From: Marsupella aquatica | Taxonomy: Eukaryota; Plantae; Marchantiophyta | Assembly: GCA_973895155.1 (NCBI GenBank) | Contig: OZ316893.1 | Coordinates: 806,860-870,859, forward strand | Reading direction: 5' to 3' | Length of the DNA: 64,000 bases | Part shown: piece by piece, positions 1 through 64,000 of the stretch | How positions within the stretch are numbered: position 1 is the stretch's first letter | Layout: each line of letters opens with the position of its first letter | The notes under the pieces: model-generated | What the model was told of the DNA's origin: nothing | The model's input: the letters and a program-made list of their open reading frames with translations, nothing else | Database searches by the model: none | Program-made: the position numbers and the translations under genes

Positions 1-376
1 CAATCACATTCACAATGTCAAAGGAATTTCGCACACGCAAAGCCGCAGCGTCATTCACATTCCTCGATGGACGCCCTGCAAGCTGCACAATCACATTCAC
101 AATGTCGAAGGAATTTTGCAAACACAAAGCCGCAGTGTCACAAGCAGCGTTGAACTGCGAGGCCGAACAAAGTGTAACCTAAACTCATCAAAATGTATCC
201 TAAACGCCTCACGTAACCCAGCTGTAGTCAACTTCCGGTTGCTATAACGGTAAGATGACCGGCTGGGTTATTGACGGTCACCAATTTTGGGCACCAACTA
301 TTTTGCGGTCAGAGTCCTCCCCGCGAATTCCCGGCAGCTGAAAAGTTCCGCGGGACACCTAGTTTGAGACGCCCTA
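1..376. mobile_element. Right part of a non-autonomous TIR element (same terminus as the MITE at 62711-62995)
   Basis: Ends in TGAGACGCCCTA (365-376), identical to the right TIR at 62984-62995; CAATCACATTCACAATGTC is repeated at 1 and 88. Left end lies outside the window. Confidence 0.5.
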
Positions 377-3300
377 ATAGTATCAATGTCTTCTGTTTTG
401 TAAACTTTTTTACATGCATCCTCGGAAACAATTGATCCCACATTTTGGAGATTTTGCTTGCAGTTCACTAGGTTTTTTCAAGGTCTTCACAAGCTTCACA
501 CTGTCATTCAGGTCCCACTCTGAAGGTGAGGCATTACTTCAACAGCAGTTCAATGCAATGGGTGCACAGGGAGGCCTCCTATGAGAGCTAATGGGCATAG
601 GGGTCAATGTGGAGTTACTAGTCTGGCCCAAGGTATTGAAAAGCACCTATTGTGATCAGATTGTTCATAGTAATGAGATCTTGAGGTGGGGCAGACCACC
701 ATGGCAACAACTTAGGATATCAACTCAGGAAATTTTTACTGTCTGGGATATTAATGTACTCCGCAAAAGTCTGAAAATGTGCAATCCTCATGTGTAATGT
801 TGGAAAGCTCAATGAAGGCAAATTATTGCATGCAACTCTATTTCTTGGTATGAGTCAATTTTTTTGCTCTTTAGATCCAATGATCCATCTCTAAGTTGGT
901 AACTGTTGATTTGAAGACAGCCTGAATATTGTCTCCCCAAATGGTCCACTCGGGGGTCCACTTTAAACTTTTTATCCCCGCCTGAACGGGATCTGTGATA
1001 AAAAAAAGTTGACTAATCCAAGCCAAACGATTGTGTTAAGTGTCACGTGAAGATAACATTCTTCCACATAGGTAAACTTTTGGCCAGTTATCAACAAGTT
1101 GTGAAATTGTTCTTGATCAAGAAGTCTATGAGTCAAATAATTGTACTAGGCATTATGTAAGTTCAACATCCATCTTGCGGACCATCTTGTCTACTAAAAA
1201 GGTCCATTGGCCATTTACCCCTACTTGAAATGGTTCTGTGATGATTTTGCAGAGATGAACAGGTTTTGTTATCAAGTAAAGTAAGCCCCAAATTACCCAA
1301 AAATTTCACATGAGGATTGCACATTTTCAAATCTCTAGAAGAACAGCTAACACAAAAGTTTCAGGGGGTCTAAAATATAACAAAACTTTTAAGGGGGGTT
1401 CAAAGTGTAACAATTTTTTTATGGGTGTCCATCAAGTACAAATTTTCAGCTAAGGGGTCCACCAAGTCTATGCCTCTAAAAAGACCACAAGGACATAAAG
1501 TTGAATGAGTAGTTATTATTAATGAGGAATAATTATTGTGGTGTTAATGGGGGTGTTACCTGGTTCTCCTAGAGGCTACTTTGTTTTATTGAGAAACTTG
1601 TTGTATATGTTTGTTTCAATTTGCCTTAGACAGGGTCTGGACAAGGTGCTTCTTTCGTATTGTTGGATATTGAAATTGTTTTTGCACCCCTCTCATTGTT
1701 CTTATATATTTTTCTTCCTCCAAGACCCCCTCTTTAGGTTTATATTTATTTTTCAATCTTTGCCATCCCTTGTTAGAGTATGTTATTTTCTTCCTTAAAT
1801 TTCAAGTAACATGTAATTGACATTTCATACATGAGGGATTACTAAGCCGTTAAGCTATCTCTTCACAGGATCGTGAAAAATAAAGGTTTAAAGAAAATGT
1901 CATCCCACCAAGTGAGGCATGGGTGTGTGGTAGCTCACTTGAGTGTAGACTCATAATTCAAATGTTGTATCTGACGACTCCCTTTCTGTTGGATTTCCCT
2001 TTCAATATATAAAAAAATGTCATCCCCTCCCCTTTTACCTACTCCTCACAGTTAGTTTAAGAAGTTTATGGTTTTGAGTGACTTACGTGTCACTAACTAA
2101 AGTCATAATGAAAGAAACATGAAAGGCCCACCACATTTTGAAAGTGATTCACAATCTTTGAGAAGCTAAACAGTTGTCTATTAGAAAAATGACATGTGGG
2201 TAGGGCTTCAAAAGTGGAGCCAACACTTTGAAAGTCCATGAGCACCTAGGGAGGACATAGGTGCCAAGTCACCAAAAACTAATTTATTCTTGCTTTAAGG
2301 TGGTTCATAAAAAATTAATTTCAACTCTAAAAAGTAATGATTAATTATTCTATATAACATCATACTCTCTTTGAGCTGGAAGCACTACATTCTTTTGGGG
2401 GATCCTCACACCTTTATTTATCTTAAAAGAAATTGGTTTGCTGGATTATCTAGATATTATAGTCCTAAAACGTTTTTTAATACCATTTGGGGAAGGTTGC
2501 TTGAAGTTGGAGCAACCTTATTTAGACAAGTCTGAATCTCTTTTAGTTGGTGGTCCTATCCCTCTTCCGATTCTCACGAGTTGATCTTGGTTTCTAGTTG
2601 AGATTTTAGGATGCAGACTTGTCATAAAACCCCGGCTAGTTTTGAAAGAAAAGGCACTTAGGCCATGGCATAACAACCCTGCTTTTTGGATTATTCCTAT
2701 GTATATCACATTGCCAGGCTTTTCAATTTGGTGTTCAGAAGGAGTTAGTTCTTTAGGGGCTGTTGGGGAGTAACTGGCTTTTGGCAATTGGGCTTTCAAT
2801 ATTATTGAATTTCCTTTGTTTCCTCCCATTTTATGAAACACGAAAAAAAATCAATCGATCCGGGATTTTGTGCATTGGCTGTCTGATACATTTCAGTTTA
2901 TACCACCAGCTTGGGGTGCGTGTGTTTCTCCCCTTTATTGGGTCTCCGTAAACCATGTGAAAGAGATAAAATATCATCTGGATAAGCTCTCATAATTTTT
3001 TTTGTTTGCCACGTAAAACATCTGCAGTAGATTTGTATGGCAATTGGCCCACCCAAAGTACTAGTGACTTAAAGGGACTTTTTTGTTTGCCACACACACT
3101 CCAATACTCCCCAGCACCTAGCTAGTGCAACCTCAGACCTATTGGCCCAAAGTCCCAATCCCATGCCCACCTGAGTTACACCACCATGCCCCACTTAACT
3201 ATTTAAAGAAAGTGAAACTTCAAAGCGTGCTGGTGACTTAAAGATACATATAGGCCATCCATGCGAGATTTATCAATGTTTAGAGGAACTTCCTTTCTAT

Positions 3301-6300
3301 GAATCCGTTCATGACAGCTCACCATAACTCTGTGGCTGAAAAAGTATCCAAAATGAACAAAAACCATCTATATCCAACCGCCTGCAATTACGTTGGTCTT
3401 CTGCAGTACCTACTCTAGACATCAGTTACCGACAAGGAGCTACAGTAGGCTTTTTGTGTTTTTTCAAAATTTCCAATTTTTGCTTTTTTGAAATTGCAGC
3501 CCAGATGGACCTTCAAGTTTGCCAAAACGTTTGGATCTACCATAGTAACCAGGATGGACTGGAGAAAACCCTCTTTTCTACTCAAATATGATACATGTTA
3601 CACCAATGAGTGAAATGGACAAGAAAATGAGTGTAACATGTATCATAAAACTCTCAATTCTCAATGACCTTTGAGGATATTAGGCTCACATGATTGATCT
3701 TCCCAACCCGCCTCCAACAAAACAAACATAGCCAATTCCTTTGGATATCAATGGCGATGTTGACAAGTCAAAGTTTGCTGTTAAAACCAATTGAAGGTGT
3801 AAAGGGTGTCAACAATTGAAGGTGTAAAGGGTGTCGTTGCATGGTTCGTGCTTGGACTTCTCTTTTTAATTTATTTTATTTTAACTTGAGTTTTTGGGTT
3901 TGTGTTTCTATGGATATATTTTCACTGTTTTGTTATTGGCGGTTATGCTATTATGATGAGTAACATAACATGGTGTAGGAATAATCCCTTTGGACCTCCC
4001 TCACATTGCATTCTGTCGTGTTATGTTTATAAAATTGATTTTCAAAGGCAGAAAGATGAAGTATGGTCTCATTAGCTTAGCACCAAAGCTAAGATTTGGG
4101 GAAATCTTACCAGGGTCTACAGATTTGGGGTCACTCTAGGGGTGATGACAATCACTTCACTATCTGGCCCCACAATGCAGAAACACGGAAAATTTATGTC
4201 TTTATTTAAGTCACAATGCTGAGACATTTACAAAGTGGGGCCGGTATGTGAAAAACGCAGGCTGCCAACTTCCTGGATTACTTGGTGCTGCTCCAATGAA
4301 AGGCAAACTTCCAAAGTTCTTGTAACCCAGGCTACTGCAGTTCTGGGCCAGACCACAGCCCTCTCTCCCAAAAGGATGTTGGGGGAGGGTTTGATTGAGG
4401 GATTGGCCAACATGAAACAAAGGCTGGGAAGACAGGTTGGGAGAGTGTATGGACGAGAGTTGGGAGGAATTAACGGACATAGCCAGGCCTTTAAATTTTG
4501 ATCAAGAAATTGAAATTGTGCAAGCGGATGAGGTTATTGAGGTGGAGCAACTCGGGAGAGTGCAAGTAGAAGACACAATTGAGGTGGGGATAGACTGATT
4601 GATCGGGGAGAGCTGGATCAAGGTTAGATGACAGCAAGATGAAGTTGAGCGAGTTGGGGAGAGGACATCAATTCATTATGTGTTTAGTGTGTTCACGGTC
4701 ACCTAGTAAAGATTTTTACTTGGTCAGTTTACAGGTATGATTCTGTGCGTGGTCTTTAAACGTTTCACTCCAACAGTATTCCCTCATTGCTAACTGGCGG
4801 TTGGAACTATCTGTGGGGTTCATACGAGTGTGGTCCAAGTTAGCCTTGTGTTGGAAAGTGAATTGTTTTGGGTATGGTGACAAAAAACATATTTGAACTC
4901 AAACACAATGTCTTATTAACACAACGCCTGGGTGTTGTGTTTGAGTTTGACCCTACAGTATTCTTTGTTTGAGCACAAACAGTACAACCTTCATGAATCA
5001 TATGACAATGTCAATATTCTAACGCAAATCACATTTTTGAACACAATGCTCTGCAAGTACAAGAATTGAAACACACAGTCAAAACTCAAATACAACCCCA
5101 CCAGCGCACTATACAAATATGGGGTGTTCTATTCAAATACAAGGTCATGGTATTGTGATTGATGTAAGACAACAGCAGTTGGTTTCAATGGCAAATGTGG
5201 AGGTAGATTGGGCAACTTGCAATGTTGAACCCCTCTTCACTTGGCAATGCAGGGTACTGCTGAGGCACCAACCCAGCAAAAATTGATCAATATTGGGAGG
5301 CATATGGGATACTGGGTTGAAACCCATCACCACTGGAGATGCCCTACGAACAATCATAGCCAAACTACAGGGGATACATTCCATCGCTGTTTGCTTCTCT
5401 CTGCTTCCCAAGACAGGGTTTACTCATCCAGTTATTGCGATGTGGTGCACAGTTGTGCCCGGAAGTGCTATTTTTAAGAAGTGCTGATTGAACTGTAGCA
5501 TTTTGCCTTATTTTGTAGTCATTCCAAAACAATTTCAATCCTTGCACTAAGTGATGATTACTAGAAATCCCACACATTATTATTCTGAGTGATTGCTAGA
5601 ATCCCTACACATTGCAATTATCAAGGAGGGCAACAGTGAATGGATTTAACGAGCATTACAGCTCCTTGGTAAGTGCAATGGTTGCAGGTACTCTCAAGGG
5701 CTGGGGACGACTGTATGGGGTTACGGTTCCATGCACTGTATAGCCCTTGGGGTGATTGCATCCTGATCCACTCCCTCAAGAAGGAAGGGGGGGGGGGGGC
5801 GCAATAGCTTCCATGACATTGCCCACATCAGATAATTTGACAAGGCTGCGACATGCACTTGTTGTTTTCATATAGCCCAATAGAAACTAAGTCTTACAAT
5901 AATCAATTGTAGAAGCAAGGGTTGTAGAAGCAAGGGTTAGGGGTACCCCTCTTGGACTGTATTACAATTATAACCCTTTGTACAAGGGGATCCATTGAAG
6001 CTAGCGACCTCAAATTTGTGGGAAGGGTACTACGGAACCGTGACCTGAGGAACTCATTGTTGAGACAATAACCTTTTCGCCAGATTATGGGATACAGTTG
6101 TTAACTAGTTCATATTGCGACACTCTCCTTGTTTGTGGTCTAACCCTCTATGGTTGGAAAGTTATCCTGTGAAACCTAAACATTGTGGGTTAAACTGTAG
6201 GGAGTCATCTGTACTGCGGTTAAGACTCCCTATTAGAGTGATCATATTCATGTTCATAAAATTAGTGTTGGTTGCTACCAGTGCTCAACTATAGAAACTA

Positions 6301-8186
6301 AATTGCTTAACCTAAGGTTTGGTGCCAACGGCAAAAGGAGTTTGAGGATGTTAAAAAAATAATGAGAATTTGAGTTTTCTAAAAAAGAAATGTAGCAAAA
6401 CGGAAATTTAGAAGAACTTGAGTGGCAAACTAGTGAAACTTCTTGTAAAGACGCTCAGATAGACCTGAAGTTGTCTACCTAAGTTTGTACGTCAAGCTGT
6501 AGTCAAGACTTGTCAAAGTTTTAACTTCATAGACGGCCGTCAAACATTCATTTAAGCTCAAAGACTCAAAGAGTACCATTTTCTATCTCATAATCATAAT
6601 CATTGTTTTATAGAGAGAAACATTTATTTTGTACTCTCATCAGGGCTTTCCCAAAGTGGAATAAAAGCTATGATTGACTCAAAGAACACACGCTGTAATT
6701 CTCCTTGTAAAAGCCAAACTTGCGGATCGCCTCGACGGAAGTTAGGGAATCTAACCCCATTTTCAAATTACTTCCGTAATTCCGTCGTGCCTCATTTGCG
6801 GGAAGTCAAAAAGGAGAGCTGACCGGCCTGCCTGACCGCCTTATCCCGTTCTGGGCAGTTGCTCGAGGCTTTTTTTTTGGCGTTTTCTTTGGTTTTTTGA
6901 GCGTACCGGTGACCGACGGACTAGGCAGGACCTATCTTCCAACCAAGTTGCCTCTGGAGTCGCGCCGGCCGGCTAGCACCGGAACCAGGGCCCAACAAGC
7001 GCAAAGCAGGCAGGCGGGAATGCGGGCCCGAGCAGGGCAGTCAGGTAGCCTGGTCGGGATAGTTGATCGCCGGGGTGGGGGCCCGGAAGTGGGCAGGCTG
7101 CGAAAAACGGGCCGCTACTACATGCCTGTACAAGTGTAAGGGGGGGCGTCTCAAATTTGAAGTGCCAGTGAAAACGATCTGAAGCCCGCAAATGTGAGTT
7201 ATGGAGGTTAAAGAAAATTACCAGGGCTAATAAGCAAGTTGGAGCAAGGTGTTAAAAGGTCTACTTTGCCCACAGCCCACGATAAAAGGTGGGGAAAAGT
7301 ATACAAACTTGCATAGAATTAGCTTCCCCATTGACCAACCCATCCCCTGCACAGATGGTCAAGGGCAAAGATCTAGCAAGGTCTGTTGCTGGACCCGTAA
7401 CAAGAAATGAGCCATGTGCAAAGAGCCTTATTTCCCTGCTAGACTTTGGATGCCTTGAGCAGAGTTGTAATGTGAGGGCGACCACCGTACTTTTCAACAG
7501 CAAAATCTAAACTGCAGATGTGGGATGGGGTTGCAGGATGGGGGCGAGCATGCGGGATAGACCCCAAAGCCACCCTGAAAGTGCAATGGACAGCCTTTTT
7601 TTAAGTGGCAAAGATCGTCAAATTCCAGCCTCCCCGAAAAGTCTTTTCTACCTTCGGCTTCAGTGAGGTCTTCAATGAGCTTCGCACCTGGCCCAACCCC
7701 ATTGGCAAGAATCTAACACTCATAGATTCAATATTAGATAAGGAATATTCTTTTGCATCTTCTCCTTCTCACGAGGTGATATGGCAAACATAAAAACCTT
7801 TAAAAAATTATCCATCGGCAAGAATCCGACGGTTCCCTTCAATCTCAGGAGATCTAGATCTAACAGTCATAGATTAATCTAGGAAGATTAGACAAGGAAC
7901 GTTCGTGGTACCTTCTGGTTCTCGCAAGGTGACATGGGCGAAAAAAGAAAACCCTTAAAAACATTACCCTGATGGAGCATCATTTTTGCAGGGTGACGAG
8001 CCGAGCAACAAATGGCAGGCAAAGAGCCCACCAGAGTTTCTGACTGGGCAGCGCTCCAGGTCTCCTACCCATGTGGGTTTTTGCCGTGAAGTGAAAGTTT
8101 GACACCCCCTAGGACAGGTACGCTCGAGAATCCGGGCAGCCGAGCAGCGAGCAAGCGTCCATCCCGTCCTCCTCCTCGGACGCGTA

Positions 8187-8350
8187 CAGTAGTAGTAGTA
8201 AGTAGTAAGTAGTAGTGTAAAGCAGAGCTGGCTGACTCGGCTGCCCGTATGGGGCCAGCGGCGTGCCCGGCCCCCCCAACCCCGTCCCCTGGCCTTCCGA
8301 CGGACGAAGGAGCAGCAGCAGTAGTAGCAGTAGTAGTAGTAGTGTAGTAG
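8187..8350 (+). repeat. (AGT)n/(AGC)n microsatellites upstream of the RRM gene
   Basis: Visible AGTAGT and AGCAGC runs; further GA, CTA and CCTCA runs continue to ~9800. Confidence 0.7.
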
Positions 8351-9979
8351 GTATGCGCAGACAGAGACGGAAAAAGAAAAGGGGATCGAGGAAAGTTGCG
8401 GATTGCGGATGGAGGAAAAGCAGAGAAAAGGAGAAATGGCGTGGGAGCGAGTGCAGTTTTGCAGCAGTGGGATGGGGGAGGAGTGCAACTGCGGCCGCGT
8501 GTCGGCTCGCACGCACGCGCTTGCGTTGGTGTTTGCCTTTCTTCCGTGTTGAACACATCCATTTCGGAATTTCATATTCAGCACAGTCGTACCCAGCCCA
8601 ACTCCAGGTGGCTGACTGGCCGGATGTGCTTGCGGGGGGTGACTTGCTGAGTGTGAGAAAGAGAGCGAGAGGGGGGAGTGCGAGCGCAAGCGGAGATTGA
8701 GAGAGAGACGTTCGTGACTGAGGTCTTGACGAAGTGGCGTGGATTGATGCAGTCAACTACTACTACGAATACTACTGTTTGTGTGTGATGTTGGGTGCGA
8801 TCTGATAACTCTCGTCTCTGCTACTACGACTACTACTAACTAGTTGGGTTGTGGGTGGGTGGGTTGGCTGGAGCTGTTCTCTGCTGCGTGCTGTGTGCGT
8901 TGCTTTCTGCCTGTCGTCTGTCGTTCTGTCTGTCACACCCCCCCCTCCTTTGGCTCGGCTGGGTGCCAGGCTGCCAGCTTGAACTTCGCTCCTTTCCTCC
9001 CGGAGTCCTCTTCTTTCCCACTACTATACTCTCCTGCTCACGGCCTGAGTGAGGCCTGCCTCCCTGCCTGCCTGCCTGCCCGCTGGCTGACTGTTCTGAA
9101 GAAGTCAGGTCAGGGTGCGCTCAACGGACAGACATACTACTGCTTCACCTCACCTCACCTCACCTCACCTCGGAACTACTTTTATTAGTACTGCTACTGC
9201 CTCCGCCCTTCGCTTTCGGAAGCGAGCTGGAGAGTGACGCAAGGAAGGAGGAAGAGCCACAGAGGCAGGCAGCTAGCCAGCCATCGTGCGGGCGGTGTGT
9301 AGTTGGTCGTATTTATCATCGATCGAGTGTAGGAAAGCGAGCGCGTAGGAACGATCGAGCAGTAACGGGACTCGGCTGGGCGTTTGTTTTGTGTTCTGCA
9401 GTGACCTCCGGCCGATTGCAGAACAGAACTTCGCAATTGGGTTTTCGGTGCGCATCGGAGATTACTGCCATCTTCTTCTCACACTTCTCCGTGGACGACA
9501 CCGCTGTGCAGTCAGTCGGTTCAGCAGCAGTGGCAGCAACAGAAGGATCAGGTTGTTTAGCGATAATTGTGAAGCATTGCACTTGTCCTTGCCTTCTGAA
9601 AACGACTCGTCGAGCAATTGTCCACTGCCAGGCACCAGCTGACGGTCCGAAAGGAAAGACACAAGGGGATAGTGAGAAACTTGTTGTGCTATGGCCGGAA
9701 CAGGTTGGTGGATGCCTTCGGCATCGACAGTGGGCGGAGCTTAGGTGAACTGGGGATCGAGGGAGGGACAGAGAGAGAGAGAAGCGCGCGAGAGAGAGAG
9801 ATTTAAGAGGAGTCTGGATTTGTCGGTATGCTAAGCAGGGTCCATGGAGGATCTGAAGTGGACGTGAATTGGAGCAGTTGTTGGAGCACTTGGTCCTGCT
9901 CTCGCAGGATTGTAATTCGAGAGACAGGGCAGAGGGATTAATACAAGGTTTGACGATCAATTAGGGAGCAGTGGGTGAA

Positions 9980-12900
9980 ATGGCAACGGGTGGAGTGGGC
10001 GGGGGAGGAGCTAGTGGTGGTGGTGGCGGACAGGGGGGTTACGGAGATACTACGTTCACCAAAGTCTTCGTCGGGGGCCTAGCATGGGAAACTCAGCGCG
10101 ACACCATGCGTCGGCACTTCGAGCAATTTGGGGACATTCTGGAGGCCGTCGTCATCACTGACAAGAACACTGGCCGTTCTAAAGGCTATGGCTTTGTGCG
10201 CTCCTCCTCCCCTCCCGTCCCCCCCCCCCCCCTTACGCTTATGCCGTCTTGTCTCTGCTCCGCATTACACTCTCACTATTTGTGGATGATGATGATGATA
10301 ATGATGATCTGGATTCACGCTGAAGTACAGAACCGAATTTTTTGTCAGTTGATGGATGGATGGATGAGCCAGCTGCCTGCTGCTAATGTTTGAACTTCTA
10401 TTGCAGCACTACCGAGATAGAGACCATGTTGGATGAATGGATTATTTCGTGATGGTATCCGGTTCGAACAGATTGCCGTCGCTCTTGGAAAGTCGGGCAT
10501 TCTTGTGTAGAGATCATGCATACCCATACCCTCCTGCTTTGGATGTCTATGGTCCTGCAGTTTAGGGATGAATTTCTGATCGCCTGGATGTTAAAGTTAC
10601 CAACCAGCAGTGAAAGAGCTGTGGACCACATCTCCGAGCTGGAATATTCATAGACGTTAAGGGAGGCAACTCCCCTTCCCCCAAGCAGAGAGTTGAGCCG
10701 GGATCCATATCCTTGATGTCAGGGTCTGGAAGTTGTCTCTACCTCAACCCCACCCTCCAAGCCTCTGCCCCTCTGGAGCCTGTGTCCAATGTATTTCTGC
10801 ACTGCCCCATCGTTTCGCCTGTTGTAAATTCTTAAACTGACGTCCTTTCGAACTCTCCTTTCCCATTGTCCCCGAAACCCGTGCGTCCTGTGATCATTCA
10901 TCCAGCATCCATCCATCCATCCGTCGTACGTAAATGTACCGTATTCCCCTTGTAAGCACCCCTGGTGCTCTGCAATGGATTCAAACTCAGGATCGCAGTT
11001 AATCTCTAGAAAACGTTGGAGGGTTACCCGTTGGATCGATGTCGTCCTTCCGGATACATTGTTGCCGCACTTCTGATTCTTCAATGCTTAGGGGACATCC
11101 TGGGTTTTTATGATGTTTGGTGCCAAGGGAACTCTCGGGAATATCAGATCAATTTTAGATAAGCAAGCAAGCACGCACTAGATTCAATGGAACTCATCCG
11201 TCCGTGCCTGCCTGGCTGCCTGGCTGCCTGGCTGCCACACGCCATGAAAAGAGCGAGAGTATAAAGTTGGTGGGATGGAGGATACATACGTACATCATGC
11301 CTGGCTGCTGCCTACCTGTTAGATTGAACCAGATTTTAAAACGGATGCAGGTGACATTCCGAGATGCAGAAGCAGCCCGTAGAGCTTGCTTGGATGCGAC
11401 GCCTATCATCGATGGAAGGCGTGCGAACTGCAACTTGGCATCGCTCGGCAACAACCGCAATCGGCCTCACAGCCAGCACGGTTGGTTTCCTCCCTCTCTT
11501 CATACTCTCTCCGTCTGCTCTGCTGCTTGCTGTACGTTGTACTCGTCATGGGTGAGTTCATTCGATTGTCGGAAGCGAAATGATGCGCCAAGGGATCCAC
11601 TTGGCATCGGTCAGGTCGTCGTAGCTGGAGTATGGCGGATGATTGTCTGGATTACTGTGTGAGGGAGTAGAGTTTCGTAACCCACTGAAGGAGTACTCTG
11701 AGCTGGGCATGACTTTGTGCTCAAAGTCTAGAGCAGAAGCTTCCTGAGTCTGCGTGTATTAGATACCATCCATCCCAAAGGTTCGTCAGGTTATTATCGT
11801 CCAGGTCAGGACTAGATTCGTCAAAGCAGTAACATTATCATGCGCAGAACGTAAGTACGATTACTTCCTTTTTATCGTTATCCATCGGATGTGTTTTGAG
11901 TTATCATGTCGACTATCGATCTGTCTATCCAGCAAGCTGGCTGCACACTGATTGGGAGACAGATCGACGGAGGGATAACTGTCTTGTACGAGGCTGCTGC
12001 TGGCCGAATCCTTGCTTCGTAAGAATTCATGGGGAAGCCTTGGTTTTTGGTCGGCTACATGAGTGGTTGGTCGGTCCTTATGTTCGTCCATGTGGGAAAC
12101 GTAGATTGATTCGTCGATACCGTACTATAGTTCTAGAAAAGGTGAGCGAAGTCCGTCGGATTATGCATTCATTCGTAGACAGCGTACACAATGGACTTAG
12201 GTCTGATGTATTTTTAGCTGCTGGTACAGCCACCAGCCGATCGATGGATGCCCACTTGCCTTGGGAGACAGCTATAAAAAATTACTCGCTCTATCAAGCT
12301 TGGTGCAGATGAGTGGTACATTTACTACTGCCTGCATTAAGGAAGGAGGGAAGCAAAGAATATTTGCCATGGATGGTAAAGTCACTAGTTGACCAAATCA
12401 AATGCTGGGTGGGCCGCGAGAAATGGAGTGGGAGAAGGCATTGCTGTGGACTGATGAGGATGAACTTTTCTTTTTCCAATTATCTAATGCGCTCAGGCAA
12501 CTTTGGTCGGCCAATGGCTCTCAATCCTGCAGGCCCTCAGGCGGGAGGGCCTGGGTACACCGGCGCTCCGAGCTTTCCTCAAACGTCACCCCCGTTCGCG
12601 GCTTATCCGCAGCAAGGATTCACGACGTACCCTCAATATGCTGGGTGAGTAACAGTCTGTGCCCCGACTTGCAATTCATGCGGATAGATCGGATGCTCTC
12701 CAGCTGTTTACGTTTGTTCGATATTTTTCCTCTGTTAAGCATGTTCTGATGCGTTGTCGAGAGCCCGCCCCTCCTTTTGTCGGCATGAGAACTTCCAGAG
12801 GTAAATCGCCGAATTGGCGAATGGTGGGGGCGTACACAAAGCTTGTCATTCTGTCTGTCATGCTGGACGATTTCTTACAAATGGAATTGTGTTTTGTTAC

Positions 12901-13796
12901 AGGTATCCGCAGTATCCACCGGACTATACGGGATTCTCTCAGGTAACTTGATTGATGCTTGTTCACCTGATGTCTTCGGATGCTTATCAAGATGGATGTG
13001 TTTGAATGAGCTATGTGTGCGTTACGCGATTTGTTGTCGGATTGCTCCCAGTAATTCATTCGGTTTCCAGCAGATCTAACATCAATTCAGTTTTGTCGAT
13101 GCTAGCTATTGTAAGATTCAATTTTTAGTGATTGTACTGAGTGGCTGGTAGCATAATAGGTGCCCTCGCCCGCTCTTACCTGTCATTTAATTTATTGCCG
13201 CAGAATATATATAGCCCCTACGGCGGTCCACAGTTTCCAGCTCAAGTGTATGGGCCAGGATCGATAGGAAATCCAGCAGCTACAGGACTATATCCGTACT
13301 CGGGATTCACTCAACCGCTTCAAGGAGGACCTGGCTACGCGGCTCCTCAAGCTTACACAGGTGTGCAGGGTGTCCAGGGGCCTTTGATGCAATATGGAAG
13401 TCCAGCTGGTGTGACACCCACCATAACTAGCATTGGCCAACAGTACCCTGGGGCTATTTCCCTACCCACTGCCTCGCCTCCTGCTGGTCAGTTTCAATTC
13501 GAATGCCAAGTTTGAGCTGTCTGTTGCAGTACGCAATGTCGTTGTTTGGTGTCTCAGTAAGCATGTAGAGGTAAGGGGCAATAAGTCCGGAGCTCCAGTC
13601 TGGTCTGGTTAGTTATAGGAGCTGGATTAAAGCAATCTGGGAATGGCAATTGTGATGATCGATGGCAGGAGTAGCGCCATCAATAGCAACAGCAGGAGTC
13701 GGAGGAGGTACCGGCCCTTCTGCACAATTCGGAGTTGCCACACCAGCTCAGCAACAATTCTCAGCGGGGGGCGTTCCAGAGCAGTCGTCAGGATGA
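9980..13796 (+). CDS. Single-RRM RNA-binding protein, RBM24/RBM38-like plant family; exons 9980-10195, 11351-11480, 12497-12644, 12903-12942, 13204-13486, 13669-13796
   Basis: [16 protein letters not shown] (RNP2), RSKGYGF|VTF (RNP1), [13 protein letters not shown], then a Pro/Tyr/Gly/Gln-rich tail. All five introns are GT-AG with consistent phases; TGA at 13794-13796. Confidence 0.93.
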
Positions 13797-16700
13797 TGAC
13801 CAAGGTCAGCTACCTGCGATACCTTCTGGCATGCCTGCCCATAAACAGACAAGTGTGTTCTAATCGAAGCGAGCAGGGGAACGTGGGCGGTGTTGGAGAA
13901 ATGTCACGGCAGGTTGTCGTTTGGAAGAAACAGGACGGTGGATAAATACCTCCAACCTTGGAGAGGGGGGGTGTATGATTGGCCACACGTACATCCATCG
14001 GTTGAGGTGTAGTAAATTTTGGTCTCATTTGTCACATTAAGAGGGGAGGGTGGAGGGGGATCTCATTCTTTTTCCAGTCACGGTCTGTACCGAACCCATC
14101 AATAACATGCCTCTGGTGTCTTGGAAGAGAAGTGATGTTGGCTGCCATTCACAGGACCGGTTCGCAGCCCTTGTCTGCCCATCTTTTTCGCTGGGACGAC
14201 CATAACTGCATTCTAGTTCATTCACTGAATTCAGTGGAACCGGAAGATGCACGTTCGGTCCAATGGCTCTTGAGCAATTGTAGTTGCATCGCTCTCTTCG
14301 CAATCTTTCCGCGAGCTACCATTTGACGTCGACTTGATTACATAGTTAACTCTAGAAAATTTACATATATAATTAAGTCTGGCTGGATTATTTGGATCCT
14401 AGTTACAGATGGTCTCGTTCACGAGCAGAATTTGGACAAGGGCTGGTAAAACTATTTCTTGACATCGGATTGGGGCCCTTCAGTAGTCATGAAAATTGAT
14501 GAAAATTGGTTTAGTCGTCTAGATCTGGAAAGGGAATTATGTCTTCTCTTCTTTTGTTTTACATTTTTGCTACTTGGAGCAAGAGACGCAGAGGTAGAAA
14601 TGTGAGGTGGTAACTTAACGTAGATGCAAGTGGGGTTGGAGGGGAGGGGGGGGGTGGGGGTGAGGGGGAGAGGGGTGAGGGGCCATTCATTACTGAGCTG
14701 AACTAAGAGCTTAGAGGAGGCAGATGTGCAGTGTAGGACATTATAATGGAGAAAGCAATTCTGTTCTGTTCCGTCGTCCAGTTTATTCAGGAACATCAAT
14801 TGAGCCAAAGAGTTGGCTCTCTAGTAGGCTGTCCAATTTCCAACACGGTGGATCTTGGCCGAGATCCACATCAATGTCATTATCACAACAACCATTGCCA
14901 TAAAGCAACACGCATTCGTGTACACCTGAACAAAGTACGTGGAAACTCGAGTCTGTTTTTGCAATTGAGGTTGTCAGCATCCGATGTGGAGCTATGCATG
15001 AGGTCGAGCACGCCATGTTTCTGTCGAAATCATGTGAGAATCCTGCCTTCTGCAGGATAGGCTGTTATTGCTCTCTGCAGCCATGCCTTTTCTTTTGGAA
15101 CAGTTGGGTCCCCCCTCAAAGCTTTAGCCATCCATGCGAGTCAAACGAGTTCATGCTGAGTTGTACCTTGTATGCCCTAGTTTACCAGTACTTGAACTCT
15201 GTTGTACAAAAGATCCTCCGCTCGCATCTCATGACTTGGCGAGCGCAGGTCATTATCAGTAACAGTCATGTCTAAAACGCTCAGATACATCTCCGAGGAC
15301 GCAGATTTGCATTTCTTGGCAGGCGTGCAGCTGCAGATCGTAAGAGGAGGCACTCCAAGAAGCTGCTGCCGCTTGTATGCCTCCATGGTAATAGTGATAA
15401 TCAATCACTCGGCAGGTCGAGTGTGAAACACGTCATGTGGAGAGAGTTTTGCGCACGAATTGGGGCTTTCCGGCTGTGTAAGGTCGATCATGACATATCT
15501 CCACGAATTGGCCGTGACATCCTCTTTGTACGTTGTAGTGTTGTTAAGTTTACGTCTACGACCCTATGGACAGGGGCTCCAGCTCTTAGGTCCGTCTTCT
15601 AATAACAGGGCTCAAAAGAAGTGAACGCCTGGTGATTATCATGATGATTCGATTTATTAGGTTGTCAGTAAGACAAACCTTTCCTTCTTGGTTTTCGTTG
15701 TCCGTGTCCCGACTCGTTTCGTTTCTGAAAGTGCAACGGCTGCTGTGTACTAACCCTTGAATTCTGAAGTAGATGATGCAACGCTTTCTCTAGATGTTCT
15801 TCGACGGCTTTTCATGTACCTCTTGAAACTCCCCAATTGCCGTGGATAGTACGGAGCAGCTATGCCAATCACTAAATACAGAATGCTTACATCGGCACCA
15901 ACTGAAAGTCCTATTCAATCGCAAAAAGTGAGAATCCGAGCTGGTTGTCTAGTGCCCTTGAGCTTTTTAGGTGAATAAGAAATATATATATATCTCCGCA
16001 TTTGACGGATGGCAGGCAGTTTGGTATTGAACGTGATGCCTCCCTGTCTTGCCAAAAAAAGGCTCGAGGATAGCGTACTTCAAAGTAGGTGGTGAGGGCT
16101 CTCATTACAGTAGTGACAGACAAGTGGAATTTTTTATCAACTACTTTTTGAAGAGTTGCTCACTTCTCACAGAGCTCGTTCTCTGGTACCACTACAGACG
16201 GATTTGACATGTGAACGCAATCAGTCATGGCTTTCTGAAAGGGCTAGATTTTCTGCCCACCTCTGGCCAGGCAGCCAGCCAGCACCGTGTCTGGCGTGCA
16301 ATTCTGCTGCTGCAACCTTCTGGAAATGTAGATGATGACTTCTGGACCTGTTGTACTCCGAGACATTTTACACTGCCCATGTTCAATTTGTATGCGAATG
16401 GCTACAGGCAGCAGCTTGATACTTATTGTGGCTTTGCAAGACATTGGGGGCTTAACTGAATTTACAGATCCAAGAGTGACATCCTCCACCAGAGCGTGGT
16501 GAAAGACGTCGATTGTTAAAGGAAATTAGATTTGACCACGGTAACCTCAAATCCTAATCTGTGTCGTTGTCCCTGGCACTATCCCTATTGTCCTCATGAT
16601 CCACTTGCTTGTCGCTGTGGACCCGGAATGTGCATGGACATGGTGGGCCAGCGGGGGGTTGGAAAAAGGCAAATGTGCTTGCCAGTTGTAAGAAGGAATG

Positions 16701-19700
16701 GAGACGCAAGGCTACAAATTATTGAAAGAGGTCAAAGGGAGAACATGAGAGGCTGATGATAGGGGCAAGCAAGCGAGAATAAGAGAACATTTATTCCAGG
16801 TAATTCTAGACGAAGGAACAGCACTCCTCACCCAGACCTCCTGACCTCGAGAATCGGTCGTTGAATCCGAAGGGGAAAAAGGACCGATGAATAGTCTAAA
16901 ATGACAATAGCCTCTGTCATCGTGAGTTGTGCGCTCATCCTTATAAGGACGCTGCACGCTAAACCGTGTGAGAGTGCGAAGCTTTCTACAATCATGGAGG
17001 CCGATGTTAGCGGAAAACAAATGTCAATGAAGAGAGAATCGGATGTCCAGCCACTGACTATTCAGCAGTCTCAAATCATCGCATAACCATAAAAGAGCAT
17101 CTCCGCACAACACACGACTGTACAGTACAGAGAAATTGTACGTAGACTTTTCCGGTATTCAAGGGGATCTAAGAAAAGATGATCCGGTCAAAGCGCATTC
17201 ATGAGAATGATCATAGTTATCTGAATTCTAAAAAAGGTCCGTCAGGCTTATCTGCAATCCACTCTCCACGAGATCTGCCCCACTAGTGAGCGAGCTTGCA
17301 GGAGCATAACCCACTTCGGGGGTGATGAACCTGGTTTGTTGAGGTGGGTCGCTGGCATGGGAAGCGCAACACATGTCACGTTGGAAAGGGATCACGGGAG
17401 TCGATTGTGCGTGGGGCGGTCAACTGTATAAGTTGCTGCCTCTGCAACGGGGAACGGGATGCCATCATCACCCCATCCATTCTTATCTCCTCTGCTGCTG
17501 CTGTGCGATCTTGTGCTTTTTATTCTTTGGCAGGGAGCATGCTACCTCTGTGCAGCTCTGCCCACTGTACACTGATGCGAGCGAAAACTTACTCGTGTTA
17601 AGAGGGCATCAGAGGCACGGCATAAATTGGACGAGTACCCTTTCTATTCAAACACATATTCCGGGAACAGTCCTTCCAAAATTCCCTTTCAGAAAGTTAA
17701 GCCTACCATAATCATAAAAAATGGAAAAAAACTTATTTGACAAAATTTCACTAGAGTAGTCTTTTAAAAGATATTAGTAATTTATTTCAGTATTATAACT
17801 TACCGGTAAGAAGTAAATATGTAATATTAGTTCAAAGAAGTCAATAGAGAGTCAAAACTCTCCACTGTCTGGTAAAAAGTAAATATGAAAACTCAAAGTA
17901 GTCATTAGAGAGTCAAAACTCTCCCACTAAAAAAAAGTAGATCTAATGCTCTAAGTCATAGATAAATCTATTCAGCTGGAAGAGGGAGGGTGTAACACTT
18001 TATTAGTTGCAAGATAAACAAAAACAAGCCAAACCTGTTTAAAGTGAACTAGCCTGATTACCTGTTCTTTGAACCTAAATGGAGATGAAGACCAAGAAAA
18101 AAACTTACAAAACAAGGATGCTGTTGTTCATCTTTGCCTCCATCCTCGTTTTTTTCCATCCTCACTTCCATTTTGTCTTTAATAACTCTTATTTTTGTCT
18201 TTATTTAGTATCAATGTCAGTTTTGTTAAATAGTCTTTGCTCCCATCTTCTTCTTTTTGTACATTTTCACTCTTCAGTTTTGCACTATTGAGAGTCAATG
18301 TTTACAGGTTTCACTCTAAACAATAGCCCTTGAAAGTAGCTTTACATTAGGCTTTATTAATAAAATAGTTCAAGAGTGAACTATTTACTAAATTTAGTGT
18401 ACCTTTTCTTACCAAACCCCCACTTCATCCGAATGTGCTGGCCTGCTGCCCTATTCTAACCAAAATTACGTGCGTTCTGCGTCTTTGAGTCTTCTACTCA
18501 AGTACTCATCCTCTCGTTAGATACACTTATTAGCAGACCTGACTGCTTGACTTCATATTTGGCCGTTGGTAGCCCCAAACAAAATGATTTTCTATCCATT
18601 TTGATAAATTCTCGTATTTGCAGTTTGCCCACGTGAAAATATTCCTTTGTTTTACCTATTCACTGACAACAATTTTACCTTGGGACAAGAGTCTATTGGT
18701 CAATTCATTCCCTGACCAGCATGTTTTCTTCCATCACGCCAGTTTACTCACCTAGTCACAGACCCCATTCACCAAAATCTGACAGCTATCCTGACAGGGA
18801 GATCTAACGGTCACATATTAATCTAGACCATAACTTTCCTTCCCATTTTGTGACATTCGCCACCTTAGCTTCTAGCGAGAAAAGGAAAATGGTTAAAACT
18901 TACCCTGGCTCTGACTGACGACAGGACTCTAAGGGACAAAGCCGAGCATCGGAAATCACGGACATGTAACCTGAAACTGGCCAGTAGATCCCCACGCACG
19001 CGATCGAATTGGACGGTCTGCGTGAGCCGGCGGGATTCTGCAGCAGTTGATTCCTGCAGGCCAAATGGAAACCCTCCCGACGATATGATTAATGATGGAG
19101 GAAGAGAATCTAAGGCCCGCCATCTGCCCGTAGCAGTGAAGGCTCCATTAGCGCCGTTGATCTGGGCTTCACGGGTGCATTCTTGGATAAAGGGTGGCAT
19201 ACATTACCGCGGTACGGAGGTCGTCGTAACTGAGTAACTGACCGTAGTTAGATCATTCTCCTCGCCACAGTGTCCAGTACGTTGGAGCACGAAAACCAAT
19301 GTCAGCGTACACCTAATCTCATTAGTTCTGGAGGAGTGTTTTAAATTATCTTTCCAAAAATTCAACTATAATATTATATTATTAAAATCAAGGAGAATTG
19401 GTGATGGGGAGTGGACTGACCACACCCGTGACATAATCCACGGAACTCATTCATCACATACGCATTGATTCATATATATCACAGTGCCCCAAGGGCAAAA
19501 AACGCTGAACCTGGAGATAAGAACCCAAAGGTAAAGTAACCAATGAAGGGGAGGAAAAGAGGAGAAAGGGCAATAAATCTACTGCAATAAATCTACTTGG
19601 TACTTTGTTTGCTTGGTAAATAAATCTCGGGTGGATTGAGAGATTTGCTCTAATGCAGGATGGATTTCCAGAACTTGGATGGACTGGGGTAGAACTTCTA

Positions 19701-22700
19701 AAGAGACTCCAACAGCATCTTTTACAGTTTGACTGAGATCTAACCTATAAATTGGCTCTTGTGTGTTTATAACTAATTTTAATTAGTATCATCTGATAGT
19801 AGATCTCCATGCCAAAACTACTTAGGTGTCTTCAGAGAACTAGGGTACTTCCCAACAATGGTAATTTGTTGCTCACTCCCAAACTACTTAGAGAGTTCTT
19901 CACAAAAGTGACCCATTGGTTAACAGTGTGAACCATTTATTCTTAGGTTGATAGAGTTACAATATAGCTGCAATTAGTCTAAATTAGTCTAACCGTAGAT
20001 AGTTGCTTGGTAAGGTTGGATGATTGTGCCACCTACAATATTTGTTACCAAGACTTAGTTGGTCAATGGGTCTAAGGCTCATTGTTATGGAACCAGTTGA
20101 GTGATAAAGAGAGCTTAGTCTGTGGAGATTAGGTACGGCCGAGAAGCTTAGACTGTATAACTCTCTTGTGTGTTCTCCTGGATGTAGTGTGTGGAGAGGT
20201 GGTCAAACCACATATCTCATGTGCTGGCTACTTGTTTGTTTGTGGGATGTGCATGTTATCTTAGGAGTAACAATTGTTTGCTCACATGCAGTTGATTCTG
20301 GAAAACTACACGAGATGTCCTTAAAAAAAGTGAAGTGTCCTTCCAAAAGCAGTCAGTTTATTTTTCTCTCAATGTAACTTGACTAATGGCTTAGTTTAAT
20401 TACTCAGTCCATGGGATGGGCACAACAAACCCCTTTGTCGATGTGCGCTTTATTATTTGTTTGATTAAGATTGCTCTTTTGCTTTAATTTTCTTGGCACA
20501 AAAGAATGACAAAAAGTTACCATGCATCGAATGAAACTAATGCATGCGAGAAAAAAATTCACTATTTAACATTTAGGGATAGAATTTGAAATTATACCCT
20601 ACATTCCTCCTGGCAAAAATTATCCTTGAGTGGAGCAAAATGAAATTGCAAAAAATCAGCAAACACAATCCTATTACAGAGTCTCAAAGCTTCAAAACTC
20701 ACACTCTTTATTTTATTTACTTATTTTTACACTCTTTAATTAGTGAGTTAGATATTACAGATACAATACTCATGCTCTTCTAAATGAGTGTCCCTTACTT
20801 TTTGTTCCTAACATACATCCATAAGACATGACCATAAAGAATTTCAACTGGTGGGCACAAAAAATCTAAAATCCGAGAATAGCACCTGCCAGATTCTTTG
20901 CCATATTGTTCCAGTAGTGAGACATCAAGTAATACACCTAAACTCGACTGTTATCTGAGCCACACACAGCGTGGCCGTCATGAGGGCCTTCCGGTAATTG
21001 CACATAAAAATCAACGGTCAGATATGTATGTATTTAGAATAACACTCAATGATTCCAACAAAATATTTGGGTTTATCATCGTAGGCAGTGACATAGTCCA
21101 GAGTATGTGAGGGTGTCTCAAACCTTTACATCCGGAAAAAAATCACTGGCTCGGAAGTACCATTCCGATCTGGGGTCACAAGTGCGCAGACATTCAAGCA
21201 TTTTTCGTGTGTGCCACTTTAGATGTTTGTCACCACATTTTGAGATGCAATTACCGGGATGCATCGTGAACACAACAGGAGGCAAAACAGAGATGTTTGT
21301 CACCACATTTTGATATGCAATTACCTGCATGCATCACGAAGGACAGGTCAAGTTTACTGTAATTCCCGTGGGAAGGGGAAGCCACGACCAGGCGACCTCT
21401 GCTAGCCCACAAGCAGAAATAGATTATTCTGGAAACCATTCCTCGGGAGTTTCAACATGATAATCAGAGACTATGCTCAACATGATAATCAGAGACGATG
21501 CACAGTGATGATGGTCGCCAGCTCATTCTCGTCTCAGGACATGCGCTGGTGTGGTCGTCAGCTATCCACCTGCATGACCTCCCCACGAGCCCGCTATGAA
21601 TGGAGGAAATTCTTGAGTTCATGCACTTGTCCGGCCTCCTTTGAAATGAGCTACCTCTGATATTTTTTGTCTGTGCAACGATCATGTAAAGTCACACCAA
21701 CAAGTTCACGTTGAGCTTGTCCATTGCTTATATTGAACTCTGCGAATTCCACGACCTGTTAAGTTGCGAGCCAGCGATGTACCCTGCATGCGATCAGATG
21801 CGTAGGGAATGATTTCTGCTGCAGGACTTCCCTAAGCTGCATTGAACTTGCTCTGGTATGCATGCGTCTCTCCTATCCTCTTCTCGTCCTTCTATCTGCC
21901 GGAGTGTACTTGTTGAGGCCTCTCCCTTCCTTGTATGGTAGTTTATGTGAATGGTAGAGATTGTCCCTGACGTAGATTAGCACAAAGATGTAACGGTCTC
22001 CCTCGGACTGTTTGCTTCGATCATTCATTCTGCCAGGCTCGAATGTATAGGGAGTCCCTCCGTACCAGTGGGACGTTGGTCTAAACTGGGATCGCTTTGA
22101 ATTGACAGTCACCAACACACCATGCACGTGACATTTGAACCCATCAGTGCACAGCACCGAAGGGGCTCGACTCTCTTGCCAGAACTCCAAAGCGAATGAC
22201 TGAAATGCAAAGCTCTCGCTGGCCTAATCTCTCACACACAGATGTGGAGAGAATGAACAGTGAATGCACAGATTAGCCACGCCTGAATTTGGTAACAATA
22301 TATGCTCTGCGAAATTCGAGTGATATACTGTGGGTAATATGGTCTCTGTCATGGTTCCCTGACCAAACCCATGGACTAAACCCAATAGACTAAACTAGAC
22401 CAAATACTCTTGGTGATATGGTCTCTCATTATATTTCCCTAACCTTGCTAGCGTCTGAACCCATTTCAGTATATATTGCCCAGGTGCATTCCAGAACAAT
22501 TTGGCCTTCCTTGACTTGAAGTAGGAGGTGAATTGGACAAAATTATCAGCAACCTGAGAGGGAAAATAAAGTGCACAGCATCTTCAGGGTTCACAACTTT
22601 AGATTCAATTTGTCAAGAAAGACACACCCAAGTTTAGATAGAAAAGACTTCAATTAAACTAAAATTGCAGAAACTTACAGTGACCATGGCAAATTGCGTT

Positions 22701-22849
22701 GAGTTGTGCAACTTTCTATGGTAATTAGATATCTCATTTGGCTCTCTCAGTAGGTTAGCTTAGTTTAGTTTATTGGGTTTCTGTGCTCACCTGGTACCAG
22801 TTCCCCCAGTGGCTGCTAAGGATCTGGGAATTGTCGTTAGTGACCTTCC

Positions 22850-23200
22850 TTGCTATCATATCATTGTTCCTAGGTAAATTCTTAGGGTACTTAGGAAAGT
22901 ACTTTGCCTCCAAGTGCCCCACCTTGCCACAAAATTCACAGTACAACTCCTCCTTTGAAAGATCACATTCATTATTTAGCCATATGATTGGGATTACCAC
23001 AGCACAAGGGGGAAGCACAGGGGCAGCTCTGTGTGCATGTTTGGCCTTCGGACCATATTGGGAGCCTGCAAGGTGCTGCTGCATGGTGTACGGGTATCGG
23101 ACCTCGAAGCGCATGCAATGTTGACTTCATAATGTGCATGGGCCACCTCTAGCATATTGGCAATATCCTACACATTAAACAATGTATAGTTTTTACCATA
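22850..23200 (-). pseudogene. Decayed gag fragment related to the element at 39948-48772
   Basis: YTLFNV..LEVAHAHYE...QYGPKAK..NECDLSKEELYCEFCGKVGHLEA aligns with YTLLNV..LELAHAHYE...QYGSKTK..NECDIVTEDLSCDFCGKVGHLEA at 42720-43020. Confidence 0.8.
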
Positions 23201-24039
23201 TTCTAAACCTGAGGACTTCACTTGTTTTCTTCCAATCCGTCGGGCACAAAAAAGCATAGGGTTTTTTAATTCAATTTTGCTGAAGACTAATTAGTTCCGT
23301 TGCAAAGGGGTGTATAAATGCTTGTATGTATTTATTTGTAAGCTTGAGATAAGACAATTTAGAGGACCTCTATATGCAAGTGACAAATGTCAATTGAATC
23401 TTTAATTGGTCCACATGTCACTGCATCATGTAGATAGGCTTTAGAAAGCAATTAGGGGCACAATATATGGGGGTTGTCAGTGGGAATGTTGTTGCAGCAC
23501 ATACAGGAAAGAACATGATATAGTTTAGGTGTTTTATGATGACATTTACATGTTTTCCTAAATTCTAGCTCAAGGATTTGGCACATTAAAAATTCTAGCT
23601 CAAGAATTTGACACATTTGTCCACAGGGTAAGCAAAGACATGAGTGCCTATTATGGGAGGAATACCCACATTAGGGTATGCGAGGATAGGCACAGTAATA
23701 GGTACAAGAGTAAGGGCAGGAGTTGGAGAGCTAGGTGGAGCACTAACATGGGCTCCAACAACACTCTACAACGGTACCTGTGAGGCAGCCACAAGAGCAC
23801 TGTGGTGTGAGGGGGAGACCAACAATTGTTTCTTTCACATAGAGGCTGCATTTGGCATTAAATAACTTGTGTTCAGAGTGAGCTTCAGTTGAAGACTAGA
23901 GGGATGCAACAATTCAAGCTAGGAAGCAAGCATTGTGGACAAAGGATGGCGACGTAATAAAAAAAATCAATTTGCAACAGCTAAGTTTGTGATGGTGACA
24001 AGATTGTGATATTTCTTAGTCGAGAAAGGGTTAAATCCA

Positions 24040-24560
24040 ATGAGCCTAAGATTGACAAATTTTTTCAAGTTTCAAATGAGTTTTTGAATTTCTTTGCCTT
24101 TCCAATGAGTGTGAGTCTAGGAAATTTAGATTATGAGTTCATGAATTCTTTTAGCTTTCCAATATTGAGTCCGTCATTGACAAATTCCATGTCAGATTTT
24201 GTCACGGTACTAAAGAGATCATGAGGTTTTCAATCTCTAGCTTTCTATTGTGTGACATTGATATTATTCGTCAAGAATTAGAGAGATCATGAATATCTGA
24301 ATTTCTCTAGCTTTCCAATGAACCTAACATTGATAGATTTTGCAGGTACTATGGAGATGATGAGTTTTAATTTTACTTTAGTTTTCCAATGAGTGTGACA
24401 TTGAGAGATTTTATCAAGAGAATACTAAAGAGGTCACTAATTTCTCAATCTTGATCTTGAGTTTTCCAATGAATCAAACATTGACAAATTTTATCAAGTA
24501 CTAAGGAGATTGATTATTTAGTTTTACAATGTGAAACCAAAGGGGTTTTAATTATGTACA
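24040..24560. repeat. Degenerate ~70 bp tandem repeat array
   Basis: Unit approx. TTTCTAGCTTTCCAATGAGTGTGACATTGACAAATTTTGTCAAGTACTAAAGAGATCATGAG; the CTTTCCAAT-like core recurs near 24098, 24155, 24241, 24311, 24382 and 24462. Confidence 0.75.
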
Positions 24561-24578
24561 TTTATATCGATTGGTTTT

Positions 24579-24910
24579 TGTTGAACTAAGATGTCATTCG
24601 CAACGACCATACAACCATGACTCATTCCATGCACACGTAGTCGACACAATCTCTACGTGGTTCACCTCTTCTCCAAGGCTACGTCCACACGAACACTCAA
24701 GCTTTACTTCAAGAGTAGACGAACACACATCCTCTCCCTCTTCCTCAAGTTGCTCTATTACAATCAGTAAGCACCACACACCAGCGGCTTACACTAGCCC
24801 TAGTATATACAAGGTCACACACGACTAATCTAACCTTAGCTAAGATCCTAACTGTGGTTAGCCTAAGTGCCGTAACCTATGAGTCACAAGACTAAGAGCA
24901 ATCCTTAACA
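24579..24910 (-). mobile_element. Solo LTR (Copia family related to the LTR at 35482-35830)
   Basis: TG...CA ends (TGTTGAAC/CCTTAACA), GTTTT TSD on both sides; closely similar inverted copy at 60330-60663. Confidence 0.9.
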
Positions 24911-26784
24911 GTTTTTTCAAAAGTGCAAACAATTAAAAAATACAAGCATTTTGATATAAAACACTGATATATCTTTGATAAATATCAAAATGGTAACTTT
25001 ATTTTACTAAATGACATCTCTTCCTTTATATTTTGGTTTTTTTACGTTTGATATTTATGGCATGGCACCCCAAAAATTACGTTGTTTTTGCCACAAACAG
25101 GAATGTGCATGTTTCTTATTCATTGTTAAAAGTAGGATCATTCCTGTTTGTGGCTGGTTGTGGTGATGTGGCGCAACCTTGTGACAGGGAATTTGCAAGA
25201 GACCTCTCATGGGGGTCCATAACGAGAACTATTAGATATCCTAGAAGACTCACACATGACTATTTGTGTTTGAGGCAATATAAAGAAAACAGATAGATCC
25301 CGTAATTGTAAAAACAATGGAAACTGGAAAGTAACACTTCAAATAAGCAAAGACATGGGTAGAAAAAGAGTAAAAGAGAATAATCTTTGGATGAGTTGTA
25401 ATTGATATATCAGTGTTTTCAAGGGGTTTGTATTTAATTGGCAAATTTCTTAATTTAACCATGGATAGAAAAAAAACTCTTCAGCTTCTGTAACATTTAT
25501 TACTATGGTAATGTAAGAAACTCTTGAGCTACTATGGACATAGGAATACCAAGGGCAAGTGAGAAACACTTTGGTTACTATGGAGAAAGCAATACCAAAG
25601 GAACTTAAGAAACCATTTGACTTTGATTCATAATGTTTTTGCATGGATTGTATCATAATGGAATGCTATATGAATTGCATGAACATATTAGTACCAAGGA
25701 TATGTTGTGAAAGGACTTGTACCATGAATAATCTTCTCTTTGTCTGCAATGAAATTGAATATGTTCTAACTACCTTAACACCCACTCCATTCACCATCCT
25801 CAATTTAATCTTTCTCATCTCCATAGTCAAACCAATCAGGAACTCTTCCTTGCTCTAACTTGTTGAGTAACATCAAGCTTACATAACCAAGCGGGTAACC
25901 AAGGGGTCCTCGAACTAATTCTCATGTTCAACCCACATGATGTGAGCTATATATTAAAAAAAAATGTGTTTCCCCAGAGAGATGAAACCCTAAGGGGACT
26001 GGCACTTTGATTATCAATCAAAGTGGTGGTTGCCAAATCAGAAATGGGATTTGGTTCTCCATTATCTGCGCCCAATTCATGTCAAAGGCACATGTAGTGA
26101 GTTGTTTAAAAAGACAATGTACCTTGGAGAGAACTTACATAAAAGGGAACGGACACTCCCCACTCATATTCTGTTCTAACACTAATTCATGAGCACAATT
26201 AATGTCAATTTGGGTTCAAGAGAGGAAAAACAGTGGAGAAAAACTTTGCTTTACAAAAATTTCATACTTTTTTGTACTTTTTATTTTCAATACATTCAAA
26301 CAGACCAAAAAGGCAGAAAAATTGAAAAGGTCCAAAGAAACAACGAGCCACACCCAAGGGAGCACCTAGGAATAATAGCCCCATGAGAAGGGTCATCCGA
26401 AAGGCCTAAAACATAAAGCAGTAGAGAAAACCAATTTTGAAAAATTTAAAAATTAATACCAATAACAAGAAGCCTTAAGGGATGAGTCCAAAGCCTTATT
26501 TCTCTTTTCACAATCTTCATGATATTCAAAAATGTGTACCAAAAAACCACCAAAAAATGGTATGTATTTTCCAAACTAGACTCAAGAGAATTTTACCACC
26601 AAAATCTAAGCATATCTTATATGATATTCTCACAATTGTATAAACCTTGAAATATGCACTTTATAAAAGTAGTCAAAATCAAACTCATCGATCAGAGTTT
26701 AAGTCAAACTCAAAGTTTTACAGAATATAACCCAACTTAACCCCAAGTGGTTTCAAATGCTACGAGTCCCTCTATTTACCTAGT

Positions 26785-29640
26785 CTAATCCAAAGGGACC
26801 GCTTCCCCTTCCTCGGTTCCGGAAGTCCCTGTTGTCAATTCTGGAACAATTGTGGCATCGTCAACCATGCTATCCTCTCCGGCCTGAGGAATGTCTTCCT
26901 CACTCTCCTCATCTGTCTCCCCCTGTCTGTCTTCCTCTTCAATGTTATCTGCAAGGTTAAGAATCCTCCCTTTCAACACACTGCTCTGTCGCTCGTCAAT
27001 CTCAATAGCAACGCAATGTCTCCCCATGGCCAAGGAGGAGGTTGTCCCAGTCCCTGATCCTGAACAAATATCCAAAACCCAGTCTCCAACCTGACTAAAA
27101 TGACTCACTTCCCAATCTAACAATGCACATGGTTTCTGATAGACATTCACTACCTTGTTATCCCCGGTGTGTTTCAGCTTCTTAGTCACAGCTGCGCATA
27201 CAACCACATTGTTCCTGGATTCATTTGTGTCAAAATTGAAGTGCTCCAATGACCGTTTACCATCTTGGCTGTGAAAGCCAATTGTAAAGCACTCAAAGTT
27301 GCTTTTCAATCTTGGCCCACCAGCATTCTTCACATTATCCTTAACCCTGAAAAGTCACAAAAAGTCAAGGAGTCATTTAAACTTAGAAACATGGTTCATG
27401 AAATCATGAACAACTAATAATTGTTTTTTTCAAAAACAAATATTTCTTACCACAGACAATTCTGGAACCCTCCATTACACTCCACTTTCAAAACGGTCTT
27501 GATGGCCTCATATTGGTCAAGGCTGTGGTGAATGATAATACGCCACAACTTTGCGGCTAGTAGCCACCTTGAAAGATTGGACCATTTTTGTGATCTCCTC
27601 AATTCCCCATCCAATAGTGTCCTCATGAAGACATCCAGGCAATGCAAATCCGTAGGGAATATCCACTAAAGCTAATGTGTAAGCCCAACCCGGAACCACC
27701 TCGTGTAATCGCTGAGCATCATGAGTAAAAATATCATAGTGCACGTCACCAAACTCTAGATGCTCAAAAGAATTTGGATGAAGTTCCCCCTCTTGGGTTT
27801 GCTGACTAGAAGTCTTCATGGATAGCCAATTTTGCGCTTGCACAATATGCGCATTGAATTTGTCCGGGAATGACTTGAGATCTTTGCCTTCCTCATCTCC
27901 CTTCTTTTTCCGGGAGGTGGTATCTTTCTACAAAAGGGAACCTTACAATTAGAAACAAGGATTCCAAATATTCAATGAATTCAAACAATCATTTGAAGAA
28001 AGGTGACAGAATCTTACCCATGTCTGGAAAACAGGTACGAAATTCTTAAGCACATTGTCCGTGCAATGCTCAGGGTACTTGGTTTTACAACCTGACCAAC
28101 TCTCCTCGTGTAAACATGTGAGGAAGGCCTTCTGCACCTGCATCTGAAATCTGTGTCAAGTAAATTTGTGACCCATTTCCTGTAAAGAGAGACTTTCTTT
28201 AGTAAGAACTCTCTGTAACACTGGGCAAATCATATCAGGATCTTTCAAGGCCTGCATGTGTCTCCACTCTGTTAATTTCATGTCCTCATAAGGCAATTTG
28301 GCATCTCCAGACTTAGAGACTTTCTTCTTGCCCTTATCTCCTTTTTGACCTTTGATCTCACACATCTCCCACTTGTCACAAATCTGCGTCACAAATGACC
28401 ACATAGGATCTTGTTGGAATGCCAACTCAAATAGGTTATCGTTGGCATTAAGAACCTCAACATCCTTTCGCACACCCCAATCCTTGAGATTGATTTTAGT
28501 AGCACACTCTTTCTTGAAATCCTGGTTGGACGACAATCCATTCTCCACAAATCTCATGTGAATATAATTTACTCTCTGGATTGTCGTCATCTGTTGTCAA
28601 AATTCAGAATCAATATTGTGACTCCACGCCAGGTTTCTTGCCTTTTGCACACTCAATCCCGCAAATATCCAAGATTGCACTCTCTGAAATGCCTTGTTGT
28701 TAGGGAACTGAAGAGCAAGGTCTGCTTTGGCACAGGCTGAATGGTTGCCCCCAATCACATAATAATGGTAATCAGATTTCCTTGAAAAATCAAAGTCTTG
28801 CCTAGTAGCACACTCCTTCGGATCCACCAAGAGGACAAACGGAGCTGCAAGTGGACTGGCACCTACAGTCTTCATCCGCAAGGTCAATTGGGTCAAGAAA
28901 TATGGTTGGATGTGTTGAACCTGGTAAATGGGCAAGCCCACAGCCTTCTCTCTCACTAGAGGGTAAAGTTGACCAATGTCAACCGTCACGGTCTCCTCTT
29001 GAACACCACATCTTCCCAGAATCTCCTCCTGGTACAATACTCGTGCATCCATTGACATTGATTGAGCCTTTTACTCCAAATGCATCGGAATTTTCTCCAA
29101 AGTCTTCTTTTTTGACTTTGGAGCACTGGGCTCGGCAGGCTCAGGAGTCATAGCAGGTCGCTTCTTTGAAGAAGTGCAAGTTCCAGTCGTACCTTGTGCC
29201 AACCCACCACTCAAAGCCATTCCCTAGGATGATCTACCAACTTGAGATCCCCCTCCAGATGCTGCTGCTTCACGGGAGGTTGTAGGCGCTACCACGGTCA
29301 AAATGTCATCGGGTAAAATGCTAGGCCTGGATCCAGAAGGAACACCGGAAGCCCTAGATTTGGGTGGACGACTTACCCCCTTCTTTGCCGATCTTTTTTG
29401 GAGAATCTCTCGCAATTTTTGGATTGCACTCTTTAAAGTGCTAGCATGAAATTCGAACACAAAACCAGAAATCTTTCCCGCGACGTCGTGGTAATGTTCC
29501 TCACTCAAAAGAGACTTGAGAGTCTCAATGATGCTATCGATGTCCTCATCGAGATAGCAGGTGGCAGCCATTCCGGAAAACCTCTCCACATCCACGACAA
29601 TCAAAGTTGACGTTTCCTTCGTTGTGATCAACATGTTCAC
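26785..29640 (-). pseudogene. ParB-like domain plus beta-class amino-DNA (N6-adenine/N4-cytosine) methyltransferase fusion; introns 27928-28017 and 27347-27450
   Basis: YYVIGGNHS (ParB/Srx-like motif), ALVDIPYG (motif IV, DPPY-like), YQKPCALL (motif X), GDWVLDICSGSGT..AMGRHCVAIEID (motif I), in beta order. Two GT-AG introns restore the frame (QTW|KDT; CLW|VKD). Four in-frame stops and one frameshift (~27550). The true start may lie further upstream. Confidence 0.85.
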
Positions 29641-30016
29641 AACTTTGTCGCCCCGTCAAAATACATCAATATGGGCGTAATTGACCCACCCTAATGCCCC
29701 CGATGGAAGCCCTTCAAATACACACAGCATTAGGAAGGGCTTCTTCCATGTTTCCATCCCTAAGGAAATTGTCCAGGATGAGTTGTGGAAGTCCGTCAAA
29801 GGATGGCGCGAAAAGATGTCATCCACCAGCTCTTCCTACGACATTGTCATGTTTCCCCCTGATCTTTAAAACCTGAGAACATACCACAAAATCAGTCCAC
29901 TTCAACCCCAACCTGCGAGACAAAGTGCCATAGAACCAAAGAATGTGCCAACAAATGGCTACTAAAGCCGTGTCCTTACGGATCTAACAACGCTCTCGGC
30001 CACCCCAGGACTCCTA

Positions 30017-30080
30017 TCATGAATTCATGAAGGGAGTCTCCCTCTCGCACCGACCTTCATGAATTCATGAAGGGAGTCTC
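30017..30080. repeat. Two identical 24 bp direct repeats with palindromic core TCATGAATTCATGA, between the divergent genes
   Basis: TCATGAATTCATGAAGGGAGTCTC at 30017-30040 and 30057-30080. Confidence 0.9.
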
Positions 30081-30631
30081 TTCTCTCTTTGCATGTACAC
30101 CTCGGAGATGCAGAAGGGTATTAAAAATGGGGTTCGGAGGGAGGGTGAAGTGAAGAAATCACCCAGGGTCTAAATTACTACCTAAAACAGGGTCAAAATG
30201 AAGCGCGACCACGACAACTCGCGACACGTCGCCGATGAGTGCTGAAAACGGCACAAAATTGGACAGCGAGATTGTTTTTCACTCTTTTACAAAGGAAATC
30301 CAAATGACATCGAGTGAAAATAAATGGGATGCCCTATGTTACTTGGTTATACATACTAATCACGGATCAGGCGCGACTTAGTAAAATTAACCCCAAATCA
30401 TGATAAATCAATGTTTTCGGGCCAATTATTCATGAATATTTTGGGGTATTAACGGGAAAAAGTTTGTAAATTTCATGAATATTTGATATTTTTGAAGTTA
30501 AGAAGTCCCGACAATCCGTGAAAAACTATAAATAGGCTCGTTTATTCATGACTCTTGGTCATTATTTTGAGGAGATTTGTTAGATTTTACTGATTTTTTG
30601 AGTTTCTTGTCAATTTGCACTAGTTTTTCCA

Positions 30632-33600
30632 ATGGCGGCATGTTGCAAATCAGATGATTATTCAGATGGAGTTTTTGATGATGTTTCATTGCCAGATGGC
30701 CCCTACACAGTGGTTGGCCCAGATATCCCTGGAATAACTACTATTTTAGATATGCCACCCCCCCACCCCTATGAGCAAGTTAAAATGTACTCCTTTACGA
30801 CTTGCAATTAGTGGGAAGAAATCATTGGTCGGTGGTAAGGAGAGGTCAGGGAGCTCCTTTGACTCCTTGGAGAGTATCGGTCCCCGTGGATGTCAAGTTG
30901 TGTCTCCTTTGTCACCAACAAAGGACAAATTGGGTAGTAATGTGGAAGGTTCAATGTCTATTCGGATGTCTGGGAAACGGTCTCATGAATTCATGAAGAC
31001 TGGATTTGGAAAGACGAAGAAGGTCCTAAGTGGGGCAAATGACAAAGATTTTTGCAGTCTCCAAAGTGTTCAGCGGCTTAAGCAAATGCCAAAAAGTAAA
31101 ACCTTTGGTAAGCCAACGTCGGAAACATTTCACAGGAGGATGAGGGAAGAAACTAGACGACCAGTGTTATTGAAAAGTATTCCAGAAAGGAATTCTAATG
31201 TGCGTTCCTCATTGTTACCTGGGAGTCATGGTGTTGGGGCAGGGAGCGGATCAAGTCACGGAAACTCAAACAGGGAAACCAACCCTGGTGGAGAGGGCCC
31301 CTAGGAAAATATTGAAAGGGTTCCTACACGGTAATGGAGGGATTTCTGAAATACGCCCAGGTATTCCAAGGCTGCATAGAGTGAAGAAAGAGCCTCCATC
31401 TCCGAAGGCTGCAGGTCTGGAATCTCGGGATGTTCAGAAGAAAATGTTGGTGACCATTTCATCATCGAATGATAGCGAGTCCTTGGAGAGTGAGGATGAT
31501 GATGATGTTCTGGTGGCATCTAGTTGTTACAAACGTACGAGCAACGCCACTTTGTGTGAAACAAAGTTGAAAGAGGAGGATATCAAGACAACAAATAGGA
31601 AGAATTGTTGTCAGAGTCATTGTCTCCTAAGTCTATCTCCAAAAGAAATTCGTGAGGTGCGTTCTAAATTTTTGAGGCAAAAATCTCAGGATCGATCTTT
31701 ATCTTTGCAGTGGCTTATAAAGCGAGACGGAAATGAAGGAGGGAGGCAGACTATATCTTACACGTTTGGTCAAAAGAGTATTTGTCAGAAAGCTTTCAAG
31801 CTTATATTTTGCATTGGCAATCAGAGATTAAATAGAATTTTGAAATTAGACAACCAAGACTTAGGATATTCTAAACCAGTTGGACGCTCTCCATCTGTTA
31901 AAAGATTAGTCTTGGTCAGTTGGCTTAGGTAATTTTTTGAGACACGCGTGGAAACATTGCCAAATAAAGAAGTTTCACATTTACTGGATAATTATTCAAA
32001 GCTGGAGGTATGGAAGATCTACGATTCCAACTATGCCAAGATTGATGAATCATCAAAAATATCCTATCGACAATTCTTGAAAGTTTGGGTTCAAGAATTT
32101 GGTCATGTGAAGATTCCTCCAGTCAATCGATTCAGTGCTTGCGCGGATTGCGAGGAGTTCAAATCAATTCGGGACAAAGCTGTCTCAGAGACCGAAAAGA
32201 GTAAGTTACTTACAAGTTTGACAAGTTTTTTTTTCAAGAATATGGCTTAGCACATGATTTCTATTTTTTTTTAAGAAACTAACAAGTTGTTTTTCCAGGG
32301 CGAGGGGAGATTATGTTACAAAAACATAGAGACCAACAATCCAAAGAACGTGAGAAACTCGCGAAGCATCGTAAGAAATGTTTTTCAAATCCTGATAAAT
32401 ATTTGGGAGTTGTCATTGATGGGATGGATCAAAAGAAGACAAGGTTGCCTCATTGGCCGCGTCCCCCAAAACTCGGGGGGTTGACTATCAAAAATCTTAG
32501 GAACTACGTGCGATCCAAAATAGGTATTTTTGGCAGATTTTAACTAAATTTTTAAAAAGCGTAGGAGGCAAAAGAAGGTATTATAAACTCATGTTTATAG
32601 AATATTCTTTAATATATACCCTTTATAAAGTAAAATAGGTTATTAATATTGAAAATAGAGAATATTCTTGGAATATTTTCTTTATAAAATAGGTCTATTT
32701 ATATTAGGCTAGGATCGCACGTGGTACCCCAAAATATACGCTTAGTTAACCCCCCGAGCCCCAATATTGGTGGACAAAACATGTTTGATCCAAATGCACG
32801 TTGTCGGATGCCTGGTTTTCAATGGTGCACTATTTTCAAGAGTGTTTCTTAATTATCTTGTATGGCATAATGATGGAAACTTGATAGTCACAATCCTCCA
32901 AAGGGTGTTTCACGAATGGGAAGAAAAGCCTAGTGGCTTACCGCCTGTTCTCTATCTTCAACTTGATAATACCATTAGAGAAAATAAAAATAATTTACTC
33001 TTTGCCTATCTTCATATGTTGATTCGAAGAAAGGTTTTTTGGAAAATCAAACTAGGATTCTTGTTGGTTGGACACACACACGACCAAATAGATCAAATGT
33101 TCAGTCAATTTTCTAAACGACTAGCAAGGTTTAAGGCATTCACATATGAAAGCCTATGTGATATTATTTGTGAATCATATCAACCCCAACCAAATATCAC
33201 TCTTTTAAAGGAAACATATGATTTCCGTCAATATGCCTTCTCAGATCCACCTTTAGTCATTGAAAGGATTCGAAATGTTACCTTCCACCACCAGTACAAA
33301 TTTGCATTTGACAAGTTGGAAGATCAAGTTCCAACCCAAAGGGGGAAGAAGTTTTCCACGGACTCAACTTGGAAACCTGACGGAGGCATGAAATTTTTGA
33401 GGGAAGAGGAGCCAAAAAAGGTGATGGGTTGTGCTCCCGGATTACCCCTTTTCAAAAAGGGGGATAAGAACGTTACAAGGACTAAACCAAATATGCTAGT
33501 TCTTCAAGAATGACTTTGAAGGAGATGGATGATTCGTTAAATGAGATTCAAAAGGGAATACTTGCAGTTGAAACTTTATTCTCAGAAGAGGAAGTGAACT

Positions 33601-34324
33601 GGTGGAGAATGTTTTTTGAAGAGCAGCGGGAATTGAATAAATCCTTGCTCCTTGATCAAAGACCATTGATTTTCCCTTTTCAATGGCCACATTCCCAAGG
33701 GGAGATTGTTGTTGCTGCTGAAGTTCCCAGAGTCCTTGTCAATGAAGAGGAAATTGAAGAGAGAGTATACGGACCTACCAGAGATATATACTTGGGTCCT
33801 TATCGGAATCAAGGAAAGATAGATGTAGAGAAGGAGAATATGGAAGGAGATTTTTGGATCTTGAAGTCAACACTTATATTTCTGTTGTTGGAGAAGAATC
33901 GGAAACATTTTGGGTGGCCAAGGTGGAAAGAATTGACCAGCGCGACGAGTTCAACATTCCAAAAATGATTTATGTTTCATGGCATGCTGCAAAAACCGGG
34001 TCAGATCCTTGGAAAGCCAAGTACTTACCAGAAGTCTTAAACTACGAAATGAAGAAAAGTGGTCGTGGGAAAGGAACTTTGAAACCAATATGGTTTCACC
34101 AAGAGCTTGATTTATCTTCAACGACTGTTTTTGCTTACAACTTCATGTTGACAAAATCTGATACATTGTACAAAAAGATAGTAGATCGGATCAAAATACG
34201 ATTGACTGAATTTTTGGCAAAAGAGAAAGAGCAAGAACAAGAGAATGGATCAGCTAGAACCCCACTAGGAGATAAATCTAGGGATATTTCGTTTCAAGAA
34301 TTGAGGACTTCTGGATCTGAGTAA
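30632..34324 (+). pseudogene. Sola-like DDD transposase (DUF7869-like), disrupted; intron 32201-32298
   Basis: CCQSHC...ICQKAFKLIFCI, RFSACADC, IDGMDQKK, LYLQLDNTIRENKN, FLLVGHTHDQIDQMFS. The GT-AG intron restores the frame (EKR|RGEIMLQK). Several frameshifts, a stop at 31930 and a MITE insertion. TATAAATA at ~30527. Confidence 0.85.
32472..32758. mobile_element. 287 bp MITE inserted in the transposase gene
   Basis: TIR CTCGGGGGGTTGACTA / TAGTTAACCCCCCGAG; 8 bp TSD CCCCAAAA/CCCCAATA; removing it restores the in-frame HWPRPPKLVDKTC. Confidence 0.92.
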
Positions 34325-35481
34325 TGAAAAGTAGTTATTGTTTGTGACATTACCATTGAAAAACATGGATAACTTGAAATTTTTCAAATTTTCAAAATGC
34401 CTTTACCACTTATTCATGAATTCATGGTTAAAGTTTCTTGAGAAATTTGTAGTTTAATATTTTCTTAGTGGGTTGTGTTTCAATTCAATTAGATGGTGTC
34501 ATTTCTATCCTCCTTGTCTTCTTTTCACAATAATGTGTATCAGGCTAAGTTGTAGTAGTTTATTTTCTGGTTTTCAAATCACAATGGCTTTTGGAGGTGA
34601 TTTAGTTGTCGGTTCAAGAGACAGCTCGTGTAATTGTGAGACCATTGTAGATAATAGTGTTGTATTTGAGGTCATTTATTGGTGGAATGTATTTTCAGAT
34701 GAATTTGGTCATTTTTAGGCTGTCAAAACATAACTAGTTTATGTCATATTTTGTTCGCTCCATATTTTTGTTCTAAAATAGGTGCTAGTTTTGGCACTTT
34801 TCTGACTTTTTGGTTGTTTTTCTGATTTTTTGGCTAGAGTTCCTAAAGTATGGGCTTGTTACTCATCATTTAAGGCTTCTTGTTCAATTTGGACAAGTCA
34901 AGATCACTCATTTTTTAAAAGCAGTGTAACTTAGTTCCATCTCCCTATAGAGATTCTTAATGAGAGACAAGTCCTTGGAAATATTTTTAAATGTTGTAAC
35001 AAAGTTATGTGCGGGGTCATATGCCTTGTTGCATGAGTCCTACATGACCACCTATGATTATGCGAACAAAACATATAGGATCATGGAGCAACTTGGAAGA
35101 GAAAGAATTTGCATCTCAATATTAGTGCTCATCTGGCTTCTCTCTAATTTTAAATTGTTTGTACCTTCATGATCATTGAAGCTAATTGTCTCAATTAACT
35201 CCCTCATTTTTGGACCTACGCCAGGTTGTTCCGGCGCCAACATTGACAAAATGTAGATCAATCATCTTCATACCGCAAGGTACTCCCTCACACATCGGTG
35301 CCTGCTCTGGAATTAAATGGTTTTTTCATCGTCTCCAAAATGATTTTGATAACCAAATGATCCTTTCCATGTACTCATGATTTATCTTTTACTTGTCTCC
35401 AAATCATTGTCTAATTATGAACCCAACCCAAACATGAGAATGTCATTTCCAGATTTTTTCATTCCTCTTAACATTTTATTG

Positions 35482-38400
35482 TGTTGAGCATAGACGACAT
35501 TCGCAACGACAAGCCCATGAACCATCCAACGCACAAGAGTTGACACAGAGAGATACGTGGTTCACCTCGGACACATGAGGCTATGTTCACGGGAACACAC
35601 AAGAGCTTTACTGCACTCTAGGCCGAACGGCCATACCAAACATCCATAGCGCAAGCTCTCCCTATCGCTCAACTAGCTCCGTAACAATGAGCCTAAGTTC
35701 CACCCAGGGTCTGGCATCAGCTTTGGGCTATATACACAACAGCACTACCGCTAACTTTAGCTAAGTCCTAACCCAAGTTAATCTAACTGTGGTTAGTTCA
35801 TGAGTCACAAGACTAGAGCAATATTTAACAAACTCCCCCTTGACTCTTGTCTTGGGGACTGGACTAAATGCTACCATATGGAATCCTCAACGGGAAGTTC
35901 TAGACAATCACCAAACCAAGTCTCCCCCAAAAAACCACAAGGGTTAACTAGAACTAAGCCGTAGCCAAACAGGAATGAGTAATCCATATACAAATAGTCA
36001 CACATTGCTAAATAACTCTACTTGCACTACAACTGCAAAACCTGCAAAGTAGCACGGTGTCTTGATAAACTTTCCAAATGAATCACTTTGGTAAAGGCAT
36101 CAGCGGGATTAAGTTTTCCATCAATCTTGACTAGCTCAAAAGTTTTATCAGACACTGCTTTCCTGATAAAATGGTACCTGATATCAATGTGCTTCACCCT
36201 GCTATCCATCACCTGGTTAGCAGCCAAGTGAAGAGCACTCTGACTATCACAGTTTAGAGTCATTTTGCCATGCTCTAAACCCATCTTTGCGATCAACTTG
36301 TCCAACCAAATTGCTTCCTTTGTTGCTTCTACTGCTGCAACATACTCTGCTTCTGTAGTAGACTGAGATATACACTTCTGCAAGGTAGATTTCCAACTGA
36401 TACATCCTCCTCCAAGAGTAAATACAAACCCAGTTGTAGACCTCCTTGTGTCCAGACAGCCTCCATAGTCAGAATCTACATAGCCAACTAACGTTCTATC
36501 CTGTGTTCCCTTCACATACCCGAGAATCCATTTCACAGCTTCCCAATGTATCTTCCCTGGATTTGACATGAATCTGCTAACCTTGCCCATAGATAGGGCC
36601 AACTCAGGCCTAATACAAGTCATCAAATACATCAGACTGCCTATTGCCTTCTCATAAGGAATCTTAGCCATCAGACCTTTCTCCACAGCATCTATAGGAG
36701 AGAAAGCCAATGATAACTTGAAATATGAAGCTAAAGGAATACTCACTGGCTTACAGTTTTCCATGTTGAATCGTGCAAGTACTTTTCTTGCATACTGGTC
36801 TTGACTCAAGCAGAACTGTCCAGTATCAGAGTTCCTAAAAATCTCCATCCCTAAGATCCTTTTGGCCTTACCAAGATTCTTCATCTTGAATTCAACACTC
36901 AATTTTGCCTTGAGACTGTCAACCTCAAATTGATCTTTAGCCACAATCAGCATGTCATCCACATAAATCACCATAATGATGAAACCAAATACATCATTCT
37001 TGACTGATTTCGTATACACACAAGGATCATACACCATCCTTGTAAAACCTTGAGCAAGCATGAAATCATCAAACCGCTTGTTCCACTGTCTGGGAGACTG
37101 CTTCAATCCATACAAGGACTTGAGCAATCTGCAAACTAAGTTCTCTTGGCCCTTCTTCATAAAGCCTAGTGGTTGTCTCATGAAGATCATCTCTTCCAAG
37201 TTGTCATAGAGAAAAGCAGTAACAACATCCATCTGATCCATCACCAGACCAAAAAACACAACAAACTGACACAAGATCCAAATTGTGGAATACTTAGCCA
37301 CTGGTGAAAAGACCTCATTGTAATCCACTCCTTTCTTCTGAGTGAATCCCTTGGCAACAAGCCTTGCCTTGTAGATCCTATCTCCACCCTCTGAAGGACT
37401 GTCCTTCAACTTGTAAATTCACTTGTTGTCCACCACTTGCTGACCTCTTGGATCGAAGCTCCACCAGCTCCCATGTTTTGTTGTCACTCAAAGATTGCAA
37501 CTTCCTCTGCATTGTTGCATTCCACTCATGCTTTTGCTCTGAAGCACAAGCCTCACTATACGAAGAAGGCTCTCCTTCTTCCAAGATCAAAGCCATATCA
37601 TCATCATCAGGTGCAATGTCAATATCATCTAGCTTAGATGAGTCTGCCCATTGACCATACCTGGTAGGAGCTCTAGTAGAACGACTGGAAGTTCTTCTAG
37701 TAGATGACTCAGACTGATCTGCAGTTATTGCTGGTTGAATTTGAGGTACCCAGCAACAATATGCTCCTCTTGTTCCATCGGAGGAACCAGCTCCAAGCCC
37801 GGAGCTTCTCTATCTCTCTTGTCATGAATAGCATCATGACTAATCTCCCCCTCAACCCGGTCTAGGATGAGAAATTTTCCCTTGTCAGTATGGGAGTCTT
37901 GAGAACTCTCCCCCTCCTTTGATGATCTGGATTCATTCAAAGACACATCTCTACTGACAATTAGTTTACAGGTTACTGGATCCCATAACCTATAACCCTT
38001 CACACCTTTTTGATAGCAAAAAAAATGCACTTCTTTGACTTGGACTTGAGCTTGGATCGAAGGTGGGAAGGTGTAAGCACATAAGCATCACACCCAAAAA
38101 TTCTCAGATGTGAGTAATCTGCTGGACGCCCATACCTCATTTCAAATGGCGTCTTGAATCCAATAGAACTTGATGGAGAAAAATTTACCAAATAAGCTGT
38201 AGTGTTGATAGCTTCAGTCCAAAACTCATGTGATAAGCATGATTGGCTCAACATACTCCTCAAGCGCTCCAATAGTGTTTGGTTGAGTCTCTCAGAAACA
38301 CCATTCTGTTGAGGAGTATAACTTGTTGTGAGATGGTGGGTAATCTCTTTCTCCATAGTATTCACCGTCGTCATCCGATCAAAGATATCTCACCTTATTA

Positions 38401-38915
38401 CCAGTCTTATTCTCAACTTGGGCTTTCCACTCCTTAAAAGTGGCAAAAATATCAAACTTATTGTGTAGAAAGTATATCCACACATACCTTGAGTAATCGT
38501 CTATGAACGTGACATAGTATAATCGTCCAGAATGTGAGGGAGTAGGGGCTGGACCCCACACATCATTATGTACATACTCAAATACCTCCTTGCTGGTGTG
38601 AGTTCCAACTCCAAAGGGTTTCCTGTCCTGCTTCCCAAGCACACAATGCTCACAGAATTCCAACTTACAAGATTGCAAATTAGAAAGTAATCATTTCTTC
38701 TAAAGAATAATCAAACCTTTTTCACTCATGTGGCCTAAACAAACGTGCCATAGCCGGGCCGTACCAGTTGAAACCTGAAGGACACCATTAGCATAACTCC
38801 ACTGATGGCCATTTGCTTCTAAAACTCCAAGTGAAATGAGATTTTTCATCATGCTGGAAATATGTCTCACATTCCTCAACGTTCTCACAGCACCATCAAA
38901 CATCTAAAATCTAAC
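35482..38915 (-). mobile_element. 5'-truncated Ty1/Copia retrotransposon (integrase-RT-RNase H, PPT, 3' LTR 35482-35830)
   Basis: LWHVCLGHMSEKG, CEHCVLGKQ, VHNDVWGP, FIDDYSR, PQQNGVSER, then YKARLVAKGF, YVDDML, KHIDIRYHFIR in Copia order; PPT AGGGGGAGTT at 35831-35840; LTR TG...CA. No gag or 5' LTR. Confidence 0.93.
36027..37409 (-). pseudogene. Copia reverse transcriptase-RNase H segment
   Basis: 460 aa ORF with QMDVVTAFL, SLYGLKQSPRQW, YVDDML, GYVDSDY, AEYVA; frameshifted from the upstream pol. Confidence 0.92.
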
Positions 38916-39149
38916 ATATTGTAGGTAATTTGGAATTTTGAGTCCAAATGACCCTCAATTTATTTCTCAAACTTCTAGGAACCAAATGGGTTGAGAGCCC
39001 ATGATCTTGTTGGTAATGAAAAAATTTGTCAATGTTAGATTCATTCTCAATATTATCATTTTCCAAAATATCTCTAAGTGTTTAGCACAAAAGGTTCATT
39101 GAGAAATGAGTGAGAAACAAGATCATTGTTTTTTGAAGTTCCGCTAGTT

Positions 39150-39440
39150 TTGTATAAACATCACATTGGTACTTTTTGTCAAGTACCAATGCCAGGAAAT
39201 CATAAGTTTACTAATTTTTCTAGGTTTCCAATGAGCCTCATGTTGGCAAATTTTGTCAAATGAGTAGAGACCATGAGTTTTTCAAGTTTTCTAGCTTTCT
39301 AATGTGTGACATTGGGAGTATTTGTCAAGTACTAGAGAGATCATGAGTTTCCAAATTTTTCTAGCTTTCCAATGAACGTAACATTCAAAGAGTTTGTCAA
39401 GTACTAAGGAGATGATTGGTTTTTTAATTTCTTTAAAACA
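39150..39440. repeat. ~70 bp tandem repeat array (same family as 24040-24560)
   Basis: TAGCTTTCCAATG-like cores at ~39224, 39295 and 39365 (70 bp period). Confidence 0.75.
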
Positions 39441-39947
39441 TTGATAGACTTTGAGTGGTGGACCTTGCCACCCAGCGCTCTCACCAATCCCAACACCCTC
39501 GCCTAAGTGCCCAAACGCTTCCATGGAACTCCTTCAGCAAGTAACTTGATGCCCCTTTCACCCCCGGCGGCCATTCCCATACGAAGCCGCACTTGCTCCC
39601 TAACACGACCGTCGCTCATTGGCCCTCACTGTCTGCACAAGCAACCAAACACTCCGGTAAATAACCCAAAAGGATCTAGATGTCCCAAGTCTAGCATCCT
39701 AACTCAAGCTCAATAGATACTGATAAGTAGATCAACGATAGGTCCTCCGTGACCCGCATGGCCTTGCCATAAGCAAGAGCCAGAGCCAACACCCACTGTT
39801 TGTCCAAAGTAGCCCCTCTACGGGTGCAGCCCGTGCTCCCCCATGTAACTATCCATCACCAGCATAGTTTGTCCTAAAACGTTGGGACCAAATTGGCCCG
39901 ACTCTAGCAACCAACTCATGGTTCTTGCTCAATTGATAGCCTAGGGG

Positions 39948-40306
39948 TGTCATGCCGAGGGACAATGCCTCTTATGCACATCAGCATGTCCCTCGCATGC
40001 CCGCTAGGTATGTAGTTAGGGCTAGTGTACTACTTGAGTTAGCAACATGTTCTTATAGCAAATGTCAGGCGTTCTTGAAGCAAACGCGCTTGTTAGTGTG
40101 ACGCCAGGACTTTGTTTACTTAGGGCATGTCTTTCTTTGTAGGTTTTCAGTTCTTCTTGAATTGCTGTTGACAGAGCTCAGACAGTACTCGTCGGTTTTG
40201 TACACGGGATTCACACAGTGATTCGTTAGATGCTCCCGACCGATCTTGGCATCCTGCCAGTTTTCGATTCGATTTCAGTATAATTGTTTCTCTTACACCT
40301 TTTATT
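39948..40306 (+). repeat. Terminal repeat A1 (359 bp)
   Basis: Highly similar to 48239-48596; similarity stops after CCTTTTATT. Confidence 0.93.
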
Positions 40307-40879
40307 CAAGAAGAATTGCCAAGTTCGCGGTGAGGAGAAGAAGATAGGAGACATTCTTGTCTCAGCTGCTTAGGTCGGTACATATAATTTCCGTTGAAGC
40401 CGGTGCAATTTCTTTGAGCAACATTGGAATGGCGGGTTAAAAGTTATGGGTTTAATGTGGTGTTATGTGTATACACATAACATCCCCGTTTGAGCCCGTG
40501 CTTTTGTTCTCGGCTACCTTCGTAACCCCTTTTGCTATGTGCTGCCTTCGACTGTCACTGTCGACTGTGCATCGACTACCGACTTGCTATCGACTGCCTT
40601 TTTCTTTCGTGTTTTTGCCCCTTTCCAACGTTTCTTGTTTCCGGCCATGCACGACCACCTCTCGGCCGCCGCGCGACCACTTCCCTTCCAACCGCGCGCC
40701 CCATTTTTTGCTTTTTTGCCGTTTGCGGCCGTGGTCTCCCCTTTGCCTCCCTCCCGATCGCATAAGGCAGGCTGTGCATAGGGCATCGTGCCCTCTCGTT
40801 TATGCCAGCATTTAATTAAGGAGGAAGGGAGCTGACTAGCTGAGCACAAGTGCGAGGAGGGCCGAGCAGGCCAGCACAA

Positions 40880-41280
40880 GCAAAAGGAGGGCACGAGGCC
40901 CTAGGCAACTTTAAAGCAGAGGGGGAGGGGGAGTGCATTCAACTCCCTTCTCAGGAGTCCTCCTGCAGGGCACGAGGCCCATTTAGCAGCATTAAAGCAG
41001 GGGGAGACAGAGCCGATGCAGGTAGCAGCGCAATGAGTGGGCACGAGGCCCTATGCTGAATTAAAGAGGGGAGGGGGAGTTCACATTCGACTCCCTTCTT
41101 GGGAGGCCCACAGTGCATTAACAAGGGAGGGGAGAGTACATTGACTCCTTTCTCTGGGGAGTACTTTCACCAGGGCACGAGGCCCACAGAAGCATTTAAG
41201 GAGGAGATTGAAGGGGAGTTCGTAGCCTCCCTCTTCGGGAGCTCATAAGGAGAAGGGGGGGCACGAAGCCCTATGCAGGG
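40880..41280 (+). repeat. Array of hairpin-forming repeats in the 5' leader
   Basis: GGGCACGAGGCCC at 40889, 40968, 41039 and 41173, a variant at 41259, interleaved with GGGAGT..ACTCCC-type stems. Confidence 0.8.
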
Positions 41281-41769
41281 CCCGAGCCATTGATTGGGGC
41301 CCCATTTCTTTTCTTTCGCTGCGCCCTTGCCTCGCTTCCTCGCTTCGCCATGCCTTTTCCTCCTTAATTAAGTGCTCCACAGCCTGTACATACGTAGGGT
41401 CTCTTCGCTTTTCCCTTGTGCTTACCAGTTTCTGGGTCCACAATGGGGCCCGATGTGTATACACTTAAGGGGCCCGTATGTGTATTCACTTAAAGGGGGT
41501 CCATTTTCAGTGTATTTTTCACTGCCACCGGCATTAGGCCTTTCCGGACAATTGGTCGCCACTGGTCATCTGCATCGGGCTACGGGCCCAGGATATACAC
41601 ATGGGATGGCAACCCACATCGCCTATGTATATACATAGGCAAGCGCGATGGGGACACAATTTGAGGTTTTAAGGGTCCTTTTTCCCCAATGGTTTTTCGA
41701 CGGTGATGGGTTTTCTCAGTCTTTATACATTTTGTACATTACCTGAGTACATCGGGTACTGCCACACAA

Positions 41770-43320
41770 CATGTCAGCAGACGAGCTGGGAGGTAGCAGC
41801 TCACCGCCACCAACACCCCGGTACCACTTACAGAGTGATCCACGACCGTTGGTGCCAATTTTATTGGAGTCTCGGCCATTTTGACGACGTCAGCAGACAG
41901 CAGCAGCACCCACACCACGCAATCCTTCTACTACATTTGGCAGTCGCTTCACCACTACTCCGAAGCCTGCTATCACTTCATTGCCATTTACCCCTTCTGC
42001 ATTTGTGGTTGTTCCTGCTTCACAGACATACAGCATGGACGCCAGCCACTCATCTGGCCGCATTGAACGCTTCAGCGGGCGGCCAGGCACTGTTTCTTTG
42101 CGTGAGTTCAAATCCACTTTCTACACTGTCGTTTACGAATTGGAGTTGAAATATGGCAGCAATTTCACAAATACTTTTGCATTTAAGCAGCTAGCCAGGT
42201 ATGTGCACCATGAGGCTTTGGATGTGTATGAGCAGCACTCTCAACGGCTGCTTGCTGTCATGCAATTGCCTAACCCTACCTATGCTAGTGCAATTGCGGC
42301 AGCCTCACAATTGGCCTTACAGATGCCATTGCAGCCCATGTTGCTGCTCCTGCCACTTCCCCTCCTACTCCAGTTCCTACCACGGCGCCAGTTACTCCCA
42401 CTATCTTGGCACAGGCTACATCAGGCATTTCTCCCACCATTGATTCTCCTACCTTTGCTGATCCAGTGGCTGAGTTTTTCCAGGTTCTTGAATTGGAATT
42501 CCCAATCAAGAGTGTTGACAAAATCATGCAGTTGGCCACCTTTGTGAGGCAGCGCGATAAATCATTGAAGATGATGTATCGTCGGCTTCTCAAGCTGAAG
42601 GAGGACACCCAGAGCATCACTGACCTGGAAGCTGCTCATCGTTATCTTCGCGCATTGGAGGGCACACCAACTCTCCATTCGCAAGTCTTGCAACAAGTAT
42701 TCTCAGAGTTTGGAGATAGCTACACCCTGCTCAATGTCTATGACACTGCTGAGAAACTTGAGTTGGCCCATGCACATTATGAGACCAGTATTGCGCATCC
42801 ACCGCGATCCAGGTACCAGGCTGCTGCCCCTACATTGGCCACTCCTTCCAGTGTGCCACAGTATGGTTCCAAGACCAAGCCAGCACATGCTGCTTTCATG
42901 CTGCCATCTTGAAACTACTGTGGTAACCCCAATCACAAGGCTAATGAATGTGATATTGTTACTGAGGACCTATCTTGTGATTTTTGCGGGAAAGTGGGTC
43001 ACTTGGAGGCAGTTTGTTTTGCCAAATTCCCAGAGAGGAAGCAGCTATGACAGCAGACCCCTCATCCTACTCCTGCTTCCACTCCCGATAAAGCTAGGAG
43101 GGCTCCTACTACATCAGTTGCTCCTGGCTCTTTCCAGTGGCAAAGCACCCAGTGCTAACAAATTGCCCAAGCAGCAATAGAAGCAACCAGCTCAGAAGGA
43201 GGCTCACAATGCATAGGCAACTCAACTCCAATCTCTGACTCATGAGGTTGAGCCTTACGTGCCCAACTTGCCAACATCAAAGGCAAGTCCACTGCCTCTG
43301 TTGGTCCTTCTCAACCGGCT
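41770..43320 (+). pseudogene. gag with two CCHC zinc knuckles (frameshifted)
   Basis: IERFSGRPGTVSLREFK..., then (C>stop)NYCGNPNHKANEC and CDFCGKVGHLEAVC at ~42910-43020. Boundaries approximate. Confidence 0.75.
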
Positions 43321-43326
43321 GGTCAC

Positions 43327-44835
43327 GTGCAACCCATCCCTAGCCCAGGCACCACTGACATTTCAGCACCTCTACCTCGCTCTTTCTATGGTTTGCCATT
43401 TGATGCTCATATGGGTGAGTGTGTGGTATCCTCTACTACACAGCCTGGCCTTACAGCAGACTTTTCAGATTCATTCTGCCCTTCCTATTTTGCTTACCAA
43501 CAGGCCAGTGCTGCTTCCCGTACTGCTCCCACACGCCGCATTGTACAAGCTAATGGTCTTGCTGCTGGTCCTATGACTAGAGCCAGGAGAGCTCGGGCTG
43601 TCATGCCCCAATCTTTTCAGCCACTCACACTTGCTAAAGAGCGCACCTTGTTGGCGAAGGGGGAGGGAGTTGCAGCTACATCCATTCCACCACCAGGTGC
43701 TGCTGACATTTCACAGGGAGTTGTTTCTCCTAAGCTGCTTGAGCATTTCACCTCTGATATGGCACAAAGGATTCTTACAACTCCACTTTTTAGTTGCCAT
43801 GATTTACAACTGGATGCTAGAGCCATCATCAGAGCGCTAGAGGGTTCACTGCATTCTTCATCAGCCCTTGTGACACCAGTTTTGGAGGTCCAATCTCATG
43901 TACATACTGGACCTTCTTCTTCTCCATTGCATGCTTCCACTAGCTTGGCTATCCCAGTACCAATTTCCAGTGGTAGAGAGGACAGTATTGCTGCAGATTG
44001 TTTGACCGGAGCTACACTTGATTTTGGTCATGCTGCTCCATCTTTCCTGGCTATGCTATTGAGTGGGAAGACCGTGGACACTAACTCCCTTCACAAGGTA
44101 CCTCATCATTTGCCAAAAGTGGTGCCTAGTGACAGGACTTTAGTTTCCACCACCATTGCCATTGTTGACAACAGGAATTCAGCGGTCAAGTTGGAGGGTC
44201 ACACTCCTCAGGTGGTCATGCTAGACACAGGCGCTCAACCAGTGATATTGGGCATTCAGTTTGCCAAGAAGATGGGACTGTTGACTGATCATTTACAGCA
44301 ATCCAAGTGGCACATTCGGACTGCTAGTGGCACTGTGGAGGATGTGTTGGGTGAGAGTTCTACTTTACTCACTTTTAATGGAGGTACAGATCAGGAATTG
44401 CATTTCCCAGTCAAATGTTTGGTTACCAATGCCACTACGTATGATGTGCTCATTGGCCAGGAGGCTTTGTTCCCACCAAGTTTTACCATTGACAACTGGC
44501 ATGAGCATGCCTACTATAGAGTTGATTGGCATACGGATGGCTCACACTTGGGCTACATTCCACTTGATTTTCATGGTGCTCATACACCTATGGCTCACCA
44601 TTGTGTTTTGAAAGCAGTGCACACAGCTACCTATGTCAACCACCCATTGCAGGATTGGATTGAGGAGGATGATGTTGAGGTGGTTGCTGCACATGCTGTT
44701 GCACGTATAGCAGCACTTTCCATCAATGTGGATCATCAACCAGAGGTGGTACAATGGCTCCAAACAGCCCATGGACCTTTGGTGCTGCATTGCGCAAATT
44801 TGAGGACCTTGGGCAGCACAATGGACAACCAATAG
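43327..44835 (+). pseudogene. pol N-terminal part with aspartic protease
   Basis: VMLDTGAQPVILG (DTG active site), IRTASG, YDVLIGQE. Confidence 0.85.
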
Positions 44836-44882
44836 CCCCAATCTTGAGCGCACCAATTACATGGACTCCTCCTCCGGCTGGC

Positions 44883-45850
44883 CTTACATTGCTTGAGCTT
44901 TAATTTTTGGTGGCATTTCTACAGGCTTGGAAGCTCTCCTACAGTCCGGCATGGTGGTGAAGCAGTACATCTACATGGACATTGATCCAGGTGCAAGGCA
45001 AGTGGTTGAATCCCGTCTGCTGGAATTTTCAGAGCGATTTCCCCAGCAGTTTCCACACAGTGCATGGAAGTCTGCATTTTCTTTCTTCCCTCCAGATATC
45101 CAGCTTGTCCAGCACCGGCACTTAACCCTTCTTGGCTCCCTTGATTTGATCATAGCTGGTTGGGAATGCCAAGGGTTTTCAGCTGCTGGTCACGGTGCTG
45201 GACTGCATGATTCTCGTTCTGGCCTTTTCACAGCATTGGTTCAGGTTCTCACCTGGGCTCAAGCCCTCTACCCTGCTGTTGGTTATATCATTGAGAATAC
45301 TCCCTCTCAGTTTGACCAACGTCCACAGGTCAAAGAGGATTTCAGTGTGGTCCAACACTACTTGGGATCACCCCTTCTCATTGATGCAGTGCACTGTGGT
45401 TCTTATGCACATCGTCTTTGTAACTTTTGGACTAACCTTGCACCACCTTCCTTGCTGGAGTTAGCTCTTCACCACACATCCAGGCACACTAACCTCACAG
45501 TGGACCAGATTTTGGATCCTGACAGTTCTTGCCAACCAGTTACACGGCAAGAGCCAACACCTTGGTATCCAGCAATACCATTGGACAGCCCCGTGCTGCT
45601 TGGCCTACATTTGTATCCTTTCCAGGTGCACATGCCTTTCAGGGTGATGGTCCTGGCCTGGTTTATCGACATTCTACCGGTACTTGGGATGAACCTAGTT
45701 CTGAGGAGAGAGAACGGGCTATGGGCTTCCAATCCGGTACTACAGGCCACACCCACATCACCAGGCTGGCCATGAATGCTTTACTTGGCAGGGTAATGGA
45801 TCTTAATGCTCTCACTTGGCTTCTGGTCACTTGCATCCTTTTTCAGAGGA
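44883..45850 (+). pseudogene. DNMT3-like cytosine-C5 DNA methyltransferase domain within pol
   Basis: Motif I LLEL[5 nt insertion]FGGISTG, II MDID, IV LIIAGWECQGFS, V RSGLF, VI IIENT, VIII HRLCNFWTNL, IX ERERAMGF, X LLGRVMD; frameshift at ~45570. Confidence 0.92.
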
Positions 45851-45860
45851 ATGCATCCTT

Positions 45861-46450
45861 CCTACTGATGTTCACACTCTCAGGAGCTTTATTGGGTTGT
45901 GCAATTACTACCGGATCTACATCAAAGATTTCAGTACCATTGCACACCCATTGTACTCTTTGTTGAAAAAGAATGTGCCTTGGACATGGAGTACAAATGC
46001 TGAGGTAGCATTTGCCACTTTGAAGGAGAAGCTCTCAGAATACCCAGTGCTGAGAAGACCTGATTTCAGCAAGGTCTTTGTGCTACACACAGATTGGAGT
46101 GCCCTTGGGATTGGTGCCATTCTGGGCCAGCATGATGAGGAAGGTAAAGAGTACGTCATTGCCTATGCATCTAGGAGCAACAATCAGGCAGAGAGTCATT
46201 ATTCTTCTTATGAGGGTGAATGCCTTGCTGTTGTGTGGGCTATCATACATTACAGGCCCTACCTCTATGGGACCAGGTTTGTTCTCTACACCGACCACCA
46301 GCCCTTGAAGTGGTTGATGACCAACGACAAGCTTACTGGCAAGCTTGCTCGTTGGGCGCTCATACTCCAGGAGTATGATTTTGAGGTAATTCATAGGCCT
46401 GGTGTGACACATCAAAATGCTGACACTATATCCCGCAGCCCTTTGATTGC
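45861..46450 (+). pseudogene. RT thumb/connection and Ty3/Gypsy RNase H
   Basis: LRSFIGLCNYYRIYIKDFSTIAHPL, FVLHTDWS, YEGECLAVVWAI, YTDHQPL, LARWALILQEYDF, NADTISR. Confidence 0.93.
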
Positions 46451-46559
46451 CTCTGATGATCCCTCAGATGCACAGCAGGATTTTGACCAGGTTTCCATCC
46501 TGCCTACATTTCATGCATCTAGCTACCTATCTTGCTGTGCTGCCATGCTACATTGTTGA

Positions 46560-48021
46560 CCAACCTGTGGTGGACATATGGGAGGACAGCGACACTCTGA
46601 GATTTCTGCAGCATGGGGAGTACCCCACCCATGTTACTGCTGCCCAGAGAGACCAAATTCAGCAAAGGTCCAAGCGCTACTTGTGGAAGGGAGATCATCT
46701 TGTGCGTTGCTTGCCAGACAGGGAAGTGGTGGTTCCACCCATTCATGAGAGGGTTGGCCTTATCCGTAAGGTACATTCTGAGCTTGGTCATTTTGGTGTT
46801 AAGAGGACTTACAGCCTCTTAGTCCCCCATTATCATTGGAGAGGCATGCATGGCCAGGTTCGAGATGTTATTGCCAGGTGTGAGCAATGTGATAGGGTGA
46901 GGACTTCTTTCACATCTCGGCAACCCACACTTCATCCACTCCCTATGCAGGGCATGTTTTATCGTTGGTCATGTGATTTGGCTGGAGAATTACCCCTCAC
47001 ATCTCGGGGTAATCTCTCGGGGTATGATCATGATAGAGCATTTCTCCAAGTGGATAGAACTTGTGGCATTGCCGGATAAGACCTCCCGTAGCACCAGCCA
47101 GGCATTCCTGCAACAAGTTCTCAGCCGCTTTGGAGCTTGTGCAGAATGTCTCACTGACCAGGGCTCAGAGTTTAGAGGAGAGTTCCAGGAGCTGCTTGAT
47201 CAGGCCCTCATTGATCATCGTCGGACATCACGAGATCACCCACAGGCAGATGGCTTGGCAGAGCGCATGGTTCAAACATGCAAGAAGGGCCTTCGGAAGA
47301 TCTGCCTCACCAAAAACAAGGAGGATTGGGACCTGGCCTTACCCTACATTGCCATGGGGTATAGGATGTCTAGACATGCATCACTGTCTAACTTTTCTCC
47401 CTACTTCTTGTTGTTTGGTCGTCACCAGTTCCACCTTCTGCTATTGCTGCTCACATGCTTCAGGTGGTGGACTTGGATTCAGCTGTGACTTGGTCTGATG
47501 TGATCTCTGAGAGGGCTGGCCTATTCAGGAGGGTTATGCCCATGGCCATGGAGAATTTGGCCATTGCACAGCACAGGGACACACTGCGTTATGCACACAC
47601 ACGAGGGGGCACTTTTCAGCCCAAGGTCAGGAAGTTTGATGTGGGAGATTTTGTGTACTTGCAGCGGCAAGCTAACGACACCCTGGACACCTCTACTAGT
47701 CGTACTATTCTCAGGGTTAAAGCTATTCGACCGTCTGGAGTGCTAGAGTTACAAGGGGCAGATGGGCGCATAATTGCTGACAATGCCAAGAACTGCGCCC
47801 CTTGTCATCTGCCTAACCTGGATCCCACCATTGTGACTTCTACTTGGATTCCACCTGTGGACTACCCTTGCAAAGTGTGTTTGCGAATTGATGATGCTGA
47901 CCAGATGCTGCTGTGTGACAATTGCAATGGAGGGTACCATCTTTTCTGCCTTCGGCCTGAACTTACCCAAGTGCCAGAAGGGTTATGGTTTTGCCCTTCC
48001 TGTGCTCCACGTGCTACCTGA
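46560..48021 (+). pseudogene. DDE integrase with HHCC, GPY/F-type region and C-terminal PHD finger (frameshifted)
   Basis: HSELGH...CEQC; WSCDLAG, LTDQGSEF, GLAERMV; KFDVGDFVYL; CKVC..LLCDNCNGGYHLFC..WFCPSC (C4HC3). Confidence 0.92.
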
Positions 48022-48060
48022 ATTTTCTTCAGCCCTCCTTTTGGCTGTGGTCTGGGGGGG

Positions 48061-48772
48061 ATACAGAGGTTTACACCTCCACTACATACATACCACTTCA
48101 TTTCCTTTTTCTTGGCACTTGTGAATGTGATTGGACTTTTTCTATGCATGTTGGTTGCTAGCAGCTTGCACATATGCCTTGCCGGTGACTTATATGTTTT
48201 CGATACACTATGGCTACGATACTATATGTCACGACAGTTGTCATGCCGAGGGACAGTGCCTCTTATGCACATCGGCATGTCCCTCGCATGCCCGCTAGGT
48301 ATGTAGTTAGGGCTAGTGTACTACTTGAGTTAGCGAATGTTCTTATAGCAAATGCTAGGCGTTCTTGAAGCAAACGCGCTTGTTAGTGTGACGCCAGGAC
48401 TTTGTTTACTTAGGGCATGTCTTTCTTTGTAGGTTTTCAATTCTTCTTGAATCGCTGTTGACAGAGCTCAGACAGTGCTCGTCGGTTCTGTACACGGGAT
48501 TCACACAGTGATTCGTTAGATGCTCCCGACCGATCTTGGCATCCTGCCGGTTTTTGATTCAATTTCAGTACAATTGTTTCTCTTATGCCTTTTATTATAC
48601 AGAGGTTTACACCTCCACTACATACATACCACTTCATTTGCTTTTTCTTGGCACTTGTGAATGTGATTGGACTTTTTCTATGCATGTTGATTGCTAGCAG
48701 CTTGCACATATGCCTTGCCGATGACTTATATGTTTTCGATACACTATGGCTACGATACTATATGTCACGACA
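48061..48772 (+). repeat. B1-gt-A2-B2 right-end repeat block
   Basis: 176 bp B at 48061-48236 and 48597-48772; GT spacer 48237-48238; A2 48239-48596; G7 tract immediately before B1. Confidence 0.93.
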
Positions 48773-49549
48773 GGGGCCAAGTGCACTTGAAACTCAACCT
48801 CCATGCCTACTTGGCATTGCCTCCCTAACGAAGGCTTCTTTGGGAGATTGAAGGCGGTTTGGCTGCTATTTTGGGATGATTTGGCAAGCAGATGAGATAC
48901 ACCTCACAAACCCCAAGAATCTATGGCATCCCCAGACCCAGTTAAGCTCAAGAGTGTGTAATCCTCCTTGAGAACTTTCCAACACACCTAAGAAGTCTCC
49001 CCTTGGTGTTGCAACCGCCGCGGTTCACGACTTGGGCTCGTTCTTGGACCCCAAGCCACACGTTTGGGCACGTCACCAACTGGCTATGCTCATAATTTTC
49101 TAGTTAGGCGTCCGTAGGCAAAGTGCCTTAGCCCACTGTGATCAGACTGACCTAGTGCTCATGCCTTGGCCCTCAGAACCTATTGTCACTCACAGTCCCC
49201 GCGCGGCCACACTTGGGTTAGGCCGTATTTCATGCCTTAAGCGTTCGTTATGCATGAAGTCCGTTAGCCTTAGGCCCAAGAGGAGCTTTCACTCAAACAC
49301 TCAGAATTCAAAGTCCGTCTGGGGGGTCTGGACTATTGACCTTGAGTTCGACCCTTTCCCATGACCCGACCAACCCCAAACTAATCTAAGTCCTTAGTGT
49401 GCATCACTAGCTTAGTGCCTTGCCTTCGCTAGTGCAACGCCTCATGGCCCACATGCCTCTCCATGCTAAGTCCTCTCCAAATGGTCGTTCCAGGCTTGGA
49501 CCATAGGAGAGCTCGACGGTGACTTAAATGTTAAAGTAATCAAGTTCCA

Positions 49550-49870
49550 CAATTTTTTGTCAAATGCTAAAGAGATTATAAATTTTTAATTTTATCTAAC
49601 TTTCCAATAAGTGTGATATTGAAAGATTTTGTCAAAACAATACTAAAGAGATCATAAGTTTCTAAATCTTTCGAGCTTTCCAATGAATGTAACATTGACA
49701 AATTTCATCAAAATACTAAGAAAATTTATTATTTAGTTTTAAAGTGTGGAGCCAAAAGAGTTTTAACTATTTACATTTCTGTCAATTGATTTTTCCAAAC
49801 TTGCGAACTATTGAAAAAGACAAGTAAAATACTGATCTATCATTGACAAGATATCAGAATGATAACTTTG
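49550..49870. repeat. Continuation of the ~70 bp repeat family and its downstream flank
   Basis: Same units. 49700-49870 matches 24480-24578 plus 24916-25000, i.e. the site without the solo LTR. Confidence 0.75.
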
Positions 49871-52800
49871 TTTCACCTAATTGTTTATTGTTCCAGAATT
49901 TAACCTTCTATATTTAATCCGTTTATTAGTTAACTTTCTTTTTCTTGCCTTGCATCAGCCTTGCATCAAACATCAAACATGAGATGTTGTGTTTGCTCCT
50001 TCCTGTTTGTGAGCGAAACTGATATGTTGTGTTTGCTCCTTCCTGTTTGTGAGTGAAACTGATGTGGCTCAAAATGGGATAGAAAATTTGGACGAAGGTT
50101 CCCATGGGGGTCAGAAAAAACTATTTTGAAAGACCAAATAGGCATGTTACTTTGAATTCAAGATCACGTCCACCACAATTACAAACGGTCACTTATGTTA
50201 CCCTAATAGTTGTCGACATACTGACACTTATTCAAGTTACAACTCAAGATCACGATTAGTGTCCATCACGATTAATGTCATTTCTGTTACGCTAGTAGTT
50301 GTGGACATACTTACACTTATTCAAGTTACTCAGACGAATTTCATCAACACCAAATTAGTGTTCCTAACACTAGTAGTGGTGAACAGTGCAGTGGTCCACC
50401 TGAGCAGGTGTAACTCTACTCCTCCATCCGCGAGTGTTTGGCAGGAGTGAATCTTTCGTTGGGCTCCTTGCACAATAGAGATTGCTTTAGGGAAAGGGAA
50501 CAAAATTCATCCCCAGGATCCGGCAAAAAACCTTAACCCAAAAGAAAAGTACAATAGGACGGACAGTTGTTGTAGTTTAGGGTTTAGGGTTTCACTCAGA
50601 CGAATTTCACCAACGTGGACAACACAGCCAAATATCGAATTTCATAGATACCTCCTTGTAGTAGCCACCTCTTCACAACGTCATCAGCCATGGACCGCGA
50701 TATGGCCAAGATCAGTAACAGAAGAAGCGAGGAGACCTCTCAGACAGTGAACTGCCAACCAGCGTGACGTCCACCTGATGTGGCCAAGTCGCTACCCAGC
50801 CATACCAATCTGCTTCGCAGTCCATTACAGACTCAAGAGGATATTTCCCCTGAGACTAGTACCTTTGATGTTCTACAGGTCAGATTGTGTTGAAATATGG
50901 CGGGTTCCAATTCTGATGAACAGGTAGCGAATTGTAACAAGTAAACAGCAGATACGATTTTCAGACATGTGATTGGAAACCGCGCAGGAGATATTGGAGG
51001 ATAAGTGGTCTCCGGCTTATTAACGTTCTCAATTTTGACGCGACACATAGACTCACAGCAAATCCAACGAACTAGTCAAAACCACTCTATGTATAGCTCA
51101 CAGGACCTACAGAAGTGTATGAAGAGCTATCATCCTCATATAATGTGGGGTTGAATGAGGAGGGCATGCTGGGCACCATGACAATTTAAAACGAATGCAG
51201 GGTCAGGGATTAGAATCCCTGAAGCCAAGAGGGTCACTGACATTAGTTTGAAACGTACTCATGAGAGAACCACTATGCCTGACGTGTACTTGGCCCCTTC
51301 CGGACTCTGCTTTAACCCTCTCCAGTCCTGATAGGGTTGATTACTGTAATGATTCATCTACCAATGCTGTAGCCTCAAGATACATGCATAACCAGCATCC
51401 TATGCTTGCCAAAACCTACGAGAAGAATGGAATTTCGATTCAACGGAATTTTGCACTTACCTCTCTTGCTCAAAGGGTCGAGACAAATGCCTCAACTCCG
51501 GGGGTACAGGCTTTCGTCCGTAACCGGGCAATTGCTATATATAACGAAATCACACTCTTCCTGCGATTCACAATACCCACCCGCAAGCTCTGCCCGGTGC
51601 TTTCTCGTCTGTAACCTAAATGTAACCTAGTAGTCAAAATTACAACACATCCATCTTCCTAAGTACGTAATTGAGCTCAGACCGAAAAGACACCATTATC
51701 ATTCTAAAAGCACCTGGGTTCGTTACGAACGAGTGATCCAAGAATGAGACTTCGTGATACAGAGCCCCCCATCCTAGCTTGCTCTACGTCTCCGGAACGC
51801 TGGTGAAGCTCGCTCCGTCACATATGCGTCACCTATCACAAACTATTCGCCTCAACTGATATTGGACAACCAAAAGTCATCATTTTGCCTCCGTACTGCC
51901 AAATATACACCATCTCAGACAGAAATCATCAAGAAGATCCTGCTGGACCGGTAGTTGCTGCGCAGGTGAACTAACTTCGAGAACGACGTCTAATCACACT
52001 GACGGCATTAACCCGTGCCTCACAATGACATCCAGCGGTACTGTATTGGTGCCTCAACCTGAAAAATATTCGAATAAACGCCAAAGGCATCATCCACACA
52101 TGGAATGATGTCCGTGTAGCACAAATCATTTGACTAAATACAGACCACCACTAGTTTCCATATGCTAGAGAAGACCTGCAGGTCCTTCATTGAATTCGCA
52201 ACCTAATAGATTTTCAAGCTTATACGGTCTCATATTATGCTAGACACGTTGAAGGATGATGACCTGCCTCTGGCAACGACGAAAAGAATACTAATCACCA
52301 CGACCATAACCTTGGGGCGTAGTAAAGTACGCAGGATGAGGTCAAAGTAAGGACCTAAGGCTCCAAAACGGTGTGAATTGAGCGTACGCCATTTAATCCT
52401 TAAGCCGTAATCTTCAAACAAGATGAGCAAAAGACTAAAAGATTACACAAGATCCTTTTATGTACAAATCAGTATACGAAATGGTCGATCGCCTCCTTGA
52501 AGTTGCATCCACTCTCTTGAGTCTGTAGTATACACGTGGTTTCAGCGTAGACAAGGATCTTGTCATCCAAACAAATTGGTAACACCTTTCGTTAATATAA
52601 TAGATCTCTCCACCCTTGCTTCCACATAAATTCAATTTAATAGCGTGTCCAGCTCATTACATTCATGGACTGCAGCGCCGCTGACACGACACAGACTCCC
52701 ATAAGGTACCAGTGCTCAAAACAGGAACCCAGACAGGTTACTGCGGTAGAACCTTTATATCAGGCTTACAAAAGCGCGTCTACTTCATTGACTCAAACAG

Positions 52801-52909
52801 CAATGACATCCAACATTCTGTATTATTAAGTTGACAACAAAATAGCATACAACTGAGACACTAGACTACCTTCCACTTCTGATTTTTGGAATATTCACAA
52901 AGATAAGTG

Positions 52910-55900
52910 TTACTGACTGTCCTGCCTGTCATCTTCCACGTCAAGAACACCTTCCCCAGAAAGGCTAAGCGTCCGGCTAAGCTCAAGTCGATACTCCAAA
53001 CCTCTCATGTGATAACCCAAGAGTGTGCACCTGGACCAGTCACACCAAACAACCAACGCGTGATTTCTGATTCTATATTGAAAATTAACTTCAGAAGATC
53101 AAATCCAGTTGCGGACACGCAATGGCCAACCTAGAGAGCAAGAGTCGTATATTACTGAAGCGGAATTCGCCACCTCCGTATCCCTCCAGAAACAAACGGA
53201 ATACTTACCAATTTCCTGAGAAGAAATGACGTCAACTCCATCTCGAAAAGCAGAGGCGATAACTGCACCTTCCTAAGTCACAAGTAACTAGCAACAATGT
53301 GCAGTCCACAGTTAGCTCTCTGGGTTAGTGTTAGCGAGGATTAGACTACATACCAGAAAAGAAGCCGCGCAAGATAATCTCGTGAAGACGTCAAAGCTAC
53401 TGAAGACTGGAACTGTAGTGGAATGTTCCCAATAACGTCAGCAGATCCATTCTCGTCCCAAGAGCTTGTCAAAGTACTCGTTCCAAATGGAGGCACTGCA
53501 GGGGTCTCCTTTGGTATCATCATTCCCAATATTCCTGCGACGACCTGCTCAACTACTTCATGAACCTCAGGTGAAGGCTGAGATAGTTCGGTTACCTGTT
53601 CAGGCAAATCAAATCGTCAGTGTTAAGACTACTCCCAAGAACATTACATCAAGAATGGGATTTTCTGAAAAAAATGGTGCTCGTCTTCTACCAAGAAAGT
53701 GTTCGTTGAACGACATGCGCCTGATAACTTCCGTATAGCTGCAACATACCTTTTCAGGTTGCAATGATCTTAGGTAGTCCAGCAGATCGTTCTTCTCTTG
53801 TCTCATCAGCTCTAACGATGACAGAGCGTTCCTGCAGTGCTCAAGCTCCTGCATAAGAAAATCGAAGAAAACCGGTCAGTACCTTAAGACCCTAACGAAG
53901 CACACTACTGTGTACATCCATAATGTCCAAAGGTCGGTGACACAATGACATCCAGTGAAAAACGGTGCACACCATTGACCATGTACAATTGCCAGGATTC
54001 TTGGAATTGACCATGTACAATTGCTGTGCAAACTTTAACGAGTTGTGCACCTGTCCAGGATGAGGACCTTGCAGGTTATATTGCCAGTTGAGATCAGATA
54101 AGAGGGAGTGCAATTAACTCTCTTCCTTAAAGGTCTATCTTCGTCCGGCAATGGAAAACAGCCACTCTGGCGATACAGGGAGGAGTGGAAAACCCGCACC
54201 GTGTGACAGTGGCAGTTCGACAGAACAACTTGTTTACTACATTAGTTGTTAACAACCTCGAGGTCCATGCATGTTTACAATAAGATTGAAGACCTACACT
54301 AAATTTCTTCTGGACAAATAGATCACATCAATAACCAGCAACAGCAACTTACTTTTGATGCAGCAGACAATTTGGCCTGCAATTGTAAAATATAACTGGC
54401 AGTCTCAGAGGAAACATCACCAAGTTCGTCTGGAATAGGAACCTGCTCGTCGGCGTTTAATTCTTCAGGATCCACTTCCACCAAATGTAGTCCATTATCA
54501 GAGTGCAATGGTTCTGCGTGTCTGTCTTCGGGTCTAGGTGTCTTTAGGTCTTCAGAATCATTGGTTTCATCATCAAGCAAGTCCAAGTTGCGCTGTAAGC
54601 AAAGCCGGTATTCTGCATTTCGCAATGTGTACCTGCAACAATCAGCACGAAGTCAATTGTACCAACTCAATCTGGAAGAAAATACATTCATTCTTGTAGA
54701 AGAATCTCCAAACATAACCACCAAGCGGGTGGTTACCCGACAACAATCAGGCCCACGTATGAACTGTGGCGCAAGTACTCCCAAGCCCCAAGCCCAACAC
54801 CCCACCCCACCGCCCCCCCCCCCCTCTTCCCCGCTACAGCTTGTCTACAAGTTATATCTTATTTTCTTCACGACACGTCGCTTCGCGACTCGGTGAACCA
54901 CACGAAGGCAGCATTTTACACGATGAACTTCACTCTAGAGGACACCAAAAAATCATCATTTGTTACCCTGTCATCATGGAAGATACAAGAAGTCGAGCAA
55001 GATGATCAGGTGGTGTCTCAATTGTGACTTGAAATTGATCTGAAGGAAGAAGTCCCAGCATCCCCGATATAGTTCTCTTCATTGCACTGGTGCTGTCTGG
55101 GGATGCATCTTTACTGATGAGACTTATATCGAGGGGTTCAATTTCTCGAATCAAGCTCAGAAGTACTGATCCCTCCTGAAAGTTGCCAAAACATGCAATG
55201 AATGTAAGAGATGAAGGCACAGAACAAAGATGCCAGCCGTCTCCGAGGAAAGTTTGACAAATTACAGTCGAGTAACCGAGCACACGTACCGTACCAGTTT
55301 TTTCAGAAGACACCGGCACCACAAGGCAGTTACAAAAGTAAAATTAAATAAAATGCATCAAATTAAACTTTCTTCGTTGGGAAGACCTCATGCCGCAGAC
55401 AATGAGGAAGAGTTGCAAGAGAAATGAAAGGGCGAAAATGTAAAAAAATTATAAAAAAACACTTAGAAGCAGGTTAACAACTGCAAAGGATACCCCTAAC
55501 GAAGATTCGTAGTTTAAATATGGAACATTTAAATTATTTAACCAAATATGGCTGCGGAAGGAATGGACAAAACCAATCGCTGGATGTTCAATTGGCGTGG
55601 TCGACCCAGCGAACAATTTCACACTAGGTCTACAAAACACGAATTGCATTAGACGTGAACTTCATAACTTCCTCGCTTATAGAAGGCAAGGGAAAGTAGT
55701 GGCCGCAGAGGTTAGACAACTAGTCATTTGCAAATGACAGTCATTGCCTACTTATCTTTTTGCAACCGTAAACCACCAAATTGCATCGTAGGATACTTCA
55801 GATATCCCAGAGGACTGATCTCAGTTGACCGCTTGCTTTTAAAACAGGCAGACCAGCGCCATAGAGGTAAAGAGGGATCGTGTTAAACCGATTCACCTCT

Positions 55901-56577
55901 ACGGAAAGTTCTCCAGGGAGCTAGGCAAAAATCTACATATCCTAGGCAGACGGGAAGGCACGTCCAGAAAACATTGGCCTGACAGGTAATCGTTTGGAAA
56001 TGGCAAAAAGATGGCCAGACAAAGTTGCCAATTGAGATAATTGAGAAGTTGCCAATTGGCAGTTGTTTCAGACACACGGCACAGCGTTATCCTGCTGTGT
56101 CGTGCTTCGATTCTGCGATTACTAGAAAAATCGAAATGGAGAAATCGTTCCAGACCCAGGGTAAGCTCCTAGCGTATTGGAAACTGCAAGCATTCCTTCA
56201 GAACGGCATACCTTAATAGAAGTCTCATTTTGCGAAGTGAAGTGGACATTAGCAGGACTCTCACTGCTATCGGCACCTTCCCAGAACGCGCCATTTACTC
56301 CACGCATGAGACATACCGGCCCCCTGCTAAGCATTTCCCTGCCCTGCAATTGCGACAGCCGAGTCAGCGCAGCAGCCCCAGCCCCATACCGCTGCCACCC
56401 CGATCCCGTCCCGAAATGCACCGTCTCAACCCCTAATTTCCAAACCTCCGCGAATGCACCCGATCTCTGAAATCTGGTCGCGTTCCATCCACTGCAGCAG
56501 CCCGTCCCCTCGGTTCCTCCTCTCCCCGACGCCGCTCCTCCTCCAGTCACAGCTGCTCTCGCCAAACTGGATGCCAT
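52910..56577 (-). CDS. DUF760 family plastid protein (UV-B-induced At3g17800-like); exons 56577-56212, 55175-54967, 54632-54353, 53848-53750, 53595-53354, 53030-52910
   Basis: AMKRTISGMLGLLPSDQF, LARLLVSSMMTG|YTLRNAEYRLCL, EKNDLLDYLRSLQPEK, SRDYLARLLFW|CTLLGYHMRGLEYRLEL; GT-AG introns in phase; transit-peptide-like N-terminus. Confidence 0.93.
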
Positions 56578-57739
56578 CACCGCCCCGTCCACCACTTCCC
56601 CTCCTCCTGGACCTCACTCCGGCCCTAAAATCCTTCTATCAACACACGCTTCTACCTACATCGCACCCCCACCGAGTGCACACCCTGTGTGAAGTGTGGT
56701 GCTGCTCACTTTCTCTGCCACCACCCGCCGTGCCGCAGCTCCATGCCATCGCCCACGCCATCGCTGCCCATCCTGCTCGTCATCGCCTCTCCTCTCCTCC
56801 TCCCTCCCCTCCCTTCTGTCACCTCCCCCGCCTCGCCTCGTCTTCGATCAGCCCCCCGCGCTAAAACCTGGAAACTGCTCGATACCAAAGGAATATGTTA
56901 GGGTTTAAACGCCTTCTTCGAATGTGAAATTACCCTGATCGAGGTGACAGGTCCTGTATTAATTGCAAAATCTAAAGTCCATTGTGATTTCTTCAGCTTA
57001 ACATCGCAAGATCAAAGTCAACCACACAACAGTGAAAAGTACCAGAGCTCCAGCCTTCCGAGCCATGCCCTTGGATCTTATATCAGACTGCTCGACATAA
57101 CCTCTTCTTTGCTCCCCATTCTCAACGACTATTTGTCTCCTAATTTTTTGATAAGGTGCAGCTGCCCGTAAAGTTGCATCCACAGCCAATCGCTTCACAT
57201 GACTCTAATCGAAGAGAGTAAATGAAATAATGTAAAGAACTTGCAAGTCCGCGGGGATCCATGGGCATTAGAATACGCAAGGCATACCTTGGAAGCATGG
57301 GCTTGATATATCGTCCTCTGCCCTTAGAGGATATAACATTCTTGGCACGGCCTCAGCAAAGAAAGCACTTGGGAAACGTTATGAGTTTGTTGATAGACGA
57401 TCATCAAGCAGGACCAGAAAAGCTTACAAGAGAAGTTCTACTTGGGTGACTAATTGTTATCATAACCCACGGAATGTGTCCAGTACATCTAAGAATGGGA
57501 GGCGAATCCGACAAGTAAAAGTTCCAGAACTCATTGCTTTCTTCAGATCATCCACACCAACCCCGTTAAGGCCCTGCAAAGCGACAAATACGGCACCCTC
57601 ACGGCCATTAGCTCCGCCTCTTCCACACATAAGTCTCAGATATACACCCGGTTTGTACTTGTCCACATAAGTCTCGCATATACACCCGGTTTAGTCTCGC
57701 ATATACACCCGGTTTGTACTTTTCCGGCAAATAAAGTCT

Positions 57740-58195
57740 TTAGAGACCGTCAACCGGCAAGTGAACCCGGACCGTCCTGGCCCCGGCCCGAGTTCCTCAC
57801 TTCACCCACTTCCCCCCGGCCCCATCCCCCGGTCTCCCCCCTTTACGCACATTCCCGGCCCCATCCCCCGGTCTCCCCCCTTTACACACACTCCCGGCCC
57901 CAGGTCAGCCGGGCCGGGCCGGGCCGGGCCAGAGTTTAGGGTTAGGCCGGGCCGGCAGGGAGGAGGGGAGGAGGGGAGGGGAGGGCCGGTTCTGGGGGAG
58001 GGTTGGGTCCCAGGAGGGCAGGGCCGGGTCCGGGAGGGGAAGACAGGCAGGGTCTGGGACAAGGCCGGGTTTTGGCTGGGAAGAGTTTGGGCCAGGCCGG
58101 GGAATAAGTGCAAATATCCGTCAAATAGGGGCATTTTAGTCCAGCAAATGCCGAGTTTACGTGCCAGGCAAGTCGGCAAGTTGCCCGTCACTTCA
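57740..58195. repeat. GC-rich repeat, possible hAT-type MITE
   Basis: GCCGG pentamer runs and a tandem duplication (CCCGGCCCCATCCCCCGGTCTCCCCC at ~57815 and ~57854); TIRs weak, no TSD confirmed. Confidence 0.4.
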
Positions 58196-59037
58196 AACCG
58201 GGGATATACAGAATTGAAAGGGCTGACAACAAAAAACCTCAATCGATACAAACACAAAATACAACCAGAAGAGCAGCAAGTACCAGACAGCCGCCACAGA
58301 TGGCCTCCATGACGAGATATTTGATTTGCTCCTTGCTTAAGGTGACCTCCTTCAGCCACTCCCTCCCCATGATTTCCTGCAAACCCAACCTCGTCAATGA
58401 TTATAATTCTTCTAGTAAATGACATCACATTGGGAATAGAATAGTCTTGCTACCATGAAGAAAAGAAAAGGAAAAAATAACTAAGATTGTGGCCTGATTT
58501 CCATCCTAAGTGGTTTTTGCTTATTGCAGTGTGTAATATGGATAGATGCTCGATCAGAGAAAAAGACAGCCCAATAGCTAGTTACACAACAGGTTTCCAA
58601 AGGACTTGTGTCGATAAAAACTGCTTAACAACTCAGCTTCGTAGGACACAAAAAACTGCCCTTTTACATCTGAATTTTTTCTTAAAATGACTTGTCCACA
58701 AAGCTGTCACTTCCATTCAGTATTCAACTCTAAACCCTGAAACCTCAAAACCAGTATTGTAAACCCAAACTTACAATTTGCAAAATGATTTGGCTAAATT
58801 CAGCTGCCACAAACTCTTTTTGCAGCTCTCCATTCCTCTCGTAAACCCTGTTGTCCACCAATCATGGCATAGTGAATCCTAAATCACTTGTGTCTTTACA
58901 ATGTCGATTGCTTCATTGACATACGTCTGCTTGCACTTGCTTTGCATTTTCTTGAAACTGAGTAGCAATCTCCTCAACATTAACTTGGTCGTCAAAGTTC
59001 ATCTCATTATCTACATAGAGCCAGATATTATGCACTT

Positions 59038-59382
59038 TTTTAAGATTTACTCTTAGGTCTAGAGTTACGACTGTACCATAGTTAAGGCTAACCTTAGTCA
59101 CAGACTTGGTTAGGTTAGTCATGATGTGCACACTCTATAACCAAGCGGTGTTTGCTTGGAGAGTGGGAACTCAGGCTCATTGTTACGGAGCTAGTTGAGA
59201 GATAGAGAGAGCTTGCGCTATGGATGCTTGGTATGGTCGGTCGGCCTAGAGTGCAGTAAAGCTCATGTGTGTTCCCGTGGACGTAGCCTCATGTGGAGGT
59301 GAACCACATATCTCTCTATGTCAACTCTTGTTTGTTGGATGGTTCATGTGCTTGCCATTGCAATTGTCGTCTATGCTCAACA
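59038..59382 (+). mobile_element. Solo LTR of the Copia family at 35482
   Basis: Ends GTCGTCTATGCTCAACA (reverse complement of the 35482 end); CACTT TSD at 59033-59037 and 59383-59387; 5' TG mutated. Confidence 0.85.
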
Positions 59383-59420
59383 CACTTCACAACATCAGGT
59401 ATGGGATCAACAAAACATAT

Positions 59421-59619
59421 TTTAATTACTTTGCCACTAAAGATGTTCTAATGTCACTGTTTTTTCTGTATTTATAAAAATGTCATGGTTTCGTATTCGG
59501 ATGACAAGTTTACCAGGGTTACCAGGGGAACTATATACAAAAACAGTGACATTTTTATAAATCCAAAAAAATAGTGGCAGTTTAGGGTTCAAACATCTTT
59601 AGTGGCAATGTACTTAAAA
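59421..59619. mobile_element. ~200 bp fold-back MITE-like element
   Basis: TTGCCACTAAAGATGTT...ATTTATAAAAATGTCA is mirrored by TGACATTTTTATAAAT...AACATCTTTAGTGGCAA. Confidence 0.7.
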
Positions 59620-60329
59620 GCTAATCAACAAAATTCATTCAAATGTACTTCCTGATTGCTCTCACAGCTGTGACCAATCCAAGTAATATGAAGTGATATA
59701 GGGCAAAGACAACGCACGAGTAATAGGGGTTATAAGTAAACCTTAGATTGGTTGCAATTCAATAATTAAGAGCACCTTCGTCGGGGTTGTGTGTGGCAAT
59801 TTGAGAAGGGTCTACAAAGGGTGCCAAAGCTGACACCCTCTATTTCCACTACATTCTCGAATTTGGTGAGCACATTGAGTAAAAAATTGCTAATTTCTTC
59901 ATCTAGAAGGTTGATCTCATCCACTTACAATAGACCCTGGTATGGGTATCAACCAAGATTCCCTGCTGAAAAACAGTCATGCTAGTCTTCATTGACTCTT
60001 CCACATGAACAGAACCTAGGAGACGATACTCTATTATACCTTTCAGGGTTAACTCTTGTCTTGGGTTACTTCTTGTTACTTAGGCTAAACTATCATTAGG
60101 GTGTTAATGGTGATGAGTCACAACTTTTGCATCTAGCATATAGAGGGGCTAGGGAGAGCTCTTCTTGGAGACCCATGCTCATTGTTGAGGGAGCTAGCTA
60201 GGTGCTAGGAGGAGAGCTTGTGCAAGGAGACTTTGTGTGGCCATGGTGGCCAAAGCTTAGTAAAGCTCTTGTGTGTTCCCGTGAACAGAGCCTTGACAAA
60301 GGTGAACCACGTATCTTGGTGTCGGTGTG

Positions 60330-60663
60330 TGTTAAGGATTGCTCTTAGTCTTGTGACTCATAGGTTACGGCACTTAGGCTAACCACAGTTAGGATCTTAG
60401 CTGAGGTTAGGTTAGTTGTGTGTGACCTTGTATATACCAGGGCTAGTGTAAGCCGCTGGTGTGTGGTGCTAACTCATTGTAACAGAGCAACAGGAGGAAG
60501 AGAGAGAGAGCATGTAAGTTCGTCTACTCTTGAAGTAAAGCTTGAGTGTTCGTGTGGACGTAGCCTTGGAGAAAAGGTGAACCACGTAGAGATTGTGTCG
60601 ACTACGTGTGCATAGAATGAATCATGGTTGTATGGTCATTGCGAATGACGTCTTAGTTCAACA
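60330..60663 (+). mobile_element. Solo LTR nested in an older related LTR (~60050-60719)
   Basis: TGTTAAGG...GTTCAACA with GTGTG TSD; the host shares GTAAAGCTCTTGTGTGTTCCCGTGAAC and GGTGAACCACGTATC motifs with the Copia LTR. Confidence 0.9.
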
Positions 60664-62339
60664 GTGTGTGCATGCTTGCTGGTTCTGCTTGTGGTTGTTT
60701 CGTGACAGTTTTCGCAACAATACCAAGAAGAATCTGGAAGTGTTGGGGACAAACAACTAATTATTCCAATTAAATAAGCAACCAACCACTTTGATGTAAC
60801 ATACAAAAAAGTACCCCAAATTTTCAGGTTGCAAGAAACCAATTCATCCCCTTGGAATTACAAGGGGGCAGTGCAATACAGTCTATCACAGGGGAAAGCA
60901 AGATGTTAGAGGAGGGATCTGCTCACTACCAACTTGCACAAATGGAGCTCTAATACTCGTTTGTGCAAAGCAAGATGGGAAAGTGGAGCTCTTGTGGGAA
61001 TGCAAAGTTCAGAATACTCGTTTGTGCATTGCAAGACTCTGTGTGAATTAGACTGTCCGCTGGCATTGCTCTGACTAATGTATTTTCCTTTTTTCTTCGA
61101 GTAATAGTCTACCGTGCAAAAGTATAATCTACCATGCATAAGTGGAAGGCCTGGGAATGAGCCCTGTCTTGCACTTATACATGCTTTGTATTATAGCGTA
61201 GTGCAAACGCAATCAATCGCATACGTCAAAAGCGTATCTGACTTCGCTGTGCTTTGCATAGGCCATAGGGGCTTTGCACTCTTACCCTGCTAAGAGGATG
61301 GCGGGTACTTCAACACTTTGTAAGGATTCACTCATGTAAACTTGTCCTTCATTTATCATTAAAGCCATCTCTTACTCTTCATGTACTTGTGGGGATTTGT
61401 ATGCATTTATTATGGTTTGTACTTACACATTTTTTGTCTTAGTGAATGTGACTTGCACTTATCCAACCAACAACAAAAAGAGCAATACATCTAAAAATCC
61501 AGGAAAGTGTTTGGGTTTTCCTTGTACTTAACCACGTTTTGCACGTTACACACAGTCAGCTTAGACACAATGGACTGTAGTCTCAAAAAGGTGTCTTGTT
61601 AGTGTGACTGTCTAAAGCTAAAGTTCCTGAAACTCCGTTTGTTCTGATGAAACACGACAAAAACTGAAATTATCAACCACATTTTCCTTAGTATATAATA
61701 TTGTAATAATCTCCATGATGCTAGGTGTATATAGCACTGTTCTGGTAACAGGGCCATAACAGATCTCAAACACAATTTCCTTGTATATAATATTGTCCTG
61801 GCAACAATTTTCATCTGTGTACGGTAATGTCCTGGTAACAGGGCATCGTGGGCCATGATAAAAACCCACAAGGGGTTTAGCCCCAGTTGTGAGGGACTGT
61901 TGGCCCTTGTAAGAGGACATTGATACAATTTTAAGGCCAAAAATTTGTTATTTTAGTATTTTTAGTAACTTTCGAGTAAATTTAGTGGAGGTTGTCCTGA
62001 TCTAAAACTCTAGAGCCTGCATTCTTCTCTCTAAAGAACCCAAGATTACAACGAGAAAAATACCAAGTTCATTAAGGAATGACATACCAGAACATTGTAT
62101 TAGCAACCCTTTAAAGAAATGCATTTTGGCGAGAGGCATAATAGTTTTCTCCTACGTCACACTTCTCATTATGACAGCTGTCTAGATGGGCACTGCTGGA
62201 ACAGGCCTAATGACAATTGCACATTATGACCCCCCACATGTAGCTCTCTACTGTAGTTGGGCACTGTTGGAATAAGGCCATGGATCATTGCACATCAAAA
62301 ACCAGGAGCATTCAGTGTACTCTGCTGCATGGCGAGCAT

Positions 62340-62700
62340 CCCAAGGTTGAATGAATTTCCTATACCATGAGTTCATGATGAACCCTACAATTCTTTGATA
62401 TCACTCTGTTGTTATTACTCTACATATCCAGCTGGAGAATTTTGATGTGTAATTACTAGGATGCTTAGAATAGCGGTTCCTATACTGCTATATGACAAGA
62501 ATCCCCAGGGTTGAATGGACTTCCTATACCATGATGAACCCAATTGTGCTTTGATAACACAGTATTGTTGCTTTACATATCCCCGTTTGCAGCATTTTGA
62601 TGCGCAATTAGCGGGATGCCTGGAATAAGGGTTCCTATGCTCAGATGAGCTCAATTATTCTGAATAAGGGTTCCTATACCATGATGAACCTAATTATTCT
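62340..62700. repeat. Degenerate direct repeats
   Basis: TTCCTATACCATGA at ~62357, 62521 and 62671; GAATAAGGGTTCCTAT occurs twice. Confidence 0.6.
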
Positions 62701-62710
62701 TTGATATCAG

Positions 62711-62995
62711 TAGGGCGTCTCAACCCTATAGCTTTGCGGGCTCCTTCCGGTCACCTGGATGCCTTGGGTCGCTTCCCGAAATGAACACCGGGACCCAAAA
62801 TCGGGTGCTCCAAAAACGAAGGTTGAACCTTGACTCGAACCTAATTTAAGTCAGTCTGTGACAGACAGAATGTAAGTCCGGATCATAAAAAAAAATCAGT
62901 AAGAAATTTGAGGGAGTGAACTCGGCAGGCCACCTGATTTGGACGACCCGGGTCACGGAAGTACCGGGTGTCCATTGGGAATGTGAGACGCCCTA
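62711..62995. mobile_element. 285 bp MITE
   Basis: Perfect 12 bp TIR TAGGGCGTCTCA/TGAGACGCCCTA; no clear TSD, so superfamily unassigned. Confidence 0.7.
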
Positions 62996-64000
62996 GTGTT
63001 CTTTCTCTACCTGTTCCGCCCCAGCATTTTGATCTGCAATTACTACAGGGACGCCTGGAATAGCCAGCAAAGGAAGGAAGCGGCACCACCCAGTAAACCA
63101 TTATTCAGTCCGCATGCCGTGCACAGAAGAACCAGTGTAAAGGCGAGAAGTTCTTTCTTTAGTCAGCTTCCAATCAGGAAGGGGAAAAGAACCAATTTAG
63201 GAAAACGTCCCCAAACACAGGACTGTACACTGCATAATGTGAATAAAGACAAAGAAAAGGTGACGACGACGAGAAAAAGGAGATGGGGGGATGAGAAAAG
63301 GCAAGCACTCGATGAAAAGCGGAAACAAAGGGGAAAAAGGGAGAAAAGGCAATCACTCGATCACGCTGCGAGAGCTAATCAGTCGCATGCAGGAGGAAGG
63401 GGAATATAATTGCATCACACAACAGACAAGGCAATCCGCATTCGATCCGTCGAGCTGCGTGCGGCAGGGAGCCAATGATGAGAACGCAGGGGAGCCCCCA
63501 CTGAGGAAGCAGGGGCACTGTACACCCAGCGTTGGATCCTCCGCATAACAACCTTATCCGAAAGATCTGGCCCCGGACGACATTACCCATACGGGCTGTT
63601 GTTGTTAGAGTTAGACCATACCCTGGCAATACGGTGCAGTACCGCCCGAGCTGTAGAGTAATAAGTCGTGGAGAATTATAAGTGAAAACATTGGCCGACT
63701 GAGAGCTCAACCTTGTACGACACTGGAGGAAGCTACAGTCGGTTCCCTATGGCTGCCCAATTAATAGTATGAAGTAACGCAATTATTTTTTCGGGGGCAG
63801 AGTCACGTCACTCTACCAACCGAACACATTCAATCATGAATTCCTCCGAAAACCTGCGCCGGACAGCTTTCTGGAGTTGGGAACCCTGAAGCGATTGAGC
63901 CGGGCCGATGGGTGAGACGATGGAACTACTCCTAATCATTGCGCCTTTCTGGTATATTAGAAACAGGGTTGGTGATTGAGGCGGTCCGATGAGGAAATTA

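Follow-up and report, generated by a model that had tools for sequence, protein, structure and literature searches.

A DNA transposon that carries a ParB-methylase gene on the strand opposite to its transposase gene is already published. Sola1-1_Ec32 of the brown alga Ectocarpus, described in 2025, holds such a gene, for which a role in DNA self-marking was proposed (PMC12477816). The first-pass annotation of the locus reported here had stated that Sola elements are usually described with a transposase only, and the novelty thereby implied is overturned by that element. A preprint on Plavaka and Mutator elements of Bostrychia and Chondrus also reports a transposon-borne PF01555 methylase and a ParB-like domain (PAG2 and PAG3), and the inverted-repeat arrays beside the ParB-like PAG3 in Bostrychia Plavaka were proposed to be ParB sites (bioRxiv 10.1101/2025.02.11.637652). 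As described there, these systems differ from the present one in their EnSpm/Plavaka transposase and in having methylase-SET and ParB-2OG oxygenase fusions in separate genes. No land-plant transposon of this kind was found in the literature searched.

We analyzed a window of 64,000 nucleotides from the liverwort Marsupella aquatica (contig OZ316893.1, positions 806,860 to 870,859; coordinates below are those of the window). A unit of 8.4 kb (26464..34884) holds two divergently oriented genes, one for a DUF7869 transposase and one a cargo gene of three exons. Like Sola1-1_Ec32, it is a DDE element with a 4-bp target-site duplication (TSD) and an opposite-strand accessory gene with ParB-like and N4C/N6A methylase domains (PMC12477816); the two accessory proteins are likened by their described domains. 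Sola1-1_Ec32 is larger (21.5 kb), with 282-bp terminal inverted repeats (TIRs) and an accessory protein of 1104 aa, compared with 32-nt TIRs and about 955 aa in Marsupella. Their termini begin with AACCG and AACAA, respectively, matching at the first three of the five listed bases, and the TSDs of Sola1-1_Ec32 are biased to A at the end, which the CAAT found here does not fit (PMC12477816). In addition to its land-plant host, the Marsupella element has a defined palindrome, TCATGAATTCATGA, a weakly PH-like N-terminal domain in the cargo protein and no ParB arginine after GGNH, and these three features are new here.

The left TIR (26464..26495, + strand) begins with AACAA, and the right TIR (34853..34884, - strand) ends with TTGTT. 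The arms are 32 nt each, 84% complementary and exact over the outer 15 nt, and CAAT flanks both outer sides (26460..26463 and 34885..34888), a TSD whose basis is this single insertion. Between 20001 and 41000 of the window, one of seven exact inverted pairs of at least 15 nt (the pair is not individually named) was flanked by a 4-bp repeat; across 30 shuffles, such exact pairs averaged 0.47, and none was flanked in this way. Summed contig depth, which is not a copy number, was compared in four public runs (X1, X3, X5 and X6). In X1/X3/X6, it rose from 89/56/0 in the bin 26127-26453 to 15158/2844/96 in the next bin, stayed high across both genes and went down to 1800/351/58 beyond 34955, and in X5 it was low and uneven. 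Single-locus contigs of the flank stop just within the left TIR (26488 in X1 and 26487 in X3), and no contig spans the entire element in any of the four runs. Because the depth is high over both genes and drops at both ends in three of the four runs, the 8.4-kb unit represents a repeat family.

The transposase gene (30632..34324, + strand) was recognized by its Pfam profile match (PF25273, DUF7869, E 4.7e-51), motifs and relatives, of which the intact P0233-P0236 share 66-67% identity with it. The N-terminal part is Cys-rich, an intron occupies 32201-32298, and there are three acidic motifs (IDGMDQ at 32415, LQLDN at 32956 and GHTHDQIDQ at 33070). For the C-terminal domain, which has no named match in Pfam or Atlas, we considered that two Riccia relatives are annotated as BAH proteins in UniRef. 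We take a DUF7869 transposase to be that of a Sola element. The TIRs, 4-bp TSD, DUF7869 and acidic motifs together suggest a Sola1-like assignment, superfamilies being defined by transposase convergence (PMC4455052). A stop at 31930, four frameshifts (near 30758, 31283, 33495 and 33850) and an inserted MITE (32472..32758) with 16-nt inverted ends disrupt the gene. The MITE, presumably hAT-like judging from its TSD length, is flanked by a near-perfect 8-bp duplication (CCCCAAAA/CCCCAATA); it is missing from other copies, as seen from joints 32471-32770 in X1 and X3 contigs and a depth spike.

The cargo gene lies on the - strand. Exon 1 (28018..29850, 611 codons), delineated with the fold of homologue P0003, encodes an N-terminal beta/alpha domain, a disordered basic linker, a ParB/Srx-fold domain and a helical region; the reading frame of this copy is interrupted by six stops (29838, 29658, 29226, 29073, 28599 and 28158). 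Intron 1 (28017-27928, 90 nt, GT-AG) was placed from splice signals and homologues; of 20 homologues predicted on unspliced DNA, 12 stop right after the same W-V. Exon 2 (27451..27927) carries the catalytic motif IV, DIPY, and is 58% identical across 129 aa to the annotated Calypogeia protein P0022. It has a one-base frameshift near 27557, and the letter at 27557 is missing in X1 and X5 contigs. Intron 2 (27450-27347, 104 nt, GT-AG) was located from the P0022 junction, and X5 contigs lose their match at 27353 and 27446. Exon 3 (26785..27346; 66% identity to P0022) contains motif X (YQKP), the SAM-binding motif I (DICSGSGT), an acidic tail and the stop. Splicing is thus predicted from homology and DNA contigs. 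The enclosure of the transposase and a head-to-head second gene by TIRs and a CAAT TSD, as first annotated, was confirmed in the sequence and by an inverted-arm search, and the proposed spliceosomal introns are borne out by the GT-AG junctions, at both of which P0022 is continuous.

The element has decayed and belongs to a multi-copy family of Sola1-like cut-and-paste transposons. The cargo and transposase genes are both broken, and the copy is dead; as a pseudogene, it therefore writes no methylation itself. Its pseudogene state was absent from the first-pass annotation.

The ParB half contains the sequence GGNHS (28738-28752, - strand). The top nine Foldseek matches of the P0003 model are all ParB/Noc, with no other matches at E up to 0.001. 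VIA gave PadC as the best match (Z 9.5, rmsd 3.0, 96 aligned), and the comparison with KorB gave Z 7.7 over 193; no ParB match was obtained by sequence in Pfam or PHROGs. The cargo protein is 64% identical to P0003 in the ParB part and 65% in the helical part, but 19% in the linker, and this domain-specific conservation points to selection on the protein. With bacterial ParB, Noc and KorB it shares this fold and the presence of palindromes in cis (parS). It differs from them in its methylase fusion, in lacking ParA and in having GGNHS in place of GxxRxxA, the canonical motif of the ParB CTP pocket (PMC10419367). GG-x-H-R occurs in none of 33 ParB motif matches, and the arginine of GxxRxxA is absent, the correspondence being read from the motifs. 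The domain may therefore be a dimerization and binding module instead of a CTP-driven clamp. The N-terminal domain is weakly PH-like (PH-fold matches at Z 4.4-5.7, within the range of chance).

In the methyltransferase half, DIPY (27652-27663), YQKP (27130-27141) and DICSGSGT (27049-27072) follow the beta-class order IV-X-I on the - strand, motif IV preceding motif I, and PF01555 is matched above the Pfam cut-off (E 9.7e-8). The P0022 model (pLDDT 90) has a complete beta-class fold, and its best fold match is CcrM (E 3.2e-12), followed by BceJIV, N4CMT and MboIIA; CcrM is also the best sequence match. CcrM, M.MboIIA, M.RsrI, M.BceJIV and the phage methylases of phrog_67 and phrog_498 have the fold and motif order in common with the cargo, although identity in the fold search is 13-22%. 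Across the family alignments, motif IV begins with D in 65 of 72, QKP is kept at 97/99/92 of 104, and the D and two G of motif I are kept at 88/89/89 of 97. The first-pass calls of a ParB fold and a beta-class amino-methyltransferase therefore stand, on the structure comparison of P0003 and on the PF01555 match, motifs and predicted fold of P0022. Its lean toward N6-adenine is supported by CcrM as the top match and by the absence of SPPY from all 72 alignments. Bdelloid N4CMT and Marchantia DN4MT1 are likewise eukaryotic beta-class amino-methylases of bacterial type, but they are domesticated host genes with SPPY/TSPPY, make 4mC and have no ParB domain; a relationship of the cargo to these SPPY-type enzymes was considered and ruled out by the motif. 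Methyl transfer by intact copies would fit these motifs and models, with adenine as the favored target base. D-x-P-Y leaves the base unfixed, since PF01555 enzymes have switched specificity repeatedly (PMC8885841).

The two genes are separated by a region (29851..30631) that, from the gene layout, is a putative shared promoter. The palindrome TCATGAATTCATGA has five copies in the element, two of them exact copies in this region (30017..30070; starts at 30017 and 30057), together with TCATGA half-sites at 30398, 30430, 30473 and 30546. The further copies lie at 27396-27409 (in cargo intron 2), 30983 and 34414; one copy is in coding sequence. At one mismatch or fewer, all five matches in the window fall inside the element, the palindrome having been chosen after it showed in a repeat list, and TTCATGAA ranks first among the 256 palindromic 8-mers. 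These palindromes are candidate binding or methylation sites.

We hold with middling confidence that, in intact copies, the cargo protein binds the element's own palindromes and adds N6-methyladenine, thereby controlling expression or transposition of the element. The 0.8-kb gap would drive both genes, and the protein of roughly 955 aa would bind TCATGAATTCATGA through its ParB and helical parts, as ParB does parS, while the methylase would modify adenine within or close to the palindromes. Either this methylation or the protein sitting on the DNA could preserve promoter use in a host genome where 5mC silences transposons or, alternatively, could time the action of the transposase. The notion of DNA transposons whose proteins recognize and methylate the element itself has been published, and the Marsupella family brings it to land plants, for which the known adenine methylases are few (PMC4738411). 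The element is compact, its intact-looking relatives are numerous, and the palindrome is a candidate target. An active enzyme would amount to a reader-writer fusion that looks programmable and to a genuine, local origin of 6mA in plant DNA.

A less probable reading, which nevertheless deserves weight, is that the cargo is a transposition accessory acting mainly by binding, with a ParB part that bridges element DNA or is loaded onto it and a methylase domain that binds DNA or flips bases with little or no methyl transfer. The non-canonical DIPY, the missing ParB arginine and the many degenerate database copies agree with it, as do the DIRS methylases, called likely inactive (PMC4738411), and the retrotransposon adenine methylases of another class (retro-DAMs), for which E. 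coli showed no 6mA (bioRxiv 10.64898/2026.05.21.726589). However, the SAM-binding and catalytic motifs are both retained from Chara to Ginkgo, and the predicted fold is complete.

An active enzyme that instead produces N4-methylcytosine, or targets single-stranded DNA or RNA, or the host genome at large and not its own element, is unlikely. PF01555 includes both N6A and N4C marks (PMC8885841), liverwort sperm DNA contains 4mC written by beta-class enzymes, and N4CMT and PvuII rank 5 and 12 in the fold search; against this, the known 4mC enzymes carry the SPPY/TSPPY that the family lacks, and the N6-adenine enzyme CcrM is the top sequence and fold match.

We consider it improbable that the cargo is a passenger, taken up from the host in the manner of a Pack-MULE and without a role in the element. 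In favor of this, the gene has introns, and for most named cargo genes of Riccia, Chara and Adiantum no tie to a transposase emerged here. In contrast, cargo depth reaches the transposase level in X1, X3 and X6, the cargo has multiple divergent copies per genome with domain-specific conservation, and the same layout occurs in the Ectocarpus element (PMC12477816). A chance pairing of inverted ends around two adjacent, unrelated elements is very improbable: no contig crosses the whole element and the TSD comes from one insertion, but exact 15-nt ends flanked by a 4-bp duplication never arose in the shuffles, depth changes at the two ends of the unit but not from one gene to the other, and Riccia cargo gene R1sor_010796 sits between DUF7869 genes 010795 and 010797.

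The ParB-methylase fusion is also present in Chara, Riccia, Adiantum and Ginkgo, and Calypogeia has both halves. A ParB-like profile and PF01555 occurred together in six of seven long matches tested, the named ones being from Chara, Ginkgo and Riccia. Against the main reading, nine of the ten named Riccia cargo genes have no transposase directly adjoining among the 39 matches listed. It is a tentative and rather doubtful extension of self-methylation that a streptophyte-wide transposon lineage (Chara, liverworts, ferns and Ginkgo) uses TCATGAATTCATGA in its promoter as a parS-like address, found by a ParB-derived reader, and a fused enzyme to write 6mA there, shielding the element from 5mC silencing; if true, land plants would have a site-specific source of DNA adenine methylation confined to transposons. 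Fold, phage and GTDB searches gave no close prokaryotic or phage donor of the methylase: the 20 matches listed from a phage search with 574 records cover the methylase part only (23-29% identity), and the GTDB scan had no cargo match. It did return distant, interrupted transposases on three short MAG contigs; given their shortness and divergence, these do not weigh against cargo-transposase linkage. Viral scans with cargo and transposase alignments gave no matches, and one exon piece, used to scan metagenomes, matched a single, unrelated-looking locus (L001), which was set aside. In the trees, the window copy groups with metagenome proteins and Calypogeia without strong support, the transposase tree including three miscut Riccia rows, and the cargo-transposase pairs are too few for a claim of co-evolution. 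P0003 and P0235 each list a Logan contig of 8829 nt, possibly one and the same contig.

The element is bounded by inverted arms at 26464-26495 and 34853-34884, whose outer 15 nt are exact and which have CAAT outside on both sides, as the first-pass annotation had claimed. Between window positions 20001 and 41000 there are seven 15-nt inverted pairs, only one of which has a 4-bp flanking repeat, and no pair with such a repeat appeared in 30 dinucleotide shuffles of this interval. Parts of the window occur in six public sequencing runs, and contig depth was examined in four of these (X1, X3, X5, and X6). In X1, X3, and X6, the summed depth rises from bin 26454, is high across both genes, and falls past 34955; in X5 it is low and peaks at the conserved parts of the transposase and cargo genes. 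In X1 and X3, the contigs of the single-locus flank stop 24-25 nt within the left inverted repeat, and none of the contigs listed for the four runs spans the element. The element behaves as one repeat family, for which summed depth does not equal copy number, and its anatomy is well supported as real. Putative membership in Sola1 is compatible with the target site duplication and the termini; the consulted portions of PMC5751038, PMC4455052, and PMC7466625 contain no sequence-level Sola criterion. A moss Sola1 appears in a review table (PMC9033089).

The transposase gene (30632-34324, plus strand) has one intron, matches DUF7869 (E 4.7e-51), and carries the motifs IDGMDQ, LQLDN, and GHTHDQIDQ. 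One search yielded 44 relatives, comprising unnamed metagenome proteins (at most 67%), 18 Riccia sorocarpa proteins, and one from Adiantum. The window copy is broken by one stop and four frameshifts. It is also interrupted by a 287-nt MITE (32472-32758; 16-nt inverted ends, near-perfect 8-bp duplication) that is missing from other copies of the element. The depth of the MITE exceeds that of the surrounding element in all four runs. The C-terminal domain (33758-34324, plus strand; FWVAKV...VSW) is kept among relatives and is possibly a chromatin reader; UniRef labels two Riccia relatives as BAH-domain proteins, an assignment that found no confirmation in Pfam or Atlas. Short contigs of two bacterial MAGs bear interrupted DUF7869-like transposase genes (L002-L004), which resemble eukaryotic ones and are perhaps contaminants from binning.

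The divergent cargo gene (about 29850 to 26785, minus strand) has three exons and about 955 codons. Its introns, as first annotated, hold up: both are GT-AG, both junctions are read through in the annotated Calypogeia fissa protein P0022, 12 of 20 exon-1 homologues terminate directly past a shared W-V, and X5 contigs lose the match at both edges of intron 2. Six in-frame stops in exon 1 and a frameshift in exon 2 make this copy a pseudogene, a state absent from the first-pass annotation, and structures were therefore predicted on relatives. P0003 is a homologue with 51% identity to exon 1; its N-terminal domain is ordered (only weak PH-fold matches in VIA) and is followed by a disordered linker and then a ParB-type domain. 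All nine Foldseek matches of the latter at E ≤0.001 are ParB or Noc, and VIA on P0003 gave PadC (Z 9.5) and KorB (Z 7.7). The P0022 model (pLDDT 90) matches beta-class amino-methyltransferases with CcrM on top, which is also its sequence match (E 0.0064). Both folds expected from the initial reading were recovered in these relatives. In the ParB and helical parts, sequence identity to P0003 amounts to 64-65%, versus 19% in the linker, as expected if the protein were under selection. The GxxRxxA arginine of the ParB CTP pocket (PMC10419367, in part) is found in none of 33 ParB motif matches.

The P0022 search returned 410 representatives at E ≤0.001; a ParB-plus-helical profile also matches 20 of the 148 new ones listed, and this profile and PF01555 are both present in six of seven long members tested. 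Among 155 domain alignments, QKP and motif I are retained in about 90%, and motif IV starts with D in 65 of the 72 that cover it, none of which has SPPY. N4CMT and DN4MT1, in contrast, are SPPY-type host genes in the portions consulted of PMC8885841 and bioRxiv 10.1101/2021.02.12.428880. Named members come from Chara braunii, Riccia sorocarpa, Adiantum nelumboides, and Ginkgo biloba, and the closest named relative is from Calypogeia, so that the host is probably a liverwort or some other bryophyte. Four long single-ORF members on metagenome contigs of 3-4 kb (P0115, P0136, P0211, and P0218) have long branches where placed in the tree, P0136 with a canonical DPPY; they are possibly algal or protist elements nearer the source of the fusion.

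The palindrome TCATGAATTCATGA with at most one mismatch has five matches in the window, all within the element: one in intron 2, two in the intergenic gap, one in the 5' part of the transposase gene, and one past it. Two mismatches add two matches, both outside; all seven compare with a shuffle mean of 0.47 for a motif noticed before being tested. TTCATGAA, likewise noticed beforehand, has 11 copies in the window, eight of them within the element, where 0.5 would be expected, and it ranks first among 256 palindromic 8-mers (P 6e-8). The most likely reading, at about even odds, is that an intact cargo protein would bind these palindromes via its ParB and helical parts and methylate adenine at them, and that binding or methylation would control the shared promoter or transposase access. 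Binding without catalysis is a rather unlikely alternative; in E. coli, another class of adenine methylases, carried by retrotransposons, yielded no signal (bioRxiv 10.64898/2026.05.21.726589, in part). Somewhat less probable still is that the cargo makes 4mC, or acts on single strands or host-wide. That it is a passenger seems improbable. A chance neighbourhood of the two genes is very improbable: the Riccia cargo gene R1sor_010796 is flanked by transposase genes 010795 and 010797, and simple arithmetic with the 39 listed transposase loci among at least 26,671 loci gives about 0.03 adjacencies expected for any of 10 cargo loci. The other nine directly adjoin none of the 39 in this incomplete list, and one lies five loci from a listed transposase.

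The element would work like Sola1-1_Ec32, a published Ectocarpus transposon with an opposite-strand ParB-methylase gene (PMC12477816). In Bostrychia Plavaka, PF01555 and ParB-like domains lie in separate genes adjoining inverted-repeat arrays, according to the portion consulted of a preprint (bioRxiv 10.1101/2025.02.11.637652). The parts consulted of PMC4738411 name phage ParB-terminase methylases and describe adenine methylases as few in land plants. The element is a land-plant member of a recently described transposon design, its methylation role being predicted; no land-plant report of such an element appeared in the open-access literature searched.

A Copia-type element (35480-37418, minus strand; RVT_2 E 3.8e-59) adjoins the transposon; its end at 35482 has very high depth with 197 distinct flanks in X1, and related inverted copies lie near 59166-59384. 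Within a broken Gypsy-type LTR retrotransposon (41885-48018, plus strand; direct repeat 39948-40306/48239-48596), protease and RNase H are separated by a C5 cytosine methyltransferase domain (PF00145, E 3.7e-6, 44897-45772), and a PHD finger (E 2e-12) lies at the C-terminus. The parts consulted of PMC5890265 describe DNMT-bearing retrotransposons from charophytes and dinoflagellates and name none from land plants; this element may merit separate study. An AT-rich repeat of roughly 71 nt forms three arrays (24031-24579, 39154-39435, and 49556-49794), which are perhaps the ends of a further transposon family.

Follow-up and report, generated by a model that had tools for sequence, protein, structure and literature searches.

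A DNMT3- and PHD-bearing Ty3/Gypsy family with split end-repeats and a palindromic internal junction in Marsupella aquatica

The window analyzed here is a 64,000-nucleotide stretch of Marsupella aquatica DNA (contig OZ316893.1, positions 806,860 to 870,859). Positions 39948..48772 of this window contain a damaged copy, lacking the RT core, of a high-copy Ty3/Gypsy retrotransposon that also encodes DNMT3-like and PHD domains. The coding regions and repeats of this copy all lie on the + strand. The 5′ leader (40307..42034) is fast-evolving and contains degenerate 70-150 bp repeats at ~40880-41290 (repeat families D8, D10, and D12); sequencing depth is low across 40311-41658. It is followed by a Gag-like region and linker (42035..44184), delimited by tblastn to relative P0002 and broken by frameshifts and stops. 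This region gave no match in a Pfam search, and two Cys/His knuckle-like motifs near 42915-43020 were spotted by eye. Downstream lie an aspartic protease (44185..44469; PF13975, E 2e-7; PF13650, E 3e-6) and a frameshifted DNMT3-like C5 cytosine methyltransferase domain (44903..45846; PF00145, E 4e-6), which sits between the protease and RT. The best 25 PDB matches of the related protein P0003 are all DNMT3A/B/C (E 2e-4 to 1e-2). Comparison with relatives locates a deletion point at 45846..45861, where the RT catalytic core that is present in those relatives is gone, and a contig of run X3 carries a different sequence upstream of 45860. The remaining parts are RT thumb/connection and RNase H (45861..46556; PF17917, E 3e-39; PF17919, E 9e-33), a frameshifted DDE integrase with an H2C2 finger, an rve core D(34)E, and a C-terminal part (46567..47868; PF17921 and PF00665), and a PHD finger with the stop codon (47869..48021; PF00628, E 2e-12). 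The D-E spacing of 34 was found in 64/64 motif matches among relatives. No chromodomain was matched by Pfam after the integrase, where the PHD finger and then the stop stand instead, and a tyrosine recombinase was matched in none of the 23 window ORFs of at least 100 aa. The domain order in the window, PR-(DNMT)-(RT core deleted)-RH-IN, is that of Ty3/Gypsy elements; the RT core is present, in the same order, in all complete moss-type loci tested among the 14 relatives described below. The Pol of relative P0010 has Ty3-G Gag-Pol as its best PDB match (E 1e-94). The original prediction, made from the window alone, had recognized the protease and DDE integrase and had overlooked the DNMT, the PHD finger, and the loss of the RT core.

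The family is an abundant jumping gene of moss or liverwort type. In run X1, the depth over the window ORFs is ~1e5, compared with ~80-110 for flank contigs, which indicates abundance and does not equal copy number. Relatives were also sought in two scans of viral contigs, with no match.

Repeat A1 (39948..40306, 359 bp) starts with TGTCATG and stands alone at the left end. The right end consists of a G7 polypurine tract (48054..48060), repeat B1 (48061..48236, 176 bp, ending with CACGACA), a GT spacer (48237..48238), repeat A2 (48239..48596, 358 bp), and repeat B2 (48597..48772). A1 and A2 match at 95.5%, and B1 and B2 have three differences in 176 bp. Repeat alignment and coordinates confirm the predicted split arrangement A1...B1-gt-A2-B2 with G7, and the predicted absence of a TGG-type primer-binding site also holds, as there is no TGG after A1. 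The element terminates in TGTCATG...CACGACA and is flanked by GGGG on both sides (39944..39947 and 48773..48776). In contigs of empty-site paralogues, 8829 bases are skipped in 4/4 runs, which is 8825 + 4 and supports a 4-bp duplication, so the TG/CA termini and 4-bp target-site duplication given in the original prediction are borne out. Beyond the end of B, flanks are unrelated between insertions in 4/4 runs; the loose ends past 48236 come from 15, 8, 14, and 12 contigs of the same species, with an agreement of 0.40-0.47. Ahead of 48238/48239, flanks are unrelated in 3/4 runs (10, 9+9, and 8 contigs, among the matches listed). Within the species, both termini thus stay the same in insertions whose flanks are unrelated. 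The TG...CA termini, the 4-bp duplication, and the polypurine tract are all traits of Ty3/Gypsy LTR elements; full terminal LTRs are present neither in the window copy nor in any of the 14 complete relatives.

The family layout is A-internal-B-GC-A-B with split end-repeats. In a related moss-type family, 9/14 complete insertions are A-internal-B-xx-A-B and 5/14 are A-internal-B. Ordinary LTRs, the AB-internal-AB form that would have spoken against the original prediction, were found in 0/14, and B at the left end was also found in 0/14. The mirror form A-B-GC-A-internal-B is absent from the 14 complete copies, compared with nine copies of the window's form (p = 0.004). Exact 4-bp duplications flank 10/14 complete copies, two further pairs differ by one transition, and 2/14 copies are without any duplication; among the end coordinates, those of L072, whose end is decayed, are the least sure. 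In a control, 1/182 cross-pairs matched. Insertions with different 4-bp duplications keep the same ends, which bears out the layout as a family trait. A 5-bp duplication was ruled out (0/14 complete copies). We note that the moss-type loci come from short-read metagenome assemblies of old copies, with A1 and A2 87-90% identical.

Four more distant contigs, L081-L084, have integrases 46-56% identical to the query. They lie in three prokaryote bins, in which a search for relatives gave just those contigs. A tree that left out the Klebsormidium nitens integrase-PHD protein because of a length filter places L083 and L084 outside the bryophyte-type clade. In L081-L084, as in the moss-type family, B follows directly on the G tract. 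A fixed, nucleosome-sized B of ~176 bp was rejected because its length varies, measuring 108 bp in L081 and L082 and 56-57 bp in L083 and L084. No second B was seen in L083 and L084. The two ends of L081 are identical over 127 bp, probably through assembly collapse, and this contig was used for the junction and primer pair only.

The internal B|A junction of the window copy reads GACA-GT-TGTC (48233..48242). At spacer position 48238, C makes up 92-97% of the depth in four runs, and B-GC-A joints are found at high depth in the same number of runs. The family spacer is GC, and the GT of the original prediction is the variant that the window copy carries. The spacer length is 2 nt in 33/33 cases (AC in 11, GT in 10, GC in 9, and others in 3), and AC and GT are both single C-to-T decay products of CAGCTG. 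In each of L081-L084, GACAGCTGTC occurs once, 56-108 nt past a G tract. Judging from these contigs, the GACA-GC-TGTC palindrome persists in relatives whose integrase identity is as low as 46%. We suggest B-GC-A, starting at the G tract, as the likely working LTR, which retains the predicted functional repeat apart from its spacer. A1 is likely the 3′ part of this LTR, carrying the promoter, R, and U5. The integrase likely opens the internal palindrome, its predicted cutting site, rather than the cDNA ends, and the conservation of the palindrome backs the CA-xx-TG cut proposed originally.

The A2|B2 boundary at 48596/48597 has a different character and is likely the joint of two cDNA ends. Among 31 independent moss-type copies, 13 joints are perfect and 18 imprecise, in classes assigned by eye: seven lack 2 nt, three keep 1-2 letters of the primer site, one has a G, one has an extra A, and six carry other deletions. 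AT slippage after insertion could alternatively explain the joints that are 2 nt short. Copies with a common subfamily indel differ at A2|B2 (L034/L042 and L017/L078). Subfamily indels are common to A1 and A2 of one copy in 8/9 cases, up to the 3′ end; in L071, the two repeats differ by a 19-bp duplication. The circularization at A2|B2 in the original prediction fits this variation, which resembles joined cDNA ends, and fits poorly with the 0/14 count of the mirror product of a plain circle.

A candidate primer was found within A1 itself. The predicted 5′ end of the transcript, CAGTTCTTCTTGAAT (40148..40162, + strand; 15-nt inverted repeat I25, with an A2 copy at 48438-48452), is complementary to a predicted self-priming primer-binding site (40304..40318, + strand) that overlaps the end of A1 by 3 nt. 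Primer and site match at 13/14 and 14/14 positions, compared with a control maximum of 11, and the pair folds as a 15-bp stem in both the MFE and centroid structures (z -2.05). In 14/14 moss-type copies, the sequence that best pairs with the A1 end is found 32-35 nt past a TATA box, and in 11/14 it beats 99% of controls. No TATA box stands 33 nt ahead of the predicted primer in the window copy. Two mirrored changes distinguish the primer pair of the window from that of the moss-type family, and the pair at the same place in L081 is unrelated. A duplex-energy test of self-priming was weak, with 2/16 cases above 95% of controls. Priming looks Tf1-like, with what appears to be a sequence signature of self-priming at the A1 end.

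From genomic sequence, we infer all but the last step of the following replication course. Transcription would start ~200 nt into A1, and the first 11-12 nt of the RNA would pair with the A1-end site and prime, as in Tf1. By standard LTR replication, plus-strand priming at the G tract would then yield a linear cDNA with B-GC-A as its LTRs. Both outer ends would be ligated, most likely in a two-LTR circle, to give the A|B joint. The integrase would nick both strands of the GACA-GC-TGTC in the upstream LTR, each after its CA, leaving two CA-3′OH ends with 2-nt 5′ overhangs, which is the geometry of processed retroviral ends. The inserted product ends in TG...CA exactly at the B|A junction and has a 4-bp duplication. 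We hold with good confidence the core of this proposal, namely the priming, the B-GC-A cDNA, the cut at the internal junction, and the joined ends; adding the order in which the circle comes first makes it an even call. A two-LTR circle has two identical junctions, and the mirror product is absent (9:0), so a bias of some kind is needed.

A reversed order, with the same priming and LTR, dispenses with the free circle. The integrase would cut the upstream junction of the linear cDNA, which becomes double-stranded first, and insert both ends; host repair would then join the free outer ends to give A-internal-B-GC-A-B, or anneal the B copies to give A-internal-B. The missing mirror form would follow, as would the many A-internal-B copies with duplications (4/5 complete copies, and B only at 24/55 independent right ends), and equal variation at A2|B2 is predicted. 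However, each insertion would require a transient chromosome break, 26/31 joints are changed by at most 3 nt with no large filler, and A-internal-B has other possible origins, namely one-LTR circles, recombination between B copies, and collapse in assembly. We regard this order as rather unlikely. Improbable, in our view, is templating of the Ngaro/PAT kind, in which the transcript would run through A2-B2 and its internal repeats would serve as template or splint for both joints, A|B and B|A, of a circle that the DDE integrase opens; A|B would then be inherited. The layout is identical to the split direct repeats of PAT and Ngaro as described in two papers (PMC4157794, PMC8969392), and perfect A|B joints make up 13/31, but A|B coincides with the boundaries of the primer site and G tract, varies within one subfamily, at times retaining primer-site letters, and no recombinase was found among the window ORFs of at least 100 aa. 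A one-off rearrangement, autointegration product, or misassembly of an ordinary AB-internal-AB element is largely refuted and very improbable: the window copy is damaged and no single contig of the four runs spans it, but its termini are common to many insertions, its B-GC-A joints recur at high depth, B never stands at the left end of complete relatives, and the same layout is printed for Klebsormidium (PMC5890265).

Returning to the self-primed, end-joined circle, we tentatively extend it, just short of an even call, to an old green-plant Ty3 lineage ranging from chlorophyte-type algae to mosses and liverworts. This lineage would have moved its integrase attachment sites to the inside of the LTR, fixed as the GACA-GC-TGTC palindrome, and would integrate only by opening that junction in the circle, its obligatory substrate. 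The circles of IS3/IS911, IS30, and IS21 present a DDE enzyme with abutted ends that have a 2-3 bp spacer between them; these are DNA transposons, in which the transposase makes the circle and there is no reverse transcription. Foamy virus and HIV-1 integrases cut palindromic CA...TG junctions of 2-LTR circles to give processed ends, according to two reports (PMC1180852, PMC4372172). In these viruses, the palindrome forms where the cDNA ends meet and serves as a side route, whereas in the window family it would belong to the LTR permanently, with the end joint retained inside the inserted element.

The split-repeat Gypsy layout is not new, as one alga precedes. The original prediction knew of no such lineage, but KnitGypsy-Dnmt3 of Klebsormidium nitens has a DNMT3-like domain in its Gypsy Pol and, in the Fig. 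4c legend, DIRS-like repeats (A-coding-B-A-B) with Gypsy-typical domains (de Mendoza et al. 2018, PMC5890265). The window element shares both features and resides in a bryophyte host instead of an alga. The available text on KnitGypsy-Dnmt3 mentions no duplication, priming mode, junction palindrome, integration mechanism, or PHD. A K. nitens integrase-PHD protein shares 49% identity with that of the window, and no K. nitens methyltransferase was matched in the searches; common descent appears likely. The PHD-bearing Gypsy-7a_cRei of Chlamydomonas was considered and set aside; near-ordinary LTRs are described for it in the part of the source available. Like the window element, the Tf1/sushi group and plant Tcn1 chromoviruses have the Ty3 domain order and a primer site complementary to the RNA 5′ end (a predicted one in the window element), not to a tRNA (PMC4600332, PMC6317226), but they have ordinary LTRs and chromodomains in place of split repeats, a PHD finger, and a DNMT. 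PAT, TOC, Ngaro, and VIPER share the split direct repeats, as A1-internal-B1-A2-B2 with an internal copy of the joined termini; as far as the available text goes (PMC4157794, PMC7192593, PMC8969392), they have a tyrosine recombinase and no duplications, in contrast to the DDE integrase, protease, G tract, and 4-bp duplication found here. In the literature searched (Repbase Reports, theses, and subscription journals were outside its scope), no report was found of a palindromic B|A junction, of a Tf1-type self-priming pair at the A1 end, or of A2|B2 variation like joined cDNA ends. The integration mechanism may be in print elsewhere.

The case for joined-end circles as real integration precursors of a retroviral-type integrase has so far come from experiments on foamy virus and HIV, in which they figure as a side route. 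If true, a lineage whose sole attachment site is an internal palindrome would offer a natural test of the question, with a substrate of 10 bp at hand for assays, and split direct repeats would have arisen without a tyrosine recombinase. For annotation, we note that the repeats lead copies to be read as DIRS/Ngaro, and that copies are likely missed by LTR finders; REXdb, which relies on LTR_FINDER, makes no mention of PHD in the part of its description available. DNMT3-carrying retrotransposon proteins were found in Calypogeia, Sphagnum, and Marchantia, which places such elements in land plants, whereas according to a 2019 opinion paper "land plants, such as tracheophytes" have no transposons that encode methylases.

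The element at 39948-48772 carries repeat A at 39948-40306 (A1) and 48239-48596 (A2), with 95.5% identity, and repeat B at 48061-48236 (B1) and 48597-48772 (B2), with 3 differences in 176 bases. A G7 tract is located at 48054-48060, a GT spacer at 48237-48238 separates B1 from A2, and GGGG is found on either side of the element. These features, recomputed by repeat comparison, agree with the original prediction. The host site is another repeat, and its empty copies skip 8829 bases, the element plus 4, in all four runs containing contigs of the window species (6, 2, 3, and 5 empty-site contigs), supporting the proposed 4-bp target-site duplication. Two studies supplied these four runs, one of which may be the source sample, and no single contig covers the window element end to end. 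Degenerate tandem units of ~70 bp flank the host repeat on both sides (39154-39435 and 49541-49711; further units at 24194-24579), together with a 29-nt inverted pair (39017/49682).

Comparison across copies argues that the split-repeat layout, A-internal-B-xx-A-B with a 2-nt spacer (xx), is a family trait. In the window species, among the matches listed, contigs leave the element exactly at the B end in 4/4 runs (at least 15, 8, 14, and 12 contigs) and enter at the A start in 3/4 runs, and flank agreement at the loose ends is only 0.40-0.48. For a related, moss-type family, the best 80 of 537 confirmed loci were used, to which all moss-type counts refer; 11 truncated or uninformative loci and 2 with a partial A2 were set aside, and the remaining 67 were merged by flank into independent right ends. 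These comprise 31 B-xx-A-B and 24 B-only ends, and the two classes share no locus. Among the 14 independent loci with both ends, 9 are A-internal-B-xx-A-B, 5 are A-internal-B, and none has B at the left end. Exact 4-bp duplications flank 10 of them, 2 more are one transition off, and 2 show none, against 1/182 matches in a cross-pair control; a 5-bp duplication was rejected, with no match at 5 bp in the 14 loci. The shared ends, the 0/14 left-end B, and the 4-bp duplications largely rule out both ordinary AB-internal-AB copies and misassembly, and shared A/B boundaries were found in the window species and in the moss-type loci, the latter with different duplications, as the original prediction expected. 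The A-internal-B copies (L013, L031, L059, L064, and 20 others; 24/55 right ends), among which 4-bp duplications occur, are predicted to be dead ends without a 3' R region; they could stem from circles with one LTR, from cutting of both junctions, from recombination between B copies, or from collapse in the assembly.

Pfam matches in the window element include a protease, a C5 cytosine methyltransferase, RNase H, an H2C2 finger, an rve core, and a PHD finger, scattered over broken frames. No tyrosine recombinase was matched in 23 ORFs of at least 100 aa, which rejects a PAT or Ngaro identity. Because the RT catalytic core, present in complete relatives, is missing at about 45846-45861, the window copy cannot be autonomous. 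The top 25 PDB matches of an intact relative's methyltransferase are all DNMT3 structures, with weak E-values, and the Pol of another relative is closest to Ty3-G. Among named proteins, those of the liverwort Calypogeia fissa are closest (72% for the methyltransferase, 84% for the integrase end), followed by Sphagnum, Marchantia, Klebsormidium, and Pleodorina, which makes a bryophyte the probable host. The bryophyte-type group has the order protease-DNMT-RT, and 24 algal-type proteins, Pleodorina among them, have RNase H-DNMT-integrase; we read these two positions of the methyltransferase as a domain move inside one lineage. The spacing from the second D to E of the integrase is 34 residues in 64/64 motif matches (window 47027-47242 and relatives); the usual spacing is 35. 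Three Closterium proteins (P0146, P0147, and P0149) also contain a methyltransferase of this relationship (31-32%), and one of them matches PF14223, a Gag family of Copia type.

Unlike canonical Gypsy elements, the window element does not have full LTRs at its two ends. Its layout had been thought undescribed, which is wrong, because a legend already describes it: KnitGypsy-Dnmt3 of Klebsormidium (De Mendoza et al. 2018, PMC5890265) has repeats as in a DIRS element and domains typical of Gypsy (Fig. 4c legend), as in the window element. In the passages available to us, the layout is thus known from one legend line, and the name appears only in that paper among the literature searched. Neither those passages nor that literature, with Repbase and subscription journals outside the search, gave an integration mechanism for this layout, and the junction palindrome, priming signature, variable end joint, and product asymmetry described below were not found in print within the same scope. 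The window element is a dead copy, and its family is probably a land-plant representative of the KnitGypsy-Dnmt3 kind. This family likely works like a self-priming Ty3 element whose attachment sites have moved inside the LTR.

The internal B|A junction (B1-xx-A2) is the candidate attachment site. Base 48238 is C in 92-97% of depth in the window species, and therefore the family junction is GACA-GC-TGTC; the predicted spacer length holds, and GT as the family spacer does not. The spacer is 2 nt in 33/33 moss-type copies (AC 11, GT 10, GC 9, others 3), and we infer from plant CHG methylation that AC and GT are single C-to-T changes, on either strand, of CAGCTG. GACAGCTGTC occurs exactly once in each of four distant loci (L081-L084; integrase identity 46-56%), 56-108 nt past a G tract. 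L083 and L084 fall outside a 22-row bryophyte-type clade (100/98), among RNase H-methyltransferase-integrase proteins, in a midpoint-rooted tree of 48 rows with no outgroup, from which a length filter dropped the K. nitens row. L082 reads B-GC-A-B and then flank, and no second B was seen in L083 and L084. All four are eukaryotic retrotransposon contigs within prokaryote genome bins, probably contamination. Integrated elements end with both palindrome halves without the spacer. If integrase nicked each strand just behind CA, it would produce CA-3'OH ends carrying 2-nt overhangs, as retroviral ends have after processing. Cleavage of palindromic circle junctions is reported for the integrases of foamy virus and HIV (PMC1180852 and PMC4372172, consulted in part). 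CACGACA of the moss-type B terminus repeats at ~15-nt steps within the B end, for example in L038, and resembles subterminal binding sites.

A site within A is complementary to the 15 bases that span the end of A1, and the stretch folds into a 15-bp stem (z -2.05). The best complement lies 32-35 nt past a TATA box in 14/14 moss-type copies, beating 99% of 600 control windows in 11/14, and this position is the expected transcription start. Window and moss-type primer pairs differ by two mirrored changes, and L081 has an unrelated complementary pair in the same place. We take this complementarity as a Tf1-type self-priming signature, in which the primer site is complementary to the RNA 5' end (PMC4600332 and PMC6317226, in the parts available). 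Against this reading, the duplex-energy test was weak, with only 2/16 cases below 5%, and a TATA box is absent from the window copy at 32-35 nt before the predicted primer. With the primer at the A end and the G tract at the B start, the replicating LTR would be B-GC-A. A1 and A2 of the same copy have subfamily indels in common in 8/9 moss-type cases, among them a 17-nt duplication with which A terminates in L017, in keeping with this LTR. Primer position and indels thus agree with the functional repeat originally proposed, B-xx-A from the G tract.

The A|B joint (A2|B2, 48596/48597) differs among copies of one subfamily, unlike the B|A junction, which is invariant in length. By eye, the 31 independent moss-type joints were classed as 13 perfect, 7 two bases short, 3 retaining one or two primer-site bases, 1 with a G as the G tract would leave, 1 with an extra A, and 6 with other deletions; some two-base losses may be slippage in an ATAT run. 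Joined cDNA ends should look like this, which favors the earlier proposal of A2|B2 as a cDNA joint. A two-LTR circle would carry two identical palindromes, and opening of the downstream one would give the mirror form A-B-GC-A-internal-B, of which there are none in the moss-type set against 9 of the window's form (p = 0.004). The proposed circle opened at the internal junction is partly supported: the conserved palindrome backs the predicted cutting site, and a symmetric circle does not account for the lack of the mirror form. Integrase may commit early to the upstream junction, the first to become double-stranded in standard LTR replication. Alternatively, it may cut linear cDNA, whose outer ends the host then joins. 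Each would account for the lack of the mirror form.

Elsewhere in the window, 22863-23203 (-) holds part of a gag region that is related to the one in the element (37-42% to relative protein P0002, 67% DNA identity to 42720-43011), which we read as a second, older element. Broken ORFs at 26.8-34.3 kb, including an N6/N4 methyltransferase-like ORF at 26788-27354 (-) (PF01555, E 1e-7) and a DUF7869 ORF at 32746-33510 (+) (E 5e-51), are possibly a large DNA transposon. By visual inspection, a 463-aa ORF at 36027-37418 (+) contains RT and RNase H motifs of Copia type.

Follow-up and report, generated by a model that had tools for sequence, protein, structure and literature searches.

A DNMT3-type methyltransferase domain in a decayed Gypsy-type retrotransposon of the liverwort Marsupella aquatica and in its bryophyte relatives

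Structure of the element

The window, by which we mean the whole 64,000-nucleotide stretch of Marsupella aquatica DNA analyzed here, contains a Gypsy-type element that carries a C5 cytosine methyltransferase (DNMT) domain within its Pol region. Its parts are given below with position, strand, and, in brackets, the basis of each assignment.

39944..39947 (+): left 4-bp target-site duplication, GGGG (sequence)
39948..48772 (+): whole Gypsy-type element, 8,825 bp, with TG...CA ends, sitting within another repeat (repeats, empty-site joints)
39948..40306 (+): repeat A1, left end (repeat families D3 and D9)
42035..43053 (+): gag-like region with Cys/His knuckles, frameshifted (tblastn with the relative P0002 and with domain queries)
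44122..44538 (+): aspartic protease, LDTG at 44221 (PF13975, E 2.3e-7)
44880..45846 (+): DNMT3-type C5 methyltransferase domain, non-permuted, in broken frames (PF00145, motifs, profile search)
45847..45860 (+): deletion junction; linker and reverse transcriptase (RT) catalytic core, about 1.1 kb, gone from the window copy (loose contig ends)
45861..46430 (+): RT thumb/connection and RNase H (PF17917, E 2.9e-39)
46570..47860 (+): DDE integrase with H2C2 finger, core, and C-terminal part, frameshifted (PF17921 and PF00665)
47869..48003 (+): PHD finger, end of Pol (PF00628, 52 bits)
48054..48060 (+): G-run preceding B1, polypurine-tract-like, putative plus-strand primer (G-rich run before B1 in relatives)
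48061..48236 (+): repeat B1, ending in CACGACA (repeat family D7)
48237..48238 (+): 2-bp spacer of an internal right-end/left-end junction, CA-GT-TG (sequence)
48239..48596 (+): repeat A2 (repeat search)
48597..48772 (+): repeat B2, right end (repeat search, ends read)
48773..48776 (+): right 4-bp target-site duplication, GGGG (sequence)

Contigs from runs X1–X3 represent the empty site, joining 39942/39943 to 48772/48774 within the flanking repeat. Together with the repeats, these joints therefore define the length of the element, its TG...CA ends, and the GGGG target duplication. The repeats are split direct repeats in the order A-coding-B-A-B, and at the boundary between B1 and A2 the right end meets the left end in an internal copy of the end junction. 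The two A copies differ at 15 of 358 columns, in every case by a transition, and the two B copies at 3 of 176; the insertion is not recent. Inspection by eye revealed no obvious tRNA primer site after A1, and the gag-like region gave no Pfam gag match. Chromoviruses are plant Gypsy elements with a chromodomain at the integrase C-terminus; unlike these, the window element yielded no chromodomain match in a Pfam search and has the PHD finger in that place.

The spacer of the internal junction (48235–48240 with its flanks) is GT in the window copy. In 11 distinct relatives (L010, L012, L015, L030, L031, L033, L039, L040, L042, L044, and L058) it is AC in 6, GT in 3, and another dinucleotide in 2. 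AC and GT are reverse complements, and our guess is that a mismatched end join is resolved either way.

The reading frames of the DNMT region are broken near 44900 and near 45572 and, upstream, near 44783. The break near 44900 is absent from most of the contig depth in all four runs. No depth in X3 or X4 shows the one near 45572, which is present in about half of the depth in X1 and X2. Between the end of the DNMT domain at 45846 and the beginning of the RT thumb, at 45861 in the window copy, an intact relative has 1,128 nt. Contigs with loose ends were found both behind 45847 and before 45860 in each of the four runs, which means that other copies carry sequence at this place. With its frame breaks, the loss of a motif-VIII arginine described below, and the deletion of its RT core, the window copy is dead and cannot be active.

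The methyltransferase domain

Translation of 44700–46000 gives C5-methyltransferase motifs I to X in linear order, distributed over three frame pieces. Motif I is split by the break near 44900 (GLTLLEL at 44880–44900, FGG at 44906) and is followed by motif II (YMDID, 44972), motif III (DIQL, 45095), motif IV (DLIIAGWECQGFS, 45143–45181), motif VI (GYIIEN, 45281), motif VII (DAVHCGS, 45383), and motif VIII (AHRLCNFWTNL, 45407–45439); motif IX (EERERAMGF, 45703) and motif X (LLGRVMD, 45781) lie behind the second break, near 45572. Locating the motifs one by one thus confirmed the linear, non-permuted arrangement that an earlier note on this DNA had described, and the PF00145 search it had suggested detected the main frame piece with 27 bits at a cut-off of 22 (E 3.7e-6).

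The same note had proposed a DNMT3-like enzyme rather than a permuted DRM, an assignment in which profile search and predicted fold agree, as both put DNMT3A first. A stretch of the unbroken relative P0003, which is 62% identical to the window piece, had DNMT3C/3A as its top match among solved structures, and a family profile of 47 sequences scored best with DNMT3A (98.7 bits), with DRM-type entries at 48–58 bits and HhaI at 38. The DRM entries matched the first part of the profile only through their C-terminal part, as expected for a permuted enzyme. The fold predicted for the domain of an unbroken relative (pLDDT 95.8 with the 47-sequence alignment, 33.9 from the single sequence) also matched DNMT3A best, being collinear with it from end to end (Foldseek E 4.6e-18; Z 29.8, rmsd 2.4, 269 residues aligned), with the best bacterial enzymes at Z 25–26. 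Identity as a DRM is ruled out by the linear motif order, since those enzymes are circularly permuted with motifs VI–X before I–V. A stand-alone, multi-exon host DNMT3 gene is likewise ruled out by the presence of an intronless domain between protease and RT/RNase H in an element with a target duplication.

Residues expected for catalysis are widely kept. In a census of diverse relatives, 148 of 150 of which were aligned, the catalytic Cys was retained in 145/146, Glu-Asn in 131, His-Arg in 131, and the second motif-VIII Arg in 139/141; the Cys, Glu-Asn, and both motif-VIII arginines are near-invariant over clusters that are less than 50% identical. Among 80 family loci, the Cys is present in 75, the Glu in 67, and the Asn in 77. 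The window domain itself keeps Cys, Glu, and Asn and has the second motif-VIII Arg replaced by Cys (HRLCN). The earlier note had taken HRLCNFWTNL as a DNMT3 resemblance, and motif VIII is indeed present, but its Cys reflects decay of this copy. Similarly, the retention of the catalytic Cys in a GWECQ motif holds, but this motif is no oddity of the window copy. Across the clade, motif IV reads WEC in 68 members, WPC in 36, FEC in 13, FPC in 5, and SPC in 5, making GWEC the commonest form; Glu replaces the canonical Pro in most members, and Pro-bearing and Glu-bearing members are mixed within the clade.

Copies, domain order, and selection

Contigs of all four runs cover the DNMT domain, with 1,238 contigs on a 1.2-kb stretch in run X1, where contig depth is not a measure of copy number. 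A metagenome scan covering 43 of 64 parts confirmed 189 loci, of which the best 80 were kept, giving 60 distinct copies; these loci appear to be Sphagnum-type. The protease lies upstream of the DNMT in 44 of the 49 distinct copies with enough flank, and RT lies downstream in 43 of 47. As all loci were selected through the DNMT domain, these counts cannot show the number of DNMT-less sisters. The family order is gag-protease-DNMT-RT-RNase H-integrase-PHD, sections of which are preserved in a single frame in P0002 (gag-protease-DNMT, 1,214 aa) and P0273 (protease-DNMT-RT-RNase H-integrase, 2,327 aa). The location of the DNMT between protease and RT/RNase H, as first read from the window, therefore stands at the level of the family, but the window copy lacks the RT core. 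An RT-less, non-autonomous family as the norm was rejected in view of the prevalence of RT among the copies, the loose contig ends at the deletion junction, and the fact that no joint was listed there; rare RT-less sisters do exist (L014, L015).

Split repeats are a recurrent but not universal feature of the family. Among 15 full-length relatives, 7 have the A-coding-B-A-B layout and 8 have A-coding-B, and the 4-bp target duplication is perfect in 8, agrees at 3 of 4 bases in 5, and has no match in 2. If a two-LTR circle were cut symmetrically, at one B|A junction or the other, A-B-A-coding-B copies would be expected; none of the 26 copies with at least 600 nt upstream has B directly before A1, and this simple circle model is thus not supported. 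The relatives that have only A-coding-B (L022, L026, L045, L062, L069, L070, L072, and L073) include 7 with a 4-bp duplication at 3 or 4 bases. Such copies have no repeated ends and would escape LTR finders; recombination between B1 and B2 is one explanation for them.

A profile search, using a profile that held some protease columns, returned 327 clusters at E < 1e-30. In 154 proteins examined, the DNMT is on the protease side in 22, on the RNase H/integrase side in 85, and present as the domain alone in 45; 2 showed only a protease. In the RNase H-side proteins (e.g., P0004, P0005, and P0166) the DNMT follows RNase H and precedes the integrase, and a PHD is often present at the C-terminus. 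We found no description of this form in the literature, and its sole named cluster, 1 of 11 checked, belongs to Scenedesmus sp. PABB004.

Between the window copy and the 60 distinct loci, median dN/dS is 0.11 for the DNMT, 0.12 for the protease, and 0.07 for RNase H, ratios that are rough because synonymous divergence (dS) from the window copy is close to saturation, which 10 of the 60 DNMT pairs have reached. Among copies, the raw medians of 0.39 (DNMT) and 0.40 (RT) are as expected for decayed insertions. Variants present in at least 25% of copies give 0.19 for the DNMT (38 replacement, 62 silent), 0.28 for RT, 0.30 for RNase H, 0.27 for integrase, and 0.48 for the protease, against 0.75 for singleton variants. 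The comparison of dN/dS across copies, which the earlier note had called for, thus does not indicate neutral evolution. Within the window's own family, 37 DNMT sites occur among the 40 variant rows shown of 44; those varying among other copies comprise 15 silent and 6 replacement sites, and those classed as private to the window copy 7 silent and 9 replacement sites. In active elements, purifying selection acted on the DNMT domain as it did on RT and RNase H; the window copy has drifted since.

Comparison with known elements

KnitGypsy-Dnmt3 from the charophyte Klebsormidium nitens is described as an intronless, non-rearranged Dnmt3 in a Gypsy Pol, with DIRS-like repeats and Ka/Ks < 0.2 (de Mendoza et al. 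2018, PMC5890265). The window domain is likewise intronless, Dnmt3-type, and free of motif rearrangement, and its family has in common with KnitGypsy-Dnmt3 the location of the DNMT within a Gypsy Pol (protease, RT, RNase H, integrase; the window copy minus the RT core), conserved key catalytic residues, and purifying selection (here 0.11 against the loci and 0.19 for common variants). DIRS-like A-coding-B-A-B repeats are also common to KnitGypsy-Dnmt3, the window element, and the 7 of 15 full-length relatives mentioned above. In contrast to the algal element, the host here is a land plant (a liverwort, with relatives in Sphagnum), and motif IV is WEC in the window family and FPC in KnitGypsy-Dnmt3. 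The window element additionally has a C-terminal PHD, a 4-bp target duplication, and a CA-NN-TG junction; the main text of PMC5890265 does not use the term "PHD".

A second described element, SymbioDIRS-Dnmt3 from Symbiodinium, resembles the window element in having a Dnmt3 in Pol and A-coding-B-A-B repeats, but it encodes a tyrosine recombinase, whereas protease, DDE integrase, and target duplications are features of the window element; SymbioDIRS-Dnmt3 and KnitGypsy-Dnmt3 are treated as independent captures (PMC5890265). In its split direct repeats and internally repeated end junction, the window element recalls DIRS, PAT, and Ngaro elements in general. These have a tyrosine recombinase in place of protease and DDE integrase, and identity with any of them is ruled out by the aspartic protease, H2C2 finger, rve core, and 4-bp target duplications.

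The catalytic domains of animal DNMT3A/3B (PDB 6f57, 2qrv) and bryophyte host DNMT3 (PMC6453930) have the same linear motif order and the same fold, which is a predicted one for the family studied here. Identity to these enzymes is about 20–25%, and the window-family domain differs from them in having no PWWP/ADD, plant DUF partner, or introns, in being fused into a polyprotein, and in its Glu-Cys motif IV. Among elements with chromatin readers, the green algal, PHD-bearing Gypsy-7a_cRei has a Gag-Pol with a chromatin-reader domain, as here, and is listed with neither a DNMT nor split repeats in its description (bioRxiv 10.1101/2022.06.16.496473). EpiLTRs also combine a Gypsy Gag-Pol with a chromatin reader and a cytosine methyltransferase; however, their DNMTs are sister to DNMT4, are accompanied by a DAM domain and a chromodomain, and are set apart from streptophyte Gypsy-DNMT3 by the authors (bioRxiv 10.64898/2026.05.21.726589).

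Proposed role of the enzyme

Ty3/Gypsy Pol domains are packaged in the particle and cut apart there. Our preferred reading, to which we assign a probability of roughly 0.6, is that the window holds a decayed member of a bryophyte Gypsy family, without its RT core, and that the family's DNMT3-type enzyme is probably taken up into the particle and probably methylates newly made cDNA of the element itself. Once cut free by the protease within the virus-like particle, the DNMT domain would have no DNA in reach other than the cDNA being made. Methylation of this cDNA could make the new copy look like host chromatin or determine its state of silencing, and the PHD finger on the integrase might read histone H3 tails and steer insertion. 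A precedent for cDNA methylation is provided by two Symbiodinium DIRS Dnmt3 domains that catalyzed de novo CG methylation in yeast, whereas the Klebsormidium domain, which counts against it, gave no methylation there, a result that the authors call inconclusive (PMC5890265).

Base composition gives no sign of self-methylation. The observed/expected CpG ratio is 0.27 in the element and 0.21 in a neighboring Copia remnant at 36027–38690 (−), recognized by eye from its integrase, RT, and RNase H, which served as a DNMT-less control. CpG depletion in the element is no stronger than in this Copia and was rejected as a sign of self-methylation.

The enzyme could instead act after nuclear entry in the integration complex, where it would, together with the PHD finger, methylate the target site or the fresh insertion rather than particle cDNA. 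The PHD finger does close Pol, the DNMT adjoins the integrase in the 85 proteins of the RNase H-side form, and animal DNMT3 works with a PHD-like ADD domain. We nevertheless consider this scenario unlikely for the window family, in which RT and RNase H lie between DNMT and integrase and the protease probably frees the DNMT.

We also doubt that the domain has been retained to bind DNA or SAM as a scaffold of little catalytic output, which might shield CpG sites of the cDNA or help the unusual end junction to form. The replacement of Pro by Glu before the catalytic Cys in most members would suit such a scaffold, as would the inactivity of the Klebsormidium domain in yeast (PMC5890265) and the lack of extra CpG loss in the element. 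However, a pure scaffold would have no need of a near-invariant Cys, Glu-Asn pair, and two motif-VIII arginines, and the mixing of Pro- and Glu-bearing members within the clade also speaks against it.

Distribution and origin

The best match of the window DNMT domain is in the liverwort Calypogeia fissa (76%). Named organisms among the 120 listed of 241 matches are C. fissa (twice), Sphagnum compactum, S. magellanicum, and S. balticum, with no vascular-plant name among them; the contigs concerned are 13–67 Mb long. In the profile search, 7 of 30 clusters checked were named: Klebsormidium nitens, Mesostigma viride, and four Closterium clusters with the DNMT on the protease side, and Scenedesmus with it on the other side. 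The K. nitens protein GAQ93235, probably a member of the published KnitGypsy-Dnmt3 family, is collinear with the bryophyte gag-protease-DNMT (E 7e-48) and 34% identical over the window's domain.

In FastTree trees of a subsample, one branch separates the protease-side elements from the rest, with support of 0.99 for RT-RNase H and 0.90 for the DNMT, and distances in the two trees are correlated (Spearman 0.64, with pairs that are not independent). A larger DNMT tree (FastTree, unrooted, 73 of 155 rows, without host DNMT3) has no resolution at its base and does not group bryophytes with Klebsormidium with support. Liverwort and moss-type copies differ at saturated synonymous sites. The family is best read from these sequence comparisons as an old green-plant lineage rather than a new land-plant capture, and liverworts and mosses would have received it by descent from streptophyte algae. 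The earlier note had seen in the window a land-plant example of a DNMT-carrying retrotransposon. This is correct as to the host, but a separate land-plant event is not borne out, the split repeats and collinear gag-protease-DNMT suggesting that the lineage is the one described from Klebsormidium.

That bryophyte elements captured a host DNMT3 independently of algae, or acquired theirs by horizontal transfer, with the likeness to KnitGypsy-Dnmt3 due to convergence or recent transfer, has in our view a slim chance. Bryophytes possess host DNMT3 genes (PMC6453930), and the lack of a supported bryophyte-Klebsormidium grouping and of vascular-plant names among the listed matches would fit this explanation. 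On the other hand, the similarity to the Klebsormidium protein continues in one register from gag through the protease into the DNMT, both elements have the rare split repeats, and the top 150 profile matches are polyprotein-type domains; a recent transfer is further opposed by the synonymous saturation between liverwort and moss-type copies. Chance capture, or a neutral passenger in one copy, would agree with the broken window copy and its neutral-looking private changes (9 replacement to 7 silent), but we regard it as refuted by domain order, purifying selection, and a copy survey. The earlier note had named restriction of the domain to this copy as a sign of chance capture, but the domain recurred in 60 distinct relatives, in all runs among their contigs, and in proteins with moss, liverwort, and algal names.

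A bolder scenario, which we hold to be less likely than not, goes further. A single DNMT3 capture by a PHD-bearing Gypsy before the chlorophyte-streptophyte split could have founded a large, unnamed green-plant lineage in which the enzyme moved between two Pol slots and which reached high copy in mosses and liverworts. Its members would methylate their own cDNA, and their DDE integrase would cut the CA-NN-TG junction of joined ends instead of ordinary LTR ends.

A 2025 paper, citing the 2018 work, and a 2026 preprint place Gypsy-DNMT3 elements in "streptophytes", and the statements concerned name no land plant. Our literature search, which was thin on subscription papers and did not include Repbase or some supplements, found no land-plant report of such elements. 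What is added here is the occurrence in land plants, a conserved PHD and conserved anatomy of the end junction, and a second domain order, seen in a chlorophyte.

Implications

Plants silence transposons by cytosine methylation, so that a land-plant element keeping its own methyltransferase, predicted to be of the de novo type, under selection reverses the usual relation. In the published reports we found, the transposon-DNMT design is confined to dinoflagellates and algae. With a family that reaches high copy numbers in liverworts and peat mosses and has unbroken natural relatives, the question raised in 2018, i.e., what transposon DNMTs methylate and to whose benefit, becomes testable in land plants; the window copy itself is only a fossil. 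In addition, DNMT3 counts in bryophyte genomes can be inflated by copies of such elements, and the split repeats raise the question of how an integrase element replicates without two ordinary LTRs.

Other features of the window

A decayed gene at 26788–29655 (−) matches N6_N4_Mtase (PF01555, 32.7 bits, cut-off 26.7). It contains what we take to be a DIPY motif, at about 27520–27927, and, upstream of it, a GGNH motif that is presumably ParB-like. Head to head with this gene lies a DUF7869 gene at 31174–34321 (+; 173.6 bits), which presumably resembles a transposase. Judging by sequence, the pair may represent a liverwort DNA transposon that encodes a 4mC/6mA methyltransferase. Laterally acquired 4mC enzymes are mentioned for liverworts in a recent preprint (bioRxiv 10.64898/2026.05.21.726589).

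An intron-containing host gene at 9981–13797 (+) encodes an RBM24/38-type RRM protein, one exon of which shares 99% identity with a Calypogeia fissa protein and 83% with Marchantia. Along with the C. fissa match of the DNMT domain, this makes a leafy liverwort very likely as the host. A short, diverged gag fragment of an element related to the one described above lies at 22863–23203 (−; 67% nucleotide identity). An AT-rich repeat of about 71-nt units occurs at 24031–24510, 39189–39435, and 49556–49794, and 24579–24910 forms a 94% identical inverted pair with 60330–60663, 35 kb apart.
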